Positions 1-64,000 are shown, counted from the stretch's first letter. The stretch is 64,000 nucleotides of DNA from a virus (IMGVR_UViG_3300022468_000627:27892-91891); one strand, 5' to 3'. Program-made: numbers and translations. Notes: generated by a model from the letters alone, not told the origin.

Positions 1-192
1 TCATCGGACGACACGCTCAACCCGCTCAACCCCATGAGCCCGATCAGCCCCATGAACCCGGCGCGGTTCATCTACGACTCTCCCCCTTGCCGGGCGGCCG
101 CGCCCGAGTGGTCCTGCAGCCGCTCCGACGACAGCTGGTCGTCGTCAAGCGACAGTGGCAGCAGCGACAGCAGCAGCTCCTGCGGAGATTGA
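1..192 (+). CDS. 3' end of an unidentified CDS (last 63 codons, Ser/Asp-rich tail), truncated by the window edge
   Basis: Frame 1 is open from nt 1 to TGA 190-192 with strong G/C third-position bias (..NPLNPMSPISPMNPARFIYDSPP..SSSDSGSSDSSSSCGD*). It is absent from the ORF track because it has no start in the window. A hairpin terminator follows. Confidence 0.4.
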   Translation, partial: SSDDTLNPLNPMSPISPMNPARFIYDSPPCRAAAPEWSCSRSDDSWSSSSDSGSSDSSSSCGD

Positions 193-219
193 AAAAGGGC
201 GGCCACTGGCCGCCCTTTT
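192..219. terminator. Bidirectional intrinsic terminator between the convergent partial CDS and integrase
   Basis: AAAAA-GGGCGGCC-ACT-GGCCGCCC-TTTT: 8-bp GC stem flanked by an A-run and a T-run, immediately after both stop codons (190-192 plus strand, 223-225 minus strand). Confidence 0.65.
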
Positions 220-222
220 CGT

Positions 223-1494
223 TCAGCCCACCAGGGCCAGCGCCGGCTTGTCGTAGAGCACACCGCTCAGCCATGCGTTCCAGCTGTCCATGGCGGCGCG
301 CATCTGCTGGAAATAGTCGGCGCGGTCGTAGTTTTTCGACCCCGTGTCGTTCTTGGCGTGCTGCTGAATCAAATCCCGCGTGAACCGGTCCACGCCGGCA
401 TCGTGGGCGCGAGACTTCCACGTGCGCCTCAGGTCGCGCGGCTGCCACGGCTCCATCTCGTTGCCTTCCTGGGCCAGCCAGCGGCGCACGGCCTGGGACA
501 CGCTGGACAGCGAGATCAGCTCGCCACCAGACCCGGCCCGGGCCGCAAACAGCGGGCCGTCCCCAAACTGGTCTTTGAGGCTCAGCAGGGTCGGCACAAT
601 GACACGCGGCAGCGGGATCTTGTGCGCACGCTTGCGCCCCTTGGTCTTGTGCGCCGGCATGTTCCACACCAGCGCCTCCAGGTCGATCTCGCTGCCCTCA
701 ATCCGCAGCGTTTCGTGCACGCGCTGGCCGCAGGCGATGATCAGCTTGATGCACGCCTCGACCTGCTCGCCAGCGCCCGATCCGCCGCCCGAGAAGGCCT
801 CCCACACCAGCCGCAGCTCGGGCCCGGTCAGGTTGCGGTCGCGCACCGTGGTCGCCTCGGCGTCCTTCGCCACGTCCGCCACCGGGTTGTGCGCGATCCC
901 CCACTCCTGGCGCTCGGCCACCGTGTAGTCGTTTGCCGACTTGAGTGCCCAGGCGAATGCCGCCGACAGGTAGCCGCGCGCCTTGTCGGCGGCGCCACGG
1001 TGCCCGTCCTTGAAGTAGACCGACAGGAACCGGACGATGTCGTCCGGCGTGACGTCAGCCGGCGCCTTGGCGCGGCCGATGAAGTCGGCGGCGTTGTGCT
1101 TCGCCAGCAGCAGCACGCGTTCGACCTCGCCGGCATTGGTGCGCTCCTTGGCCCGCATGGCGGCCACACGCGCCTTGAACATGGCCTCCAGCGTCGGTCG
1201 CACCGCCGTGCTGGGCTTGCGCTCTGCCGCCGGGTCATTGCCGGCCGCCACCGACAAGAACACGTCACGCGCCAGCTGGCGGGCCCGGTCGGGCGGCGCG
1301 TCACTGCAGCGGCACAGCGTCATCTTGCGCTGGGTGCGCGCGGCGTCGCGGGTGCGGTAGCGCAGCACGTAGGTGCGCCGGCCCGAGGGCTGGATGCGCA
1401 CGCCGAAGCCCTCCAGCTCGGAGTCCCAAAGCCAGGTGTCGCCACTGGCGGGGGCGGGTGTGTTTTCTACAAGGGTCTTGTTCAGCTTGGGCAT
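223..1494 (-). CDS. int: Tyrosine recombinase / phage integrase (P4-like)
   Basis: 423-aa ORF. N-terminal arm-type region TWLWDSELEGFGVRIQPSGRRTYVLRYR. C-terminal catalytic-type blocks GQRVHETLRI, RRTWKSRAHDAGV..LIQQHA, SKNYDRADY. Lies next to a tRNA-derived att fragment. Confidence 0.9.
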   Translation of the reverse strand: MPKLNKTLVENTPAPASGDTWLWDSELEGFGVRIQPSGRRTYVLRYRTRDAARTQRKMTLCRCSDAPPDRARQLARDVFLSVAAGNDPAAERKPSTAVRPTLEAMFKARVAAMRAKERTNAGEVERVLLLAKHNAADFIGRAKAPADVTPDDIVRFLSVYFKDGHRGAADKARGYLSAAFAWALKSANDYTVAERQEWGIAHNPVADVAKDAEATTVRDRNLTGPELRLVWEAFSGGGSGAGEQVEACIKLIIACGQRVHETLRIEGSEIDLEALVWNMPAHKTKGRKRAHKIPLPRVIVPTLLSLKDQFGDGPLFAARAGSGGELISLSSVSQAVRRWLAQEGNEMEPWQPRDLRRTWKSRAHDAGVDRFTRDLIQQHAKNDTGSKNYDRADYFQQMRAAMDSWNAWLSGVLYDKPALALVG

Positions 1495-1667
1495 TTTGGG
1501 TCTCTTGGATGGGTGCCTGCCGTTGGCGGCCCGGGCCCATTTCGGGCGCGAACCAGGGTGAGAGGCAGTGAAATTTAAGGGGTGAACGGGATGGACGAAA
1601 TCAGGCTAAGCGGTTGTTATTATGCTCAAAAATGAGCAAGTGTGAACCGCCGTGAAGCCCCCGGATT

Positions 1668-1716
1668 CAGCTTCCCAAGCTGTATGTCGAGGGTTCGATT
1701 CCCTTCGCCCGCTCCA
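1668..1716 (+). other. att core: 3' 49 nt of a tRNA-Gly(CCC) gene (anticodon loop to CCA), not an intact tRNA
   Basis: CAGCTTCCCAAGCTGTATGTCGAGGGTTCGATTCCCTTCGCCCGCTCCA carries the anticodon loop TTCCCAA, T-arm GAGGG-TTCGATT-CCCTT, 3' acceptor strand CGCCCGC, discriminator T and CCA. The 27 nt upstream cannot form the 5' acceptor strand (GCGGGCG expected) or a D-arm. Confidence 0.75.
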
Positions 1717-1933
1717 ACCCACTCCCTAAAAAACGCTGCCGAACCAATGACTTGCACGGCGAAGCCCGGCACGTCAAGCCCAGGGCGCGCCCGGCAGGCG
1801 CCGCCCGGGCGCAGGTCGGACTTGGGCCCGGATCCAGCCCGGGCGCATGTCGCGCCCACGCAACGCTGCGCGGAGCATGATCTTTTTTGGTTATGATGTG
1901 GGTTCGGGGGCCGTCCCCGGATCAGGAGACCAC

Positions 1934-2206
1934 ATGCCAATTCAGATCGGCATCAAGTTCACCGGCAAGTACGCCGGCCACATGGACACGACTACGGGCA
2001 CCTACTGGGAGGTGCTGCCCAAGATCGAGGGCGACGCGCTCTACCTGCAGAGCCGCCTGCTGCAGCCTCGGGCGCAGGTCGGCCAGCGCACCACCGTTGG
2101 CGGGCTGTTGCGCCGCCTGCTGCCGGCCCCGATCGGCCTCGTGAACCTCACCGCTCAACCCATCCCCATCTCCGGTCCCTGGCAGGCGTCGGGACACCAG
2201 AATTGA
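1934..2206 (+). CDS. Hypothetical protein (90 aa)
   Basis: ATG 1934 preceded by CAGGAGACCAC (SD). The track ORF 1847.. has an unlikely N-terminal extension. Good GC3. Confidence 0.6.
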   Translation: MPIQIGIKFTGKYAGHMDTTTGTYWEVLPKIEGDALYLQSRLLQPRAQVGQRTTVGGLLRRLLPAPIGLVNLTAQPIPISGPWQASGHQN

Positions 2207-2209
2207 ACC

Positions 2210-2425
2210 ATGTCGATAGAAGATATTGCCCAAGAACAAGAGGCCCGGATGTGGGAGATCAACAACATGCACCGCAAGCCGCTGCCGCCCCTGGCGAAGC
2301 CCGGTGATGCCCGCTACGGGCCCGAGGAGTGCGACGAGTGCGGGGCCGAAATGCACCAGGTGCGCCGCAGCTACGGGTTCAGGCTGTGCACAGCCTGCCA
2401 GTCCGAGCGCGAGCAAAAGCGCTGA
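2210..2425 (+). CDS. TraR/DksA-family C4 zinc-finger protein
   Basis: 71 aa with CDECGAEM..(16 aa)..CTACQ (CxxC-N17-CxxC), the size and layout typical of phage TraR-like proteins. Confidence 0.75.
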   Translation: MSIEDIAQEQEARMWEINNMHRKPLPPLAKPGDARYGPEECDECGAEMHQVRRSYGFRLCTACQSEREQKR

Positions 2426-2704
2426 TCAGCGCGGCAGCGCGTCCACGAGCTTCTGCTGCCGGTCACGGCACTCGCGGTACATGCGCGCCGCGTTCACCCC
2501 CCAGCGCAGCACGGTGCCCGCCTCGCCGTCGCGCAGCTCAGCGAGCGGCGGGCACGGCTGGCGCAGGTTCGCCGGGATCAGGGGCGACTCCACGGATGGC
2601 GTCGTTGAGTGCCCGCAGGCCGTCATTATCAAGGCACACACTGCGATACACAGGCTTCTCGACAATGCGGTCCACGGTCTCGGTGATGGTCTGGTACACG
2701 ACAC
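2426..2704 (-). CDS. o-spanin (Rz1-like outer-membrane lipoprotein), overlapping the i-spanin gene out of frame
   Basis: Signal-like LCIAVCALIMTAC lipobox followed by a Pro-rich mature part. Overlaps the 3' part of 2538..2897 in another frame and extends past it. Start codon uncertain. Confidence 0.6.
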   Translation of the reverse strand: MSCTRPSPRPWTALSRSLCIAVCALIMTACGHSTTPSVESPLIPANLRQPCPPLAELRDGEAGTVLRWGVNAARMYRECRDRQQKLVDALPR

Positions 2705-2897
2705 GCTCGCGCTCCTTGAACTGTTCGTGGCCGACGGCGGCCGTGTCCGCCACCTTGGCGTCGTTGCGGCGCTTCTCGGCCTCGGCCTCGATCCGCTCCT
2801 TGTCGCGAGCGGCGTAGCGCCAGTCCTGGGTCTTCCAGGCGCCTCCAGCCGCCAGGGCGGCGGCGAGCAACGCGGCGGCGACGTGCGTCCAGATCAT
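2538..2897 (-). CDS. i-spanin (Rz-like)
   Basis: 119 aa with N-terminal TM segment (VAAALLAAALAAGGAW) then a charged coiled-coil-like region. ATGA overlap with the endolysin stop. Confidence 0.65.
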   Translation of the reverse strand: MIWTHVAAALLAAALAAGGAWKTQDWRYAARDKERIEAEAEKRRNDAKVADTAAVGHEQFKERERVVYQTITETVDRIVEKPVYRSVCLDNDGLRALNDAIRGVAPDPGEPAPAVPAAR

Positions 2898-3517
2898 GCC
2901 GCGATCGCCTTGGCGGCCCGGGAGGACAGCTTGGCTCGGTCATCGAGGCCGGCCGTGCCGCCGTTCACCAGCTTGGTGACACGAACCACGTCACCCATGG
3001 CCGAGTCGGGGATGCGGCGCTCCCACCAAGCCACGCTGGCTCGCAGCGCCACAGCGGGCCGCAGCAGCTGGTCGGGGTCGCGCACCAGATCCATGCCCAG
3101 GGCCTGCCCCACGGCGGCGTAGTTGTCGCGGCCCGTGACCTGCACGAGGCCACGGCCACGGAATTTCCAGCCATCGCCGGCATCGACGTTGCCCATGCGC
3201 CCGGCGTACACCCGGTTGGCCAACCCTTCGGGGTTGCGCACGTAGGGCGCCGCATCAGCCACGGTCGGGAAGCGCTTCGGCCAGACATCGCAGAGGCGCT
3301 GGGCCGTCGAATAGCTCAGCCCCTCCTCCAAGCGCTCCAGCATGCCGCTTTCGTGCAGCACCTGGCCCAAAAAGTCGTCCAGCTCGCTGTCCCCAGCCGA
3401 GAACGTGCCGGGCCCGACCTCGACGGCGAACACACCAGCCCAGCGCACCGCCGTGGCCGGCTTCACGCCGCAGGCAATCAGAATTTCAGCCCACTTCGGG
3501 GCTGTGCGGGTGATCAT
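2894..3517 (-). CDS. Endolysin, glycoside hydrolase family 19 (chitinase-like) type
   Basis: LGQVLHESG..LEE..YS, GNVDAGDGWKFRGRGLVQVTGRDNY, VTKLVNGG match the GH19 catalytic blocks. Sits between holin-like genes and spanins. Confidence 0.85.
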   Translation of the reverse strand: MITRTAPKWAEILIACGVKPATAVRWAGVFAVEVGPGTFSAGDSELDDFLGQVLHESGMLERLEEGLSYSTAQRLCDVWPKRFPTVADAAPYVRNPEGLANRVYAGRMGNVDAGDGWKFRGRGLVQVTGRDNYAAVGQALGMDLVRDPDQLLRPAVALRASVAWWERRIPDSAMGDVVRVTKLVNGGTAGLDDRAKLSSRAAKAIAA

Positions 3518-3791
3518 TTTGGAAGCTCCCTGGCACGCCCGACCGCCAATACCGGCTGGTCGCGGCTTGAACCGCTGTCACTGCGGCGAGTAGCCCGATG
3601 GTGTCCCAGGAGGGTTGCCAGCCGGGCAGAACGAGAGGTGCGAACAGGCAGAAAATCGAGGCGACGGTCAGCGCGTAGAACGCCATGATCACCGTCTTGC
3701 GGGTGTTGTGATCGGTCTTCACCGACCGGCAGAACTGGCTGTAGAGCAGGGCCAGCGACAGGATCAGGTGAAGGGCGGTGAGGCTGCTCAT
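3486..3791 (-). CDS. Small membrane protein (second holin or antiholin candidate)
   Basis: 101 aa with 2-3 hydrophobic helices (LTALHLILSLALLY, VIMAFYALTVASIFCLFAPLVL). ATG 3791 overlaps the upstream stop as ATGA. The 3' end overlaps the endolysin start by 32 nt. Confidence 0.5.
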   Translation of the reverse strand: MSSLTALHLILSLALLYSQFCRSVKTDHNTRKTVIMAFYALTVASIFCLFAPLVLPGWQPSWDTIGLLAAVTAVQAATSRYWRSGVPGSFQNDHPHSPEVG

Positions 3792-4177
3792 TGCGGCTCC
3801 TTGGGGGCGCCAGCACTGATGCCCCGGGCCATCGCCGCCAGCCCCTGGCGCAAAGCAGACAGCACCGGAGCCCAGCCATTGCCGAGCGCGCCGATGAAAA
3901 ACGCGACCACGGCCATGCCTTGGACTGCGGGGAACCCGTACTCTTTCTCCAGGTACCAGGCGGCCGAAGTCGTCAGAACGACAGCCGTGGACACGATGCG
4001 AGCGAGGAAGAAGGCCCCGGAGGCTCGGGTGGTGGTCGGCATCACCGACAGGGGCCACATCGCCCCGATCAGTGCGCACATGACGATAACCGCGTAGGGC
4101 CCGAAGAAGGGTCCAAGCAACGTGGTCAAGAAAATGGTGAGCGTGATCCCACCAGCGGTCGACGTTGGTTCAGCCAT
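3788..4177 (-). CDS. Holin-like membrane protein (about 4 TM)
   Basis: 129 aa and strongly hydrophobic (ITLTIFLTTLLGPFFGPYAVIVMCALIGAMW, FFLARIVSTAVVLTTSAAW, MAVVAFFIGALGNGW). First gene of the lysis cassette. Confidence 0.6.
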   Translation of the reverse strand: MAEPTSTAGGITLTIFLTTLLGPFFGPYAVIVMCALIGAMWPLSVMPTTTRASGAFFLARIVSTAVVLTTSAAWYLEKEYGFPAVQGMAVVAFFIGALGNGWAPVLSALRQGLAAMARGISAGAPKEPQ

Positions 4178-4183
4178 GGTGGG

Positions 4184-4199
4184 ATTCTGCGGTCACGAC
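4184..4199 (-). promoter_or_regulatory. Conserved late-promoter-like motif (copy a)
   Basis: Minus strand GTCGTGAC CG CAGAAT, then 6 nt (CCCACC), then ATG of the holin-like gene. Confidence 0.5.
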
Positions 4200-4209
4200 G
4201 CCGACGAAG

Positions 4210-4764
4210 TCAGGTCTTGATCAGGTAGTTCAACACCAGCGTGGGCTGGGTGTTGTTGTGCGCGCCGCCGCCGCCCTGGCTGGCCGTGGTGGGCGTCGCG
4301 CCGGCCGCCGAGCCCGAGCTGCGCAAGTCGTTGGAGCCCGACCCGGCCGAGGCCGTGGCGCCGCTGATGGCGTGGCTGTGCGCGGGCGTCTGGGCTAGGG
4401 TCAGCGTGTGGGTTTCCGCACCGCCGTTGGCGCCCAGCGTGGCCCCATCCACGCCGCTGCCCGCCGTGGTCAGCCGCGACGCAGCCGAGCCGCCCATGTT
4501 GTCCTTGCCGCCAGGCACGCGGCCGCGCAGGTCGGGCAGGTTGAAGGTGGTCGAGCCGTCGCCGGTGCCATAGGCCGTGCTGATGGCCGCGAACAGCGCC
4601 GCGTAGGTCGTGCGGCTCACCGCTTGGCCATAGCACAGCAGCCAGCCGGTGGGTGCAGTGGAGCCCGCATAGGGCAGAACGACGCCGGCCGGGGCGCCAC
4701 CGAAAGACGGGTTGATGGTGCCGGCGGCGCCGAACAGCGCCCCCAGCTTACTTGCCAGGCTCAT
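4210..4764 (-). CDS. Tail-collar-domain fibre protein
   Basis: VVLPYAGSTAPTGWLLCYGQAVSRTTYAALFAAISTAYGTGDGSTTFNLPDLRGRVP is the classic phage tail-collar signature. ATG 4764 overlaps the upstream stop (ATGA). The track ORF is 5'-extended. Confidence 0.8.
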   Translation of the reverse strand: MSLASKLGALFGAAGTINPSFGGAPAGVVLPYAGSTAPTGWLLCYGQAVSRTTYAALFAAISTAYGTGDGSTTFNLPDLRGRVPGGKDNMGGSAASRLTTAGSGVDGATLGANGGAETHTLTLAQTPAHSHAISGATASAGSGSNDLRSSGSAAGATPTTASQGGGGAHNNTQPTLVLNYLIKT

Positions 4765-5363
4765 ACACCTCCCTTGAAAGAGCGAAACGGATTGATGTGG
4801 GTCGAAATGCCGACGCGGGAGCCCATCACCTCGGCGTTGCCGAGCTTCCAGCCCAGGTACAGGCGGACGTAGCGCGTGCTGGTGAAAAACAGCTGCGCCC
4901 GCAGCATGAAGGCCGAGCCGCCGCCCTTGGCGGTGTCGATGCGCAGCTGCCAGTTGGTCGCGCCGCTGTCCCACGAGCCCGAGCCCCAGGACCGGGTCGA
5001 GAACCCGAACCCGCGCTCAAAGCCCAGGAGGTAGTAGCTCAGGCCATAGGCCGGGTTGCGGATGAGCCACCAGAAGCGCAGGCGGTACTGGGCCCAGCGC
5101 GAACCCGATCGGGCTTTGTCGGCCAGGCCTGCTGGCGTCTTGGCGTCGTACTGCCCCGTGAACCAGCCGGCATCGACGCCATCGTCCCAGGTGCTGAACA
5201 GCTGCAGCCAGCCCCAGAGGTACTGGCGCGGGCCCGGCGCCACGCACCACCGGCTGCTGTCGCGCGTGACCGCGCACAGCGCCAGCAACGGGCTCAGCAG
5301 CCAGGTGATGACGTTGAAAGCGAGCTGCAGGACGAACAGCAGCGGGTAGATCAGGAATCGCAC
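4761..5363 (-). CDS. Hypothetical membrane-anchored protein
   Basis: 200 aa with N-terminal hydrophobic segment MRFLIYPLLFVLQLAFNVITWLLSPLLALCAV. Trp/Gly-rich remainder. Tightly packed in the operon. Confidence 0.6.
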   Translation of the reverse strand: MRFLIYPLLFVLQLAFNVITWLLSPLLALCAVTRDSSRWCVAPGPRQYLWGWLQLFSTWDDGVDAGWFTGQYDAKTPAGLADKARSGSRWAQYRLRFWWLIRNPAYGLSYYLLGFERGFGFSTRSWGSGSWDSGATNWQLRIDTAKGGGSAFMLRAQLFFTSTRYVRLYLGWKLGNAEVMGSRVGISTHINPFRSFKGGV

Positions 5364-5367
5364 ATCG

Positions 5368-5808
5368 TCAGGCGGCCTGTTGCCAGGGCGCCCCCAGGAT
5401 GAATTGAACAGTGTCCGCCAGCGTGCGGGGGCTGTAGGTCGTGGGGTTGGGCAGGCCCAGGGCCGCCGCGCACCATTCCGAGCAAAAGGCCGCGCCGGGC
5501 TCGTCGTCGGCGGTGTTGAGCACCTGAGACCGCAGCAGGTCGAACCAGCCGTAAGCCTGTCCCTGCGTCAGGGCGAAGTGCTGCAGGACGCGCAGCACCA
5601 GGTGGTCCGGCAGGACGATGAAGTCCCAGTGCTCAGGGTCCAACTCGACCAGCTTGCGGCGCACGCCGCCGTCACGCAGAGACGACGAATGGCACCAGCC
5701 GTCCACCACCAGCTCGCAGTGGCTGTACTGCGAGCGCGTCCACCAACGGATGACGGCGTTGCCGACCAGACCCGGGGCCTTGTAGAGCGCGAGCTGTACG
5801 CGAGCCAT
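5368..5808 (-). CDS. Putative permuted papain-like (YiiX/C92-type) cysteine peptidase/amidase
   Basis: QYSHCELVVDG..DGGVR, GQAYGWFDLL and FCSEWCAAALG resemble the His, Tyr-Asp and Cys-Ser-Glu blocks of the permuted NlpC/P60-like fold (judged from memory). Confidence 0.5.
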   Translation of the reverse strand: MARVQLALYKAPGLVGNAVIRWWTRSQYSHCELVVDGWCHSSSLRDGGVRRKLVELDPEHWDFIVLPDHLVLRVLQHFALTQGQAYGWFDLLRSQVLNTADDEPGAAFCSEWCAAALGLPNPTTYSPRTLADTVQFILGAPWQQAA

Positions 5809-5814
5809 ACACCA

Positions 5815-6291
5815 TCAGCTGAAATACAGCCGGCGCAGCGCCAGGTTCTCGGTCTCGGCCACGGGAGTGGTCAGGATCGCAGCCTGTAGCTCGGCGGTGA
5901 CCGCCGACACCTTGGTGCCGACGTAGGCAACTGACTGCGCCACCTCGGGCAGTTGCAGGTCGATCCACTTGCGGATCTGAGCGTCCTTGATGATCGCCTG
6001 CACGCCAGCGTCGGCGCTCGTGAGCACGGCCATCTTCGCGGTGCCGAAGCGATCGAAAAACGGGCCGATGTCGATGTACCAAGCCCAGGCGGGTGCCGGT
6101 GCGGGCGCGGCGGGCTCAGGCTCGGGCACGGCCGGTGCCACGAACTGCGTGCCATCCCAGCCCCAGCCGATACCCACGCCAGGCGCGGCCGGCTCGACGC
6201 GGTCCCACTGCCCGGCGATGGCGGCCGCAAAAGCCGCGTCGGCCACGATGACGTTCTCGACCTTGCCGGCCTTGATCAGTGCGATGTCCAT
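5815..6291 (-). CDS. Hypothetical protein (fibre-assembly region)
   Basis: 158-aa ORF with good GC3 and a Pro/Ala linker in the middle. Placed by position only. Confidence 0.55.
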   Translation of the reverse strand: MDIALIKAGKVENVIVADAAFAAAIAGQWDRVEPAAPGVGIGWGWDGTQFVAPAVPEPEPAAPAPAPAWAWYIDIGPFFDRFGTAKMAVLTSADAGVQAIIKDAQIRKWIDLQLPEVAQSVAYVGTKVSAVTAELQAAILTTPVAETENLALRRLYFS

Positions 6292-6300
6292 GATGCTCCC

Positions 6301-7140
6301 TTACTCGTACCACCAGACGAGGCAGTAACCAGATCCGCCAGCGCCGCCGGCAGACGTGCCATTGGTGGTGCTCGACGCGCCTCCACCGCCGCCGCCGCCT
6401 TTGTTGGCGGCGCCTGCCATGCCGGCGGTGCTGCTGAAGCCGCTTGCGCCACCGCCAGCTGATGCGGGGACGCTGTACGTCGAGCCCTGTCCAGTTCCGC
6501 CTGCGCCGCCGCCGCAAAATCCGTCGATGCCAATGCCGGGGATGGACATTCGCGCCGTTTGATTGAATGCGTTGCCACCAGCGCCGCCACCGCCGCCGCC
6601 TACATAGGGATTGGCGATAGTATTGGTAGCGTCGGTGTAGAAGTTCGGAATTGCACCGGCGCCTCCGAGGGAGCCCGCCCCGCCGAGCTGGTTGAAGCCG
6701 GAAAATCCGCTCCCGCCTCCGCAAGCACCATTTCCACCCGTGGTCGCCATACCTCCGCCACCGTAGCCACCGCCAGGGGATGTCAGGAGCGAACCGAAAG
6801 TCGATGCGCCACCGGCAGTTCCGTTTGCACCGGCCGTAGTGCTATTGAATGCGCCTCCGCTTCCACCTGCGCCAATGGTCACTGCCACCGGCCCGGTCAC
6901 AGTGACTGGCTGCACCACAGGGAAACTGCCGCCCCCACCGCCGCCAGGACCGCCGTAGGTGCCAGTGCTTCCACCGCCACCACCACCGCAGCCGCCGCCG
7001 ACCAGCCGGACCCACACCTGCCCACCAGCCTTCAACAGCCCATCGCTCGGCACGAACGTGCCCGAGGCCAGGAACTCCTGGTAGCGCAGCTTGCCGCCGC
7101 CGCTACCGCCCACGTTGGGCACAAAAGGATTGTTGGCCAT
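6301..7140 (-). CDS. Glycine-rich fibre-like protein
   Basis: 279 aa with long GGxGG tracts and a C-terminal YCLVWWYE. ATG 7140 overlaps the upstream TAA (TAATG). Confidence 0.6.
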   Translation of the reverse strand: MANNPFVPNVGGSGGGKLRYQEFLASGTFVPSDGLLKAGGQVWVRLVGGGCGGGGGGSTGTYGGPGGGGGGSFPVVQPVTVTGPVAVTIGAGGSGGAFNSTTAGANGTAGGASTFGSLLTSPGGGYGGGGMATTGGNGACGGGSGFSGFNQLGGAGSLGGAGAIPNFYTDATNTIANPYVGGGGGGAGGNAFNQTARMSIPGIGIDGFCGGGAGGTGQGSTYSVPASAGGGASGFSSTAGMAGAANKGGGGGGGASSTTNGTSAGGAGGSGYCLVWWYE

Positions 7141-7631
7141 TACGCGAAGTCCCCCCCACCCAGCATGTTGACGGCCAGCGCGCAGTTGGTGCCGCCGACG
7201 GCCGTCGCCAGGCCGGCATAGATGCGGTAGCCAGCGGGCACCGACAGCAGGCCGAAATCGAAGTCAGCGGGCTGCGTCAGCGCGGCCACGGCAGACATAG
7301 TGGCGGAAGGCACACTCACCTCGCCCAGCAGGATGTTGTTGGCCGCCGTGGTGTTGACGCTGCCGTTGTTGGCCCAGATGCGGATCACGGTGGCGTTGGT
7401 CGCGCCGGATGGTGCCGCGCCGTTGGTGCCGGCGTAGCGCACGCGCAACTTGGGCAGCTGCGAGCCGGCAGCGCCGGCCGTGAAGATCAGCGCCATGGAC
7501 GTGCCAACCGCCTCGGTGCCGTCGTAGGCCTTGGTGCTGGTCATGGCCGTGGAAAGCAGCGCGTTGAGCGCTGCGCCCGCGTTCAGCTGCGTGGGCGCCG
7601 GGCCCTGGTTGAAAACGGTGATTGCTGCCAT
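7140..7631 (-). CDS. Hypothetical tail-fibre-associated protein
   Basis: 163-aa ORF immediately downstream of the fibre gene, with consistent GC3. Confidence 0.6.
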   Translation of the reverse strand: MAAITVFNQGPAPTQLNAGAALNALLSTAMTSTKAYDGTEAVGTSMALIFTAGAAGSQLPKLRVRYAGTNGAAPSGATNATVIRIWANNGSVNTTAANNILLGEVSVPSATMSAVAALTQPADFDFGLLSVPAGYRIYAGLATAVGGTNCALAVNMLGGGDFA

Positions 7632-7640
7632 CGTGGCTCC

Positions 7641-8732
7641 TTATGCGTTCAGCGAATTGATGCCGCCCCAGGCCGAGGCGAAGGCCCGGCCGTCGGCCCA
7701 GGCGGTGATGGTGGGCGGGCTGGCGGCGACCAGCGCCTGGCCGCTCGCCCGCATGTAGCTGGTGCACCGCCAGTTGCCCGAGCCCAGGCTCTCGAACACC
7801 GCCACGTCACCCGCCTGGGTGACGATGTTGGCGCCCGTGGGCAGGATCAGCGACGTGGCGTTGTGGGTCAGCGTCAGCGAGCCCGCGAACGTGACCGTGC
7901 GCGATCCGCCATCGGGCACCGTGGAGCCGAACGACGTGATCGTGGTCGTGCCGGTGACGGTGATCAGGTTGGAACTGGCCGACCCGAGGCTTACCGTGGC
8001 AGCGCTGGCGATCGATCCACGGGGCGACCAGTTGAGCGCGCCGGTCATGGTGTCGCCGGTCTTGTTCACAGCCTGCGCGGCCGGGATGTAGAACCACTTG
8101 CGCACCACGAACGTGTCGCTGGTGATCGCGTCGGTGGCGGTCAGCGTGAACGACGTGCCGTTGGTGGCCGTGTAGTCGTCCCCGTTGCCGATCAGCATGA
8201 CGCCGTTGCGCAGCACGTCGATCTGGCCGGGGTTGTAGCCGCCCGACACCGTGAACACGGTCTGGCCGTTGGAGGCCGGCGTGATCAGCACGTCGGCCCA
8301 GGCCGGCAGGCCGGACCCGCCGCCCGAGGACGCCACCGACAGCATGCCGTCCACGTCCACCACCAGGCCCGAGCCTACCTTGATGCCGCCCAGGCGGATC
8401 GCCGTGGCGGGCAGGTTGGACAGCTTGCCGGCCAGTGCGGTGGTCACGGTGGCTGCAAAGCTGGCGTCGTCGTTGATGGCGTCGGCCAGCTCCTTGAGCG
8501 TGTCCAGCGCGCCCGGGGCGCCGCCCACCAAGGAGGTGATGGCGGCGTTGACGGCGGCCGTCACGGCGGTGCTGTCAGCCTTGTTCGCCAGCGTGCCCTG
8601 CACGGTGTAGATCAGCGTGTCGATCAGCGCGAAGGCATCCCGGAACCGGCTGACGTCGGCGGTCTGGATGTTCGCTGCATTGGGCAGCGGGATGGAAAGA
8701 TGCGACGTGCGGTCGTCAATAACAGCGGTCAT
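7641..8732 (-). CDS. Tail fibre protein
   Basis: N-terminus HLSIPLPNAANIQTADVSRFRDAFALID and LDTLKELADAINDD are typical fibre N-terminal blocks. Ser/Thr/Gly-rich beta-type C-terminus. Confidence 0.75.
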   Translation of the reverse strand: MTAVIDDRTSHLSIPLPNAANIQTADVSRFRDAFALIDTLIYTVQGTLANKADSTAVTAAVNAAITSLVGGAPGALDTLKELADAINDDASFAATVTTALAGKLSNLPATAIRLGGIKVGSGLVVDVDGMLSVASSGGGSGLPAWADVLITPASNGQTVFTVSGGYNPGQIDVLRNGVMLIGNGDDYTATNGTSFTLTATDAITSDTFVVRKWFYIPAAQAVNKTGDTMTGALNWSPRGSIASAATVSLGSASSNLITVTGTTTITSFGSTVPDGGSRTVTFAGSLTLTHNATSLILPTGANIVTQAGDVAVFESLGSGNWRCTSYMRASGQALVAASPPTITAWADGRAFASAWGGINSLNA

Positions 8733-8740
8733 TCAATGCC

Positions 8741-9970
8741 TCACAGAGTAAGCAGTCGCAGATCCCGGACACGCGGGCGCACGGCCACGCCGCCCGTGGT
8801 CAGGTGCAGCTTGCAGCGCACGCGGGCCTCGGTGACGGCGGTCTTCTGGAACTGGTACTCGTAGAGGCCCAGATCGCCGTCGATGAGCTTGGGCGTGCCG
8901 ATCTGGGTCATGGTCAGGTCGCTGTCGCCAACATCCACGCCAGACACCGTGGGCACTACATTGGCGCCGCTCGGGATGATGGCCGAGAAAATCACCTTGG
9001 CCGTGCAGCCGGTCGCGTCGGCGTCGATGGCGGCCGAAATGTAGTCGTCGCTGGCGTGCACGACGCCCTGCACGATTTGGGTGCCAGGGTGCAGCGTGGC
9101 CGAGTTGTTGGCGTTGGAGCGCAGCCGGGCCTTGACGCCGACCGTGCCGGTGGTGGCGGCGCTGAACGCGATGCGCTGGTTGTCGCCGGCCTTCACCACG
9201 GTGCCGTCAGGCAGCGTGATCTCCAGCTCGCCGGTGGCGGCGCTGTGCGGCGACTCGATCATGGCGAGGGTCAGCAGCTCGGTCGCGCCGGTGATGCTGA
9301 CGGTGCCAAGGTCGATCAGGCGCTCGGACTCGGTGTACTGGCGGGCCACGAGGCGGAACGCCAGGTCGCGGTCCTGGTACGCGGTCCAGGTGCTGGCGTT
9401 GGACGAGGACAGCAGCACGCCCACGGTGTAGGGCTGGCTGGTGATCCACTGCTGGGCAGCGGCGTCGAACTTGCCCAGCTCGGCCACGGCCAGCTCGCTC
9501 ACGGCGTCGTTGCAGAGCACCACAATGGCGTATTCGGTGCCGGCCTCCAGGCGGGCTGGCGACGAGAACGCGAAGTTGGTCCACTGGTCGGCGGTGATGC
9601 TGCTGGCGGCCCGGCGGCTGTCGGCCACGATGGTCTGGGTCGGGTAGCCCACCTGGGTCTCGCGGATCTGCACCGACACGGCCGTGGAGCCCACGGCGGT
9701 GAACCACAGATCGACGCCCTCCAGCTGGATGGCCTCGGTGAGCGTGAAGGTCTGCGCGATAGGGTCCACGCTCTGCTGCCAGCGCGTGGTGGTGATCTGT
9801 TGCACCAGGGTGCGGATGTCTTCAATCAGCGTGCCCTGGCCAATGAAACTGGCCGTGGCCTGGCTGCCGCCCTGGCCGGTGAACGACACCTGCTTGGTGC
9901 CGGCCGGCACGTTGGCCGGGATCGTAAATTTCCCGAGAACGACACCGTTCGAGTCAGCGGTAACGGTCAT
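8741..9970 (-). CDS. Baseplate/fibre-associated structural protein
   Basis: 409-aa ORF between the DUF4815-like protein and the fibre. Placed by position only. Confidence 0.6.
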   Translation of the reverse strand: MTVTADSNGVVLGKFTIPANVPAGTKQVSFTGQGGSQATASFIGQGTLIEDIRTLVQQITTTRWQQSVDPIAQTFTLTEAIQLEGVDLWFTAVGSTAVSVQIRETQVGYPTQTIVADSRRAASSITADQWTNFAFSSPARLEAGTEYAIVVLCNDAVSELAVAELGKFDAAAQQWITSQPYTVGVLLSSSNASTWTAYQDRDLAFRLVARQYTESERLIDLGTVSITGATELLTLAMIESPHSAATGELEITLPDGTVVKAGDNQRIAFSAATTGTVGVKARLRSNANNSATLHPGTQIVQGVVHASDDYISAAIDADATGCTAKVIFSAIIPSGANVVPTVSGVDVGDSDLTMTQIGTPKLIDGDLGLYEYQFQKTAVTEARVRCKLHLTTGGVAVRPRVRDLRLLTL

Positions 9971-9984
9971 TGGTGCTCCAAAAA

Positions 9985-11913
9985 TCAGGGCGCGGTCGGC
10001 GTCACGGCCAGGCCGTCAAACGTCACCGAAGTCAGGTTTTCGCCAGGGCCGAAGCCTTCGAGGCGGAAATGCACCTCGATCTGGCGCAGGTACTCCAGCG
10101 TCTTGGTGAGCTGCACCGACTGGATGGACTGGGTCGTGTTCTCGACCGACATGTTCCCCCAGCCCTCGGTGAAGCGCAGCACGATGGGGCTGGTCCAGAT
10201 GACGTTGGTGTCGGTCCAGCGGTCGATGGCGGGCGTCAGCGTGGCCTTGGCGGGCAGCGGCGAAAACGCCAGGTAGGCGTTGATCTTCATGCTGCCCGTG
10301 CGGCGCTCCTGAGCCAGCGCCACGCGCGACGTGAAAGCGCAGGTCTCCGGGCTGGTTACGTCGGCGGTCGGCGTCTTGACCGTGGCGTCGATGCCCATGG
10401 TCAGCTCGCCGTGCGAGATGGCGGCGTACTGGGTCAGGCCCTGGTCGCGTAGGCCATCGGACAGGAACGGGTCGACAAACAGCCCCTTCTTGGCGGCGGC
10501 GTCGCGCTGGGATGCGTCGGCTTTCAGCTTCTGCTCGCTCACCATCAGGATGACGGTGTTCAGGCGGTTGTTGATCGCCTCGATGTCCTGCATGGGCACG
10601 ACGCGCACGCCGTCGTTGATGACGTAGCTGGAGGCCGTCCAGGTCTGCACCACCTGGGCCAGCGGCAGCAGGTTGTTGGGCACGCTGGGTCGCACCGGGT
10701 TGTAGTCGGTGCTGGTGCCCTCGACCCACACGAATTCGCCGTCCTCGTTCAGGCACAGGCGGTCGATGCGCGGCAGCTTGGTGTAGTAGCTGGTCTGGAT
10801 CAGGGTGCCCACCACGGCGCCGGTCACGATGAACCCGTTGTCGTCAACCGCAGTCGGAGTGACCGACATGATGTGATCGTAGGTGACGTCGTAGGACTGG
10901 CCGGGCGCCGGCTCGGCGCCGGTCAGCGACCAGTCCACCTTGCCGGCGGTCAGCTGGTAGTCGGTGCCCTGAACGTAGGTGGTCGCGCCCTGCACCACGG
11001 ACACGATTGCGACCACGGACGTGTCAGGCAGCGGATCCTGGGCGCCCGTGGTGGTGCCGTGGTTTAGCGTGGCCGTGGTGCGCTTGGTGATGCGCACCTG
11101 AGTGATGTTGGCGATCGGCGGCCGCGCCACATCCACACGGAAAGCGCCGGCAGAGCCCGAGTTTTTGGGCTCGCTGTCGATGAACCGGGTCACCGGCACG
11201 GCGTTGCGCGCCAGCCGGCGGCTGGTGGTCACGTCGATGCCGAACCCGTTCACGCGGGCACGGCCGTTGCCGACCGAGAACACCTGGTAGCCGTCCACGC
11301 GGTCAGCCAGGCGGGTGACGCCCAGGCCGCTCACAACGTAGCTGCCGCCGGCGCTGTCGCGGTCATAGCGCGCCAGGGCTTGGGTCACGCCGTCCAACTG
11401 GGGCGGGGCCTCCTTGGCGTTCACGATGCCGTCGGTGACGGTGTAGACCGGGAAGAACTCGCCGACCTGGTCGTCGCCACTCCAGGCCCACACGGGCACG
11501 ACTTTGTAGCGCTCGGCGCCCTGGCGGTTGTAGGCGCGCGACTCGACGGCAGGGTCGAGCAGCGTCGGGTCTTCCACCGAGGTGACGATGGTCGTCTGCA
11601 GGCGCAGGCCGACCGCGATGGTGCCGACGATCGGCACGGTGATGGTGGCCGGGGCCACGCCGCGCACGTTGCCGTTCAGGTAGACGGCGCCGGCCTCGCA
11701 GGTGGTCACGCCGGTGTCGGGGTCCACCACAATGCCGGCATCGCGGATGACACCGCCGTCCTTGAGCATGGCGTCGGCCACACCCTTGAGGGCGTAGGCG
11801 GCGCGCGATTGCATCTCGTCGAGCTCAGCAGACTGCAGCGGCCGGTTCGGAATGAACCGGTGCGACTCATAGTTCTTGGCCGGGTCGAACCGGTTGTAGG
11901 AATTGGTGGTCAT
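9985..11913 (-). CDS. Baseplate structural protein (DUF4815-like)
   Basis: 642 aa. N-terminus NRFDPAKNYESHRFIPNRPLQSAELDEMQS resembles the DUF4815 opening block (from memory). Confidence 0.65.
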   Translation of the reverse strand: MTTNSYNRFDPAKNYESHRFIPNRPLQSAELDEMQSRAAYALKGVADAMLKDGGVIRDAGIVVDPDTGVTTCEAGAVYLNGNVRGVAPATITVPIVGTIAVGLRLQTTIVTSVEDPTLLDPAVESRAYNRQGAERYKVVPVWAWSGDDQVGEFFPVYTVTDGIVNAKEAPPQLDGVTQALARYDRDSAGGSYVVSGLGVTRLADRVDGYQVFSVGNGRARVNGFGIDVTTSRRLARNAVPVTRFIDSEPKNSGSAGAFRVDVARPPIANITQVRITKRTTATLNHGTTTGAQDPLPDTSVVAIVSVVQGATTYVQGTDYQLTAGKVDWSLTGAEPAPGQSYDVTYDHIMSVTPTAVDDNGFIVTGAVVGTLIQTSYYTKLPRIDRLCLNEDGEFVWVEGTSTDYNPVRPSVPNNLLPLAQVVQTWTASSYVINDGVRVVPMQDIEAINNRLNTVILMVSEQKLKADASQRDAAAKKGLFVDPFLSDGLRDQGLTQYAAISHGELTMGIDATVKTPTADVTSPETCAFTSRVALAQERRTGSMKINAYLAFSPLPAKATLTPAIDRWTDTNVIWTSPIVLRFTEGWGNMSVENTTQSIQSVQLTKTLEYLRQIEVHFRLEGFGPGENLTSVTFDGLAVTPTAP

Positions 11914-11920
11914 GGTCGCC

Positions 11921-12406
11921 TTAGAAGCTGATGACGGCCTCGAAATTTTCTTGGATGGCCGGGCTGCGGAAGATCGGCGTGATGTGCTCGACGTAGAGCA
12001 TGATGCCGGGGTCCGTGACCTGGCCTGGCGTGAAATACTGCGTCCCAGGCGGCAGGCCGGTCTGCACCACGGTGTCCGAGAACACGGCGATCTCGCGGAT
12101 GACCGAGCTGGAGGCTTCGCCGAAGTCGAAATTGCCCTGCACCCAGATGTGCCGGGTCTTGGCGTTGCCCGGCGACAGGCTGAACTTGCCGGTCGCTACG
12201 TCGATGTCGCCGGCGTCGTCAGGAACCACGTAGGCCCATTGCGTGGCCGTGCGGCGGCCCAGCTCGTTCATGAGCGCGCTGGCTTCCGGGTCCTCGGCAG
12301 TCGGCGTGGTCCAGGCGCCGTCCCCGGTGCCCCACGCGAAATGCAGCGGCCGTTTCGTGATCGCGTTGGCGATCGCCTTGCGGCCAGAACTGGGAAGGAT
12401 TGCCAT
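11921..12406 (-). CDS. Hypothetical virion protein
   Basis: 161-aa ORF preceded by motif copy b and an AGAGG SD-like element. Confidence 0.6.
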   Translation of the reverse strand: MAILPSSGRKAIANAITKRPLHFAWGTGDGAWTTPTAEDPEASALMNELGRRTATQWAYVVPDDAGDIDVATGKFSLSPGNAKTRHIWVQGNFDFGEASSSVIREIAVFSDTVVQTGLPPGTQYFTPGQVTDPGIMLYVEHITPIFRSPAIQENFEAVISF

Positions 12407-12424
12407 GTTGTACCTCTGAAATTG

Positions 12425-12440
12425 ATTGTGCCGTCACGAC
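12425..12440 (-). promoter_or_regulatory. Conserved late-promoter-like motif (copy b)
   Basis: Minus strand GTCGTGAC GG CACAAT, then an 18-nt leader with AGAGG before ATG 12406. Confidence 0.45.
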
Positions 12441-13627
12441 GACGTGCGGGAATGGCGGGTGCCGATGAGCGTGCTGGTGGTCCAGGCCACGCCCTGCCAC
12501 GGCGTCTCAGACCACGGCTGGCCGGCGTACTCGACGCCCATCTTGAAAACGCGGTAGCTGCGCCAGTATTTGGTCGTCACCAGGTAGGTGAGCTGGCTCC
12601 AGGGCAGGCTCTGCCACGGGTGGGAAGGCCACGTGATCGTGCCCATGGCGGCGCCGCCGCGGTGTAGGACGCGCCGACGGTGCCGCATGGGGTAGTTGGG
12701 CACCGAGACTTCCTCGATGAGCGCGTTGTCGAGCAGCGCCAAGTCCTCGTTGCGGACGTTGGCCACGTGCCGCCGCTTGATCGCCATGCCGACCGTCGAG
12801 TCGTTGGGCACGACCAGGCCGCCGCTGTACTTGACCTGGGGCGGCAGCATGAGCACGCCGGCCGGCTTGTTGCGCAGCACGATCGGCAGCACGTCCGACC
12901 AGTCGATAGGGGTGCGCGAGAAGGGCTGGATGTAGAACGGCCCGACAAAGTCCTCGTCCTGCAGCTTGTCGGGCCCGTCGAGGTCGGATTGGTCCAGCGT
13001 GAACACATCCTGCCAAGGCTCCAGGATCTGCACGTCCTTGCCGGTGATGTCCTTGATCGCGGCCTCGATGGCGCGCGGGTTCACGCGGATGCGGAAGGCT
13101 TCTTTCGGGATGCGCAGGCGGTACGCGGGGTCCAGCTCGCCATCCAGGCGCGGCACCGAGTAGAGCGCACCCCACAGGTCCAGCCACTCACCCTCGGCGG
13201 TGGTGATGACCATCTGCAGCAGCGCCTGGCGCACCTCGTAGCTGGCGTGGTCGACCTCGCGGGTGAACGCTGAAATGAGCACCCACAGCAGGCTCGTGAA
13301 GGCCTTCACGTGGTCGCCGTTGCTGGTGTTCTGGTCGCCAGCGCCCTCCACCAGCACCAGAGCCGACTTGTGGTCGAACTGAGCCGACACATGCTGCACG
13401 TCGAAGCCGTCGGCGCGCAGCGCCCCGATCAACGCGGCCACCGTGTAGGCGGTCAGGTCGTAGGTGTGCTCGGCCGCGCCAGCCGTGGCGGTGAGCGCGC
13501 CCGACGCAATGGCCCAGGTGGCGCCATCGGCGTGCCGCAGGCGAAACACCAGCTCGGCCGCCGGGTCCTTGTCGAACACCGCGGCATGCGGGTACTTGAG
13601 CAGGCGCTGCAGGGTGGTCGCGGTCAT
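12434..13627 (-). CDS. Baseplate protein (follows the J-like protein)
   Basis: 397 aa from ATG 13627 (ATGA overlap with the J-like stop). The track ORF 12434..14119 has an Arg-rich off-frame-looking 5' extension. Confidence 0.65.
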   Translation of the reverse strand: MTATTLQRLLKYPHAAVFDKDPAAELVFRLRHADGATWAIASGALTATAGAAEHTYDLTAYTVAALIGALRADGFDVQHVSAQFDHKSALVLVEGAGDQNTSNGDHVKAFTSLLWVLISAFTREVDHASYEVRQALLQMVITTAEGEWLDLWGALYSVPRLDGELDPAYRLRIPKEAFRIRVNPRAIEAAIKDITGKDVQILEPWQDVFTLDQSDLDGPDKLQDEDFVGPFYIQPFSRTPIDWSDVLPIVLRNKPAGVLMLPPQVKYSGGLVVPNDSTVGMAIKRRHVANVRNEDLALLDNALIEEVSVPNYPMRHRRRVLHRGGAAMGTITWPSHPWQSLPWSQLTYLVTTKYWRSYRVFKMGVEYAGQPWSETPWQGVAWTTSTLIGTRHSRTSS

Positions 13628-14712
13628 AGGGCGGTGATGGTCAGCGCGCCAGGCACCAGGGCCTCGGACACGTCGCAGGCGATGTTCTCGTTGCTGTTGG
13701 GCACGATGACGCGCACGCCATCGACGGCGAGCATTTCCTCGACCAGCTCCTTGAGGTAGAGCGTGGTGCCGGGCTGCACCGCCCGGATGGCCGTGGCGAA
13801 GCGGTCGGCGATGCTCTGCTGCACCGCCGTGGTTAGCTCGTAGTCGGGGAACATGCCGACCTGCACAGCCAGCGGGATCGCGCGCTCGACCATGCCCAGC
13901 GCCTCGACACGCACGCCTGCCGGGCGGAAGCCTGGCACGATGGTGCCGCCGGCGTCGGTGTAGCCGTCCAGCGCCTGCTGGGCCCGGGCCACCAAGGCAT
14001 CCGTCGCGAGGCCCTTGCTGGAGTAGAGCCAGAACCGCACGTAGCCGCGCTCCTCCAGCACGCCCACGCGGGTGACGTACTCGTCGATGTTGCCGTCGGC
14101 GTCCGGCAGGCTGGTCCACTTCACCGCGTAGCGGCAGGCCTCCAGCGTTCCGCGCGACAGCGAGCGGACGAACTCAGCGAACCGGGCCTCGCGCTCGGCA
14201 TCGCTCTCCAGGTCGCGCCCGGAGGTGATCGCAGAGTTGCTGACCACGTAGCCGGCGCCCGGCAGCGCGGTGGTGTTGATTCCGCCAGCCGCCACGTTGC
14301 CGGCGGCGCCAACATCGGCGGCCTGCACCGGGATGCGGACCACGGGCACGCCGATGGCCCAGATCAGCGCCTCGGTGGAGTTGTAGACCCGCCCGTCAGA
14401 CGTGGCGAAGGCCGTGCCCAGCGGGATGGTGATCGCCTCGGTTGGCGCCGGCGTGAGGGAGATGCTGACGAAGCCATGGGCCCGGGCGGGCTGCAGGCGG
14501 TCGAAGCCGAAGGACTTGAAGGTGGCCACCGGGATCGCGTCGCGCAGCCCCAGCATCATCTGCAGGTACAGCTCCTCGATTTCGATGGCAGGCGCCTCCA
14601 TGAGCGTCCGCGCCACGCTGCCCGGCTGGTAGTCGGTGATCTTGTCAGTGACGCCCCGGGCGTGGTTGAGCAGCCCGGCGGTGATCGACACGAAGTCTTT
14701 GATCTGAAACAT
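13624..14712 (-). CDS. Baseplate J-like protein
   Basis: 362 aa from ATG 14712 (SD AAGGA). ITDYQPGSVARTLMEAPAIEIEELY and the overall layout resemble the Baseplate_J family. Confidence 0.75.
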   Translation of the reverse strand: MFQIKDFVSITAGLLNHARGVTDKITDYQPGSVARTLMEAPAIEIEELYLQMMLGLRDAIPVATFKSFGFDRLQPARAHGFVSISLTPAPTEAITIPLGTAFATSDGRVYNSTEALIWAIGVPVVRIPVQAADVGAAGNVAAGGINTTALPGAGYVVSNSAITSGRDLESDAEREARFAEFVRSLSRGTLEACRYAVKWTSLPDADGNIDEYVTRVGVLEERGYVRFWLYSSKGLATDALVARAQQALDGYTDAGGTIVPGFRPAGVRVEALGMVERAIPLAVQVGMFPDYELTTAVQQSIADRFATAIRAVQPGTTLYLKELVEEMLAVDGVRVIVPNSNENIACDVSEALVPGALTITAL

Positions 14713-14720
14713 GAGGGTCC

Positions 14721-15335
14721 TTATCCGGTGACGACGTCCACGACGCCGCCGGCGGCCGCCTGGGCCCGGGCGGTCACCTTGATCTTGTCGTTCTCGACGG
14801 TGGCGGCCACGGCATCGACGCTGCGCACCCGGTAGTCGGACAGGATGGTCGCCTTGGCGTACTCGGCCGCCAGCAGGCTCGCGGCTGGGCCGTTGATCTT
14901 GCCAATCAGGCGGTAGAACAGCGAACCGTAGTCGGGGTGGCGCATGGCCTGGCCGCGCGGCGTCACAACGCGGTGCTGCAGCTGCTGGCACAAGTTGGCC
15001 GATCCGCTGACCACCTCGAAGTCTCCGCTCTCGCTAGCGCGCAGCTGGCGGTCGGTCATCAGGCAGTCGCGCTCGAACACGCGGCCGGTGTCGGCCGAGC
15101 CCTCAAACACGCCGACAGGCGCCGGGATCTTGATGAAGTCGCCGGACTGCAGGACGCCATCGGCCACGCGCGCCGGGTCGTCGGTGATGAACGGCCACGA
15201 CAGGTTGTTGACCCACACCAGCTCAGGCCAGCGGTTGGCGTCACCCAGCTCGCGCGCCGCGATGCGCGGCATGTCGTCGCCGTACTCGGTGGCCGCCAGG
15301 CGAACCGGCGGCATCTCGCGGCTGAACACGGTCAT
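14721..15335 (-). CDS. Baseplate wedge protein: N-terminal LysM-like (gpX-like) module fused to a gp25/GpW-like module
   Basis: GDDMPRIAARELGDANRWPELVWVN (LysM-like), then TPRGQAMRHPDYGSLFYRLIG..ILSDYRVRSVDAV (gp25/W-like). Confidence 0.65.
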   Translation of the reverse strand: MTVFSREMPPVRLAATEYGDDMPRIAARELGDANRWPELVWVNNLSWPFITDDPARVADGVLQSGDFIKIPAPVGVFEGSADTGRVFERDCLMTDRQLRASESGDFEVVSGSANLCQQLQHRVVTPRGQAMRHPDYGSLFYRLIGKINGPAASLLAAEYAKATILSDYRVRSVDAVAATVENDKIKVTARAQAAAGGVVDVVTG

Positions 15336-16501
15336 GCGGAGACCCCCGAGACGATGGCGGACACGTTGCGCTCGACCTCGGCCAGCGGAAGCGGCGCCAG
15401 AACGGGGTCGGCGTTTTTCACGGCCTTGACCGAGAACAGCGCCGAGCTGGTGATGCTCACCGAATTCTGGGTCGGCAGCATGAGCTGAAAGACGTTCAGG
15501 CCAGCGTAGGGGCTTGGCGGCCGGCCGCCCGTGGTGCTGGAGCAGTTGGACGCGCCGTAGAGGTCGTCGTACTGCTCGTAAGGCGTGCGCGGCCGCAGCG
15601 CGTTCTGGAAGATGCAGACGACCTGGTTGTAGGCGGCTGCGATGCGGGCCGCCCGGACCTTGATGTCGAGCGGCAGGTTCAGCACCGACTGCACGGTGCG
15701 GAACAGGTTCAAGCCGACCTGAGCCATGTCGCGGGCGAGCTCGATGGCCTGATTGGCGATACCGGTCGCGAAGTTGGTGATGCCATTCACTACGGTCTGC
15801 ACCGCCGTGAACACGCGCGTGGACATGGCCAGGAAGTCTTTGACCAGCGAGCCGATGTTCGTGCTCACGCCCGGGGGCAGGACGGAGGCCGGAAGCCCGA
15901 AGCCGTCGCCCTGGTTGGCGATCTCGTCGGTGGCCGTGCCCAGCGCGGTCATGCCAGCGCCGGAATTGCCGTACTCAGGCACGGTGATGACAGGCACGTC
16001 GACCGTGGTCGCCAGGGCCTGCAGGGTGATGTTGTACTGGAACAACAGGGGGCGCGACTTGGAGCGCCGCAGCTGGAACTGCATGGGCACGACGGACCAT
16101 GCGAAGTTGTCCAGGGCGTCCACGAACAGCAGGCGCACGCCGGCCGGGTCGGCGCCCTGGTCGATCGCGAACTGCTTGGCGGCGTGGTAGTCCTTCTGCA
16201 CCAGCTGGTTCAGCGCCTCGAACGAGCCGAAGCCGTCCATGCCCAGGCCCTGAGCGTAGCGCCAGCCGGTGGTTCCCGCGATCACGCAGGACGGCAGCGC
16301 CTCGCCGAAGTTGTCCACCCAGCCGGTGATGTCGCGCCCCATGGTCTGGTGCACGGTCGCACGCGAGCTTTCCGTCCGAGTCAGGTCCTCGGGCCGGATC
16401 GGCAGGGTCACGGGCTGGCGGATCTGGCCCCGGTCATCGAGGATGAAGGTGATGGGTCGGACGCCAGCGCGCTGGTCCGTGGGCGCGGGTGCAGCGATCA
16501 T
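15332..16501 (-). CDS. Baseplate protein (hypothetical)
   Basis: 389-aa ORF. ATG 16501 lies 6 nt after motif copy c. Stop overlaps the next start. Confidence 0.65.
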   Translation of the reverse strand: MIAAPAPTDQRAGVRPITFILDDRGQIRQPVTLPIRPEDLTRTESSRATVHQTMGRDITGWVDNFGEALPSCVIAGTTGWRYAQGLGMDGFGSFEALNQLVQKDYHAAKQFAIDQGADPAGVRLLFVDALDNFAWSVVPMQFQLRRSKSRPLLFQYNITLQALATTVDVPVITVPEYGNSGAGMTALGTATDEIANQGDGFGLPASVLPPGVSTNIGSLVKDFLAMSTRVFTAVQTVVNGITNFATGIANQAIELARDMAQVGLNLFRTVQSVLNLPLDIKVRAARIAAAYNQVVCIFQNALRPRTPYEQYDDLYGASNCSSTTGGRPPSPYAGLNVFQLMLPTQNSVSITSSALFSVKAVKNADPVLAPLPLAEVERNVSAIVSGVSA

Positions 16502-16507
16502 GCGCCC

Positions 16508-16523
16508 ATTCTGGCGTCACGAC
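16508..16523 (-). promoter_or_regulatory. Conserved late-promoter-like motif (copy c)
   Basis: Minus strand GTCGTGAC GC CAGAAT, then GGGCGC, then ATG 16501. Confidence 0.5.
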
Positions 16524-16524
16524 A

Positions 16525-17571
16525 TCAGCCCTTGTTCTCGTTGCCCGGCAGCGGGTCGCCCGTGGGCACGGTCTGGGCAATCGTGGTGTCGGGGCTCTGC
16601 TGCAGCTGGCCGTTGGCGTCGATGTAGAGGCTGTTGTTGCCAGGCAGCACCACGGACGACAGCACGTTGCCGCTGGCGTCGGTGTAGAGCTTGTCGCCGT
16701 CGGGCACCACGGTGGTGACGGGGCCGTTCGGCGTGTCCACGGTGACCACGCGCTGGTTCTGCACGTAGTAGTTGCCGTTGCCGTCCCACTGCACCAGGTT
16801 GCCGTAGGCGTCGCGCTGGGGCACGAAGGTGTCGCCGCCGCCCGAGCCGCCCCCGGTCCCGCCGCCGTCGCCGCCACCATCGCCAGAGCTGGGCGCGTTC
16901 TTGAGCGAGCCAGCCACCGGCGGGCCGGACGTGTCGCCGCCCTTCTTGACGCCCGAGTGGGTATGGGTGGTCAGGCTCACGCCGCCGGCCACGACGTCGC
17001 CGCTGACCACGACCTTGCCCGTGATCGTGACCACGCCGCCCTTGATCTCGAACACCACGCCGCCCAGCGACATGCGCATGGCGACCTTCTTGTCCTTGTT
17101 GCGGTCGAGCTGCAGGGACTCGTCGAAATTCTTCTTCTCCAGGTCCTCGTGGGCCAGCTTGTCCTCCTCGGCGATGCGCACGAAGGCGCCGCTGGGGTGG
17201 TACAGCTCGACGTTCCCGTTGCCGTCGATGGTGGTGTAGACGTCGGACTGGTGGCGGCTGAAACGCCGCTGCTTGTCCTTGAACGTCATCTGGCTGATCT
17301 GGGGGTAGAGGAACCCGACCACGATCGGGTTGCCACGCCCCATGAAGCCCACCAGCACCTCCATGTCCTGGCCGTCGCGCTGGGTGATGTCCCACTTGTC
17401 GCCGGTCTTCTTGACCTCGGGCAGGTCCACGCTGCCGCTGCGGGCGCTGGCGCTCTGCGCCATGATGGGCACGCCAGTGAGGCGCGAGCCGTCATCGCAC
17501 ATCACCAGGTCGCAGCTGTGATCCTCGGGGTGGGTGGCGACCACGATCGCCTTGCGCAGCCCGGCCATCAT
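16525..17571 (-). CDS. Baseplate central spike (gpV / Mu gp45-like) with a Gly-rich linker and repeat-bearing C-terminal extension
   Basis: VVSGDVVAGGVSLTTHTHSGVKKGGDTSGPP is the spike HxH block, followed by GDGGGDGGGTGGGSGGG and Y.D..GN-type repeats. Confidence 0.7.
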   Translation of the reverse strand: MMAGLRKAIVVATHPEDHSCDLVMCDDGSRLTGVPIMAQSASARSGSVDLPEVKKTGDKWDITQRDGQDMEVLVGFMGRGNPIVVGFLYPQISQMTFKDKQRRFSRHQSDVYTTIDGNGNVELYHPSGAFVRIAEEDKLAHEDLEKKNFDESLQLDRNKDKKVAMRMSLGGVVFEIKGGVVTITGKVVVSGDVVAGGVSLTTHTHSGVKKGGDTSGPPVAGSLKNAPSSGDGGGDGGGTGGGSGGGDTFVPQRDAYGNLVQWDGNGNYYVQNQRVVTVDTPNGPVTTVVPDGDKLYTDASGNVLSSVVLPGNNSLYIDANGQLQQSPDTTIAQTVPTGDPLPGNENKG

Positions 17572-19091
17572 CAGAGCAGCCCCAGGTTGTCATCGGCCCG
17601 GCGCGACTGCTCGATCAGGTAGGGCGAGCCCTCCATCGAGGCGCGCGTGGCGAAGCCTTCGCCGCGGTCAAATTGCAGCGTGGTGGTGTAGGACTGGAGC
17701 GGCATGAATTCGTGGTCGATCTGGTGCACGTAGGCCATGTAGCGGATGTTGCCCTCGATGAAGACGCCATAGTCGCCGGCCTTCATGAGGTCGTTGACGC
17801 CGTCCACGCGCTCGGGCCCGCCCTTCACCACGGCGGCGCCCTGCTCGTAAATGACGTTGTCCTTGTTCATTTCGGACATGATGCGGCGGCGCTTCTCGAT
17901 CCAGCTTTGCTGGAGCGCGCTGCGTGCCTCATGCTCAGTTTTCGGTAGGCTCGGGCCCATGTTGGTGATGGTGTCCTCGCCCTGTTGGCTCTCGGCATTC
18001 ATGGGCCGAGCGCCGTAGTATTTTTTCGCGGCGTTCGGGTAGTCCTTGATCGAGACCGACCCCTCCTGCAGACCGAACAGGCGCCGCACTATGTCGTCAA
18101 TCAGGTCAAACTTGCTGTTGTTCACCCAAAAGTAGTTGGCCACGTTGGCGTCGGAGCGCGTGGCGTTCATCGACTTGATCATGTGGTCCTTGATCAGCGA
18201 AACGCCCGGAATGGGGGCGTCGTCCTGGATCTTGGCTGAGGCCCGGGTGGCGGGCGTGGACAGCAGGAACGCCGGGATGGGGCGGTACACCAGATGCACG
18301 CCATCCTCGCGGTCCTCGGTGTAGAGCTCGTTCCAGACGCCCACGTCGCCGTGAAAGCGCATGATGTCGTAGATCGAGCCCTGGCTGTTCTGGTAGCTGT
18401 TGTTGACCACGCCATGTGCCACGGTGACACCATCCCCTACGGTGATCTGCCGGGGCACAAGCGACCAATCGGGCATGAAGCCAGCCAGGTGAGGATTGAT
18501 GATCCTGTCGATCATGCGCCGCATGAATTCGTTCGCAGGCAAGGTATTGACGGCCTGCACCCCCAGGTCCTGCCACAGGCTGTAGTTGGTCAGCAGCGGG
18601 ACCCCATCGACGTAGTTCGTCATGTAGAGCACCTGGTAGGTCTGCCAGATTTTCCCGAAGTCCTGCCCGACCACCGCCACGGTGCGCTGCGGCCGCCCGT
18701 CGTCGCCCTGGATGCGCTGGCGCGTCACGTTCGACACGAAGCCCCGCATCACGATCGGCAATTGTGCAGGGCGCGGCCCCAGGCCGCCCCACATGCGGAT
18801 CTCAATCACGTCCATAGGCTCGATCAGGCCGTACACCGTCTCCAGCGTGCCATCGCTCCACGATGAGCTGGCAGCATCGGCGAACGAGATCGAGAACGCG
18901 CCGGCCGGCTGCCGCACCGACTTGGAGGTGCGCACCGATGAACCAAGGCTCAGGAATGGCGTCAGGTCGATGAACGGGTCTTTGCCCTGGTACCGGCCTG
19001 ACACGGCCCAGTTGCCGTCCAGGGACTCGCGGCTGATGGTTTTGAACAGCCGGACGGACAGGTCGGGCTTGGCTTCTTGTGCGTATGGCAT
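17571..19091 (-). CDS. Baseplate hub-region protein (hypothetical)
   Basis: 506-aa ORF between tape measure and spike. Placed by position only. Confidence 0.6.
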   Translation of the reverse strand: MPYAQEAKPDLSVRLFKTISRESLDGNWAVSGRYQGKDPFIDLTPFLSLGSSVRTSKSVRQPAGAFSISFADAASSSWSDGTLETVYGLIEPMDVIEIRMWGGLGPRPAQLPIVMRGFVSNVTRQRIQGDDGRPQRTVAVVGQDFGKIWQTYQVLYMTNYVDGVPLLTNYSLWQDLGVQAVNTLPANEFMRRMIDRIINPHLAGFMPDWSLVPRQITVGDGVTVAHGVVNNSYQNSQGSIYDIMRFHGDVGVWNELYTEDREDGVHLVYRPIPAFLLSTPATRASAKIQDDAPIPGVSLIKDHMIKSMNATRSDANVANYFWVNNSKFDLIDDIVRRLFGLQEGSVSIKDYPNAAKKYYGARPMNAESQQGEDTITNMGPSLPKTEHEARSALQQSWIEKRRRIMSEMNKDNVIYEQGAAVVKGGPERVDGVNDLMKAGDYGVFIEGNIRYMAYVHQIDHEFMPLQSYTTTLQFDRGEGFATRASMEGSPYLIEQSRRADDNLGLL

Positions 19092-19094
19092 GGC

Positions 19095-21950
19095 TTATCG
19101 GCGGTCGGAAACGTCGGGCTGGGGGGCGGTGACGCGGGTCTGCAGTTCCTGGCGCGGAGCCACCTCGCGCCCAGAGCTGTCCTTGTGGACGATGTCCACG
19201 CGCAAAGGGTCAAACGACACGGCCGAGCCACGGCCCCAATTTTGGCCATTCGGGACTTCGGGCAAAGGGGTGCCCGTGTAGTTTTTCTTCGCGGTCTCGA
19301 CCATCTTGCGGAAGGCATCCCAAGAGTGTTTCCCTTGGTTCGGGCTGCTGCCGGTCGGCAGAGATTGCCACTCGTTACCCATACCCGGCTTTCGCGCGGC
19401 CCCCTCAAAGTCACCGTTGAGCACCATGTCCAGGACGCCACGCTGACGAAGCGTCTCAATGAACGCCTTATCCTGAGACTCAGGCGAGAAATCCGTGAGC
19501 CCTAGCTTCGCGGCCAGGCCGCGCCATGTGCGGTTGACGAATTGGTACCGGCCGGCGGCCGTGCTCGGCCCATCGGCGGTGACGAGCCCCACTTTGTTCG
19601 GGTGCTGCCCCAGGTCGGTGATGGCCTTGTTGAATTTTCCCTGGCCCACGAGGGTGTTGTAGTTCGCCCCTTCGGACATGGCGACCACGTCCGAAAAGAT
19701 TTTCAGGTTCTTGCGTTTCTCGGGGTCAGCGATGTCGGACATGCTGGACGCCATAGGAACGGAGCTCCCAGCGCCATTCGGCGTCCCCGCCGCGGCCGCT
19801 GTCGTAGCTGACTGGCGCGCCGCGTTGATCCGCCCAGGCAGCGCCTGTTCCTCGGTCTTGATCCTGCTGTCGCGATCCGTCTTGGCGGCGTCCATCTCGC
19901 CGTCGATACCCTTGAGGCGTTCTTGGATCTCGCCCCGGCGCTTGTTGTATTCCTCCTCGCTGATCTGCCCCATGGCCCGCTTGCCACGCAGGCCGCGCTC
20001 CTCGTCGAGCAGGCCGGTGCGCTCGTCGCGCAGCTTCTTGCGGGTGCTCTCGTAGCCCGAGTGGATGCCGCTGATAGCGTCCTTGCTCTCAGCGCGGGCA
20101 ATGTCCTCCATGACCTGGGCGGGCGTCTTGTCGCCCTTGCCGGCCAGGTGCAGGATGCCCTTGCGAATGTCGAGCAGCGCCGGCACGGCGTAGTCGGCCA
20201 TCTTGGTTTTGATGTTGTCGAGGGCCGCCCGGCTGTCGCGGATCTCCTGGCCCTGCGTGCGCTCCTGCTCGTACTGGGCCGACAGCTTGGCAAGGACGCT
20301 TTTCTGGTCCTCGGCGCTGCCCTTCATCGCCTTTTCGAGCTCTTCCTTGTCCTTCTGGCTGACGTCGGAGCGGCCCCGGAACTGGTCGGCCAAGGCCTTG
20401 CGGTCGTCGTCGGTGCCGGTCACGGCCTTCGACAGGTTGAGCAGGCCCGACGCATTCATGCCCTTCATGTCCCCGGCGTACTTCTGCAGCTCGCCCATCT
20501 CGTTCGGCTTGAGCGACAGGGCCGCCATGGCCTGGTTCATGTTCAGGCCGGTGTGGTTCGCGAAGGCGTTGGCGCGCAGCAGCTTCTGGCTTTCGGAGTT
20601 GCCGGCGTACTTCTCCTCGATCAGCTTGCGGGTCTCGTCGTAGAAGGTGCTGGAGCCCGTCGGGCCGGTCTGGCCCATGTACGCCATGTAGGGGCTGGCC
20701 TTGCCGTTGCGGTCAAAGCCAAACATCTGGTCCTTGGTGGCGAACATGCCGCCCTCGCGCAGGACCTGCATCTGCAGGGGGTCGAGACCCATGCGGTTGG
20801 CCACCATGGAGGTGAAGAACTGCGAGGCCTCGCCCTTGGCGCCGCCGGCCGACAGCGCCGCGTTCATGCGGCCCAGCATGGAGGCTGCGCCCGTGGGGTC
20901 CATGCCGGCGCGGCCGCTGCCGACCATGGCCGAGAACATGCCGCCGTAGCCCTCGACGTTGGCCGCCGTCAGGCTCTGCCGGGTCTGGGCCGTGGCGAAG
21001 TTGCCGATAGCCTCCATCACCTCGTCGGCCTTGGCGAAGGCGTCGCTCTTGGCGATGGTCTCGCCGATCAGCAGCGCCATGCGGCGGCTGTCCTGGGTGT
21101 CGCGGGTGACGCCGACGCCGCGCATCTGCCCCAGGAACCCAACTCCCTGCGAAGGGTCCAGGCCGAAGGCTCGCGACATGCCCACGCCCAGGCCAAGCTC
21201 CTCGGGCAGCGACTTGTAGCCCTGGCCGCTCAGGTTGCCGGACTTGGCGAACTGCTGCGCAAGGCCAGCCGTCTCGTCGTAGGTGAGGCTCAGGCCTTCG
21301 CCGGTCTTCATGACCGCCGTCTTAAGGCCGATGAACGACGCCTGCACATCGCCCAGCGTCCGCTTGAGGCGGTCGTAGGCGATATTGTTGTTCTCGGCCT
21401 TCTCGATGTTGTCGGCGATGGCGCCCACCAGCTTGCCAGCGCCCAGGGCCAGCATGCCCCCCATGAGCCCGGCCATGCCCGCGCCGAAGCCGGACGACAT
21501 GCCGGTACCGATGGCATTGGCCGCCACGTTGCCGACCGGGCCAGCGGCCCGCAGCCCGGCCTGGGCGGTGGTGGCCGCCAGGCCCTTCGGGGTGTGGCGC
21601 CAGTTGCCCCCCTCCTCGGGCTCTGCCGACTGCCCACCGGTCTGCATGTACCGGTCGATCTGGGCCATCTTGCGCTTGTAGGCCCCGGGGTTCGGGTACA
21701 TGCGCTGGAAGTCGGTTTCCTCAAAGGACCGACCTTCCTGCTTGGTGTCCCGCTGCCGGCGGGCCATCTCGCGATCCAGTTTCAGCAGGGTCTGGAACAG
21801 CTCGTTGACGCGGCTCACCGACTCCTTGCCGACAGGGTCGATCTTGCGCTTCCCGACCCGTTCGAGCGTCTTCTCCAGCTGCTGGGCGGTCTGCTGCGCG
21901 CCCTGAGCATTCAGCTTGGCCTCGACGCCAATTTCCATCTTGTTCGACAT
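19095..21950 (-). CDS. Tail tape measure protein with C-terminal GH104-type lytic transglycosylase domain
   Basis: 951 aa, Gly/Ala/Met-rich and coiled-coil-like, located after the chaperone. C-terminus has AMSEGANYNTLVG..HPNK..STAAGRYQFVNRTW (AAGRYQF at 19540-19560). Confidence 0.85.
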   Translation of the reverse strand: MSNKMEIGVEAKLNAQGAQQTAQQLEKTLERVGKRKIDPVGKESVSRVNELFQTLLKLDREMARRQRDTKQEGRSFEETDFQRMYPNPGAYKRKMAQIDRYMQTGGQSAEPEEGGNWRHTPKGLAATTAQAGLRAAGPVGNVAANAIGTGMSSGFGAGMAGLMGGMLALGAGKLVGAIADNIEKAENNNIAYDRLKRTLGDVQASFIGLKTAVMKTGEGLSLTYDETAGLAQQFAKSGNLSGQGYKSLPEELGLGVGMSRAFGLDPSQGVGFLGQMRGVGVTRDTQDSRRMALLIGETIAKSDAFAKADEVMEAIGNFATAQTRQSLTAANVEGYGGMFSAMVGSGRAGMDPTGAASMLGRMNAALSAGGAKGEASQFFTSMVANRMGLDPLQMQVLREGGMFATKDQMFGFDRNGKASPYMAYMGQTGPTGSSTFYDETRKLIEEKYAGNSESQKLLRANAFANHTGLNMNQAMAALSLKPNEMGELQKYAGDMKGMNASGLLNLSKAVTGTDDDRKALADQFRGRSDVSQKDKEELEKAMKGSAEDQKSVLAKLSAQYEQERTQGQEIRDSRAALDNIKTKMADYAVPALLDIRKGILHLAGKGDKTPAQVMEDIARAESKDAISGIHSGYESTRKKLRDERTGLLDEERGLRGKRAMGQISEEEYNKRRGEIQERLKGIDGEMDAAKTDRDSRIKTEEQALPGRINAARQSATTAAAAGTPNGAGSSVPMASSMSDIADPEKRKNLKIFSDVVAMSEGANYNTLVGQGKFNKAITDLGQHPNKVGLVTADGPSTAAGRYQFVNRTWRGLAAKLGLTDFSPESQDKAFIETLRQRGVLDMVLNGDFEGAARKPGMGNEWQSLPTGSSPNQGKHSWDAFRKMVETAKKNYTGTPLPEVPNGQNWGRGSAVSFDPLRVDIVHKDSSGREVAPRQELQTRVTAPQPDVSDRR

Positions 21951-21958
21951 GGCAGTGG

Positions 21959-22250
21959 TCAGGTCAAAGGTTCAAAATCGTCCGGCATCGGCTGCCCGGG
22001 GCGGAAGCCAGCCAGCTCGGCGGCCACGTTGTTCTCGTCAAAGTCGGGGTCCTCAAACTCCTCCTTGGCCTTCGGATCGTCGTAGAACGTGTGCATCCAG
22101 AAGTCCTCAAGCATGTCCTCGATGGTGGCATCCAGGAATCGCGGGTCGGTTCGGGTGAGGTTGTACTTGCGGCGGAACCAGAATTCGACTGTCTCGGAAC
22201 CGTTACGCGCCGCTTGCTTGCACCGCCAGTCCCTTTGCTTGACGAAAAGA
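21959..22250 (-). CDS. +1-frame extension of the tail assembly chaperone (frameshift product, C-terminal part)
   Basis: Start-less ORF of about 94 codons with excellent GC3 (..VEFWFRRKYNLTRTDPRFLDATIEDMLEDFWMHTFYDDPKAKEEFEDPDFDENNVAAELAGFRPGQPMPDDFEPLT*). Open only from just upstream of TCTTTTCGT (22242-22250) and ends 8 nt before the tape-measure ATG. Confidence 0.55.
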
Positions 22251-22547
22251 GCGCTCCTTTGCTGTCAGCGCGTCGTAGACGGCGTTCAGCTTGGCGTAGG
22301 TCTCGGGGTCGAGCGGGTCCAGCTTGTCCAGGTCCCAGCCGTCCGGCGCCTCGACGGTGAGCACGCGCAGGGCCGACAGCCAGCCGCCCATGGTCATGAG
22401 CCACACAGTCGGCTCGACGCCCTGCAGGATCTTGGCGTACTCGCGCTGGATCGCGATCTCGTCGCCCATGGTGCGCTTGCCGAACACGAAGCAGCCGATG
22501 TTCTCGACCGGGATTTCAAAGTCAGAGGAGGCAGGGGTGCGGGACAT
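22203..22547 (-). CDS. Tail assembly chaperone (0-frame product)
   Basis: 114-aa ORF between tube and tape measure. SD AAGGAAC upstream. Confidence 0.7.
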   Translation of the reverse strand: MSRTPASSDFEIPVENIGCFVFGKRTMGDEIAIQREYAKILQGVEPTVWLMTMGGWLSALRVLTVEAPDGWDLDKLDPLDPETYAKLNAVYDALTAKERSFRQAKGLAVQASGA

Positions 22548-22568
22548 AGGGTGTTCCTTGGATGATGG

Positions 22569-22602
22569 AAAAAGGCCGCGCGACCCGAAGATCAGCGCGG
22601 CC
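22569..22602 (-). terminator. Intrinsic terminator after the tail tube gene
   Basis: Minus strand GGCCGCGCUGAUC-UUCG-GGUCGCGCGGCC followed by UUUUU. Confidence 0.65.
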
Positions 22603-22627
22603 TACATGATCGCCTCACGACTGCGCG

Positions 22628-23050
22628 TTAGGCGCCGGTGCCGGTCACATCAAGGGCCATGAACTGGGCCGAGCTCACCACGATCTGGTGGGCCTGGATG
22701 TCGATGTCGCCAGAGGCGAACGAGCAGCCCTTGTACTTGCGCAGGAGCTTGCCGTCGGTCTTGGCGTACACCTCAAAGTCGAACACCAGACCCTGCAGCA
22801 CGGCGTCGCCGTTCTCGGGGGTGATGCCGACCGCCTGCATGTTGTCCTTGATCAGGACCATGTTCTGCACGCTCAGCGAGTGGCGCGCCATGGTGGGCAC
22901 GTACTCCTGCACGTGGATGTCGCCGATCCCCGAGGCGGGATCCGGGCTGTAGTCGTCGCTGGCGCGCACCGAGCGGATCATGCCCACCTGGCGGCCATCC
23001 AGCAGCACGATCGTGGTGTTGCCACTGCGAACCTTCTGGTTTTGCTGCAT
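22628..23050 (-). CDS. Tail tube protein
   Basis: 140-aa ORF directly after the sheath gene. Called on position and size. Confidence 0.7.
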   Translation of the reverse strand: MQQNQKVRSGNTTIVLLDGRQVGMIRSVRASDDYSPDPASGIGDIHVQEYVPTMARHSLSVQNMVLIKDNMQAVGITPENGDAVLQGLVFDFEVYAKTDGKLLRKYKGCSFASGDIDIQAHQIVVSSAQFMALDVTGTGA

Positions 23051-23062
23051 TTAATGCCCCTT

Positions 23063-24778
23063 TTAGGAAGATGCGGTGCCGCTGTAGGGGACCGCGTAGA
23101 TGGTCGCGAGGATGTAGTTCACCGGGATGGCCGGCGAGCACTCGAACTGCACGCGCAGCACGTCACCCTCCAGGGCGGCCGTGATGTTGCGATAGGCCGG
23201 GCTCTGCGCGTCACCCACCAGCACGCCGGGGCCCTGGGGCTCGGCCTTCGCCAGCTCGCTCAAGGCGGACTCGGTGATGCTGATCGCGCGCTGCAGGCTG
23301 ATCGGGCCACCCTTGGCGCCGCGCAGCACGTCCAAGGCCTCGCGCACGCGGCGGGCGGTGTAGTCCAGCGCCCAGCCGGTGGATTGCTCGACCTTCGCGT
23401 AGTTGCGGTCGGACAGCCAGGTGGTGATGGACTTCACGACCTTGTAGCCGGTGTCCACCTTCTCGACGCAGAACACGCCGCCGTTGATCAGCACGTCGGT
23501 GTCGGTCGGGTTGCGCAGCTCGCGCTCCAGGCCGCGCACCTTGATCGCCTTGTTGGTCAGCGGGGTGCCGGGGTTCACGCCAGAGAACGCGCCAGCCACC
23601 AGGGCGGCGGTGATGTAGGGCGGGAACAGGGTCTGCTTGCCGGCCAGGTTGTAGTTGTAGTGGCCGATGTGGACCAGTGAGGTCCGCTTGCTGTTGAGCG
23701 ACTTGGCGGCGTCGATCGCCTGCAGGTCGGTCGTGTTGGCCACGGTGCCGCAGATGACGCGGCGCTCCTTAAGGGCAACATCGCTCATGTAGGTGGCGTG
23801 CGTGTCAGCCAGGGCGTGAATGGCGGCGTCACCGCTCACCGGCGAGACCCACTGCACGTCGGCGGTCTGCAGCACCTCGAAGGCGGCAGCCCAGTCGTTG
23901 AAAGTGGTCGTGCCGTCGCTGCCACCGGTCATGAACGTCCAGTCGGCCACAGCCGGGGGCTTGCCGGCGTTGTTCGCGCGGGTGGCGCGGACGAAGTCCT
24001 GGGTCGGGCCGTTCAGCCAGTCGATGACGGCCTGCAGGTCGCCCTTGACGGTGTAGGCGGCAGTCTTGACGTCCTGAGCGGTCACGAAGTCCAGGCCCTG
24101 CAGCGCAGGCGAGTTGTAGCTGGTGTCCAGCACGTTCGCCTCGAAGCCGGCCACCACGTTGATGCGGTCCACCAGGTCGATGATGACGGGGTACTGGGTC
24201 AGGTCCAGGGTCTCGACCACGGTGCCGGCGGGGGCGGACAAGATCACCTGAGTGCCGTTCACCGTGATGGTGGCCGAGGCCTGGCCGCCGGTGTAGTGCA
24301 CCGAGAACGCGCGACGCTCGATGTTGTCCTTGGTGTAGTAGTCATTGCCGCGCTTGGTGGTCACGCGCAGGCCCGAGATGCTGCCGGCCTCGACCTTGTA
24401 CTGCAGCTGGTTCTCGCGAACGCCGTAGTTGTTCGAGGTCAGGTTCACGACCGTGTTGTTGCTGGCGTCCTTGAGCACGCCCGTGGACTGCACGGCGTTG
24501 TCGACGCGGATGACGACGACGGTTTCAGGGCCGCCGGTCTCGGGCGACGGGTCGAAGGCGGCGCGCACGGCCTCCAGCAGCTCACCGGAGACCAGCTCGC
24601 GCTGCGCCTCCTGGGGGCTGCCGTAGCGAAGCACGGTCTTCGGCTTGCCGCCGGCGGCGCGGCCCACCAGGGCCACGATGTTGCCGACGGACGAGTTCTT
24701 GGGGTCCAGCGCGCTGTCGTTGATGACCGACGCCGTCGCCGGCGAAACAATCAGCCGGCCGTTGAAAAAAACACTCAT
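23063..24778 (-). CDS. Tail sheath protein
   Basis: 571-aa ORF. N-terminus SPATASVINDSAL..VGNIVALVGRAAGGKP is typical of sheath proteins. Followed by tube, chaperone and tape measure. Confidence 0.85.
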   Translation of the reverse strand: MSVFFNGRLIVSPATASVINDSALDPKNSSVGNIVALVGRAAGGKPKTVLRYGSPQEAQRELVSGELLEAVRAAFDPSPETGGPETVVVIRVDNAVQSTGVLKDASNNTVVNLTSNNYGVRENQLQYKVEAGSISGLRVTTKRGNDYYTKDNIERRAFSVHYTGGQASATITVNGTQVILSAPAGTVVETLDLTQYPVIIDLVDRINVVAGFEANVLDTSYNSPALQGLDFVTAQDVKTAAYTVKGDLQAVIDWLNGPTQDFVRATRANNAGKPPAVADWTFMTGGSDGTTTFNDWAAAFEVLQTADVQWVSPVSGDAAIHALADTHATYMSDVALKERRVICGTVANTTDLQAIDAAKSLNSKRTSLVHIGHYNYNLAGKQTLFPPYITAALVAGAFSGVNPGTPLTNKAIKVRGLERELRNPTDTDVLINGGVFCVEKVDTGYKVVKSITTWLSDRNYAKVEQSTGWALDYTARRVREALDVLRGAKGGPISLQRAISITESALSELAKAEPQGPGVLVGDAQSPAYRNITAALEGDVLRVQFECSPAIPVNYILATIYAVPYSGTASS

Positions 24779-24790
24779 GGAAAACCTCGC

Positions 24791-25000
24791 TTAAACGGGA
24801 GTGTTGACGAAGGCGTCGAACCGCTGGCGGAAAGCCGCAGCGGTGTCCTTGAGGCGGCCGGCCCGCTTTTCGACGTGCTCGAAGCCGCCGATCAGCTCAG
24901 GGCGGGTGATGGTTTCGGACAGCCGAGTGCAGAACTCGACCAGGGTGATCTTGGCCTCGGCCTGAACCTCGTCGGCCACGGCGGTATCGTTTTTAGGCAT
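24791..25000 (-). CDS. Hypothetical small protein
   Basis: 69 aa from ATG 25000 (8-nt overlap with the upstream stop). The track ORF is 5'-extended. Confidence 0.5.
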   Translation of the reverse strand: MPKNDTAVADEVQAEAKITLVEFCTRLSETITRPELIGGFEHVEKRAGRLKDTAAAFRQRFDAFVNTPV

Positions 25001-25829
25001 TCGCGCTCCTTGAAATGACTTGGGAAATGGCAGCCACCGGGCCGCCAACACGGACAGGCGCGACGCACGAAAAAGTGCCCACCGCCTGGTACAGCTGAGC
25101 CGGGTACTCGCCGTTGATGGCGTCGATGTCCTGCAGGGACAGGCTGACCTCGGCCCAGCCGAAGCCGTCGAACACGTCCAGATTGCCGATGATCAGACGA
25201 CGGATCGCCTTGCGCAGCTCGATGCGCTGGTCGCTGTTGAGACTCCAGCCCACGACGGTGACGCGCACGCGCGCCCACCAGCCCTGGGACTCGTTCCACT
25301 CGAAGCCTGGGGAATCGAAGGTGTCGCCCGAGATGCACTCACCAATGCCGCGCTCCTCGGGGTCTTCGCCCTCCAGGTGCAGCGTCACCAGCGGAAACCG
25401 CAGCTGCTGCTCCAGGGATGGCGGCGCCGTGTAGACCTCGATGTAGCCAGCGTCGGTCTGGAAGTTGCCTCGGTCGCATTCGACCTTGAGCCCGACCTCC
25501 AGCCGCTCGCGCAGGTGCGACATGACGTCGGTCGTGTGCTCCTCGTAGTCGGCCACGGCCGTGCCGCTCATCACCGGGCCCGGCGTCCACGTGACGCGGT
25601 CAGAGGTGAAAAACGGGCAGTAGAACTGCGGCACCTCGTTGGGCACGCTGTTCGAGTCGATGATGACGTCCTCGGTGCCCTGGTAGACCAGCAGCGCATC
25701 CGGGTCGTCGTGCCCGGTGAACGTGCCAGTCCCCTTGCGCAACACCTTCCACTCGCTGGCGCCCGCCGGCGGCGCGAAGAACAGCCGCAGCGCATTGCCA
25801 ACGTGGAGAGGTTGGATCGTGGTGATCAT
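24993..25829 (-). CDS. Hypothetical neck/tail-completion protein
   Basis: 278-aa ORF preceded by motif copy d. Placed by position upstream of the sheath. Confidence 0.65.
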   Translation of the reverse strand: MITTIQPLHVGNALRLFFAPPAGASEWKVLRKGTGTFTGHDDPDALLVYQGTEDVIIDSNSVPNEVPQFYCPFFTSDRVTWTPGPVMSGTAVADYEEHTTDVMSHLRERLEVGLKVECDRGNFQTDAGYIEVYTAPPSLEQQLRFPLVTLHLEGEDPEERGIGECISGDTFDSPGFEWNESQGWWARVRVTVVGWSLNSDQRIELRKAIRRLIIGNLDVFDGFGWAEVSLSLQDIDAINGEYPAQLYQAVGTFSCVAPVRVGGPVAAISQVISRSANA

Positions 25830-25838
25830 GACGGGCTC

Positions 25839-25854
25839 ATTCTCTTGTCACGAC
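25839..25854 (-). promoter_or_regulatory. Conserved late-promoter-like motif (copy d)
   Basis: Minus strand GTCGTGAC AA GAGAAT, then 9 nt, then ATG 25829. Confidence 0.45.
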
Positions 25855-25859
25855 GCCAT

Positions 25860-25875
25860 GGCGTGACGGCAGAAT
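25860..25875 (+). promoter_or_regulatory. Conserved late-promoter-like motif (copy e, plus strand)
   Basis: Plus strand GGCGTGAC GG CAGAAT, then GGCCGC, then ATG 25882. Back-to-back with copy d. Confidence 0.45.
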
Positions 25876-25881
25876 GGCCGC

Positions 25882-26652
25882 ATGCGCTACTCCATCAGCT
25901 TTGAACTGACCTCGCAGCTCGACCTGGCATCTGGCTTCAATGCCCGGGTCTTTCCGCTGATCAACCAGGCGGTGAACGCCGTCGCCCAGGCCACGGCGGC
26001 GAACTGGCGCGAGGCGGTGATGCGCGCCCGGTTGTGGAGCGGCGAAAAGGACGCCTACGCCGGCTCCATCGCCTACCGCATGACCGGCGATTTCAGCGCC
26101 GTGGTGTTCTCGGACTACAAGAACGCCCAGGAAATTGAGACCGGCCGGCCGCCGCGCGACCTCAAGAAGATGCTGCAGACCAGCATGAAGGTGCGCGTGA
26201 GCAAGAAGGGCCTGCGCTACCTGATCATCCCGTTCCGCCACGGCGCGCCGGGGTCGAACAGCAACCCCATGCCGGCCGACGTCTACCAGCAGGCCAAGAT
26301 GCTGACGGCCAGCAACATTGTCGGCCACGGCCGGCGCCTGTCTGGCACCGGGGCGTGGAGCCTCAAGACGCAGCAGCCGGCCACGGTGCGTCAGCGCAAG
26401 TACAAGTGGGGCGAACGGATGGATGGCCCGGACGTGCCGCGCCACCAACAAGGCATGGTGCGCATGGACACCAGCACCAAGAACCAGAAGCGCAGCACGT
26501 ACCTGACGTTCCGGGTGATGTCGGAGAAGTCGCGCGGCTGGATCGTGCCCGCCCAGCCCGGTCAGAACATCGTCCAGGGCGTCACCGACAACATGCGCCC
26601 GATCGCCGATCGCATCTTCAAGGAAGCCGGCAATCTCTCGATGAAAGGTTAG
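25882..26652 (+). CDS. Hypothetical virion-morphogenesis-region protein (inverted orientation)
   Basis: 256-aa ORF with good GC3. The only plus-strand gene inside the structural block. Its stop overlaps the convergent stop of 26649..27299. Confidence 0.65.
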   Translation: MRYSISFELTSQLDLASGFNARVFPLINQAVNAVAQATAANWREAVMRARLWSGEKDAYAGSIAYRMTGDFSAVVFSDYKNAQEIETGRPPRDLKKMLQTSMKVRVSKKGLRYLIIPFRHGAPGSNSNPMPADVYQQAKMLTASNIVGHGRRLSGTGAWSLKTQQPATVRQRKYKWGERMDGPDVPRHQQGMVRMDTSTKNQKRSTYLTFRVMSEKSRGWIVPAQPGQNIVQGVTDNMRPIADRIFKEAGNLSMKG

Positions 26653-27299
26653 CGCCCGAACAGGTCCCACTTGCGCGCGGTCACGCGCTTGGGAAGGCGC
26701 ATCCCGCTGTGCTCATTGCGGTCGCTGGGGAGCTCAAGGAAGATGAAATATTCGTCAAATTTGGTGCCCGTCAGCGAGTACGTGACGCCGGCCGGCGGCT
26801 CCAGCGCGCCGGGCGCCCAGGACAGGTTGCCGTTGGCGTCCACCGTCGGCAGATCGCCCTCGACGATGACCTCGCGGTTCTGCGGGTGCAGCCAGAAGCA
26901 GCGGGCGATCTTCTCGGGCTTGAACAGCAGCCGTTCCTTGAACGAGCCGCGCTTGAGCGGCATGCTGAACACGTCAGTGCTGTTGAGCATGAGGATGCGG
27001 TCGTACTGGCCGCCCAGCTCCCACACAGGGCTCGACTGCGGGATGGTGAGCACCATGTCGCCAGCCTCATACGAGCCCGAGTTTTGCCACTGCAGCTGCA
27101 CGGACTGGCTGGCAACGCCGACCACGGTGCTGACCGCCGGATCCCACAGCCGCCCCTTGCCCTGGCAGAGCGCATGCTTGGGGTCTGGCGCGCCCGAGTC
27201 CGGGCTGACGCACGCGCAGCCGTAGGAGTGCCGCCAGGTGACGGCCTGGCCGATGTTCTCCAGGAAGCGGTCGAAGGCCGCAGCGTTGAAGCGCATCAC
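26649..27299 (-). CDS. Hypothetical neck-region protein
   Basis: 216-aa ORF with a Cys cluster YGCACVSPDSGAPDPKHALCQGKG. Coupled to the upstream gene. Confidence 0.65.
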   Translation of the reverse strand: MMRFNAAAFDRFLENIGQAVTWRHSYGCACVSPDSGAPDPKHALCQGKGRLWDPAVSTVVGVASQSVQLQWQNSGSYEAGDMVLTIPQSSPVWELGGQYDRILMLNSTDVFSMPLKRGSFKERLLFKPEKIARCFWLHPQNREVIVEGDLPTVDANGNLSWAPGALEPPAGVTYSLTGTKFDEYFIFLELPSDRNEHSGMRLPKRVTARKWDLFGR

Positions 27300-28408
27300 A
27301 TCACCCCGATGCGAATGCCATGGATGGCCGACATCAGCCCGCCGTTCGAGCCTTTGCCGCCGTGCAGGATGCGGTCAATCGTGTCGGAGTGCTTCTCCAT
27401 GTCGTTGCTGATCGACTGGCTCAGGCCGTCCGCGCTGATCGAGCCGGACGCCGGCAGGAAAGCGTCCTCGATGATCTTGAGCGCGGCCTTCTTGTAGACC
27501 ACGTCCAGCAGCTCGGGGTAGTTCGCCGGCACGTCCTTGAGGCCCGCCACGTAGGTGATTTGGATCGCCAACGGGATGGTGCGCCCCTGGCCGATGGCCT
27601 GCATGACGAAGGCGTTGAGCGGCGCCGCGAACGAGGTTGCGGACGGCACAAACTGGATCTGGCCGTACTTGCGGTCGGCGCGAATCCAGTCCAGCGGCAG
27701 GTCATAGTGCGCCGTGGGGCCGCCCGGGTAGGCGAAGCGCACGCGGCTGACCGACTGCAGCGGCTTGTTGCGGAGCTTGATCATGCCCCACTTGTCGTTG
27801 AACTGAAAATCGCTGGGCTGGTAGTCGTAGCCCGGGTCCACGCCCCAAGGCTGGCCGTTGAGCGCGTCGATTTCGGCCTGGCTGGGCTCATCGGGGAAGA
27901 ACGCCGTGGGCGCCAGCGGCACGCGCAGCTCGTGCGCTATCTCGGCCTCGGCGGCGCGCAGCTTGTCCCAAAGGAAGTCGTCGCCCACGTCCACGGTCGG
28001 CATGGCGCCGGCGGCCGCCAGCATGAGGCGGTCGCGGCGCAGCTTGGCCACGGCCAGCATGCGGTTCGGGAACAGCGCCGAGCCGGCTGCATTGCTGTCG
28101 TCGACCAGGTAGAGGCGGATGGTGCGCTCGTCGCGCCGGCCCTGGGTGGAGACGACGGTGTTCGTCAGCACGTACCAGGTCCAGGCCTGGGCGTTTTGCG
28201 CCTGCACCCACACCGACGCGCTGGCGCCGCTCACGCCGGGGGTGTTCAGGGTGAGCGCGGCGTCAGCCGACCAGGTGCTGGTGTTGATCGTGTCGCCGGG
28301 GGCGAGCGCCAACCAATCGGACCAGTCGATGCGGTAGTCGAGGTAGGCGTCCTTGTCCTGCTGCGCCCACAGCCCCGTGCTGTCCTGGTTGAGTGTTGCC
28401 ATGGTCAA
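27296..28408 (-). CDS. Hypothetical head-tail connector-region protein
   Basis: 370-aa ORF (TTG 28408 overlapping the upstream TGA, or ATG 28402). N-terminal YLDYRIDWSDWLALAPGDTINTSTW block. Confidence 0.65.
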   Translation of the reverse strand: MTMATLNQDSTGLWAQQDKDAYLDYRIDWSDWLALAPGDTINTSTWSADAALTLNTPGVSGASASVWVQAQNAQAWTWYVLTNTVVSTQGRRDERTIRLYLVDDSNAAGSALFPNRMLAVAKLRRDRLMLAAAGAMPTVDVGDDFLWDKLRAAEAEIAHELRVPLAPTAFFPDEPSQAEIDALNGQPWGVDPGYDYQPSDFQFNDKWGMIKLRNKPLQSVSRVRFAYPGGPTAHYDLPLDWIRADRKYGQIQFVPSATSFAAPLNAFVMQAIGQGRTIPLAIQITYVAGLKDVPANYPELLDVVYKKAALKIIEDAFLPASGSISADGLSQSISNDMEKHSDTIDRILHGGKGSNGGLMSAIHGIRIGVM

Positions 28409-30639
28409 GCCTTGAATGAACGTCCAGCGACGATGGTAAATTCACGACCGCCAGCGCCCGCCCGGGCCCGGCGGGCCGGCGCGACGGTGGTGCGCGACAC
28501 CCGTGCGGCCGCCGTGACTCCAGCCGATCGGGCGGCTTCCATGGTGAGCGTCCGGTCGGCCGGGGTGGCGTTCGCGACGAAGTAGACAGCGCCCCCGCCT
28601 GAGCCCTGCCGCTGCAAAGCCAGCGTGCCGGTGATCTTGTGCACTTGGAACACGCGCGCGCTGGCGCTCAACGGCTCAGCCACACCGCCATCCCCGGCCA
28701 GCTCGTGCGCCTGCTCAATCCCCCCAGCCGCTGCAGCCGCGGCCTGGGCCATGGCAGCGGCCAGCAGCTTGTGCACTTGGGCCAGCGCAGCATCGAGGCT
28801 TGCCGCCGTCTGCAGGCAGTCTGCCGCAGCGACTTCCTGGTTGCGGGTGACCCGCCCGGCGGCCGCCGCAGCATCCTGGGATGTGGCCGAGGAAGCCAGC
28901 TGGTGCACACCCAGCACCACACCCGGCGCACAGGAAGCCGACTGGGCCGACCCGGCGCCGCGCAGGTTGTGGGCCAGCGCGATGACGCCGGCGCCAGAGG
29001 TCTGCGATTGGGTGGACGCCTGGCCGGCCATGCCCAGCGCCTGCGCCAGCGCGCCGGTCGACGAGATCGCCGCCGCCGACGAAGGAGCCCCGGCCAGGGG
29101 GTGCACCTGCCGGGCGACCCCGGCCCCGCTCGCGGCAGACTGCGCCGCAGGCGCGCCGGCCAGCACGTGAGCGACCACCACGGCTCCGGCAGCGGATGCG
29201 TGGGCTTCGGTCGCGGTGGCGCCAGCCAGGATGTTGACGGCGACCAGCGCGCCGGTGCCGGCTTGGTTTGCCTGGGAGACTCCGGCCCCGGCCAGCGCCT
29301 GCGCCTGGGTGATGGTGCCTGCACCAGCCGCGCCGGCCTGGGACGATGCGCCGCCGGCGAGCTGGTGCACCTGGGCCACCTGCCCGGGGCTGCACACCGG
29401 CTGCTGGGTGACGCTTGCGCCAGCGGTGGCCGTGGCGAGAACGACGACGCCGACCGACGAGGCAGCCGCCTGCTGGGCGCCCTGCCCGGCCAGGGCGTGC
29501 AGCTGCACGGCGGCGCTTGCCGATGACGCGCCGGCTTGGGAAGCCGACGCGGCGGCAAGCACCTGGGCCTGCCAAATGGCGCCGGCTGCAGCCGCGCCCG
29601 TCTGGGAGCAGGCCGCCGCCGCCAGCACGTGCGCCTGGGTTTCAGCACCGGTGCTGCTGGCGCTTGCCTGCTGGCACGCCGCGCCGGCCAGCAGCTGAAC
29701 CTGCACCACGGCCGCCGCGCCGCTGGAGGCGCCCTGCGAGGACGTGGCCCCAGCCAGCACAGCGGTCTGGCCGGCCGCGCCAGCCGTGGCCGACGCGGAT
29801 TGCAGCGCCCCGGCGGCGGCGAGGATGTGCACCAGGGAGGCCGCGCCCGCGCCGCTGGCGGCCAACTGCTGGGCAGACGCTGCCGCCAAAGCCTGAATCT
29901 GGGTCACGGCGCCCGCCGCCGAGCCGGCCGCTTGAGTGGATCCGGCGCCGGCGATCGCGTGCACCTGGGCCGCGCCGCCCGTGCCTGCCGTGCTGGCCTG
30001 CGAAGACGCAGCGCCGAGCAGGGCCAGGGCCTGCACCACGGTGCCGGTTCCCGATGCGTTGGCCTGGGTCGATCCGGCGCCAACCAGCGCCACGGCCAAG
30101 GCCACGGCGCCAGCGCTGGAGGCGTTCCCCTGAGAGCTTGCCGAGCCTGCGGTGGCGTGCACCTGGCCGGCAACGCCGGTCGCAGAGGATGCCGTCTGGC
30201 TGGCGCCCGCTGCGGCCAGAACCTGCACGCCGGTAACGGCGCCGGTTGCCGACGACTGCGCCTGGCTGGAGGCCGCCGCCTGCAGGGCCTGGGTGAGCAC
30301 GACGACGCCAGTGCTGGCCGTCTGAGCCTGAGAGGTGGCCGACACGGCCAGGGCGTGGACCTGGGTCTCGACGCCGGTGCCGGCAGCGTTGGCCTGGGTG
30401 CTGCCAGCCCCGGCCAGCAGCGCCACCTGGGAGGCCGTGCCGGTGCTGGTCGTGGCAGCCTGGGTGACGGACGTCCCGGTGAGGGAGATGGTCGACGGCG
30501 AGGCCGCCGCGTTCAGGAAGAAGGCCGCAGCCAGGTTCTTGACGAGCGGGCTTTTCGCCACCAGCCGGCTGGCGAGCCGGGAGGCGCCGCCGCGCCCGGT
30601 TCGGCCAGCCCCGGGGAAGCCTCGGCGCAGCCGGGCCAT
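28405..30639 (-). CDS. Ala/Gly/Ser/Gln-rich repeat protein (29 tandem 22-residue units), putative fibrous virion protein
   Basis: 744-aa ORF tightly coupled on both sides (3-nt gap upstream, TTGA/ATG overlap downstream). Basic N-terminus and a non-repetitive 57-aa C-terminus. Confidence 0.65.
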   Translation of the reverse strand: MARLRRGFPGAGRTGRGGASRLASRLVAKSPLVKNLAAAFFLNAAASPSTISLTGTSVTQAATTSTGTASQVALLAGAGSTQANAAGTGVETQVHALAVSATSQAQTASTGVVVLTQALQAAASSQAQSSATGAVTGVQVLAAAGASQTASSATGVAGQVHATAGSASSQGNASSAGAVALAVALVGAGSTQANASGTGTVVQALALLGAASSQASTAGTGGAAQVHAIAGAGSTQAAGSAAGAVTQIQALAAASAQQLAASGAGAASLVHILAAAGALQSASATAGAAGQTAVLAGATSSQGASSGAAAVVQVQLLAGAACQQASASSTGAETQAHVLAAAACSQTGAAAAGAIWQAQVLAAASASQAGASSASAAVQLHALAGQGAQQAAASSVGVVVLATATAGASVTQQPVCSPGQVAQVHQLAGGASSQAGAAGAGTITQAQALAGAGVSQANQAGTGALVAVNILAGATATEAHASAAGAVVVAHVLAGAPAAQSAASGAGVARQVHPLAGAPSSAAAISSTGALAQALGMAGQASTQSQTSGAGVIALAHNLRGAGSAQSASCAPGVVLGVHQLASSATSQDAAAAAGRVTRNQEVAAADCLQTAASLDAALAQVHKLLAAAMAQAAAAAAGGIEQAHELAGDGGVAEPLSASARVFQVHKITGTLALQRQGSGGGAVYFVANATPADRTLTMEAARSAGVTAAARVSRTTVAPARRARAGAGGREFTIVAGRSFKA
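28579..30489 (-). repeat. In-frame tandem repeat array, period about 66 nt (22 aa), 29 degenerate units
   Basis: Units such as QVHAIAGAGSTQAAGSAAGAVT / QVHQLAGGASSQAGAAGAGTIT / QAHVLAAAACSQTGAAAAGAIW. Manual segmentation sums exactly to residues 51-687. Confidence 0.8.
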
Positions 30640-30642
30640 GGC

Positions 30643-31455
30643 TTACCCGTTGACGACCAGCATGCGGCAGGTCGGCACGCCGGTGCTGGTGCTGTCGGCC
30701 TGCGCAACCAGCCACAGGCAGGACTCGGCCCACACCTGCGGCGCGCCGATCATGTCCCAGGCCTGGGCGTCTACGGCGTTCGCCACCCGCACGTCGAACT
30801 CGGCCAAGCGCCGGGCCAGGATGACGTTGAACGCGCCGGCCGTGGCAACCGTGCCGCCGACCGTCACGCTCTCGATCTTCTGCACGCCCTTGTCGCCAGC
30901 CTGCAGCGGCATGGCGATGACGCGCGGCGTGGTGAAGCCCGACAGGGACGCCGTGGCGCCGGTGGTGCGCCCGGTGGCGCCGGTCTCGTTGGTGTAGTTC
31001 ACCGACACGGTGGTGGCCGTGGCCGAGAACGTGGTGGTCAGCTCCAGCAGGATCTCGCAGTCAGCGAAGTCCGTGCCGCCCGGCACGCGGCCGGTGATCG
31101 ACGGCTGGCTGGCGAACGTGGTCGTGGCGAGGGCCGTGGCCGACACGGCGCCAGCGCCCCAGAGCCGGTCGTACAGGATGGCGCCGCCGGTCACGCTGTT
31201 GCGGAAGTTCGCCGCCGCCAGGTAGCCCGTGGCACTGGCGCCCAGTGCGTTGAGCAGAGGCGCGCCGGCCGTGGCGTCGGTGAACAGCACGCCGGCCGCT
31301 GTGTTGCCGACCGCCATCGTGCCGGCGCCAGGGTTGCCGGCCGTGCCCCACAGCGAGAACTGCTGCGCCGCCACCGAGGTGACGGCGGCGGTCTTGCGGA
31401 TGGAAGCCCATTGCCGGGCGGCCGCAAACCAGCCGTCGGCGGTAGTGATCGCCAT
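30643..31455 (-). CDS. Hypothetical virion protein
   Basis: 270-aa ORF, Ala/Thr/Gly-rich and beta-type. Confidence 0.65.
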   Translation of the reverse strand: MAITTADGWFAAARQWASIRKTAAVTSVAAQQFSLWGTAGNPGAGTMAVGNTAAGVLFTDATAGAPLLNALGASATGYLAAANFRNSVTGGAILYDRLWGAGAVSATALATTTFASQPSITGRVPGGTDFADCEILLELTTTFSATATTVSVNYTNETGATGRTTGATASLSGFTTPRVIAMPLQAGDKGVQKIESVTVGGTVATAGAFNVILARRLAEFDVRVANAVDAQAWDMIGAPQVWAESCLWLVAQADSTSTGVPTCRMLVVNG

Positions 31456-31461
31456 GGCCTA

Positions 31462-31845
31462 TCAGGTGGGCTGGTTGGACGTGTAGGTCAGCTGCGGGAA
31501 GTTGACCGTGTTGCCGGACGTGATGACCTGGTCGGTGGTTTCGTCCGTCACCCACAGCACCTTGGCCGAGCCGTCGGTGAACGCGATGTGCAGGTTCGGC
31601 GAGGCGCCAGACCCGGCCGAGGCCGTCGCACTCTTGCCGGCGGCCGTGGTCAGCACGCGATTGTTGCCGGACGAGGTGATCGTGTAGTCACCGGCCACCA
31701 TGGTGACATCGGCCAGCAGGTTGCTGACCACGGTCGCGTAGCTGTCGCCGGCCGTATAGGCCTTGATCAGCAGCATGTGCGTGGCCGCGTTCTTGATGGC
31801 GTTCAGGCCACCATCCAGCACATCGGAATGAACGAACTTCGCCAT
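31462..31845 (-). CDS. Hypothetical virion protein
   Basis: 127-aa ORF with SD AGGAG 7 nt upstream of the ATG. Confidence 0.65.
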   Translation of the reverse strand: MAKFVHSDVLDGGLNAIKNAATHMLLIKAYTAGDSYATVVSNLLADVTMVAGDYTITSSGNNRVLTTAAGKSATASAGSGASPNLHIAFTDGSAKVLWVTDETTDQVITSGNTVNFPQLTYTSNQPT

Positions 31846-31881
31846 TTCGGCTCCTAAATGAAACTTTTGGTAACAGTGATG

Positions 31882-31897
31882 ATTCTGGCGTCACGAC
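31882..31897 (-). promoter_or_regulatory. Conserved late-promoter-like motif (copy f)
   Basis: Minus strand GTCGTGAC GC CAGAAT directly after terminator 31899-31924. A 36-nt leader with AGGAG precedes ATG 31845. Confidence 0.5.
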
Positions 31898-31898
31898 G

Positions 31899-31924
31899 AA
31901 AAAAGGGCTGCCGTGAGGCAGCCC
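31899..31924 (-). terminator. Intrinsic terminator
   Basis: Minus strand GGGCUGCC-UCAC-GGCAGCCC followed by UUUUUU. Confidence 0.7.
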
Positions 31925-31949
31925 TTCGGGTCATCGCGCCGACCGTTCG

Positions 31950-32180
31950 TCAGAGCTTGCTGGGCAGCGTCAGCGCCAGCGAGGCGACGTTGGTCGTGCC
32001 GGCCGCCGTGGCGATGGCAGCCGACGAGGCGCCAGCCGCACCGATGGCGTCCAGCTTCGCCAGGATGGCGTTCTGGTTGGAGATGACGTTCTCCAGCATG
32101 TCACCCAGCTTGGCGTTGCCAGCGGCCGGGTTCATGCGGTTCAGGTCGTTCTTGAGATTGCCGGAGCCTTTGGTGCTCAT
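31950..32180 (-). CDS. Hypothetical small head-region protein
   Basis: 76-aa ORF between the capsid-proximal genes and a terminator. Confidence 0.55.
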   Translation of the reverse strand: MSTKGSGNLKNDLNRMNPAAGNAKLGDMLENVISNQNAILAKLDAIGAAGASSAAIATAAGTTNVASLALTLPSKL

Positions 32181-32214
32181 GATGGTCTTTCAAGTGTGGG
32201 CTCGCGCCCGGTTG

Positions 32215-32523
32215 TTACTGCTGCTCGCCAGCCTTGGCCTTCTCGGCGGCTTCGACTTCGGTGCGCAGGCGGTCAATGCCCCAGTTGCTCTTGACCTTGA
32301 GCTCGACGGCCTCGGCGCGGGCCAGCAGGGCGTCTTTCTCGGCGGTCGCGGCGGGGTCTTCGGCGGGCTTGGCGCCCACCAGCTCATAGCCGGGGATCTC
32401 GGCGAACGCGGCAGCCTGGTCGTCGGGGATGTCCTCGGAAAGCATGCCCTTGTCGTGGGCGTCGAACTTGACGCCGTTGATCAGCTCGCTGGCGTTGGGA
32501 AGGGTGCACAGAACTTTTGCCAT
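32215..32523 (-). CDS. Hypothetical head-region protein
   Basis: 102-aa ORF with SD AGGAGAAACCC before the ATG, directly downstream of the major capsid gene. Confidence 0.6.
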   Translation of the reverse strand: MAKVLCTLPNASELINGVKFDAHDKGMLSEDIPDDQAAAFAEIPGYELVGAKPAEDPAATAEKDALLARAEAVELKVKSNWGIDRLRTEVEAAEKAKAGEQQ

Positions 32524-32543
32524 GGGTTTCTCCTGGGTTGGGG

Positions 32544-32566
32544 AAAGGGCGCCCCGGAGGGCGCCC
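32544..32566 (-). terminator. Weak or partial terminator after the major capsid gene
   Basis: 8-bp GC hairpin GGGCGCCC-UCCG-GGGCGCCC followed by only UUU. Confidence 0.4.
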
Positions 32567-32582
32567 CTTACTGGTCAGCCGA

Positions 32583-34037
32583 TCAGTTGAAGGGCTTCCA
32601 CTTCGCGCCGCTGGGCAGGATGTTCTTGATCACGGCGTGGTGGCGACGCTTGGTGATGCGCAGGTAGCCGAACATCAGCTGGGCCCAGGGGATGACCGCG
32701 GCGTTGGTCGGGTACAGCGGGAACTTCATCATGGGCAGGAGCTGGCGCCAGTTGATGGCATGGTCGCCGGGGCTCATGTTCAGGATGTAGGACTTGGTGG
32801 TGCCCGGGATGTCGCGGTTCAGGTCCACGTAGGTGGTGGTCGCGCCGGCGCAGGCCACGCGAACCATCTGGCGGAAGTCGCTCGGCGTGTTGGTGCCGCT
32901 CAGGCGGCTGCGATAGATCGCGTAGCCGGTTTCCTGGGCGCCAGCGGAGCGGGTGATGGTCAGGGTCACCTTCTTGCCAGCGGCCACGGCCACCTGGGCG
33001 CTGATCACGCCGGTGGACTGGCCCTTGGAGTTGAGGCCGGTCACCAGGTAGTAGTAGTTGCCGGCGCGGCCAGCGGTGAAGTTGCTCGACGCATCGCTCA
33101 CGGTGGCGTCGGTGGCCAGCGTGGGCTTGAGGCCGTCGTTGGCTGCGGCCAGGGTCGGGTAGGTCACCTGGAAGGGCACGGTCTGGTCGCCGTCGTTGAT
33201 GAACACGTCGTTCATCGTCTTGACGTCACCCCAGGAGGTGCGGATGCCCACCACGGGGGAGCCCAGCGAGATACCGCCGTTCGGCACGTTGTTCAGGCTC
33301 ACGCGGAAAGCGGGGTCCAGACCGGTGTCGAAATCGGCCTGCACCAGCTGCGACATGAACAGGTGGGTCGGCGTGCCGAAGTTGTCGCGCTTGGAGACCT
33401 GGGCGGCAGCGGCGTTCACCAGGTTGATCGAGGCCAGGGAATTGGCGTCGGCGTCCAGGATGTTGCCGGTATCGACCTGGCCGGCGTTCACGCCAGCGAG
33501 GATCTGGGCGTAGATGCCGTCGAATTCGGTCGGCACCACAGCGCTGTCACCCTCGAAGCTCAGGTACTCGGCATCGGTCAGCAGCTGCTTGGCGCCGGCC
33601 TGCTGTTCGATGGCTTCCGAGTTGGCGATGTTGTTGCCCAGGGTGGACACCAGCGAGACCTGACGCTTGGTCATCAGGTACTTCACCAGGCCCACGCGGC
33701 GAGCGTAGGAACCGGTGCTCTCGTCGATGACGCCGGTTTCGGTGTTGGTCGAGCCGCCCAGGAAGCCGCCGACGCCGGACTGTTCAGTCCATTCGTCCAC
33801 GGTCGCGCCAGCGCCAGTCTTGGCCAGTTCGTTGAACAGCTTGAAGTGCTTGTTCTCCTGGATGGTGGCCTGCATCGTGCGATCCAGGGACTGGATGCGG
33901 AACGAGCTGCCACCGACCAGGGTGGAGGTGTCGGTGCCGTAACCAGCCGTCAGAGCCTTTTGCAGCTCGGCGATCGCGGTACCTTCCATGGAGCCAGTGG
34001 TGGATGCACCGGCCGCGAGTTCAGGCAAATTGAACAT
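32583..34037 (-). CDS. Major capsid protein
   Basis: 484-aa ORF directly after the scaffold. Strong SD GAGAGGAAATTCA. N-terminal ALTAGYGTD..L.GG..FRIQSLD block typical of HK97-fold capsid families. Confidence 0.8.
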   Translation of the reverse strand: MFNLPELAAGASTTGSMEGTAIAELQKALTAGYGTDTSTLVGGSSFRIQSLDRTMQATIQENKHFKLFNELAKTGAGATVDEWTEQSGVGGFLGGSTNTETGVIDESTGSYARRVGLVKYLMTKRQVSLVSTLGNNIANSEAIEQQAGAKQLLTDAEYLSFEGDSAVVPTEFDGIYAQILAGVNAGQVDTGNILDADANSLASINLVNAAAAQVSKRDNFGTPTHLFMSQLVQADFDTGLDPAFRVSLNNVPNGGISLGSPVVGIRTSWGDVKTMNDVFINDGDQTVPFQVTYPTLAAANDGLKPTLATDATVSDASSNFTAGRAGNYYYLVTGLNSKGQSTGVISAQVAVAAGKKVTLTITRSAGAQETGYAIYRSRLSGTNTPSDFRQMVRVACAGATTTYVDLNRDIPGTTKSYILNMSPGDHAINWRQLLPMMKFPLYPTNAAVIPWAQLMFGYLRITKRRHHAVIKNILPSGAKWKPFN

Positions 34038-34063
34038 TGAATTTCCTCTCTGAAAGGACGTGG

Positions 34064-34077
34064 TTACTGCATCACGC
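34064..34077 (-). promoter_or_regulatory. Possible degenerate copy of the promoter-like motif inside the scaffold gene 3' end
   Basis: Minus strand GCGTGATG CAGTAA (one nt shorter than consensus), 26 nt upstream of the capsid ATG. Confidence 0.25.
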
Positions 34078-34708
34078 GAGCGACGATGCTGGGGGGGATG
34101 GCCTGGCCCTTGTTCAGGCAGGTCTCAGCCATGGCGATGTCGATGCCCGAGATGCGGCCTTCTTTCTGAGCGTTCAGCGCCTTGGCGAAGAACACTTCGG
34201 GGGTCACGCCATCGGCGGCGCCAATGGACTTGGCCATGGTGTCGGTGTTGGCGGTGGCGGCGGGCTTCTCGACCACGGACAGCACGGCTTTGCGGCCACG
34301 GCCTTCGCCGGACAGCTTGGCGACGCGCTCGGTCAGAGACTTGATCAGCTCGCCCTGGCCCTTGATCAGCTCCACGGTCTGGCCGAGGGCCTTCGCCAGG
34401 TTGCTGTCGAGGCCTTCGACGCGCTCGCTCAGGGACTTGAGCATTTCGCTGCCGTCGAAAGCCTGCACCTTGGTGCCGTCGTCGAGGGTCAGCTCGAAGG
34501 ACTTGGCCATGGGGTCGCCATCGCCATCGGCGCCGTCGGCAGGCTTCTCGCCCTTGCCGTCGCCGCCTTCACCCGCCCCGCCTTCCTCGGCGGCAGCTTG
34601 GATTTTCTTTTCATCCTCGCCGTTGTCCGCCGGGAGGGCTTTGGCGAGCTCGGTTTGCTCAGTGGTGAGCGTTTGCAGCTCACCCATCAGCTTCTCGAAA
34701 TCACTCAT
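34064..34708 (-). CDS. Scaffolding protein
   Basis: 214 aa, acidic, low-complexity and coiled-coil-like (EEGGAGEGGDGKGEKPADGADGDGD), between protease and capsid. Confidence 0.7.
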   Translation of the reverse strand: MSDFEKLMGELQTLTTEQTELAKALPADNGEDEKKIQAAAEEGGAGEGGDGKGEKPADGADGDGDPMAKSFELTLDDGTKVQAFDGSEMLKSLSERVEGLDSNLAKALGQTVELIKGQGELIKSLTERVAKLSGEGRGRKAVLSVVEKPAATANTDTMAKSIGAADGVTPEVFFAKALNAQKEGRISGIDIAMAETCLNKGQAIPPSIVARVMQ

Positions 34709-35616
34709 TGCTTACTCCGTTTGTTGAGACCGATTTTCAAATCGCGCATGAAGCGCTCCACCCATTCAGCGGCCTGGTCCGGCGGGATGCTGAATTGATC
34801 GGCGGCGAACTTGACGAGCTCGCGAGCGCCAGGGTTCTGGCCGGCAGAGCCGGCTCGCATGCCTCCCGCGAGCTTGTCGCGGAAGTCGAAATAGGAATGG
34901 ATCTTGTGATCCAGGGACTGGCGGCGCATCGCGGCCCCACCAGACAGCACGGCCGAGTCGGTGCCGTAGCCGGCCTCCAGGGCCTTGGCGAAGTCCAGGC
35001 CGGCCGACGTCCACGACTTTGCGAACGCGCCCAGCGGGATCGTCGCGCAGGTGCCAACGTGCTGGTTCACCGGGGTCTTGCTCACGCCGATGTTGGTCCA
35101 ACGAACCTTGGACACGATGGCCTTGCGCAGCTTGGTCTTGGGGTCGATCTCGATCCCCTTCGCCAGCACGGCGCCGCCGACCGACGGATACCAGCGCTGC
35201 GGCGGGTTCAGGTCGGTGATGCTCGACCAAAAGTCGTTGGCACGCTCAGCCGCCGGGCCGCTGCCGGTGTAAATCTCAGCCTTCACGAACGTGGTCTTGC
35301 CGGTCTGGCGCACGTCGATGGGACGGCCAATCTCATAGAGCTCGCAGCCAGGAATCCCGGGGCGGCCCTTGGCCGGGTCCGGCTTGCCGATCAGCGTGTA
35401 ATGGTCGATGTCGATGTTGCCGTAGCGCTTGAAGTAGTCGGCCGACTCGGCGAGCGCCTTGGCGGCGATGACCTCGTCCTGCTGGTCGACGCCCTCATTG
35501 CTGGCCTCAAAGTAGACGACGCGCTGCCCGCCATCGGTGTGAGGCGTGGCCTTGAGCATGTTACCGATGCTCAAATAGTCGGGGATGCCCGCAAGCAGCT
35601 GGTCGTCGCTGAACAT
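34705..35616 (-). CDS. Prohead protease (HK97-type serine protease-like)
   Basis: 303 aa. GNIDIDHY and RWTNIGVSKTPVNQ resemble the His and Ser blocks. Sits before scaffold and capsid. The C-terminus repeats a capsid N-terminal motif. Confidence 0.65.
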   Translation of the reverse strand: MFSDDQLLAGIPDYLSIGNMLKATPHTDGGQRVVYFEASNEGVDQQDEVIAAKALAESADYFKRYGNIDIDHYTLIGKPDPAKGRPGIPGCELYEIGRPIDVRQTGKTTFVKAEIYTGSGPAAERANDFWSSITDLNPPQRWYPSVGGAVLAKGIEIDPKTKLRKAIVSKVRWTNIGVSKTPVNQHVGTCATIPLGAFAKSWTSAGLDFAKALEAGYGTDSAVLSGGAAMRRQSLDHKIHSYFDFRDKLAGGMRAGSAGQNPGARELVKFAADQFSIPPDQAAEWVERFMRDLKIGLNKRSKQ

Positions 35617-35623
35617 GCGGGTG

Positions 35624-35639
35624 ATTTTGTTGTCACGAC
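35624..35639 (-). promoter_or_regulatory. Conserved late-promoter-like motif (copy g)
   Basis: Minus strand GTCGTGAC AA CAAAAT, then 7 nt, then ATG 35616. Confidence 0.5.
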
Positions 35640-35663
35640 GCGACGCGCATTTTCCGCGCGCAC

Positions 35664-35687
35664 AAAAAAAGCCCGCCGAAGCGGGCT
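35664..35687 (-). terminator. Intrinsic terminator
   Basis: Minus strand AGCCCGC-UUCG-GCGGGCU followed by UUUUUUU. Confidence 0.7.
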
Positions 35688-35714
35688 AACTCTCTGTCTC
35701 TGTCGCGCTGCCGA

Positions 35715-35957
35715 TTATGCCAGTGCAGCCCGGGCTTGTGCGATGACCTGCTGCAGCCGACCGCGCTCCTCGACCATCTCCATGTAGGCATCGGGCTCGC
35801 TGGTGGACTTGGCCTGCGCGGCGGGCAGCTTGCCCTCGATGTCATCGAGCAGGTGCTGTGCGCGCTCCAAAATCTGGCGCTCCATCGCCTCGGTCTGCTG
35901 CGCCATGGCGCCCAGCTCGCCAAGCTGGCGGCGGGTGTTCTCGATGTGCTGCGTCAC
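35715..35957 (-). CDS. Hypothetical coiled-coil protein
   Basis: 80 aa from GTG 35957 (GTGA overlap with the upstream stop). The track ORF is 5'-extended. Confidence 0.5.
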   Translation of the reverse strand: MTQHIENTRRQLGELGAMAQQTEAMERQILERAQHLLDDIEGKLPAAQAKSTSEPDAYMEMVEERGRLQQVIAQARAALA

Positions 35958-36166
35958 TTGCTGACCTCGGACAGGCACCAAGCCCGCATGTCGGGCTGGC
36001 GGATGTTGTAGCACTGCGAGCGCTCACGGTGCACGCGCGCCAGGCAGTAGCTGCGGGCGTCGCCGTCCGCGATGTTGTAGCAGGCGCCCGAGTGGGGCTG
36101 CTGGGCGTTGGCGGGCACGGCAACCAGGGCGGAAAGCAGAAGGGCGAAAAGGGCAGGCTTGATCAT
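35954..36166 (-). CDS. Small secreted Cys-repeat protein
   Basis: 70 aa from ATG 36166. Signal peptide MIKPALFALLLSALVAVPANA, then two CYNI..D.R.(Y/W)CL repeats. Confidence 0.55.
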   Translation of the reverse strand: MIKPALFALLLSALVAVPANAQQPHSGACYNIADGDARSYCLARVHRERSQCYNIRQPDMRAWCLSEVSK

Positions 36167-36179
36167 GAATTGAGTGTAA

Positions 36180-39100
36180 TCAAAAAAGAGCATCCTGTGA
36201 ATCCTGCTGCAGCACCTGCCGGTGCTTGAGGAAGTGCGCGATCCCGGTGTCGTCCAGGCCTTCCATGGACGACGTCATGAGCTCACGCAGCCCGTACTTC
36301 TTGGACAGGCGTTCGCGCGCCTTGTGCACCTCAGGGTGGTCAGCCACGCCGTCGATCAGCTCGACGTCGTTCTTCTGCCCCGTGCGGAAAATCCGGCCCT
36401 GGCGCTGGGCGTGGGTCATGGCGGTCTGCGGCGTGTCGAACTGGTAGAGCCACTGGCCGCGCTGGATGTTCATGCCCGTGGCCCCGGCGTCGCTCGCCAC
36501 CAGGATGTCCGCCCCGGGCTCGCCGCCCTCTGGGTTGAACAGCAAGCGCTTGCGCTCCTTGTCCTTGCCGCTGTCGCTGCCGGTGATCGTCACCACGCGG
36601 TGCCCGGCCTTCTCCAGGCGCTCGGCCAGCATCTTCACGGCCTCGCGGTTGTGCGCGAACACCACGCCCGGCTTGCCCTTGCGCGCGGAGGCGTGATTGA
36701 GCACGTCGTCAACCAGCGGGTTGTCAGGATGCGTGTTGATGACCCGCTGCACCGCCGACGACTTCATGATGCCCAGGCTCTGCTGGAGCTGGCGGGCGAC
36801 GTCCTGGTGCTCGGCCTCGGGCACGCCCTCGAACGAGGCCGGGCTGATCGCCTTCATGGCGTCCACGTCCACCTTGCCCTCCATGCGGGCGATGCGGGCG
36901 CTGGTGAAATGCTTGTCTAACTCGGCAAGCGAATCCTGCTGCCCCTTAGACAAGGAAACCTTCGATTCCTTGCGGTCTGCGCGGACGTCGGGGTCGATCT
37001 TGCTTGGATAAACATGGCGTGCCATCTCGCGCCGTAGACTATCTTTCGAGGCCAGCGTGTCGGCGCCATACCGGCGCATGAAGGCGTCCCGGTCAGCGTA
37101 GCGGCCCGGGTCCATCTTGTGCATGAGGTCGAACACCTCGCTGGCGTCGTTCTTCACCGGATCGCCGCTGGCCGCGACGTAGTAGGGCGTGTGCTCGCTC
37201 AGGGCGTCGACGACGTTCGCCAGGCCGCTGTTCTCCTTGCCCGCACGGTTGAGCGTGTACTGGCTCTCATCGGTGGTCAGGTAGTCGAAGTCGATGCCCT
37301 CGCGGTCCATGATGCTGCGCATCCAGGCCTTGCGCTCGGCAGGCGCCATGGCCTGCAGGCGGTCGGACATTTCAGCCGGGCTGATCCCAGCGTGCTGGGC
37401 GCCGAGGTGCATCATGTCGTCGCGGAACGACTGGTGCGTCATGACGCAGAAATGGTGCTCGGGGTTCTTGTAGGCCTTGATGCGCTCCTCGCGGCTCGCG
37501 CCTGGCTCGCAGTGCCAATTGAACTTGCCCGGCTGCAGGTAGCGCAGGGCCTCGCCGCTGAACTGGCCCTGCACGATGCTGGGCACCAGGAACAGGCCGC
37601 GCTTCGCCTTGCCCTGGCCGTGCAGGTGCGTGAACGCCGCCATCTGCAGCAGGGACTTGCCAGAGCCGGTGCCGAACGCCGCCACGACGCGCTTGTTTGC
37701 CTCTACCAGCTTCACCAGGCGCTGGCGGGCGTAGTTCTTGCCGCCGCTCATCGTGGGGTTCCACAGCTTGACCTGCTGGCCCGGCTTAAAGTTCTTGCCG
37801 ACCTGGTTCATCATGCCGGCGATCTGCCGCTCGGCCACATGGCCCACGGTGTAGCGCTCGTCGCCAGCCAGCGCCGCCGGCGCGGCGTCCTCGCTGGGCG
37901 GGGCATCGTCGGCGCCAAAGAACCCCATCTGCGCCTGCTCGAATGCCTCCTGCTGCTGGCGCGCGGCGTCGAGCTTGTCTGAGACCGCGCCCGAGGCGTA
38001 GCGCCCCTGCACGCGCTCGCGCAGGCCGTCCACCAGCTCGCGTTCGCGGTTCATGCGCTCCTCGCGCGCGGCCGGGTCCACGGCGTCGAGGTGGTTGAGG
38101 TTGTTGCGGATGACCTGCCGGCCGATCTTGATGGGCCGGCCGGGGTTGAGCCGGTTGTGGTTGTCGGCGAAGGACCGCGCCACGTTGGACTTGATCATGT
38201 CCTGCAGCGCCTCGTAGGCCTTCTCGTGGCCGTGCATGACGTCGATGTAGCGGTTCCAGTCCAGCCCTGCCGCCGTCATCTTGCCGGCCACATCGTCACG
38301 CTGTGCCTTCCACTCCTGCCACTCGGGGTTGGCAGCAGTCTCGCCGAACATGTCCGTCGTCTCGCGCTCGGGCTCGCTGCCGTCCAGGCGCTCCAGCTCG
38401 GCGCGGTGCGCGGCCTGCTCGGGGTTCTCCTTCGCCACGTTGCGGTAGAAGAACTCGCGCAGCGCGCGCTGATCCTGGGGCGTGAGCTCACCCAGCTGCT
38501 TGAACGCGGCCACGCCCTCGGGGTGCTCGGAAAGCGCCCGGTGCAGGGCGTCCACCGACCGCTGGTCGACCTTGAACTGCTGGCTGTTGAGCGCCGACCG
38601 CTCGCCGCCGTAGCGCTGCTGCACGAAGGCGTCGGCCAGATCGTTGAAGTAGCCAGCCCGGGACTCGGCGCGCACCAGCTTGCCGCGCTCGTCGCGCGTG
38701 GGCGCGATGTGCTCCAGCACCTGCATGTACTCGTCGCGGCGGTCGCCCACCTTCTGCAGCATGTCGAACGACAGAAGGTCGGCGTAGATGTCGGCCGGCG
38801 TGTCGCCGTCGGCGGCGCGGCCGCCGATGTAGTCCTTGATGGCCTGGGCCATGGCCTCGCTGCCGGGTGCACCTGGCGGCTGGAACGGCTCAGCCAGGCG
38901 CGGCGCCACGCCTGGCTTCACGTCCATGCCCAGGTCGGGCCGGTTCGCCACCCCCAACGGCAGCCAGCCATCCTCATCGTGGTCGCCGCGGATGATCGCC
39001 AGGTTGCGCTTGACCTGCTCGACGTCGTCGCGGCTCACGGGCTTGGCCAGCCGGTCGAGGCCAGCGGCCTTGATGGTCAGGAAGGTGTCGCCGGCAACGG

Positions 39101-40748
39101 ACTCCAGCGTGTAGTCGCCGCGCTGCAGGCCGATGGCGCGGACGCGGCGGATGGCGTCCTCGATGCCGACCTTGCCGAGCGAGCCCTGCCACTGGTCCTT
39201 GGCGCCCTGCTTGAGCGCCACGGACAGGGCCGCGTTGGCCTCCATCTCGCCCAGGGCCTGGCCTAGGATCTTCTGCGCGTCGCCGACCGCTTTGCGCCGG
39301 CGGCCGTTCAGCTCCTGCGCCACCTGCAGGTCCGCGCCGGTGGCGGCCTCGCCCAGCTCGATTTCCTTGGCGGCCTCCATCAGCTCCCGGGCCTCGCCCA
39401 GCGCCTCCTGGCTGGTCGCCATGTAGTGGTGCAGGTGAAATTCCTGCACGCCCTCGGTGATGCGCTCAGCGTCCTCGGGCAGATCCTGGTGGATTCGTCG
39501 CGCCAGCACCTGCGCAGCGCCGGCGATGCCCAGCACGTCCACGACCGAGCGATCCACCAGTGCCTCGCCGCCCACGGCCAGCGCCAGGCTGTTGATGCTG
39601 TTGTAGGCGCCGATGCCGATGTGCTTGCCCAAGGTCTCCTCGGGCCGGTCGCCCGCCAGCCGCTTGAACTCGGACAGGAAGGCTTGGGTCTGCGCCGTGC
39701 GCAGGTCGTTGTTCAGCTCCTCGGCCAGCTTGGCGTCATCGTCGGGGCTGGCGGTGTACTCCAGCACGAACGCCTTGGGCTCGGCCGCTGTGCTGTTGAT
39801 CTTGGCGGCCTGCTCGCGGGCCTTCTGCTGCACCTGCTTGAGCCGCTTGGCGGCCTTGAGCATGTCCACCGCCTTGCGGGTGTCGGCCAAGGTCGCCCGG
39901 GCGTCCGGCGCCGCTGGCTCGCGGATGCCCTCCAGTTCGTGCTGCAGCAGCTTGGCGGTCTCGCCGCGCTGCACGGCAGCCCGGCGCTGTCCCTCGGTCA
40001 TCTGAGCCTGCTTGGCCGCTTTCACCTTGTCCGCCTCAGCCTTGAGGTCGGCGTCGGTCAGGCCGGCGTCCTCGGCACGGCCCTTGAAGTCGGAGCTGAA
40101 ACCCAGGCCGCCGGACTTCTCTGGGATCGGCGCCAGGTCCTGCACGGACAGGGTTTCGGGGTCCTTGGCGTCGAGCGGAACCTCGCCAATCCCGGCCTCC
40201 ATGCGGCTCGCGTGGTCGGCCACCAGGCGCTGGCGCTGCATGTCCACGGCCTGCATGGCGCGCGCCAGGACGGTGTTGTGGTGCTTGACCCGCAGCTTGG
40301 CCTGGGCAGCGTCGGACAGGTGCGCGTAGTCCTGCTCGGGGAATTCGAGGTCTTTGGCCTCCCAGCCAAGGGACTGAGCCACGGTCTGCACAAACTCGCG
40401 CTCATGCTGGCGCTGCTGGGCGCGCAGGTCTTCCTTGGCCTTGTTCTTGGCCGCGACCACGCCGGCCGCCTTGTCTCGCTCGCGCTGGGCCTTGGCTTCT
40501 TCCTTCTTGGCCGCGCGCCGTTCTTCGGCTTCCTTCTTGTACTCGGATTCCTTGCGGACGTGGCGCAGCTTGAGGTAGTTCAGCTTGCCGCCGGCGCCGC
40601 CGATGACGTGGGCGCTGCCGTCAGGGTTTGGCTGGATCAGGACCGGCTGGCCCGGGCCGCTGTCGCCGTTGGGGTGAACGGTGATCCACCGGGCGTTTGG
40701 TGGCAAAGCGGCTTTCAGAAAGAGGACGGGGCGGACTTTGGGCAGCAT
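36180..40748 (-). CDS. Giant (1522 aa) helicase-containing protein, candidate virion-packaged effector
   Basis: Walker A AAFGTGSGKS (about nt 37653-37673), DExx YLTTDESQ, helicase-C blocks ASDAGATGMNIQ..QFDTPQTAMTHAQRQGRIFRTGQ. About 1000 aa of non-enzymatic N-terminal region. Leaderless-type motif h upstream. Confidence 0.85.
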   Translation of the reverse strand: MLPKVRPVLFLKAALPPNARWITVHPNGDSGPGQPVLIQPNPDGSAHVIGGAGGKLNYLKLRHVRKESEYKKEAEERRAAKKEEAKAQRERDKAAGVVAAKNKAKEDLRAQQRQHEREFVQTVAQSLGWEAKDLEFPEQDYAHLSDAAQAKLRVKHHNTVLARAMQAVDMQRQRLVADHASRMEAGIGEVPLDAKDPETLSVQDLAPIPEKSGGLGFSSDFKGRAEDAGLTDADLKAEADKVKAAKQAQMTEGQRRAAVQRGETAKLLQHELEGIREPAAPDARATLADTRKAVDMLKAAKRLKQVQQKAREQAAKINSTAAEPKAFVLEYTASPDDDAKLAEELNNDLRTAQTQAFLSEFKRLAGDRPEETLGKHIGIGAYNSINSLALAVGGEALVDRSVVDVLGIAGAAQVLARRIHQDLPEDAERITEGVQEFHLHHYMATSQEALGEARELMEAAKEIELGEAATGADLQVAQELNGRRRKAVGDAQKILGQALGEMEANAALSVALKQGAKDQWQGSLGKVGIEDAIRRVRAIGLQRGDYTLESVAGDTFLTIKAAGLDRLAKPVSRDDVEQVKRNLAIIRGDHDEDGWLPLGVANRPDLGMDVKPGVAPRLAEPFQPPGAPGSEAMAQAIKDYIGGRAADGDTPADIYADLLSFDMLQKVGDRRDEYMQVLEHIAPTRDERGKLVRAESRAGYFNDLADAFVQQRYGGERSALNSQQFKVDQRSVDALHRALSEHPEGVAAFKQLGELTPQDQRALREFFYRNVAKENPEQAAHRAELERLDGSEPERETTDMFGETAANPEWQEWKAQRDDVAGKMTAAGLDWNRYIDVMHGHEKAYEALQDMIKSNVARSFADNHNRLNPGRPIKIGRQVIRNNLNHLDAVDPAAREERMNRERELVDGLRERVQGRYASGAVSDKLDAARQQQEAFEQAQMGFFGADDAPPSEDAAPAALAGDERYTVGHVAERQIAGMMNQVGKNFKPGQQVKLWNPTMSGGKNYARQRLVKLVEANKRVVAAFGTGSGKSLLQMAAFTHLHGQGKAKRGLFLVPSIVQGQFSGEALRYLQPGKFNWHCEPGASREERIKAYKNPEHHFCVMTHQSFRDDMMHLGAQHAGISPAEMSDRLQAMAPAERKAWMRSIMDREGIDFDYLTTDESQYTLNRAGKENSGLANVVDALSEHTPYYVAASGDPVKNDASEVFDLMHKMDPGRYADRDAFMRRYGADTLASKDSLRREMARHVYPSKIDPDVRADRKESKVSLSKGQQDSLAELDKHFTSARIARMEGKVDVDAMKAISPASFEGVPEAEHQDVARQLQQSLGIMKSSAVQRVINTHPDNPLVDDVLNHASARKGKPGVVFAHNREAVKMLAERLEKAGHRVVTITGSDSGKDKERKRLLFNPEGGEPGADILVASDAGATGMNIQRGQWLYQFDTPQTAMTHAQRQGRIFRTGQKNDVELIDGVADHPEVHKARERLSKKYGLRELMTSSMEGLDDTGIAHFLKHRQVLQQDSQDALF

Positions 40749-40754
40749 CCGCCC

Positions 40755-40770
40755 ATCGTAGGGTCACGAC
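40755..40770 (-). promoter_or_regulatory. Conserved late-promoter-like motif (copy h)
   Basis: Minus strand GTCGTGAC CC TACGAT, then GGGCGG, then ATG 40748. Confidence 0.5.
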
Positions 40771-40771
40771 C

Positions 40772-41101
40772 TCAAAGCCCGCCCGCGTCCGGGTCCACCA
40801 GCCGGAACGTGCCGCCGCCGGCCAGGTCTTCGACCTCGCTGCCGCCCAGGTTGAAACTGGCGTTCTTGCGGTACTCCTCGACGGCCGCCGCCAAGGCCTC
40901 CTGCAGGTCGGCGTGGTGCGGCATGCGGGCGGTCACGTCGGTGTCGATGTGGTCGCCCAGCAGGTGCAGGTTGTCGCGGGTGTAGAAGCGCAGCAGGGCG
41001 CGCTTGACAAGGTACCAGTAGACCCCGAAGGCGCGGTACCGGCGGGGGTCATCCTGGAGCAGCTGCAGCGTGCTGGCCGCGAAGGTTTTCGGGTCGATCA
41101 T
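40772..41101 (-). CDS. Hypothetical protein
   Basis: 109-aa ORF. ATGA overlap with the stop of the 2065-aa gene. Confidence 0.6.
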   Translation of the reverse strand: MIDPKTFAASTLQLLQDDPRRYRAFGVYWYLVKRALLRFYTRDNLHLLGDHIDTDVTARMPHHADLQEALAAAVEEYRKNASFNLGGSEVEDLAGGGTFRLVDPDAGGL

Positions 41102-44100
41102 GCGGCCTCCTTGGTGGATTCGCGGGCACTGGCGGCCTGCAGGTATTCGTCGATCACGTCACCCAGCTTACGGCCTGCACGGCGCTGTCCCTCGGGGTCG
41201 TAGCCGTAACCGCTGGGCGCCGAAAACGGACCACCCAGGTTGTACTGGCGAAGCTGACCAACGGTTTGATCAAGGATGCCCATGCGGCCGGCCACCTTCT
41301 TGATCAGGTTCAGCGTGCGCACGCTCTGGCTGTAGTGCCCGGCGATCGCCCGCAACGTGGCTTCATCGTTCTTGCTCAGGCCGTGGCGATCGCCGGACTC
41401 AGCAATGGCCTCGGCGAGGTCATTGTGGCCGCTGTTGCGCGCCATGCGGATCAGCGCGGCATGCTTGGTCTGGTTTTCGCCGCCAGTCGCGTAGCCGTCA
41501 TGGCCCACAGTGCCCACCTTGTCGTCCAGCTCGCCCAGGTGGCGCATCCGGGCCCAAGCCAGCGCCAGCGCCTCTTTCGGGTAGCTGGCCTTGAAGTCGC
41601 GCGCGTAGCCGCCCTCGGCCTTGCCGCCCAGCTTCGCCAGCGGGAACAGCGCATTCAGCACCTCGTGCCCAGCCTTGGCGCGTCGGATGGTTTGCATCTG
41701 CTCGTCCTGCAGCCGGGCCTTGGCCTCCTTCTCCAGCGCCGACGACACGCCGTACATCCGCTGGCCGCTTAGGCTGTCCAGTAGCCCCTTCATGGGATTG
41801 ATGTGCCGATCGCTGTAGCTTGCGCCCTGGTACTCGCGCGCCGCCAGCACGTCATAGCCACCGCTGCGCGGTCCACGCCCCTTGGACCGGTTGACCGACC
41901 GGCTGCTGATACGGGCGCCGCGCCGCGCGTCCATCCATGCCTGAATGGCTTTCTCTTTCGCCGCCTCGGTGGGAAGCAGGTAGTCGTGAGTCTCGTGCTT
42001 GTCCTTGGTCGAGTAGCTCGGCACCTTCTCGATCTTGCCCGTAGCCTTCTCAACCATGTAGGCGTCGCCCAGGTCGTGAAAGCCCTTGTACGAGGCCTTC
42101 GCATCCTTGATCTGCCGCTGAATCAGGTCGTTGTTTTTCTCCAACACAGCCGACGGCATGGCCTTCACATCCTCCCACTTGGTGAGGCTGTTCAGCTTCT
42201 CGTTGGCGGCGGACTCCATGGCCTTGCCCACCTCCTCGGCCTCGGCGTTCTTGTCGAAGTCGTAGGGCTTGGCGTCGCTCAGCTCGGACATGGGCAGCGT
42301 CACCTTGTGGCCGCCGCTCGTGTCGGCGTAGCGCCGCATGGTCACGGTGCCGGCCTTCATGTTGACGCCCGTCACCACCATCTTGCCGTCCTTGGCGAAG
42401 TCCAGGCCGACGTCGGCGGTCAGCACCGTGCCGGTCTGGGGGTGGATCAGCACGTCGGTCGCGCTGTCGAGCGCGGCCTTGGCCGACCAGTATTTGTTGT
42501 TGAACAGGCTGGTCTTGGTGGCCTCGATTTTTTGGCGCAGCCGCTGGGCGCTGGTCGTGTTCTTGTTCTTGAGCGAGCCGTAGCTGCGCGACATTTCGGT
42601 GAAGCGCACGAACTCGGCCTGGGCGTCGGAGCGCTTGCCGGCGTCATAGCGGGCGGTGGCCGATGCCTTGTCCTCCGCGTACTTCTTGCGGGCCTCCTCC
42701 GGGTCGGCCGCCAGCATGATGCGCATGTCCTCGTTCGAGAACGAGCCCTCGCGCGCCAGGTTCTCGACGCGGTCGCCGCCGTTCCACAACAGGTCCTGCC
42801 AATCCTTCTTGGCCGCCACGGCCTGGTAGCGGTAGCCGTCGAAGCTGCCCTTGGACAGGTAGGTGTGGATGCGCAGCGACTCGTTCATGTTGCCCTGGCG
42901 CAGGCCGCGCCCGTTGCGCTGCTGCAGCGTGGCGGGCTCCCACGGCACGTCCATGTGGTGGATGTCGGTCGTGGTCTTCTGCATGTTCAGGCCCTCGGCC
43001 ATCGTGGCGTTGCCCACCACGACCTTGAGCTTGCCGGCGTTGAAGGCGTTGGCGATGTTCTGCCGCTTCACCGCCGAGCCGGCGACCTGGGCGTTGATGA
43101 CGCCGATCTCCTCGCGCTTGAACCCGGCATCGACCAGGGCGGCCACGATCTTGTCGTGGCTGTCGATGTACTCGCTGAACACGATCTGGCCGCCGTCCTT
43201 GCCGCCCTCGACGCACTGCTTCGCCAGGTGCGCGTACTTCGGGCTGCTGGCGCCGCCGTACTTGGCCTTGTCCAGCAGGGACAGGTCCAGCGCCGCCTTG
43301 TTCATCTTGTCCATGATGGCGAAAATGTGCGCGTCGCCGGTGGCGTCCTTCTTGCCAGCCGACTCCTCGGCCAGCTCGCGCAGCTCGGCGTAGACGGCCT
43401 GCTGCGCCGGGCTCATGTCCACCAGGTGCAGCCGGTCGTCGCGCTCGGGCAGCTTGAGCCCCACCTGGTCGGCGGTGCGACGGTCGATGTAGCGCGCCAT
43501 GATCTCGCGCAGCTCGTCCAGGTTCTTGAACCCGGACACCACGGTGGCGTCCTCGATGTCGCCGCCGGTGCCCAGCACCTTGTCGGCCTTGAACTCGCAG
43601 AAGCGGTCCAGGAACTCCTCGCTGTTGCGGATCTTGATGCGCTCAAAGGCCTCGGGCGCGATGTGCGACAGCATGGAGTAAATCTCCAGCGGGCTGTTCT
43701 TGGTCGGCGTGGCCGTCAGGCCGTAGACGTTCTTCCCGCCGTTGTTGTCGCGCACCCACCGGGTCTTGAGGTTGAAGTCGAGCGCGCGGTTCGACAGCCC
43801 CTGTCCGCCCAGGAATTTCGGCTGCTCGCCGAACCGGGCCCGGGCGGCGTACAGGTTCTTCTGGTGGTGCATTTCGTCCTGGATCAGCATGTCCGCGCCG
43901 AGCTCGTTGAAGTAGATGGCGTCGGTGCGGTCGCTAAACTCGCGCTGGGCGATGTGCTGCTCGTAGCGCTCCTTGATGGCCTTGCGCCGCTTGTCGCCGG
44001 CGTTGCCCAAGGACTCGCCACGCTGCACCCAGAAGTCGTCGCTGTAGTAGCGCTCCTTGGTCTCGGGATCGAGGTCGACCTCCTCGAACGCCGGCTCGCT

Positions 44101-47100
44101 GATCAGGATGAAATCGTAGTCGTTCTGGCGCAGGTCGTGGTACTTGCGTTTTCGCTCGCTCGCCGAGTCGTCCTTGCCGATCAGCGAGCCGTCTTTGGCC
44201 CGGCTGAAATTCGCGCCGACGGTCAGCACGCGGGCGCCCGGGAACCAGGTCTCGGCCTCCTCAAACCAGTTGGCCAGCACCGACTTGGGCACCACGATGA
44301 TCGGGCGCTTGGCCTGGCCGTTGACCTTCGCCATGCGCGCCAGCAGCAGGCCGCCCAAGGTTTTTCCCAGGCCCACGTCGTCGGCCACGATGCCCTTGCC
44401 CAGCGCCAGGGACTTGCGCAGGCTCGACCAGCGCCAGTCGCGCACCGTGCGGTCGGCGGCCAGGCCGGGCACGTCGATGGGCGAATTGCTGAACTCGGGG
44501 GCCACGTAGCCCCGGAAGCTGCGGTTGTAGAGGTCTTCGACGCGGTCGCGGTGGGTGCTGCCGCACAGCCACTCCTTGAACTCCGCATTCATGGCCTCGA
44601 CGCGCGGCAGGTCCTCCTCCTTCCGAATGCCGGTGCGGTTGAGGTACTTGTCGATCAGCTTGGTGTCGCCGTACTGGTTGCCGCCAGCCACGTGGTACAG
44701 GCCGTCGGCGAACGTGATCTCGACGGGCGCTTGCTTCTTGGTCCAGTCATTGGCCTCCGGCCCATCGAACTGGCGCCAGTTGAGGTACGCGGCCAGGACG
44801 TCGGTGGGCACGAACGCGCTGTTCATCTGGAAATCGACGTCATCCAGCGACTTCGCGTCGATTGCCTTCTCCAGGCGCTCGACCTGCAGGCGGCGCTTGT
44901 CGGCCATGTCAGGCTCGGAGCCGGCCTCCAAGGCCGCCCGCGCAGCGTCCAGCTTGGGCCACAGCTCGCCGGTCAGGTAGGCGTCCATCGTGGTCCACTG
45001 GCCGCCGCCGGCGTAAGCGTAGCGCGGGTCGGCCGCCAGCTGGTCCAGCACCTCGTCGGCATTCTTGCCCAGGCGCTCGGACAGCTCGCCGGCCGTGAAC
45101 GTGCCGCTGTCGCGCTCCAGCGCCATGCTTTGGGCGGCGCTGTCGAACGTGCCCTCGGTCTTGCGCGTTCGCCCGGCCACCAGGTCGGACAGCTTGCCCT
45201 GGCGGTCCACGGCGCCGATCAGCGCGTACAGGCTCTTGTCGGCCATGGCGGCCGCCATCAGCTCGGGGTCGTCAGCCGGCACGCCGTGCTTCTCGACGTA
45301 GGCGCGAATGCGTGCCTCCAGCGCCGGGCGGTCAACGGCCTCCATGCCGGACGCCAGCCGGCCAATGTCGGCGGCCAGCTCCTGCGCCTGGCTGATCGAC
45401 TCGGTCTGCATGAACTCGTCGAGGCGGTGCCAGCGCGGCGGGTCGCCCTGCAGGATCAGGGTGACGCCATCCACCACCTTGGTGTCGCCCACCTTGGCGG
45501 CGTTGGCGTAGGGCCGGCGGAACGCTGCCGAGATGGCGCGCTCCTTGGCGGCCTCGTCGTCGCCCAGCGCCTCCAGCACCTGGTGCATGGACACGGGCGC
45601 TGTCTCGGCCGCCGGGCGGAACGCGGCGATCTCCTCGGGCACGCCCTGCATGGAGCCTTCGACCGTGATGTCGCTGCCCATGCCGGCCTTGGCGCGCCAG
45701 CCCTCGGTCATCGTGCCCAGCACGTTCTCGGCGCCGCGGCCCGTGAAGTAGCCGCCGGCCAGAAACTCCTCGTCCCAGACGCCCAGCTTCTGCAGCGTGG
45801 CCTGGTCAACCGTGCCCAGCGCGCCGGCCACGTCGTCTGGCCGCTTGCGGAAGTAGACGACGTCGGTCGTCACCTCGGTGTGCGAGTGCTCGAACGCCGT
45901 GTTGGGCATGCGCTGGGCGCCCAGGAATTCGCCCTTGCGCAGCAGGTTCTCGCGGAACGCCCGGGCCGACTTGCTGTCCATGATGCCGGTCGGCACCACC
46001 AGCGCCACCAGGCCGCCGGGCTTGCACTTGTCCAGCGCGGTGTCGGTGAAATACTGCTCGGCCGTGCTGATGTTGACCTTGTCGTCCTTCGCCAGGAAGC
46101 CGCGTGGGCCGTAAGGCGGGTTGCCGATGACCACGTCGAACTGGCGGTCATCGGTCGTGGCGAATCGCTCGAAGCCGGATGTGATGATCTCGTGTCGGTC
46201 GCCGTGCAGCGCGTGGGCCGCCTGGGCGCTGGTCGGGTCCAGCTCGACGCCGGTCACGCGCACGCCGGCCGGCGCCGTGTGCAGGAACACGCCGGTCGCG
46301 CAGCTCGGCTCCAGGGCTGTGCCGTGCTGGAAGCCCAGCGCCTGCAGCGCAGTCCACATGCCGCGCGCCACGTCGGGGTCGGTGTAGAACTCGTTCAGGC
46401 TGTCGCCACAGCCGCCGTTGCCGCTGTACTGGCGGAACTGCGCCAGATCGCCGGCGGTGAACGGGCCGCCCTCGGCCAGGCGCTCGACGACGGCGGCGTT
46501 GATGGCGCGGCGCTTGGCCTTGCTGGTGCCGGCGGCCACGCCGAACGGGGCCGCGGGCTCGTGGGCAACGGCTTGGGTCGGCGCGGGCTCGGGAGCCGGT
46601 GCCGGGGTAGGCTCAGGCGCTGCGGGCGCCCGGGCCTCGACGGGTTTGTTCTTGAGGTGCTTTTCCCGGATGAACCAGCCGCCCTGGTGGCGCATGGTGT
46701 ACGGGTCGATCTCCCGGGCCTGCGCTTCGGTCAGGTCGGTGCGCACGACGCCGCGCAGCACCTTGCCCTTCTTGGCGGTGCGGTACTCGACGAGCGGGAG
46801 GTCGGGCGCGGGCGCGGCCGCAGGAATCGGTTTTGCGCTGGGCTCGGGTTCCGCAACCGGTTTTGCGCTGGCGGAATCGGTTTTGGGCGCCTCGGGCGCC
46901 TGGCTGAACAGGTCGGCCTGCTTCTCGGCTGCGGGCTCGGCCTGGGCCGGCTTGGGCGCCGCGCCCAGCATCGCCCATACCGCCTCGGGCGTGGTCTTGC
47001 CCACCTCGGCCATCTTGGCGATCAGCTGCTGCTGTTGCCCCTCGGGTAGGCCAGCCAGGATCTTCGCCATGCCGGCCGGGCCGCCGTAGCGCCCCAGGAA

Positions 47101-47295
47101 CGTGTCGAGCTTGCTGCGCCGCTTTGCCGGCTCAGGCGCGGCGTGGTGGCCGCCGAACAGCGAATGCTGCTTGACCGCCAGCTTCTGGATGCGGACGTGG
47201 GGCTGCACGACAGTGCCGTCCTTGCGGACGTGGGCAGCCACGTGCACCGGGGCGTCGAACAGGGCGAGTTGGGATTTCGTGAAGAAAACGAGCAT
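41098..47295 (-). CDS. Giant (2065 aa) N6-adenine methyltransferase / SNF2-type helicase fusion (DarB-like), candidate virion-packaged anti-restriction protein
   Basis: SAM motif LEPSCATGVF, catalytic NPPY (nt 46111-46122), helicase motif I DDVGLGKT (GLGKT at 44359-44373), motif II QDEMHHQKN, motif III LTATPTKNSP, motif V/VI NATMAEGLN..EPATLQQRNGRGLRQGN. Confidence 0.9.
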   Translation of the reverse strand: MLVFFTKSQLALFDAPVHVAAHVRKDGTVVQPHVRIQKLAVKQHSLFGGHHAAPEPAKRRSKLDTFLGRYGGPAGMAKILAGLPEGQQQQLIAKMAEVGKTTPEAVWAMLGAAPKPAQAEPAAEKQADLFSQAPEAPKTDSASAKPVAEPEPSAKPIPAAAPAPDLPLVEYRTAKKGKVLRGVVRTDLTEAQAREIDPYTMRHQGGWFIREKHLKNKPVEARAPAAPEPTPAPAPEPAPTQAVAHEPAAPFGVAAGTSKAKRRAINAAVVERLAEGGPFTAGDLAQFRQYSGNGGCGDSLNEFYTDPDVARGMWTALQALGFQHGTALEPSCATGVFLHTAPAGVRVTGVELDPTSAQAAHALHGDRHEIITSGFERFATTDDRQFDVVIGNPPYGPRGFLAKDDKVNISTAEQYFTDTALDKCKPGGLVALVVPTGIMDSKSARAFRENLLRKGEFLGAQRMPNTAFEHSHTEVTTDVVYFRKRPDDVAGALGTVDQATLQKLGVWDEEFLAGGYFTGRGAENVLGTMTEGWRAKAGMGSDITVEGSMQGVPEEIAAFRPAAETAPVSMHQVLEALGDDEAAKERAISAAFRRPYANAAKVGDTKVVDGVTLILQGDPPRWHRLDEFMQTESISQAQELAADIGRLASGMEAVDRPALEARIRAYVEKHGVPADDPELMAAAMADKSLYALIGAVDRQGKLSDLVAGRTRKTEGTFDSAAQSMALERDSGTFTAGELSERLGKNADEVLDQLAADPRYAYAGGGQWTTMDAYLTGELWPKLDAARAALEAGSEPDMADKRRLQVERLEKAIDAKSLDDVDFQMNSAFVPTDVLAAYLNWRQFDGPEANDWTKKQAPVEITFADGLYHVAGGNQYGDTKLIDKYLNRTGIRKEEDLPRVEAMNAEFKEWLCGSTHRDRVEDLYNRSFRGYVAPEFSNSPIDVPGLAADRTVRDWRWSSLRKSLALGKGIVADDVGLGKTLGGLLLARMAKVNGQAKRPIIVVPKSVLANWFEEAETWFPGARVLTVGANFSRAKDGSLIGKDDSASERKRKYHDLRQNDYDFILISEPAFEEVDLDPETKERYYSDDFWVQRGESLGNAGDKRRKAIKERYEQHIAQREFSDRTDAIYFNELGADMLIQDEMHHQKNLYAARARFGEQPKFLGGQGLSNRALDFNLKTRWVRDNNGGKNVYGLTATPTKNSPLEIYSMLSHIAPEAFERIKIRNSEEFLDRFCEFKADKVLGTGGDIEDATVVSGFKNLDELREIMARYIDRRTADQVGLKLPERDDRLHLVDMSPAQQAVYAELRELAEESAGKKDATGDAHIFAIMDKMNKAALDLSLLDKAKYGGASSPKYAHLAKQCVEGGKDGGQIVFSEYIDSHDKIVAALVDAGFKREEIGVINAQVAGSAVKRQNIANAFNAGKLKVVVGNATMAEGLNMQKTTTDIHHMDVPWEPATLQQRNGRGLRQGNMNESLRIHTYLSKGSFDGYRYQAVAAKKDWQDLLWNGGDRVENLAREGSFSNEDMRIMLAADPEEARKKYAEDKASATARYDAGKRSDAQAEFVRFTEMSRSYGSLKNKNTTSAQRLRQKIEATKTSLFNNKYWSAKAALDSATDVLIHPQTGTVLTADVGLDFAKDGKMVVTGVNMKAGTVTMRRYADTSGGHKVTLPMSELSDAKPYDFDKNAEAEEVGKAMESAANEKLNSLTKWEDVKAMPSAVLEKNNDLIQRQIKDAKASYKGFHDLGDAYMVEKATGKIEKVPSYSTKDKHETHDYLLPTEAAKEKAIQAWMDARRGARISSRSVNRSKGRGPRSGGYDVLAAREYQGASYSDRHINPMKGLLDSLSGQRMYGVSSALEKEAKARLQDEQMQTIRRAKAGHEVLNALFPLAKLGGKAEGGYARDFKASYPKEALALAWARMRHLGELDDKVGTVGHDGYATGGENQTKHAALIRMARNSGHNDLAEAIAESGDRHGLSKNDEATLRAIAGHYSQSVRTLNLIKKVAGRMGILDQTVGQLRQYNLGGPFSAPSGYGYDPEGQRRAGRKLGDVIDEYLQAASARESTKEAA

Positions 47296-47300
47296 GCGGC

Positions 47301-47324
47301 GGCACCAGTGGCGGGACTGGTGCC
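47301..47324 (-). promoter_or_regulatory. 5'-leader hairpin just upstream of the methylase-helicase start codon
   Basis: Minus strand GGCACCAGU-CCCGCC-ACUGGUGCC (9-bp stem) ends 5 nt before ATG 47295. Confidence 0.4.
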
Positions 47325-47325
47325 G

Positions 47326-47341
47326 ATTGTGCTGTCACGAT
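47326..47341 (-). promoter_or_regulatory. Conserved late-promoter-like motif (copy i)
   Basis: Minus strand ATCGTGAC AG CACAAT. Overlaps the stop codon of 47335..48558. Confidence 0.4.
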
Positions 47342-48558
47342 GCCGGCGGCGCCGTAATGCTGGCTGCAATTGCCTGGAGCGCCTTCTTGGGTGCGACGAA
47401 TTCCTTTTTGGCCCCCATGTCGGTGTGGCCAACGCGGATCAGGTCGGCGATGTGCGGCCGCACTGCGCGCGAGCTGATGCCGAACACCTTTGCGGCCGCA
47501 GGGATGAACCACTCCAGCCCAGCCGAGCCATCGCGCAGACCGAGCAGCTTGAGGTCGGCGTCCGAGGCCTCGCCGCCAGACAGCAGGCGATCGCGCAGAT
47601 TGCTCACCGCCCCAGCGTGGTCAGCAGCCGCCTTATCGTGGGTTGCACGTGTCTGCAGCGACTGGCTGGCAGCGTTGACCGCATCCTCGGGCTTGGCGTG
47701 GTAGTTCCCCAGCACCTCGCCGTTGACCTCGACGCCGTAGTGCCCACTGATCAGCCCCTTGCCGCGTCGCCATTTCGCGCCCGGGATGTCAGCCAGCAGG
47801 TGGTCGTGCTCGCCGGGCGGCGCAGGGCCCGCGCTCTCGCCCCCGAACAGGTCACGAGTGTCCTTCACCGGGTCCTTGCCGGCATACGGGCTCGGCCCCA
47901 TCGGCTTGCCGCTGCTGGCACCGCCGAACAGGCTCATCTGCCCGGGACCGCCAGGCGTGCCGTGGGCCGCCCGCCCGTGGTAGCCGCGCGCGTTGACGAT
48001 CCGGCCGCCGCGCAGGTACGGGCCGACGTAGCCCTTGAAGAACAGCACGACGGCGGGCTGGGCCTTGATCATGGCCGGCGCGTTGCGCGTGGCGCGAACC
48101 TTGGCGATGAACTCGGCCACCGGCATAGCCGTGATGCCGCCGAAGAATCGCGGATCGTCGTAGTGCTCCAGGTAGGCGTCGCGGGCCTCGTCCATGCTGG
48201 CGAAGTTGATCATGCACTTCTGCTCGTCGGGCGTGTCCCACTGTTTGCGCTTCATCTGCTGCACGACGTAAACCTCGGGCGCGTCCGGGTAGCTGCCAAT
48301 GAACACGTCCACCGGGTCACCATCCACTCCAAGCGTGCCCAGGATCTCGCCGTAGGCGTAGCGAAACACCGTGCGCCAAGCCTTGCCGGTCTCGTCGACG
48401 CCCTCGCGCACCGTGCCCTCGGGATGCTCGATGGCAATGGTCAGGCCGTGCCAGTCCTGGCGCAGCTTGGGGTAGTCGCCGGACTTCGCCTGCTCGGGCG
48501 TCGGGTCGCCGCCGATCATGGTGCGGGTGGCCGGATGGGATTTCAGGAGGATGATCAT
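47335..48558 (-). CDS. Inorganic-pyrophosphatase-like domain protein with unknown C-terminal half
   Basis: 407 aa. IAIEHPEGTVREG..YAYGEILGTLGVDGDPVDVFIG..DEQKCM resembles family I PPase blocks (E.P.G.., YG.iP.T..DGDP.DV). ATGA overlap with the MuF stop. Confidence 0.7.
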   Translation of the reverse strand: MIILLKSHPATRTMIGGDPTPEQAKSGDYPKLRQDWHGLTIAIEHPEGTVREGVDETGKAWRTVFRYAYGEILGTLGVDGDPVDVFIGSYPDAPEVYVVQQMKRKQWDTPDEQKCMINFASMDEARDAYLEHYDDPRFFGGITAMPVAEFIAKVRATRNAPAMIKAQPAVVLFFKGYVGPYLRGGRIVNARGYHGRAAHGTPGGPGQMSLFGGASSGKPMGPSPYAGKDPVKDTRDLFGGESAGPAPPGEHDHLLADIPGAKWRRGKGLISGHYGVEVNGEVLGNYHAKPEDAVNAASQSLQTRATHDKAAADHAGAVSNLRDRLLSGGEASDADLKLLGLRDGSAGLEWFIPAAAKVFGISSRAVRPHIADLIRVGHTDMGAKKEFVAPKKALQAIAASITAPPAS

Positions 48559-49712
48559 TCGCGGTCTTTCTCGCCCTGGGCGAGCTGGGCGCGGATCCAG
48601 TCGCCGAACTCGGCGCTGTCACCTGGCCGGTCGGTGACGGTGGGCACCCAACGCCCCCGGCAATGCGGGTGCACCAGCCCGGCAGGCACGGTCCACATTT
48701 CGTCCGCCTCGCGCTCGACGAAGGCGTTGCCCACGCGCTTGCGCGGGCTGGCGCTGCGCCCGATGTTGTTCTTCCCCGCCCAAATTTGAGTGTCGGGGTC
48801 CTTGTGCACCATGCCCGGGTCCACCACGGTGACGACCATGCCGTCGATCTTGCGGCAGAACGCGCAGGCGTTCCGGTACTGCTCGACGCGCTTCACCTTG
48901 GTGCCGGCCGGCAGGCTGGAGATGTAGCCCTGGGTCTGGGCTTCGCCCGCTTCGGTGACGGCGATGCGCCGCCAATCGCGGTTGAGCGTGCCGAAGGCGT
49001 CGAGCAGCTTGGTCTCCAGCGACGAGCCAGGGCCCTGCACGCCCAGCGCGCGCTGGGTGACGTGCTCGGCGATGACGCCACGCATGGCGTGCCGCGCGCT
49101 CTCGGCCAGGTGACGCACGTTCTCGGCGCAGCGCTGGGCGGCAAAGTCCATCATCGCACGCTGGGCCTGGGTGGCGCCGAATGCGGCCGCGACCGCCTCG
49201 GTGGTGCCAGGCATCGCCATGATCATGGCGTCGGCCTGCTTGGCGTCAACCTCGCTCATGGCGGCCTGCACGCGACCCATGATGCTCGACCGCGCCGACA
49301 GCCATTCGGCCTCGGTGCGCATGTCCTCGGGCGGCAGGTAGCGCTGCGCCAGGTAGTCCACCGCCAGCATGTGGTCGTCGAGCGTCCACTCGGCCGGCGG
49401 CAGGTGCTCCAGGTACAGCTTGACCAGCGACTTCTCGGCCTCGTTCCAGCGCTCCATGACGCCAGCCGGTCGGGCGATGCGCTCACCGGCCGTGTGCCGG
49501 TGGCCTTCTGTCCACGCCAGCAGCTCAGTGCGGAACGCATCGAGGCGCGCCAGGCCGCGCTGGGTGAACAGCTCGACCAGGCGGGCGATCAGCGGGCTGT
49601 CCATCGGCGCCCAGATACCGTCGTCGTGGTCGTGCCCGGCCTTGCACAGGTACTCCAGCGCGGCGTTCGTGCGCGGCTCGTCGAGGTCGATGATGTCGAT
49701 GAATAGGCCCAT
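48555..49712 (-). CDS. MuF / SPP1 gp7-like head morphogenesis protein
   Basis: 385 aa. RRIAVTEAGEAQTQGY and C-terminal AGLVHPHCRGRWVP match the MuF family R..TE and HPNCRC-type blocks. Confidence 0.8.
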   Translation of the reverse strand: MGLFIDIIDLDEPRTNAALEYLCKAGHDHDDGIWAPMDSPLIARLVELFTQRGLARLDAFRTELLAWTEGHRHTAGERIARPAGVMERWNEAEKSLVKLYLEHLPPAEWTLDDHMLAVDYLAQRYLPPEDMRTEAEWLSARSSIMGRVQAAMSEVDAKQADAMIMAMPGTTEAVAAAFGATQAQRAMMDFAAQRCAENVRHLAESARHAMRGVIAEHVTQRALGVQGPGSSLETKLLDAFGTLNRDWRRIAVTEAGEAQTQGYISSLPAGTKVKRVEQYRNACAFCRKIDGMVVTVVDPGMVHKDPDTQIWAGKNNIGRSASPRKRVGNAFVEREADEMWTVPAGLVHPHCRGRWVPTVTDRPGDSAEFGDWIRAQLAQGEKDRE

Positions 49713-49718
49713 GCTCGC

Positions 49719-49734
49719 ATGGTGCCATCACGAC
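49719..49734 (-). promoter_or_regulatory. Conserved late-promoter-like motif (copy j)
   Basis: Minus strand GTCGTGAT GG CACCAT, then GCGAGC, then ATG 49712. Directly after terminator 49735-49763. Confidence 0.5.
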
Positions 49735-49763
49735 AAAAAGCCGGGGCGGTCTCCCACCCCGGC
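49735..49763 (-). terminator. Intrinsic terminator
   Basis: Minus strand GCCGGGG-(10-nt loop)-CCCCGGC followed by UUUUU. Confidence 0.65.
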
Positions 49764-49928
49764 CTTCGCCGCCTGACGCGCGGTATCGGTCTGGCCCCAG
49801 GCGAGCGGTGCCCGAAGACACCACCAGGAGACGCCGCCCACCCATGAAACGGCACGCCCGTACCAGACTGCGGCCCTTACATCCCGAGGATCCGCTGCGG
49901 TCGACACCCAACCATGCCCTTGCGGGCG
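49735..49928 (-). ncRNA. Predicted small RNA of about 195 nt (promoter motif k to terminator 49735-49763)
   Basis: Discrete unit bounded by motif copy k and an intrinsic terminator, with no credible ORF. Long-range pairing GCCGCCCGC / GUGGGCGGC. Confidence 0.4.
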
Positions 49929-49934
49929 GCCCCC

Positions 49935-49950
49935 AGTGTGGCGTCACGAC
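49935..49950 (-). promoter_or_regulatory. Conserved late-promoter-like motif (copy k), not followed by an ORF
   Basis: Minus strand GTCGTGAC GC CACACT directly after terminator 49951-49976. Confidence 0.45.
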
Positions 49951-49976
49951 AAAAAGAAACCCGCACGAGGCGGGTT
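49951..49976 (-). terminator. Intrinsic terminator
   Basis: Minus strand AACCCGC-CUCGU-GCGGGUU followed by UCUUUUU. Confidence 0.65.
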
Positions 49977-50740
49977 GAAAAGCGGCCGAAGCCACTCAGG
50001 GAGGAGGTTGATGGTGCAGCGCTCGAAGCCCAACGCAATGCGCCAGTGTCGATCCCGACGCCGCCAAAACAGGCCCAGGTTCAATCGACTTACCCCGAGG
50101 CCAACGGCTCTTGCACACCATCACATCAGCGGGCCGGGCTTGATACCGGCTCCACGCGGGGTAACAACGGGCCGCAGGCCGGACCAACCGCCCACTTTCC
50201 CCCGCCCGCTCACTCCTGGCCCTGGCCGCTGGTCGGCTGTACCTCTTGTGCTGGCCTAATGTTCAGGCGTTTCCTTCAGCGCCGCCGCTGATGTGATGGT
50301 CCTCGTCTTTCCGAGGCGTCTCCCGTGGGTGGGTCGACCTGTGGTTTGCATTTATCGGGGCAGACCCACACAAACTGCTACCCGTGCTCGTTGATAGCGG
50401 CCAGGAACCCCCGACCCAAACCATCAAGCGTGATGACTGGCTGGCGCCGACGTGCTTCCCGGGCAACCTAGTGGTCGGAGCTGAAACCGTCTCTCTGTGT
50501 GCCAATCATCACACTTGATGGCCCTGGTTTACAAAGCCAGGCATCAAGGCCGGTTGCCCATCCGGCGCACCCTGAATTCGCGCAAGGCGTATAGGGGCGG
50601 CTCCCATCGCTGGGTTCTGCTGATTTCCCCGCAGTCTCCTACGGTAAGGGGCTCAACTGGCCCAGCAGACGTGTTCCCGGTTTGATTCCCAGCCCGGCCT
50701 GCAAGCGTCGTCGGAATGGTTGAATTCTAACCCAAAACGA
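49951..50740 (-). ncRNA. Candidate large structured non-coding RNA (about 790 nt) downstream of the alarmone hydrolase gene
   Basis: No ORF with coding-type GC3, and visibly lower GC. A 16-bp helix (50117-50132 / 50285-50300). A 20-bp helix (50421-50440 / 50502-50521) whose two non-Watson-Crick positions are G.U on the minus strand but C.A on the plus strand. Ends at an intrinsic terminator. Confidence 0.4.
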
Positions 50741-51337
50741 TCAGAGCTTGTCCAGCCCCGTGAGGTACGTTGTAGAAAACAGACGTTCCAGCACCGGATG
50801 CTTGGCGCCCATGGACTGCACCACTTGGCGCGCGTCGTCGAAATACTTGCGCTTGCGGGCTGCGTCCCAATCCGGCGGCGACGCCACCAGGTCGCGCAGG
50901 TTCGCCGTCTTGTCGGCCATCTTCACAGCGGCCGCGCGCGGGCTCATCTTCGCCGCGTGGGCGGCCTGCCATGCGGCCTTGCCGCCAGGACCGAAGTCCG
51001 CCGGGTTGGTCAGCTCGGCCACCAGATCGGCGACGTCGTGCCCAAACTCCGCGACGAGGTTCGCGTGCGTGGCACCCGTGTCCTCCATCGTGTCATGCAG
51101 CAGGGCGGCCTGCAGGGTGACGTGATCGGTGATGCCGGCCTCGTCGTGCAGGATGCGGGCCACGGCGCGCGGGTGCTCGATGTAGGGGACCAGCGGGGCG
51201 CCGGGCTTGCCCTTGCGGTACTGGCCGGCGTGGGCCTTGTCGGCGTAGCGGTCGGCATTGCGGACGTGGGGCGAGACGTAGACGCCATCGCGGCGGGTGT
51301 GCCCCCGAACCTGGATCGACTTGAACAGGAGGATCAA
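50741..51337 (-). CDS. Small alarmone hydrolase (RelA/SpoT-type HD domain) with a 28-aa N-terminal shared motif
   Basis: AHAGQYRKG..PYIEHPRAVARIL and AALLHDTMEDT are the RSH hydrolase His and HD..ED blocks. The only usable start is TTG 51337 (TTGA overlap with the upstream stop, AGGGGG 6 nt upstream). The track's ATG 51511 extension is Arg-rich off-frame-type sequence. Confidence 0.8.
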   Translation of the reverse strand: MILLFKSIQVRGHTRRDGVYVSPHVRNADRYADKAHAGQYRKGKPGAPLVPYIEHPRAVARILHDEAGITDHVTLQAALLHDTMEDTGATHANLVAEFGHDVADLVAELTNPADFGPGGKAAWQAAHAAKMSPRAAAVKMADKTANLRDLVASPPDWDAARKRKYFDDARQVVQSMGAKHPVLERLFSTTYLTGLDKL

Positions 51338-51561
51338 GCGGCCCCCTGCTCGGCCGGTTGCTGGGCGGCGGGCTGCTGCTCGCCCTGAGGCCGCTGGCCC
51401 ATCAGGCGCTGCGCCTCGGTTTCGTCGATCTCGTCGCCCCAGTCGATGTCCTTCGGCACGGCGCCCTGGTACGACACGAACTCGCTGCCGTTCCAGACTT
51501 CCTTGGGCCACGCCCGGGCTGGGCCCCGAAACAGCGCTCCCTCGTTCTCAATGAAAATCAT
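51334..51561 (-). CDS. Small acidic protein (75 aa), candidate antitoxin or adaptor
   Basis: ATG 51561 shares its A with the upstream TGA. Strong GC3. Asp/Glu-rich (DIDWGDEIDETEAQ). Confidence 0.55.
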   Translation of the reverse strand: MIFIENEGALFRGPARAWPKEVWNGSEFVSYQGAVPKDIDWGDEIDETEAQRLMGQRPQGEQQPAAQQPAEQGAA

Positions 51562-53003
51562 CACGCAACCCTCCGAAACAACAATGCCATTGTAGCCGCT
51601 TGATCGGATTTGATCAAAGTCTTGTCCTGGCTGCCGTTGCTTTTCGACCACGCATCGTCGTAGATCGCCTTCTGGCGCTTCAAGGCCTCGTAGTACGACC
51701 GGTGGTCATCGTCCGACCAGCTGTCGCCAGGCTCGGGCTCGCCGTACTTGCCTTGCAGCGACCGCGTGATTTCGTAGTCCTTGTGGCCCTTCTCCTTCGC
51801 CAGGGTCATCGCCTTGGTGTGGATCTGCAGCTCGGCCACCATGCCGTTGGGCAGCTTCACGAACGCCATGAGGTCGCGGTAGCCCTCGGCGGTCGGCTTC
51901 GCAAACCGGTTCTTGGGCTTCTGGGCGATCTCCAGGCCGGCGGCTTTCATGTGCTCCAGCGCCTGCTTGACGTGGCCCATGGTGGGCACGCTGATCGTGC
52001 CGCGCACGATGTCGCGCAGCTGCGACCAGTCGCCCTTGTAGTCGGCGTCGACCTTCTCCTTGGCTCGCTTCTCGCCCTTGAGTGGCGCAATGAACAGGAA
52101 GCCGTCGCCGTTCTCCCACTGCTCGGGGGTGATCTGCTCGGGCTTCATCCCGGTCTTGAGGCCCATGGCCTGCTGCACCTTACCCAGCATGCCCCGGAAC
52201 TGCTCCAGGCCCTCGGTGCCCTTCTGCACCAGCTCGTCCCAGCTCTGGGCGGGCTGGTTGACCTTGTCCGGCAGCGCCTCGATCGTGGCCTTGTCGAACA
52301 GCGACGCGGCATCGACCGGCGCCGGCTGGGCCTGCTCCTGGGCGCCCTGCTCGGGCTGGGCGTCATGCGGGCTGGCGTCGGGTGCGCCGTCGCCCTGCCA
52401 GTGGTGCGTGATCTTGTCGTGGGGCACGCGGTGCTCGCCGCCCTTGGGGTCGCGCACTGTGACGCCGTGCTGGCCGGCAGACAGAACCTGGCCGTGGCCG
52501 CGATGCTCGCCGTTCTCGTAGCCGATGTGCTGGCCTGCCTGGGCCGGCGGGCCGCCGATGTCGGTGCTCACCCAGCGCGTGGTCTGCACGCCGTTCTTGT
52601 CGGTGACCTTCTTCTGCTGCAGGCCAGGGCCGGGCGCCGGGCCCGCCTTGAGAAACAACACCGGGCGCCGCCCGAATGCTTTTGCCACCATGGGGTCGTC
52701 CTTGGATTCGTTGGGGGTGGCCACGAAGCGACGACGGCCGCTGGCGTCCTGCACCAGCATGCCGTCCTCGCCGTGGTCGATGACGTCGTAGCGCTGCGGG
52801 ATCCGCTGCTTGTGGCCCAGCACCTTGTCCCAGCGGACTTTCTGGTGCTGGCCGTCGATCTTGACGGTGACGCCGTGGCGGCCGTGCGCGGTCACCTCGC
52901 CGGTGCACGGCTGGCCGCCATGGTGCACGTACAGGTGGTCACCCACCTCGACATCGCCGCGCGGCTCGGGCTCTTTCTGGGGCTTCGGGGGCTTGAAGGT
53001 CAT
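51561..53003 (-). CDS. RelA/SpoT-like nucleotidyltransferase (small alarmone synthetase / toxSAS-like) with N-terminal duplicated His-rich SH3-like modules
   Basis: 480 aa from ATG 53003 (ATGA overlap with the portal stop). The C-terminal half has PLKGEKRAKEKV, LRDIVRGTISV, AEGYRDLMAFV, VAELQIHTKAM, GHKDYE in the order of the RelA_SpoT synthetase blocks. Confidence 0.8.
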   Translation of the reverse strand: MTFKPPKPQKEPEPRGDVEVGDHLYVHHGGQPCTGEVTAHGRHGVTVKIDGQHQKVRWDKVLGHKQRIPQRYDVIDHGEDGMLVQDASGRRRFVATPNESKDDPMVAKAFGRRPVLFLKAGPAPGPGLQQKKVTDKNGVQTTRWVSTDIGGPPAQAGQHIGYENGEHRGHGQVLSAGQHGVTVRDPKGGEHRVPHDKITHHWQGDGAPDASPHDAQPEQGAQEQAQPAPVDAASLFDKATIEALPDKVNQPAQSWDELVQKGTEGLEQFRGMLGKVQQAMGLKTGMKPEQITPEQWENGDGFLFIAPLKGEKRAKEKVDADYKGDWSQLRDIVRGTISVPTMGHVKQALEHMKAAGLEIAQKPKNRFAKPTAEGYRDLMAFVKLPNGMVAELQIHTKAMTLAKEKGHKDYEITRSLQGKYGEPEPGDSWSDDDHRSYYEALKRQKAIYDDAWSKSNGSQDKTLIKSDQAATMALLFRRVA

Positions 53004-54748
53004 GGCTCGAATTTGAAGACGGGCAGGCCGAATGCCTTGGCCATGTCGGCCGGCTCGGACTCGGCGGGCCGGTCGGGCTGCTGGGCGCCAGCGTCGGGCC
53101 GCCCGAAGTCCTGACCGTCCTCGCCGCCGAAGTCCTGGCCGTCGCCGCCCTGCTCGTCCGGCCCGGGACCGCCGCTGGGCTGCTGGCCGGGCTGGCCGAA
53201 GTCTTCTTGCTGGGGCATGGCCTCCTGCTGCCAGACGCCGACCAGCGACGGGTTCAGCGGCGCGTCGCCCCACTTGCCATCGGCCTTTTCGAGCCCATCC
53301 TCGGCACGCATCTCGTTGACGGTCAGCGTCAGCTTCTTGCGCTCGAAAACCTGCTTCTCGTCTTCCTCGTCGAGGCCGGTCCACTGGAACTCGTACTTGT
53401 CGGAGAACTCGCCAATCACGTACTGGCTCATCGTGTCTTCGAGGTAGGCCAGCAGCGGGCGCAGGCCCTTGTCCTTGGAGAATGCCAGCTTCTCCTCGGT
53501 GTCGTTGCCGCTGAGCGAGCTGGTGCCCGACGTGAAGCTCTCGAAGTTGATTTCGTCAGGTGCGATGCCGTAGATCGCGCAAATGATCGACCCCAGGAAG
53601 GTCATCCATTTGCTGAACATAATTTCGCTGGCCTGCTCGCCGAAGCTCTCGAATTTGGCCGCCGACTCCTGGTCTTTCGACACCATCACCGGCAGCGTCC
53701 AGGCATTGTTGATGCCCTTGACCATGCCGTTCCAGTACCGCTTGAACGCCGAAATGTCCTCGTCGGCGTAGTTGCCGAACAGGTTCAGCACGCCACGCGG
53801 CATGGCGTTGCTGTCGAAGAACTTGGTGTTGTAGGTGAAGGCGTTCAGGAACCCCGTCACCACGCGGATCAGCAGCTCGGTCTCAGCCAGGCCGTAGCCG
53901 CCGGCGATCACGTCGGTGCGCGGGTTGCGCGGCACGTAGATCAGGTCGTCGTAGCTGTAGGCCGTGCGGATCTGGCCCTGCACCACCTGCAGCGCGAAAA
54001 TCTCGTCCTCGCCGCGGTAGCCCTCCTCCGAGCACAGCCGGATGGTGGCGCCGTCCACGGCGTAGACGCCATCCAGGCCCAGCGACTTGTCGCGCTTCCA
54101 CTCGGTCTCGATCGCCATGCTGTCCATGGTCAGGCTGTCGCGCACCAGCTTCTTCATCAGGTTCGGGAAGCTGTCGCGCTTGAGGCGCATGCGCTGGCGC
54201 GGCCGGGTCTCCCAGCCCGAGTTGAGCACGAACGACTCCAGCAGCTTCATGGTCTGCTGCTCGTTCTCGTCCACGTTCTCGGCCTGCTCCTTGCTGGCGA
54301 TCTTGAAGCCCAGGCCCTTGCCGCCCTTCTGCGGCCGGCAGAACCGCTCGACCTGGCGCTGTCGGGTCATGATGACGGCGTTCAGGATGGGGGTCTGCTC
54401 GACCATGGCGCGCATGGCGTCGAACGAGAACTGCCCGGGGCGCTCGAACCAGTCGCCGTTGACGTTGATCTGCAGGTCGTCGATCCACACCGACTGCATG
54501 CCGCGCTCGCCGGCTTTCTTCTCGCGCCCGCCTGGGAACGGGATGATGTTGCCGCGCTGGGCCTTGGCGAATGCCTGGTCCTGCAGGTCCTGGTTGATGT
54601 AGTCGATGATCGGCTGGATGTTCGACGCCGGGATCAGGTCGGACAAAGCGCGCGGCATCGCGGATTTTTGCAGTTCCGCCATGGCCTCCTGCCGCTCGTC
54701 GGCGGGGGCGCGCGGGTCAGCGAGTACAGAGCGGGCAGCGTCGGTCAT
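53000..54748 (-). CDS. Portal protein
   Basis: 582-aa ORF at the head of the head-morphogenesis operon, with the size and acidic C-terminus typical of portals. Motif l upstream. Confidence 0.8.
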   Translation of the reverse strand: MTDAARSVLADPRAPADERQEAMAELQKSAMPRALSDLIPASNIQPIIDYINQDLQDQAFAKAQRGNIIPFPGGREKKAGERGMQSVWIDDLQINVNGDWFERPGQFSFDAMRAMVEQTPILNAVIMTRQRQVERFCRPQKGGKGLGFKIASKEQAENVDENEQQTMKLLESFVLNSGWETRPRQRMRLKRDSFPNLMKKLVRDSLTMDSMAIETEWKRDKSLGLDGVYAVDGATIRLCSEEGYRGEDEIFALQVVQGQIRTAYSYDDLIYVPRNPRTDVIAGGYGLAETELLIRVVTGFLNAFTYNTKFFDSNAMPRGVLNLFGNYADEDISAFKRYWNGMVKGINNAWTLPVMVSKDQESAAKFESFGEQASEIMFSKWMTFLGSIICAIYGIAPDEINFESFTSGTSSLSGNDTEEKLAFSKDKGLRPLLAYLEDTMSQYVIGEFSDKYEFQWTGLDEEDEKQVFERKKLTLTVNEMRAEDGLEKADGKWGDAPLNPSLVGVWQQEAMPQQEDFGQPGQQPSGGPGPDEQGGDGQDFGGEDGQDFGRPDAGAQQPDRPAESEPADMAKAFGLPVFKFEP

Positions 54749-54754
54749 TCCGCA

Positions 54755-54770
54755 AGCGTAGCGTCACGAC
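54755..54770 (-). promoter_or_regulatory. Conserved late-promoter-like motif (copy l)
   Basis: Minus strand GTCGTGAC GC TACGCT, then TGCGGA, then ATG 54748. Confidence 0.5.
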
Positions 54771-54788
54771 AACAGCCGTCCGTGGCGC

Positions 54789-54818
54789 TTGCGCTTTTTT
54801 GATTATTTGCAGGATAAT
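54789..54818 (+). promoter_or_regulatory. Possible sigma70-type promoter for the plus-strand block
   Basis: TTGCGC, 18-nt spacer, GATAAT, in an AT-rich divergent intergenic region. Confidence 0.3.
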
Positions 54819-54890
54819 TACCCCATCGCAGCAGCGCAGTCAAGAAACTGATTTCGACTCTGTTTCTGGTTGCCAGCAAAGCAAGCATTC

Positions 54891-55127
54891 ATGCGGGTTT
54901 CGGTCCCGCCGCCAAAGTCCCGGGCGCACGTCGGGCGCAACACTTCATCACCTATGAACTTCAACCACAAGAGTGCTTGGCCGCTGCCTGCGCCGCCGGC
55001 CAAGCGCTGGCCGTTCGCTATCGCGCACCAACACGACCTGCACAAAACCTGCCTGAGCTGCGGCGCCCGCGTGCCCGTGAAGCCGGACGGAACGGTGCCC
55101 GATGGCGGGCTGCCCTGCGGGCATTGA
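54891..55127 (+). CDS. Small zinc-ribbon-like protein (start uncertain: TTG 54870, ATG 54891 or ATG 54954)
   Basis: C-terminal CLSCG..(19 aa)..PCGH. GC3 is good from about 54891. Confidence 0.45.
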   Translation: MRVSVPPPKSRAHVGRNTSSPMNFNHKSAWPLPAPPAKRWPFAIAHQHDLHKTCLSCGARVPVKPDGTVPDGGLPCGH

Positions 55128-55168
55128 TCAACCCAGCCCGGCCGCGCGCCGGGCGATGAAAGGAAGGT

Positions 55169-55444
55169 ATGAGCGACAAGACACAGGACCTGATCCGCGA
55201 GATGCAGGAGAACGTGGCCAAATACGGCCGCGAGAACACCACCACCTATCTGATGGTGCAGGCCATCAATGCGCTCACCAAGAACGCGGCCGACCTGGCC
55301 CAGGCCCGGGCCGAGCTGGAGGCCGTGGGGGCTGGTGGGGTGCAGCGGCTGAATGACTGCGACACTACCCGCTACTGCAACAGCGTGCAGCGCTGCACGG
55401 CACGCGACGAGGATCGCGCCAACGGCATCAAGGAGGGCGCGTGA
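55169..55444 (+). CDS. Hypothetical protein
   Basis: 91-aa ORF with SD GAAAGGAAGGT before the ATG. Confidence 0.6.
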   Translation: MSDKTQDLIREMQENVAKYGRENTTTYLMVQAINALTKNAADLAQARAELEAVGAGGVQRLNDCDTTRYCNSVQRCTARDEDRANGIKEGA

Positions 55445-55635
55445 TGGCCGCCCCGCTCACCCCCTGCGCCTGCCTGGGCGCCCGCAACGGCGAGCCGCAC
55501 TGCAACTGCGTGATGGAGCGCCTGAACCTGCCGCGCAGCCCAGAGCACGTAGCCGAGAGCGAGCGCATTGAGCGCGAGATGAAGGCGCTGCTGCCGCACC
55601 TGTTTGGCGGGCAGATGGAAGGCGGTGCCGCATGA
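55441..55635 (+). CDS. Hypothetical Cys-rich small protein
   Basis: 64 aa, CACLGARNGEPHCNC. GTGA/ATG overlap with the upstream stop. Confidence 0.5.
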   Translation: MMAAPLTPCACLGARNGEPHCNCVMERLNLPRSPEHVAESERIEREMKALLPHLFGGQMEGGAA

Positions 55636-55835
55636 CGCGCAGAATCAAGTTGCTGCTGACGTACTACTTGATCGCCGTCGTGCATGGGCTGCCGATCATG
55701 ATCGGATTTCTTGTCGGTCTGGTTTGGCATCGCATGACTCAGGGCGTGGCCCTTGCGCGCCCGTATTTGGATGATGTTGACGCGCGCGCAGAGGCTGCCC
55801 TGGACGAGACGAGGAAAAGAGGCGACACCCAATGA
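55632..55835 (+). CDS. Small membrane protein
   Basis: 67 aa, TM LLLTYYLIAVVHGLPIMIGFLVGLVW. ATGA overlap. Confidence 0.55.
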   Translation: MTRRIKLLLTYYLIAVVHGLPIMIGFLVGLVWHRMTQGVALARPYLDDVDARAEAALDETRKRGDTQ

Positions 55836-56092
55836 CCGCCCCCTACCACCCCCTCACCGGCACCTTCGACGCGCTCGACGCCAGCCGGCGCGAGTGGTGG
55901 GGCGACGGCGTGATGATCCGGGCCGTCAGCCTGTTTGAGATCACGGCGCCGCCGCAGGTCGGCCGGACACCCCACCCCGCCTGGGGCACCTACCCCGACC
56001 GACCGCGCTGCATCATGGTCGAGGCGCCGCCGTCGGCGCTGGCCGCCAAGCACCTGCCCAGCGACGACACCGAGGGAGGCGCCTGTGAGTGA
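55832..56092 (+). CDS. Hypothetical protein
   Basis: 86-aa ORF, ATGA overlap. Confidence 0.5.
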   Translation: MTAPYHPLTGTFDALDASRREWWGDGVMIRAVSLFEITAPPQVGRTPHPAWGTYPDRPRCIMVEAPPSALAAKHLPSDDTEGGACE

Positions 56093-56360
56093 ACCCATCC
56101 GTTCCGGCGACCACGCCATCATCATCGAGGGCGCCCTGGGCACCACCGGGCCCAACATCGGCAAGCGCGTGCGCGTCGGCCTGCTGAAGGGCGAGCACTC
56201 ACGCCACGGCCGGATCTGGCGCGTGCACGGCGAGGGTCTGATCACCGAGTACGGCGCCACCGGCAATGAGCTCGACTGCGCCCAGGCCTGGCTGCGCAAG
56301 ATCGAGCCGCCCACGCCGCCCGGCCAGGCCACCACCACCCGGCGCGAGGTCACGGCTTGA
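56085..56360 (+). CDS. Hypothetical protein (SH3/KOW-like small beta protein)
   Basis: 91 aa from GTG 56085 with GGAGG 7 nt upstream. GDHAIIIEG..GKRVRVGLL..GRIWRVHGEG. Confidence 0.5.
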   Translation: MSEPIRSGDHAIIIEGALGTTGPNIGKRVRVGLLKGEHSRHGRIWRVHGEGLITEYGATGNELDCAQAWLRKIEPPTPPGQATTTRREVTA

Positions 56361-56764
56361 GCCGGCCGCACCCGCCCGCCACGACGCGCGACGCCATTCT
56401 GGGCTTGCTGAGCACAGCCGACATGACCGCGCGCGACATCAGCGACGCCTTGGGCCGCGGCATCAAGGCCGTCGAGTCGTCGATCCGCAACATGCGCGTG
56501 CTGAGCCCCGGCCAGTTCCTGCACGTGGTCGGCTACCGGCGCCAGGTGAACCGGCCCGGGCGCGAGGCGCCGGTCTACCGCGCCGGCCCGGGCGAGGACG
56601 CACCGCGCCTTGACCTGCGCACGCCCGAGGTGCGCCGCGAGTACAAGCTGCGCGCCCGCAGCAAGGCACGAACCCGGCCGCCGGCCCCGAGCAAGCCACG
56701 CCCGGCCCGTCGCCGGCCCGCCATGCCGTTCGACCAGCTGGTGCGCCACCTGAGCGCGAACTGA
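56357..56764 (+). CDS. Putative winged-helix DNA-binding protein with a basic tail
   Basis: 135 aa from TTG 56357 (TTGA overlap). RDAILGLLSTADMTARDISDALGRGIKAVESSIRNM is HTH-like. Arg/Pro-rich C-terminus. Confidence 0.5.
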   Translation: MSRPHPPATTRDAILGLLSTADMTARDISDALGRGIKAVESSIRNMRVLSPGQFLHVVGYRRQVNRPGREAPVYRAGPGEDAPRLDLRTPEVRREYKLRARSKARTRPPAPSKPRPARRRPAMPFDQLVRHLSAN

Positions 56765-56883
56765 CTGCCAATCATTTTCGACGACGAAAAAACAACAGCG
56801 GCATCAACGTTTTGGGCTTTTTTGATTCATAATTGGCCCCGGGTCGGGCGCGGTGCCTGACCAGATTTCAAACAGGAGTTTCG

Positions 56884-57156
56884 ATGAACAAATCCGAATT
56901 GGTCGAGCTGATTTCCAAGGACGCCGACATCAGCAAGGCTGCCGCTGGCCGGGCGCTGCAATCCGTCGTGGATCGCACCACCGCCGCGCTGCGCAGAGGC
57001 GACACCGTCGCCATCACCAGCTTCGGCACCTTCGGCGTGACCAAGCGCGCCGCCCGCACCGGCAAGAACCCGCGCACCGGCGAGTCCCTGACCATCGCCG
57101 CCCGCAAGTCGCCGTCGTTCAAGCCCAGCAGTGTCCTCAAGGACTCGCTGAACTGA
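56884..57156 (+). CDS. HU/IHF-family DNA-binding protein (HU-like)
   Basis: 90 aa, MNKSELVELISK..ISKAAAGRAL..GFGTF-type FGTFGVTKRAARTGKNPRTGESLTIAARKSPSFKPS. SD CAGGAG upstream. Confidence 0.85.
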   Translation: MNKSELVELISKDADISKAAAGRALQSVVDRTTAALRRGDTVAITSFGTFGVTKRAARTGKNPRTGESLTIAARKSPSFKPSSVLKDSLN

Positions 57157-57197
57157 TCAACCAGCCGCTGGGCCTTCGCGGGCCCGGCCTGACAGCC

Positions 57198-57464
57198 ATG
57201 ACCACCAGAACCACCAAGCACGACTACACCAAGCTGGACGCCGCAATTCTGGCGGCGCTGCACCCGAGCAGAGGGAGTGTCACCTCCGCTGCCATTGACC
57301 GCGACAAGGATGTGAAGGCCGCGATTGAGCACCTGCGCCAAGCGCAGAGCGACAAGGCCCCATTCCGTTTCGTTGACGCGCGCCTGCAGGCCCTGCGCAA
57401 GGCCGGCAAGATCCGCCATGCCGGGAAAGGCTGGAGCCAGGTCGAGAAGGATGGTGCAGCATGA
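57198..57464 (+). CDS. Hypothetical protein
   Basis: 88 aa from ATG 57198. The track ORF 56853.. is an off-frame extension over the HU gene. Confidence 0.5.
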   Translation: MTTRTTKHDYTKLDAAILAALHPSRGSVTSAAIDRDKDVKAAIEHLRQAQSDKAPFRFVDARLQALRKAGKIRHAGKGWSQVEKDGAA

Positions 57465-57739
57465 AGCGCTCCGCACTCGCCCTGGTGCTCGCCGGGCTGG
57501 CCCTGGCCGGCTGTCTGGAGCGGCGTCCGCCCGAGGCCCGCGCCAATGCAGGCGTGGCTTTCCAAGTCGATCGCCTGTTCACCCACGACGGCTGCACGGT
57601 CTACCGCTTCGTGGACGAAGGATATTCCCGCTACTTCACGCGCTGCACAGGCGCCGCATCGGCTGGCGCAGCCTGGCGTGAGTCGTGCGGCAAGAACTGC
57701 ACGCGGTCTGTCGAGGTGCCGACTGGGGGTGCCCAATGA
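57461..57739 (+). CDS. Lipoprotein
   Basis: MKRSALALVLAGLALAGC signal peptide plus lipobox. ATGA overlap. Confidence 0.6.
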   Translation: MKRSALALVLAGLALAGCLERRPPEARANAGVAFQVDRLFTHDGCTVYRFVDEGYSRYFTRCTGAASAGAAWRESCGKNCTRSVEVPTGGAQ

Positions 57740-58023
57740 GCCACACCCCCGAGCAAGCCCGCCTGTTGTGGTGCCCGATGGTGCGGGCGTCCAACGGTAA
57801 CGATTACTCTGCCAACTGCGGCAACATCGAGCCCGACCGCACCCCAGGCTACGCCCGCTGCATCGCCGACAAGTGCGCCATGTGGCGGTGGGAGTACATG
57901 ACGGCCAGCGTACCGGTCGAGGTTCAAGGCGCCGGTCACGACATGGCCCGCACCTTTGAGACCCGCGTCGTTCGCACCCACGGCTACTGCGGCCTCGCCG
58001 GCCGCCCGGAGGTCTCCGCTTGA
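57736..58023 (+). CDS. Hypothetical Cys-rich protein
   Basis: 95 aa from ATG 57736 (ATGA overlap). LWCPMVR..CIADKCAMWRW. Confidence 0.55.
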   Translation: MSHTPEQARLLWCPMVRASNGNDYSANCGNIEPDRTPGYARCIADKCAMWRWEYMTASVPVEVQGAGHDMARTFETRVVRTHGYCGLAGRPEVSA

Positions 58024-58556
58024 GCTACAAGTTCCAGCCCGGCACCCTGCCCCACCGCGCCGCCCAGTACCTGCTGCGCCTGCAGCCCGGCGAGACCGTC
58101 AGCACGGCCGCGATGGCCGAGGCGCTGGAGGTCGATGGCACCATCCTGACGACCACCCTCATGACCGCCGTGAAGCACGGCGCCATTGCGAAGGACAAGA
58201 TCGACGGGCATCTGCGCTGGCGCATGGGTGACGGCACGCCGCTGCCCCTGCCCGACGACTACGAGCCCGACCAGCCTCTGCCGCCACGGCGGCCGCTGGC
58301 GTCTCGCGCCCTGATCGACGCCATCAAGTCGGCGCCCAACGCCTTCGCCCTGGCCCAGCGCGCCAGCGAGCCACCTGCCCCGGCACCCGCGCCGGCAGAA
58401 GCACCCCTCCCCACCCCGGCGCCCCAGGCGGGCGCCCTGCGCTTCGCCTACTACAGCGACGGCACCATGGAGCTGATCAAGGGCAGCCAGTGCCTGCAGC
58501 TCGACCAGGACGAAGCCGCCGACCTGCTGGGCTTCGGCGCGCGCGTCTGCGGTTGA
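58020..58556 (+). CDS. Hypothetical protein (N-terminal wHTH-like, Pro-rich middle)
   Basis: 178 aa from TTG 58020 (TTGA overlap). Confidence 0.55.
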   Translation: MSYKFQPGTLPHRAAQYLLRLQPGETVSTAAMAEALEVDGTILTTTLMTAVKHGAIAKDKIDGHLRWRMGDGTPLPLPDDYEPDQPLPPRRPLASRALIDAIKSAPNAFALAQRASEPPAPAPAPAEAPLPTPAPQAGALRFAYYSDGTMELIKGSQCLQLDQDEAADLLGFGARVCG

Positions 58557-58680
58557 CCCGCCCCACCTAGAACTTGAGCGCAATCCTTCCATGCGCTGGC
58601 GGAATCCGTCCTACCATGGGATGGACTCCAGATTGCCAAGCTGCAATGAGGCTCGAAGCAAAACGAAGCGGCTGGCAGGC

Positions 58681-59043
58681 ATGCCCCATCTCCTCACCAA
58701 AAAACGCCTAAGTCGAATCATCGAATTCATCGAGGCCAACCTTGGAAATGGTTTCGATCTAAACGATCTGTCCAACGCCGCTGCGCTCAGCCGCTTCCAT
58801 CTGTGCCGATCGTTCAAGTGCACTACTGGCATGACGCTTTCGCAGTACGTCATGAGCCGGAAGATCGAGGCCGCCAAAACCATGCTGGCCGACGAGGAGG
58901 CGTGCCTGGTGATGATCGCTGGCACCTGCGGATTTGCCAGCCAGAGCCACATGTGCACAGCCTTCAAGAAGGCCACGGGCATGACGCCGTCGGCCTACCG
59001 CGCCCAGCTCAAAACAGACCCCGTATCTGTTTTGAGCGCCTGA
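58681..59043 (+). CDS. Stand-alone AraC-family HTH domain protein (MarA/SoxS/Rob-size)
   Basis: 120 aa from ATG 58681. LSNAAALSRFHLCRSFKCTTGMTLSQYVMSRKIEAAKTML and IAGTCGFASQSHMCTAFKKATGMTPSAYR are the two AraC HTH units. Low GC (29 of the first 60 nt). Confidence 0.8.
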   Translation: MPHLLTKKRLSRIIEFIEANLGNGFDLNDLSNAAALSRFHLCRSFKCTTGMTLSQYVMSRKIEAAKTMLADEEACLVMIAGTCGFASQSHMCTAFKKATGMTPSAYRAQLKTDPVSVLSA

Positions 59044-59103
59044 ATTCCACAGGCCAGGCCTGCGTTTCCACGCAATCCACGCCAGCTCGGGCGCGCATCG
59101 GGC

Positions 59104-61236
59104 TCAGCGCGCCACGAACAGCACGCAACCCTGGTCCTTGGCCTGAACGAGGATGTCGCGGTCGGCGCAGCGGCCATCCTTGAACGCCGAGCACCGGCCG
59201 CACACCTGGCCGGGCGGCAGCTCCTCGATCATGGCCGTCACCGCCGTGGGCAGGCCGGGCATGTTCAGGCTCTCGGCCTTGGCGCGCATCTCGGCCTGGT
59301 GGGAGCCGCCCTCGGGGATCAGGAACGAGGCCGTGCCGTGCGAGCGGGCCCAGGCCACATCGCAGAGCATGTTGGCGTAGGAAAAGTGGGGGTCGATGCC
59401 GACCTTCTTCACGCTGCGCTTGTACTGGTTGGTCTCGTCGTCCTTCTCGGCCACCAGGGCGGTTTTCGTGAAGTGGTGGAACGCCCGGGGCAGGACCGGC
59501 AGCAGCTGGCGCTGGCCCTTCTCGATGACCTCCTGCACCAGGCCCTGCGGGTCGGGGAACACGCACATGGGGTCGGGCGCCGTGAAGCGGGCCATCGAGA
59601 CCTGCATGCACTTGTACTGGTCCATGCGCAGGGTCCAGCGGTCGCGGGCCTCCTCGCTGGTGCGCCGGTCGCTGGTGTTCAGCTTGGGGGCGTCGCCCCA
59701 GATGATCATGTCCTCCTTGAGCGAGCCGAACGAGTCGCAGATGAACACCCGGCCAGGGTGCCGGGCCGCGAACTTCTTAGCGTCGTTGTAGTTCGGGTTG
59801 ATCTCGACCACGCACACCGCGATGCCGAACTGCTCCATGAGCTCGGAGCTGCGCCCGAACGGGTCGGCGCTGTAGGTTTCCTCGACGTGCACCACAGCCT
59901 GGCGGCCGTCGGGCAGCCGCTTCTTGATGACGTGCACGTTGAAGTTGCCCATCTGGTCGATGCCCATGAAGTAGCCATGGCCGCGCGTCTCCCACTGCAC
60001 GCCCAGCTGCCGGCCCACCGCCGCGCAGCGCGCCAGGTGCTCCAGGGTCACGGGCACCTGCGACGGGTCAAGGTACGGCATGCCGAGCTTCCGGTTGTAG
60101 AAGTTCTTCATGTCCGTGGCCGTGTTGTAGGCCGAGATGATTTCCTCGGCGCTGATCGTCGGGCTCAGGAACTGGGGGAAGTGGATCGAGCGGATGCGCA
60201 GCTTGCGCTCGCGCCGCGGCACGTGGAGCTGCACGCCCGGGTCCTTCTCGGGGTGCTCTGCGATCCACTCGCCATGCTGGGGGTCCTCCAGCCAATGGCC
60301 GTTGGGGCACACGTAGCGGTAGGTGTCGCGCTCCTTGTCGAAGCGGATGCACTCGGGGAAGTAGCGCACCAGGGGCTTGGCCGCGCCGCAGGTGGGGCAG
60401 CGCGAGTGAAACTCGTGCTGGGTGCCCAGCTTGTACCAATGGTGGATGTCGGCGTCCGGCCAGTTCGCCGTCGAGCCCATGATGACCGACCGGATCCGGC
60501 TGGCCGAGACACGCTCCAGCGTCTTCTCGATCTGGGCGATCGTCATTTCCTGGACTTCGTCAAACGACAAAACGTCCATGGGCATAGACTCGGTGGTGGC
60601 CCGGCCCGAGGTCCACGCGAACAGGAACACGGCTTTCGCGATCTGGCGCAGGCCAACGTTGCCCTCGCCGGACTTGCGGCCGCTACCGTCGGTGGCCTCC
60701 TGGGTCATGAGCGCGTGCACCTCGGGCACGCTGCGCACGGCGTCGATGAAGCGGATCGACGACTTGATCTGCGCCAGGCGCTGGTCGGGCAGGAACATGC
60801 CGACCGTGCACCGGCCGATGTCCTCGCCGAACTTGAGGCCCATATAGATCGCCGCCAGCATCTCCATGACGGTGAACCCCACCTGGGCGCACTTCATGAG
60901 CACCAGCATGTAGCGGTAGGCCTCATCTTCGGTGCTGGGCACCTGGTCGTAGATCCACGCCATGGCCGGGCGGTCGTCCAGCGTGAACGGCTTGCCGTCC
61001 ACCTTGAGGCCGTCGCTGCCGTCCGGCTTGGTGCCGCGCGCCAGCTTCTCGCACCACTGGCGGAAGTTCATCCCCGCCGGGATCACCTCCTTCTCGTCGA
61101 CCCGGAAACCGGTCTTGATCTCCAGCTCGGTTATGGCCCGCTGCAGGCCCAGGTGAAAGTCGGGCATCACCCGCCGGTTACCGCTGCCGGTGCCCGTGCC
61201 CCGGTAATACAGGGCGTTCTTGGAGCGGCCGAACAC
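59104..61236 (-). CDS. Terminase large subunit (lambda GpA-like)
   Basis: 710 aa. Walker-A-like LMKCAQVGFT, DVLSFDEVQEM (Walker B-like), and a C-terminal Cys cluster CGRCSAFKDGRC. Confidence 0.85.
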   Translation of the reverse strand: MFGRSKNALYYRGTGTGSGNRRVMPDFHLGLQRAITELEIKTGFRVDEKEVIPAGMNFRQWCEKLARGTKPDGSDGLKVDGKPFTLDDRPAMAWIYDQVPSTEDEAYRYMLVLMKCAQVGFTVMEMLAAIYMGLKFGEDIGRCTVGMFLPDQRLAQIKSSIRFIDAVRSVPEVHALMTQEATDGSGRKSGEGNVGLRQIAKAVFLFAWTSGRATTESMPMDVLSFDEVQEMTIAQIEKTLERVSASRIRSVIMGSTANWPDADIHHWYKLGTQHEFHSRCPTCGAAKPLVRYFPECIRFDKERDTYRYVCPNGHWLEDPQHGEWIAEHPEKDPGVQLHVPRRERKLRIRSIHFPQFLSPTISAEEIISAYNTATDMKNFYNRKLGMPYLDPSQVPVTLEHLARCAAVGRQLGVQWETRGHGYFMGIDQMGNFNVHVIKKRLPDGRQAVVHVEETYSADPFGRSSELMEQFGIAVCVVEINPNYNDAKKFAARHPGRVFICDSFGSLKEDMIIWGDAPKLNTSDRRTSEEARDRWTLRMDQYKCMQVSMARFTAPDPMCVFPDPQGLVQEVIEKGQRQLLPVLPRAFHHFTKTALVAEKDDETNQYKRSVKKVGIDPHFSYANMLCDVAWARSHGTASFLIPEGGSHQAEMRAKAESLNMPGLPTAVTAMIEELPPGQVCGRCSAFKDGRCADRDILVQAKDQGCVLFVAR

Positions 61237-61237
61237 G

Positions 61238-61912
61238 TCAGACCTTCATCATGTCGAGGGTCATGCCGGTGCGCGCGTTGAGCGCCGCCAGGCGCTGCAT
61301 GATCCGCTGCTGGCACTCGGGGCTTTCCTTCCCGATCTCGTCGATGATGGTCTCGTAGAAGTTCTGCATCGTCCGCAGGTCCCACACCTCCTGCACCGCC
61401 TTGATGGCGGTCTCCAGCAGGTGCGCGCGCCGCACGATGGACTTGTCGAACGCCGCCGGGTTGTTGATCGCCTCGACGGGGTTGCCGTCCTTGTCGCGCT
61501 TCAAGGCGTAGGTGCGCAGCATCTGGGCGTCGCCATACAGGCGTTGGATTTCCGCAACAAAGTCGATCGTGCGCAGCCCTTCGTCGCCGTGCTTGGCGAT
61601 GTAGGCCGGGCTGGGCGCGGCCGGCAGGTGGTCGACGATCGGCTCAGCCTCGGGCGCCAGCTTCTCGCGCATCTTCGAGCCGTTGCGCGTGGTGGGGAAC
61701 TTCTTGACGCTGGCCGCCAGCCGGTCGCGGGCCCGGTTCAGGTCGGTCGGCCGGGGCGTCTCGTTGCGGGCCTGGCGCAGCCAACGCCACTTGGTCTGGT
61801 CGTGCACGTCCGGGAACTGGTCGAGCACGAGGCGCCAGTCTTTGGCGCCGTGGACGGCCATGTGCGCGTGCACGGCCTCGATGAATTTCGCTTTGCTGGG
61901 ATGGTCTGCCAT
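61238..61912 (-). CDS. Putative terminase small subunit
   Basis: 224-aa ORF abutting the large-subunit start. Called on position and size only. Confidence 0.5.
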   Translation of the reverse strand: MADHPSKAKFIEAVHAHMAVHGAKDWRLVLDQFPDVHDQTKWRWLRQARNETPRPTDLNRARDRLAASVKKFPTTRNGSKMREKLAPEAEPIVDHLPAAPSPAYIAKHGDEGLRTIDFVAEIQRLYGDAQMLRTYALKRDKDGNPVEAINNPAAFDKSIVRRAHLLETAIKAVQEVWDLRTMQNFYETIIDEIGKESPECQQRIMQRLAALNARTGMTLDMMKV

Positions 61913-61918
61913 GCCCCG

Positions 61919-61934
61919 ATAGTAGCGTCACGAA
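61919..61934 (-). promoter_or_regulatory. Conserved late-promoter-like motif (copy m)
   Basis: Minus strand TTCGTGAC GC TACTAT, then CGGGGC, then ATG 61912. Confidence 0.5.
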
Positions 61935-62055
61935 TTCGCGGCCACGCTATCAGGCATCGTCGCGCCCGAGCAGCGCCCGAACCATCAAGCGATGCTTGAC
62001 AGTTGAGCATTGGCGCGGGTTTCCGGGTGGTTCGCGACAGACTCAAAGTCTGTTT

Positions 62056-62267
62056 TCAGTCCGGCTTGCCCGCCCCGCAGACCGCGCACCACCAGGTGCC
62101 GTGGCCCGGGGCCTCGGGATCCTCGCGGAAGTTGGCGGGCCACTGGTCGCGCGGCAGCAGCAGGGTCTCGAACCGTGGCCCATGGGCGTGCGGGCGGCGC
62201 CGTAGTAGGGCACCAGCACGTAGCCGTCGGGGTCGGTGCAGGCGGGCAGGTCATGGGGCGGCTCCAA
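62056..62267 (-). pseudogene. Small Cys-containing gene whose coding signal switches frame (-1) midway
   Basis: High-GC3 frame from TTG 62267 (EPPHDLPACTDPDGYVLVPYYGAARTPMGH). A different high-GC3 frame follows from about 62170 to TGA 62056-62058 (RFETLLLPRDQWPANFREDPEAPGHGTWWCAVCGAGKPD*). Confidence 0.35.
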
Positions 62268-62460
62268 TGTCGGCCATCGCCAGCAGCACCTGGGCGAGCT
62301 TGCGTGCCGCCTCGGGCTCCAGCGGCACCGTGAACTGGCGATCCCTGTCGGCTGCCGTCAATTCGACGCGGGAGTTGGTGGCGTTCCACCCCACGGTGAT
62401 CTTGGGTGGCGGCGCAGGGCGCGGAGGTGCTGGAGGCGGCTGGCTGACGTTCCAGCTCAT
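62251..62460 (-). CDS. Hypothetical protein
   Basis: 69-aa ORF, ATGA overlap with the upstream stop. Confidence 0.5.
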   Translation of the reverse strand: MSWNVSQPPPAPPRPAPPPKITVGWNATNSRVELTAADRDRQFTVPLEPEAARKLAQVLLAMADIGAAP

Positions 62461-62828
62461 GGGGCACCTCGGTCGCGGATGGCCTTTTCAATATCAATGG
62501 CCGCCTGGTTGTAACCGTCATCGAATCCGGTCTTGCCGGCAGCGCATGTGCGACGGGCGATGGTTGCGCACGCCTCGCGCTCGGCGGCCATGGCTTCACG
62601 CACAGCGCGCCGCCGCTCGACGCCGGAGCGGACAAGTCGCTCCTTCAAATCGACCACCTCAGTCTGGGCAGCGATGCGAGCAGCACGCTCGGCGGCGGCC
62701 ACCAGGGCGGCGAAGCTCGCCAAGAAAGGCGTCAGGTCTGCGCCCCCCACGAGGGCGCAGGACCCCCGCGAGTCAACCAGCCCCGCCTCGCCCGCCATGC
62801 GCAGGATCTTGTCGCGGGGGGTGGTCAT
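62457..62828 (-). CDS. Hypothetical protein
   Basis: 123 aa from ATG 62828 (ATGA overlap). The track ORF is 5'-extended. Confidence 0.55.
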   Translation of the reverse strand: MTTPRDKILRMAGEAGLVDSRGSCALVGGADLTPFLASFAALVAAAERAARIAAQTEVVDLKERLVRSGVERRRAVREAMAAEREACATIARRTCAAGKTGFDDGYNQAAIDIEKAIRDRGAP

Positions 62829-63094
62829 GACCGCCCCCGCAGAAAGCGTCCCACCCGGCGAGGCCACGGCAGTGGCCCAGGGCGAAGCGACGGCAGTGGG
62901 CGGAGGCCCTCGGCCATGGCCATCAGACGCAGGGTTCGGGCGTCGGCAATGTTGGTGGCCGAGCGCGAAAGCGGGCGCGTGGTTCGGAAGTGAAGCTGCG
63001 CCATTCGGAACATGGCCGGGTTCGGGTGGCGCGGCGCGAGGCAGAAACGCACGCGGTACCGGCGGCCGTGGCGGGAGGCGTAGGGGGTGGTCAT
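62825..63094 (-). CDS. Hypothetical basic protein
   Basis: 89 aa from ATG 63094 (ATGA overlap at both ends) with good GC3. Corresponds to the 3' part of track ORF 62825..63391. Confidence 0.45.
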   Translation of the reverse strand: MTTPYASRHGRRYRVRFCLAPRHPNPAMFRMAQLHFRTTRPLSRSATNIADARTLRLMAMAEGLRPLPSLRPGPLPWPRRVGRFLRGRS

Positions 63095-63423
63095 GCCGCT
63101 CCCCCCGCCAGCATCGCCATGAACACCACCCATGCGATGGCCCAGATCGCCAGCAGCACCATGGTCAGCGACCAGCGCTTGGGCTCGGGCCCAGGCTGCC
63201 CGTTGTGGCCCTGGCACTCGGACCAGCAGCGGCCGCAGGGGGCCAGGCGGCCGGCCAGCGCCGGCCGGGTGTCCAGCGGCGCGGCCTGATGGGCGGGCCA
63301 CTCGATCTCGGGGAATGTGATGTGCGCGCCGGGCGGGCGCTGGGCGTTGCGCAGCTCGTCCACCACGCCGCGCGGGCTGTGTGTCTGGCATTGCGCACCG
63401 AGCTGGTGCTGTTCTTGTTTCAT
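63091..63423 (-). CDS. Hypothetical protein with C-terminal TM anchor
   Basis: 110 aa. C-terminal MVLLAIWAIAWVVFMAMLAGG. ATGA overlap with the upstream stop. Confidence 0.5.
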   Translation of the reverse strand: MKQEQHQLGAQCQTHSPRGVVDELRNAQRPPGAHITFPEIEWPAHQAAPLDTRPALAGRLAPCGRCWSECQGHNGQPGPEPKRWSLTMVLLAIWAIAWVVFMAMLAGGAA

Positions 63424-63857
63424 GGCAATCCTACGGTTTCGCGGATCGACTCCGCTGCATGGATGATGGCGGCCGGCGTGCCAGCCTCAATGATGGTGCG
63501 GGCCCGGTCGCAGGCCGCGCGGAACGCCTGGGCGTCAGCGGCTGTCAGCACGGCGCCGGACGCCGCGCACTGGGTCGCCGCGCTGATCGCGCCACGGATG
63601 ACGCGCAGCTCGGGCGTGTCGGCGCTCTTGACGTCGAACACGTGCACGAAGCCCGCGATGGTCAGCATGGTGACCATGCCCTCCAGCACCTCGGGCGCGT
63701 GCTCGCCCAGCGACATCCAGGCGCGCGTCTGGTCCACCAGCAGGGCATTGAGCCACTGCAGGCGGGTTTTGTTGATCGCACGGGCCTGTGCGGGCGTGTA
63801 GAGCGGCTTCGGCGGTGCCAGGGCAGCTCCACGGTTGAGGACGTCGAACAGGTTCAT
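63420..63857 (-). CDS. Hypothetical protein
   Basis: 145 aa from ATG 63857 (ATGA overlap with the partial upstream gene, GGTGAGG SD-like). The track start at 63950 is rejected. Confidence 0.55.
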   Translation of the reverse strand: MNLFDVLNRGAALAPPKPLYTPAQARAINKTRLQWLNALLVDQTRAWMSLGEHAPEVLEGMVTMLTIAGFVHVFDVKSADTPELRVIRGAISAATQCAASGAVLTAADAQAFRAACDRARTIIEAGTPAAIIHAAESIRETVGLP

Positions 63858-64000
63858 GACCTCACCATCGGGCAGCCGAACGTGCGGCTCTGCAGGCATG
63901 TCGGGCGGCGCACGGCTGTGCTCAGAAGCCCGCAGCCTTCGCAGAGCCACACTGGCGTTTTGTCAGCTGGGTGCCCTGGCAGCAGCGGGCCGCCGGCGGG
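63854..64000 (-). CDS. 3' end of a small zinc-ribbon-like gene (5' end outside the window)
   Basis: Open high-GC3 frame ..PVWLCEGCGLLSTAVRRPTCLQSRTFGCPMVRS* ending in an ATGA overlap with the next gene. Confidence 0.4.
   Translation of the reverse strand, partial: PAGGPLLPGHPADKTPVWLCEGCGLLSTAVRRPTCLQSRTFGCPMVRS

Follow-up and report, generated by a model that had tools for sequence, protein, structure and literature searches.

Related toxin and cargo systems

The closest described counterparts of the locus analysed here are the MuF toxins of temperate phages and prophages (Bacteroides caccae, S. pneumoniae, Mannheimia and Pasteurella prophages; PMC10083569, PMC12226406, PMC5576092). Encoded among phage head genes, the MuF-Apk2 proteins combine an N-terminal head-related domain with a C-terminal RelA/SpoT-type (RSH) toxin resembling Tas1, and are followed immediately by a small non-enzymatic protein and then by an HD-domain alarmone hydrolase. 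Where MuF-Apk2 is accompanied by BcTis1 and Aph1 both immunities protect, the Tis1-like gene being constant and the hydrolase optional (PMC10083569), and a binding immunity is specific to its own partner, but one hydrolase can stand in for another (PMC12226406). Aph1 itself adopts a compact fold missing two helices (7smg). The three-gene layout, which the original prediction on this DNA singled out as unusual, has thus already been published as the Apk2-Tis1-Aph1 arrangement of MuF toxins (PMC10083569, PMC12226406).

Further relatives are found outside this group. Tas1 (Apk1), a (p)ppApp synthetase effector of P. aeruginosa type VI secretion (6ox6), is trafficked by way of PAAR/T6SS and countered by Tis1, and its ATP site comprises R330, K353, N370, E382 and Q384 (list from PMC12691689). 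In the toxSAS modules, toxin-antitoxin or defence loci of bacteria and prophages (FaRel, FaRel2, PhRel, CapRel; PMC7229694, PMC11782079), an RSH toxin is neutralised by a small binder or by a small alarmone hydrolase (SAH). Phage polyvalent proteins, predicted to be packaged and injected, bring RelA/SpoT, InPase, ParB-like, ART-PolyVal, Zeta-kinase and methylase-helicase domains together among head genes (Iyer et al. 2017; PMC5512222). Finally, phage P1 packages its Dar proteins (DarB, Ulx and others) in the head, with neither RSH nor SAH known among its cargo. Loading of the Dar proteins into P1 heads depends on DarA and Hdf.

Gene organisation of the locus

The window, a 64,000-nucleotide stretch of DNA from a PHB04-like myophage of ~90 kb, carries on its minus strand a portal gene followed by three overlapping genes, for a synthetase, a 75-aa acidic protein and a hydrolase, with a minor head protein gene beyond them:

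53000..54748, minus strand: portal protein gene, 582 aa; PF04860 at 3e-19, phrog_12 at 2e-42
51561..53003, minus strand: synthetase gene, 480 aa; predicted N-terminal head-association module and C-terminal Tas1-like RSH pyrophosphokinase domain
51334..51561, minus strand: small acidic protein, 75 aa; core of five strands and one helix (aa 1-56), disordered Q/E/P/A-rich tail
50741..51337, minus strand: Mesh1-type small alarmone hydrolase, 198 aa, TTG start; single HD_4 domain
48555..49712, minus strand: minor head protein, probably MuF/gp7-like, 385 aa; bounds the accessory slot on its downstream side

The portal ORF (54748-53000) closes with ...GAGCCATGA, and its stop codon is overlapped (ATGA) by ATG 53003, from which the 480-aa synthetase ORF runs to a stop at 51561. 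This start had been predicted, and an MTFK-type N-terminus is indeed the start in 40 homologues. The small ORF opens at ATG 51561, where it overlaps the synthetase stop codon, TGA, by one base (GTGATGA), and its own stop lies within TTGATC, where TTG 51337 opens the 198-aa hydrolase ORF ending at 50741; the predicted succession of a 75-aa acidic ORF and a 198-aa hydrolase, with 1-nt and TTGA overlaps, is upheld on the sequence. The TTG start of the hydrolase likewise stands, the homologous position being used in 14 related loci as ATG, GTG or TTG, always in the form NTGATC across the small-ORF stop and with a Shine-Dalgarno-like AGGA/GGAG 6-9 nt upstream. Synteny is conserved among the relatives: wherever a locus reaches far enough, the synthetase is followed by a small ORF, and the minor head protein is kept after the slot in all of them, while the hydrolase gene is missing from three (L015, L023, L024). 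Members of the minor head protein family give weak matches to Phage_min_cap2 (0.009) and Phage_Mu_F (0.05), each in 3 of 12. The linkage of the synthetase to the head module, as originally proposed, holds. Its 'stoichiometric wiring' to the portal is unsupported, since in at least six related loci spacers of 300-720 nt replace the portal-synthetase overlap, and overlap does not fix stoichiometry. On balance, we lean towards reading the trio as a phage polymorphic-toxin cassette that occupies an accessory slot between the portal and MuF-like minor head protein genes.

The resemblance to MuF-Apk2 covers the phage head-gene context, the two-part architecture of the toxin, the order of the genes behind it, the constancy of the small gene beside an optional hydrolase, and the apparent specificity of the binding partner as against a generic hydrolase. 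In contrast to MuF-Apk2, the toxin of the window has a double Tudor-like module in place of MuF, the MuF-like protein is the product of a separate downstream gene (joined to half of the module in one related locus only, L022), the small protein bears no relation to Tis1, and the hydrolase is of the Mesh1/SAH type rather than the Aph1 type. The host phage, too, is distinct, a ~90-kb PHB04-like myophage seldom found integrated. MuF toxins belong to temperate phages and prophages; PHB04 has an annotated integrase-family gene, yet few loci turn up in species genomes (see below). Compared with Tas1, a portal-adjacent phage module takes the place of PAAR/T6SS trafficking, and an unrelated 75-aa protein that of Tis1. 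The trio also differs from toxSAS modules in its position within a late head operon, its added N-terminal module, its closer affinity to Tas1 and the lack of a PADLOC match.

The synthetase catalytic domain

The C-terminal part of the synthetase consists of two segments:

51639..52298, minus strand: RSH synthetase domain (aa 236-455), PF04607 at aa 315-407; pLDDT >90
51564..51638, minus strand: C-terminal tail (aa 456-480), disordered, with a second motif copy, LIKSDQAATMALLFRRVA, at its end; low pLDDT

The RSH motifs occur in order (Syn1 PLKGEKRAKEKV, Syn2 RDIVRGT, Syn3 GYRD, Syn4 ELQIHT, Syn5 GHKDYE), and the blocks quoted in the original prediction, namely PLKGEKRAKEKV, LRDIVRGTISV, AEGYRDLMAFV, VAELQIHTKAM and GHKDYE together with HPRAVARIL and LLHDTMEDT of the hydrolase, were all found. 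The match of the window protein to PF04607 is borderline, at 26.5 bits (E 8e-6) against a gathering cut-off of 27, i.e. 0.5 bit short, but 38 of 40 family members match this profile, the best at 1.4e-8. Single-sequence searches place the domain closest to Tas1 (E 4e-5), a family-profile search retrieves Tas1 6ox6 at E 2e-10 with YwaC/Rel next at 6e-4 to 1e-2, and Foldseek on the AF2 model, which has the synthetase fold of a central antiparallel sheet between helices, lists Tas1 first at 2.6e-8, then RelQ and RelP (with Rel included, these matches span E 3e-8 to 1e-4, all at probability 1.00). By sequence, profile and fold alike, the RSH domain of the window is closest to Tas1/Apk1, the (p)ppApp-making toxin. 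Of the original designation as a toxSAS-like RelA/SpoT-type synthetase, the second part stands; 'toxSAS-like' does not, the nearest relative being Tas1/Apk1 rather than a tRNA-modifying toxSAS, and PADLOC gave no match. A MuF domain inside the synthetase was considered as well and rejected, no Pfam MuF (PF04233) match being found in the window protein or its homologues.

Identity to Tas1 is only ~21%, yet the two proteins share the variant Syn1 (A-P-[IL]-K) and Syn2 (D-x-x-R-x-T) motifs and the ATP-site R, E and Q. Invariant positions in 40 homologues include K309, K317, D331, R334, T336, G374-Y375-R376-D377, E391, Q393 and H407, covering the Mg-binding Asp and the ExQ motif, and among them R334, E391, Q393 and D331 correspond to R330, E382, Q384 and the catalytic Asp of Tas1. 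The counterpart of K353 is perhaps K364, in an ambiguous stretch of the alignment. That of N370 is Met in the window protein and Asn in sister subtypes, the fetched sequences having M (78), N (55) or L (25) there. Acceptor specificity is unreadable from the sequence, which cannot decide the product either, since swapping Syn motifs is reported to leave specificity unchanged (PMC12226406). The predicted product is most likely (p)ppApp, with ATP as the pyrophosphate donor and the 3'-OH of ATP or ADP as the acceptor; (p)ppGpp is the alternative. In the C-terminal tail, K465 is invariant and a hydrophobic run is conserved.

An N-terminal module with two Tudor-like barrels

Residues 1-205 of the synthetase and the linker that follows are divided as follows:

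52812..52952, minus strand: repeat 1 (aa 18-64), small five-stranded beta-barrel, Tudor/ProQ-C-like; pLDDT 85-90
52716..52796, minus strand: GEDG beta-meander (aa 70-96), G78-E79-D80-G81 invariant
52626..52715, minus strand: low-confidence linker (aa 97-126) with motif DPMVAKAFGRRPVLFLKAGP; pLDDT <50 for residues 103-126
52563..52625, minus strand: beta-hairpin GLQQKKVTDKNGVQTTRWV (aa 127-147), second half of a bipartite tag (cf. GHTRRDGVYVSPHVR in the hydrolase)
52401..52541, minus strand: repeat 2 (aa 155-201), second Tudor-like beta-barrel; pLDDT ~90
52299..52400, minus strand: variable disordered linker (aa 202-235), where ParB-like or other domains are inserted in homologues

The two N-terminal His-rich repeats noticed earlier are genuine: repeats 1 and 2 align with a score of 70, against 34 +/- 6.6 (maximum 58) for 500 shuffles, and 16 of the 22 His residues of the synthetase lie within residues 1-205. 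Repeat 1 gives weak matches to Phage_ProQ_C_like and ProQ_C, and in the low-confidence linker K108, F117 and K119 show little or no variation.

The module is not peculiar to the synthetase, but forms the N-terminus of proteins of 100-2130 aa. An RSH domain is present in 52 of the 83 module-bearing proteins of at least 400 aa, and a Pfam scan of ten long ones identified Zeta toxin, ART-PolyVal, InPase and MuF_C as other domains. The five module proteins whose contigs were looked up are all encoded after the portal, four directly and one past a small ORF, and in Mecenats66 the module stands alone, directly after the portal. At L022, repeat 1 and the GEDG meander form one polypeptide with the MuF-like minor head protein, and the tag opens the remainder. 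The synthetase thus carries a modular N-terminal domain at a portal-adjacent position, and this setting suggests that residues 1-205 serve as a head-association module. A presumed delivery module of two Tudor-like barrels, rather than MuF, is a new aspect with respect to the known MuF clusters. It is probably also not described among the polyvalent proteins, a text search of Iyer et al. 2017 (PMC5512222) having returned no SH3 or Tudor domain. Nonetheless, the best viral fold matches of the synthetase are polyvalent proteins. Such proteins combine at least two effector domains in one chain and are encoded among virion genes; longer relatives of the synthetase, bearing ParB-like or ART-PolyVal inserts, answer to this description, and the window synthetase, which shares the virion-gene context but has a single catalytic domain, appears as a minimal, 'monovalent' member. 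The immunity genes that accompany the window domain are not discussed in that study (PMC5512222).

The small acidic protein and its exchange with the catalytic domain

The 75-aa protein is acidic (pI 4.3; 13 D+E vs 6 K+R) and is modelled at pLDDT 80. A profile of 20 sequences retrieved no PDB chain even at E <= 10, no Pfam relative of the protein was found, and Foldseek on the model against the PDB gave a best E of 1.9, with Tis1 not listed. Kinship with Tis1 was rejected, the protein being unlike 6ox6 chain B in both sequence and fold.

Co-variation was analysed in 19 loci, using their identities to the window (a single reference sequence, with loci that are not independent). Identity of the RSH domain follows that of the small protein (rho 0.83, p 1e-5) and shows little relation to that of the portal (rho 0.31), whereas the N-terminal module follows the portal (rho 0.82) and the hydrolase (rho 0.81); for the small protein vs the hydrolase, rho is 0.22. 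RSH subtypes and small-protein subtypes, three of each, are matched in pairs. The RSH domain and the small ORF are therefore swapped jointly, as a cassette, while portal, N-terminal module and hydrolase follow the phage backbone. More broadly, an RSH, Zeta or ART domain may occupy the slot behind the same N-terminal module, and the small ORF that follows RSH co-varies with it. Joint exchange of this kind, a new aspect of these loci, is what toxins and their cognate immunity proteins typically show, and the small acidic protein is accordingly proposed as the cognate inhibitor of the synthetase domain. Orphan copies occur in bacterial chromosomes with no synthetase nearby, as orphan immunity genes behave. 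A distant homologue (E 3e-8) lies in a Zeta-toxin locus devoid of RSH (L036), and the association of the family with RSH is thus not a strict one.

The hydrolase, the hydrophobic tag and neighbouring genes

That the third gene encodes an HD-domain small alarmone hydrolase, as predicted, is confirmed by its match to HD_4 (55 bits, 8e-15) and by its similarity to human Mesh1 3nr1 (E 1e-28 over aa 28-185) and PaSAH 6yvc (5e-10). All catalytic residues are kept, R41, H55, H81-D82, E85-D86, D142 and N146 aligning with Mesh1 R24, H35, H61-D62, E65-D66, D122 and N126. An Aph1-type assignment was discarded, 7smg reaching no better than E 5e-3 (aa 27-114) and ranking well below Mesh1, Rel and PaSAH. 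The Mesh1-homologous core begins at ~aa 28, preceded by a tag that recurs further downstream:

51260..51337, minus strand: hydrolase N-terminal tag LILLFKSIQVRGHTRRDGVYVSPHVR (aa 1-26), conserved in all hydrolase homologues
47335..48558, minus strand: InPase-domain protein, 407 aa; MIILLKS N-terminal tag, internal VVLFFKGYVGPYLRGGRIV motif; PF18823 at 3e-39
36180..47295, minus strand: two giant proteins with tagged N-termini, MLVFFTKS... and MLPKVRPVLFLKA (domains by Pfam, below)

The 'shared cargo motif' of the original prediction, loosely defined there, proves to be real. A short hydrophobic tag, φφφFxK, is present on the hydrolase, the InPase protein and the two nearby DarB-like giants, taking at these four extreme N-termini the form of a hydrophobic strand ending in K-[SA], and its motif is also found in the linker and C-tail of the synthetase. 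Its occurrence across hydrolase, InPase protein and giants is a further new aspect. Moreover, the C-terminal tail of the portal, DMAKAFGLPVFKFEP, has a motif repeated in the synthetase linker and conserved in the portals of PHB04, Dolphis and Mecenats66. One giant (2065 aa, N6-methylase and SNF2 helicase) is DarB-like and the other (1522 aa) an SF2 helicase, and in PHB04 their counterparts lie on either side of a gene annotated 'Ulx-like anti-restriction'. Proteins of the InPase, DarB and Ulx-like classes are predicted or shown to be packaged (PMC5512222), and the parallel with phage P1 suggests that the whole portal-to-protease block may encode head cargo.

These features bear on the earlier view of a toxin equipped with its own neutralisers. 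As a whole that view is reasonable, but the hydrolase, with its cargo-like tag and its inheritance with the phage backbone, may be cargo or a generic antidote instead of a dedicated neutraliser.

Proposed mechanism and alternative explanations

In the favoured reading as an injected toxin cassette, the trio would be expressed late, along with the head genes. In the producing cell the 75-aa protein, exchanged together with the catalytic domain, would restrain the synthetase as its cognate binding inhibitor, and the Mesh1-type hydrolase would act as a back-up, a generic antidote reconverting the product. Proheads would take up the synthetase through its N-terminal module and tag, as gene context and domain fusions lead us to infer, and injection would be in keeping with those fusions, the polymorphism of the slot and the neighbouring genes. 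Leaving with the DNA, the enzyme would then work in the next cell ahead of phage gene expression, its (p)ppApp production emptying the adenylate pool, so that the host is shut off or ATP-dependent defences or competing phages are deprived. Toxicity of the synthetase, its inhibition by the small protein and its biological purpose are likewise parts of this proposal.

The enzymes may alternatively stay unpackaged and act late in the producing cell, the synthetase reprogramming or shutting down host nucleotide metabolism or timing lysis, its activity tuned by the small protein and the hydrolase, and the N-terminal module anchoring it near assembling heads or serving otherwise. Such an account, possible if unlikely, fits co-transcription with late head genes, the sole visible expression context, and the co-encoding of hydrolase and inhibitor, as for an activity controlled in the same cell; packaging, moreover, is itself a prediction. 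However, unrelated toxin domains (Zeta kinase, ART, InPase) have the N-terminal module as a portable leader too, in the post-portal slot on every contig looked up, the module is fused to a minor head protein at L022, and the neighbouring genes belong to packaged-protein classes. In addition, a drain on ATP while DNA is being packaged would hurt the phage.

It is rather unlikely that the synthetase is a tRNA-directed toxSAS of the FaRel2, PhRel2 or CapRel type, a change of substrate only and compatible with injection. Both kinds of RSH toxin have a common fold (CapRel 7ztb is matched at E 1e-4), the Tudor/ProQ-C-like repeats could conceivably bind RNA, and small alarmone hydrolases are reported to be able to reverse tRNA pyrophosphorylation (bioRxiv 10.1101/2021.04.30.441581). 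Yet Tas1/Apk1 ranks above all other RSHs by every comparison, the CapRel match is far weaker, PADLOC finds nothing, and the same N-terminal repeats accompany kinase and ART domains and hence are not substrate-specific.

A prophage-expressed toxin-antitoxin, abortive-infection or superinfection-exclusion module guarding the lysogen, similar to CapRel or to Phrann gp29/gp30, is improbable. Mycobacteriophage Phrann gp29/gp30 is reportedly an RSH toxin-antitoxin pair that protects against other phages. RSH toxins and their antitoxins serve in this way elsewhere (PMC7229694), PHB04 has a gene annotated 'putative integrase family protein', and homologues of the small protein reside in bacterial chromosomes. 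Nevertheless, those bacterial copies have no adjoining toxin, the genes lie inside a late head operon, overlapping the portal, rather than in an early or moron position, PADLOC recognised none of the three proteins, and such phages are seldom seen integrated, only 8 loci, mostly on MAG contigs of phage size, being found in 185,579 species genomes. Least probable of all is that the synthetase serves as a structural head protein, inactive and with no more than an RSH-like fold left. The Pfam score barely below threshold and the Met at the Tas1 N370 position might point that way, but all tested catalytic and ATP-binding positions are invariant in 40 homologues, and the genes alongside encode an intact hydrolase and a conserved protein resembling an inhibitor.

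To return to the injected toxin cassette, the hydrolase may travel too, since its tag is that of the synthetase. A co-packaged hydrolase would oppose the injected synthetase, unless the goal is ATP turnover rather than alarmone build-up.

Gene organization of the locus

The source phage, roughly 92 kb in size and kin to Bordetella phage PHB04, Pseudomonas phage Dolphis and Morganella phage Mecenats66, carries the three genes on the minus strand of a window with a G+C content of 67%, in an accessory slot between the portal gene and the gene for a 385-aa, probably MuF-like minor head protein (48555–49712).

Genes of the portal end of the slot
54748–53000, minus strand: portal gene (PF04860 at 3e-19, phrog_12 at 2e-42), its protein ending in GAGCCATGA
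53003–51561, minus strand: synthetase ORF, starting at ATG 53003, 480 aa
51561–51334, minus strand: small ORF, starting at ATG 51561 and having one base in common with the synthetase stop, 75 aa, pI 4.3
51337–50741, minus strand: hydrolase ORF, starting at TTG 51337 within a TTGATC that also holds the small-ORF stop, 198 aa

Both start codons proposed in the original prediction hold up in relatives: ATG 53003 yields an N-terminus common to 40 homologues, and the codon homologous to TTG 51337 is used in 14 related loci, as ATG, GTG or TTG, where it always overlaps the small-ORF TGA and is preceded by a Shine-Dalgarno-like purine run. The sequence blocks quoted at that stage were all found in the window proteins, and the two repeats described in the N-terminal half of the synthetase align with a score of 70, against 34 ± 6.6 (maximum 58) in 500 shuffles. 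The proposed wiring of the trio to the portal fared less well. Since the portal–synthetase overlap gives way to spacers of 300–720 nt in at least six related loci (L007, L008, L011, L012, L018, L021), portal coupling is not a conserved feature.

An order of portal, synthetase, small ORF, hydrolase, a variable stretch of 0.3–2.3 kb, 385-aa protein, InPase and giant protein genes is found in 24 IMG/VR loci. PHB04 follows the window, with portal gp035, gp034 (RSH, the RelA/SpoT-type protein), gp033, gp032 (phosphohydrolase), a NinI-like phosphatase, gp030 and InPase, and continues with a DarB-like methylase, an Ulx-like gene, an SF2 helicase, a protease and the major head protein. In Dolphis the portal gene and the gp030 homologue adjoin, so that the slot is empty. 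PHB04 is the one phage out of 50,697 sequenced ones to possess the synthetase gene in full, and 185,579 species genomes contain only eight loci, mostly on phage-size MAG contigs, from Burkholderiales and Mesorhizobium.

The synthetase

Assignment of the 480-aa protein to the RSH synthetases, as originally predicted, is borne out by profile, fold and motif residues. It matches the Pfam RelA_SpoT model (PF04607) at 26.5 bits (E 8e-6), slightly below the cut-off of 27, and 38 of its 40 homologues match the same model; PHROGs, NCBIfam and PADLOC have no family for it. Among solved structures the closest relative is Tas1/Apk1, a toxin of type VI secretion that synthesises (p)ppApp, which the sequence alone finds at E 4e-5 and the profile of the family at 2e-10; YwaC and Rel come next, at E 6e-4 or worse. 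An AlphaFold2 model (mean pLDDT 80.5, and above 90 across residues 236–455) retrieves Tas1 first in Foldseek (2.6e-8), then RelQ, RelP and Rel, with CapRel far lower. Across the 40 homologues the RSH motif positions K309, K317, D331, R334, T336, G374-Y375-R376-D377, E391, Q393 and H407 are invariant, and R334, E391 and Q393 are the counterparts of R330, E382 and Q384, listed among the ATP-site residues of Tas1 (PMC12691689). The position of Tas1 N370 is a Met in the window synthetase and an Asn in sister subtypes.

Anatomy of the synthetase (minus strand throughout; from model and alignment)
First element: Lys/Pro-rich N-terminus
aa 18–64: β-barrel R1
aa 70–96: GEDG β-meander
aa 97–126: low-confidence linker with DPMVAKAFGRRPVLFLKAGP
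aa 127–147: hairpin GLQQKKVTDKNGVQTTRWV
aa 155–201: β-barrel R2
aa 202–235: disordered variable linker
aa 236–455: RSH domain
After aa 455: disordered C-terminal tail ending in LIKSDQAATMALLFRRVA

The R1 and R2 barrels give ProQ-C/Tudor-type matches, all of them weak. In homologues of 555–660 aa the variable linker contains a ParB-like domain, and one 928-aa relative has an inserted ART-PolyVal domain.

The hydrolase

The 198-aa protein is, by homology, a Mesh1-type small alarmone hydrolase. The HD-domain identity claimed for it at the outset is confirmed by a score of 55 bits against HD_4 and a match to human Mesh1 at 1e-28, with the P. aeruginosa SAH at 5e-10 and the (p)ppApp-specific Aph1 no better than 5e-3. 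The catalytic residues of Mesh1 align with R41, H55, H81-D82, E85-D86, D142 and N146.

The small protein and exchange of the proposed toxin–immunity unit

The 75-aa protein falls into none of the families in Pfam, PHROGs, NCBIfam and PADLOC, and no sequence relative is present in the PDB even at E ≤ 10. Its model is confident (pLDDT 80), with five strands, one helix and an acidic disordered tail; Foldseek finds no matching PDB fold (best E 1.9), and Tis1 is absent from the matches. A relationship to Tis1 was considered and is ruled out by the profile comparison with PDB sequences together with Foldseek. The family counts 278 members in a large protein collection, and the ORF is found in every one of the 24 IMG/VR loci whose sequence reaches far enough, with subtypes that pair with RSH subtypes; the hydrolase is absent from three loci (L015, L023, L024).

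Identity to the window, computed per part across 19 loci that are not phylogenetically independent and always against this single reference, correlates strongly (Spearman rho) between RSH domain and small protein (0.83, p 1e-5), N-terminal module (aa 1–205) and portal (0.82), and N-terminal module and hydrolase (0.81), as against 0.31 between RSH domain and portal, 0.29 between RSH domain and hydrolase, and 0.22 between small protein and hydrolase. Individual loci illustrate the same partition: L011 is 80%, 72% and 81% identical to the window in portal, N-terminal module and hydrolase, with only 49% in the RSH domain and about 24% in the small protein, and PHB04 is 40% identical in the N-terminal module, 73% in the RSH domain and 60% in the small protein. 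These correlations and examples indicate a joint exchange of RSH domain and small ORF within a conserved frame. The pattern matches what has been published for Apk2 systems, in which binding immunity is partner-specific and hydrolases are interchangeable (PMC12226406), and in which Tis1-like genes are constant and the hydrolase is optional (PMC10083569). The small proteins make up a new family and are probably RSH-toxin inhibitors. A strict RSH specificity of the family is weakened by a distant homologue (63 aa, E 3e-8) in a Zeta-type locus lacking RSH (L036); two other Zeta loci have no homologue.

Two homologues of about 60% identity occur apart from the trio, one among housekeeping genes of the Caldimonas tepidiphila chromosome (L030, 8001–8222) and one beside a resolvase in another genome (L028, 8001–8375), with no synthetase or hydrolase within 8 kb of either. 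These copies resemble orphan immunity genes, and such bacterial copies may be host counter-measures.

The N-terminal module and its partners

An exhaustive search with residues 1–205 returned 304 representatives, in which the module either stands alone (100–260 aa) or leads proteins of up to 2130 aa. The RSH domain is present in 52 of the 83 module proteins of at least 400 aa, and a Pfam scan of ten long ones recovered Zeta-toxin kinase, InPase, MuF_C and ART-PolyVal domains. In all five contigs examined a portal gene precedes the module gene, four times directly and once with a small ORF between. The slot of Mecenats66 holds a sole 152-aa protein consisting of R1, GEDG and R2. The closest viral folds to the whole synthetase model are large phage polyvalent proteins.

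In locus L022, R1 and GEDG are joined with a homologue of the 385-aa minor head protein in a single 503-aa ORF (875–2386), and the remainder of the synthetase (tag, R2 and RSH) is a separate gene (about 2600–3917) that starts with MQAQENRQPIVLLFAKAG and is followed by a small ORF of subtype B and then the hydrolase. The 385-aa family itself has weak, sub-threshold matches to Phage_min_cap2 and Phage_Mu_F, and its Mecenats66 homologue is annotated as a 'putative minor head protein'. From these sequence comparisons we infer that the N-terminal half of the synthetase serves in delivery or in association with the head.

Other occupants of the post-portal slot were also seen: the module is fused to a Zeta-toxin kinase in three loci (L033, L035, L036) and accompanies ART-PolyVal and RSH domains in another (L034).

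A shared tag

A short hydrophobic motif (φφφFxK) recurs in the trio and its neighbours. It forms a strand with a K-[SA] end, and in many cases a basic hairpin (xTRRDGxxVxPHxR) comes next.

Placements of the tag in the window
Minus strand, extreme N-terminus of the hydrolase: LILLFKS...GHTRRDGVYVSPHVR
48558, minus strand, N-terminus of the 407-aa InPase protein: MIILLKS; also internal, VVLFFKGYVGPYLRGGRIV
47295, minus strand, N-terminus of the 2065-aa protein: MLVFFTKS...AAHVRKDGTVVQPHVR
40748, minus strand, N-terminus of the 1522-aa protein: MLPKVRPVLFLKA
Minus strand, synthetase: linker and C-tail
Minus strand, portal C-terminus, reduced form: MAKAFGLPVFKFEP

These placements are seen again in PHB04 (among them the N-termini of gp028, gp027 and gp025) and in Mecenats66 (among them ORF61), and the motif is also present where domains join in an ART+RSH relative. 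With chance matches at ~1e-4 per residue, four N-terminal tags in adjacent genes cannot, on these statistics, be chance. Candidate roles of the tag are head targeting, cleavage by the prohead protease and a junction in polyvalent proteins, and because the hydrolase bears it, this enzyme may itself be head cargo.

The portal C-tail (53000–53045; also L002 at 8700–8745, L001 and L027) has a conserved end, [MLF]xKAFG[LF]P[VL][FM][KR], which is kept by Dolphis, a phage without the trio, and is resembled by the synthetase linker MVAKAFGRRPVLFLK. The N-terminus of the prohead protease (34705–35616, minus strand; homologues in L031, L027 and L002) contains a conserved S-[IG]-x-x-M-L-K-A resembling the K-[SA] with which the tag ends. 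The likeness hints that K-[SA] might be where the prohead protease cuts.

Possible function

Building on the enzyme identities and modular genetics established here, we infer a mode of action towards which we lean, in which the cassette would be a functional equivalent of the MuF-Apk2 polymorphic toxin. A Tas1-like pyrophosphokinase would be produced late and held inactive by its co-evolving small protein, with the hydrolase clearing its product; the N-terminal module and tag would load the synthetase into heads, from which it would leave with the DNA, and the adenylates of the next host would be drained or its alarmones raised. A bolder extension, possible and at present doubtful, makes the post-portal slot of PHB04-like phages a polymorphic-effector delivery system not described before, in which the double Tudor-like module would use the portal or the MuF-like minor head protein as its docking site, the φφφFxK(+hairpin) tag would mark head cargo, and RSH, Zeta kinase and ART toxin-plus-immunity cassettes would be interchangeable. 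Here an Apk-like synthetase, a Mesh1-type hydrolase and an inorganic pyrophosphatase would be co-injected, and through a cycle of ATP → AMP + 2 Pi the energy charge of the host would collapse within seconds of infection.

A purely intracellular function late in infection appears unlikely, and a tRNA substrate, which would be compatible with injection, quite unlikely. We regard a prophage toxin–antitoxin or exclusion module as very improbable, and an inactive structural protein as scarcely credible.

Earlier publications (PMC10083569, PMC12226406, PMC5576092, PMC5512222) already contain the grouping of a toxin with a small protein and an HD-hydrolase, as well as the concept that phage heads deliver RSH domains. 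Five elements were not found in the libraries or literature searched: a double Tudor-like portal-adjacent module in the place of MuF, the small-protein family, a Mesh1-type instead of an Aph1-type hydrolase in such a trio, a short tag common to DarB-like, InPase and helicase neighbours, and cassette exchange within a conserved frame. Published MuF-Apk2 work demonstrated toxicity and immunity in E. coli, not delivery or purpose. For the infection role of phage-borne Apk-type toxins the PHB04-like clade is a cleaner system: PHB04 is cultivable, the toxin has a gene of its own, whose deletion would leave MuF intact, and the empty slot of Dolphis, the lone module of Mecenats66, the split genes of L022 and the Zeta/ART swaps are natural variants that serve as ready experiments. 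Head cargo among phage proteins could also be predicted from the short tag and from the putative trafficking domain, so far without annotation. Should injection of the toxin prove true, alarmone synthesis would be a virion-delivered function like the ADP-ribosylation carried out by T4 Alt and the antirestriction of P1 Dar.

Other features of the locus

The two giants (36180–47295), a 2065-aa N6-adenine methylase plus SNF2 helicase and a 1522-aa SF2 helicase, resemble P1 DarB-type antirestriction cargo, and the gene annotated as Ulx-like in PHB04 sits between their counterparts. A promoter-like TTGATC-17-TACAAT in the 3'-terminal part of the synthetase gene, shortly before the small ORF (51589–51617, minus strand), was not counted toward separate expression, because it overlaps a conserved C-tail coding motif.

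Between the hydrolase gene and that of the 385-aa protein lies a 1-kb spacer (49713–50740) that contains no convincing ORF and whose minus strand bears terminator-like hairpins (49976–49958 and about 49805–49736). Its length of 0.3–2.3 kb in relatives and the NinI-like Ser/Thr phosphatase encoded there in PHB04 suggest a hot spot for accessory genes. Scans of the window for tRNAs and Rfam families, and a sensitive Rfam scan of the spacer, gave weak terminator-shaped matches and no known RNA family. Directly 3' of the hydrolase stop lies an element of ~53 nt (50665–50717, minus strand; ATTCCGACGACGCTTGCAGGCCGGGCTGGGAATCAAACCGGGAACACGTCTGC), single-copy in the window and without an Rfam match. 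Its nucleotide sequence is kept in six related loci, and it is predicted to form a nested hairpin with three covarying pairs.
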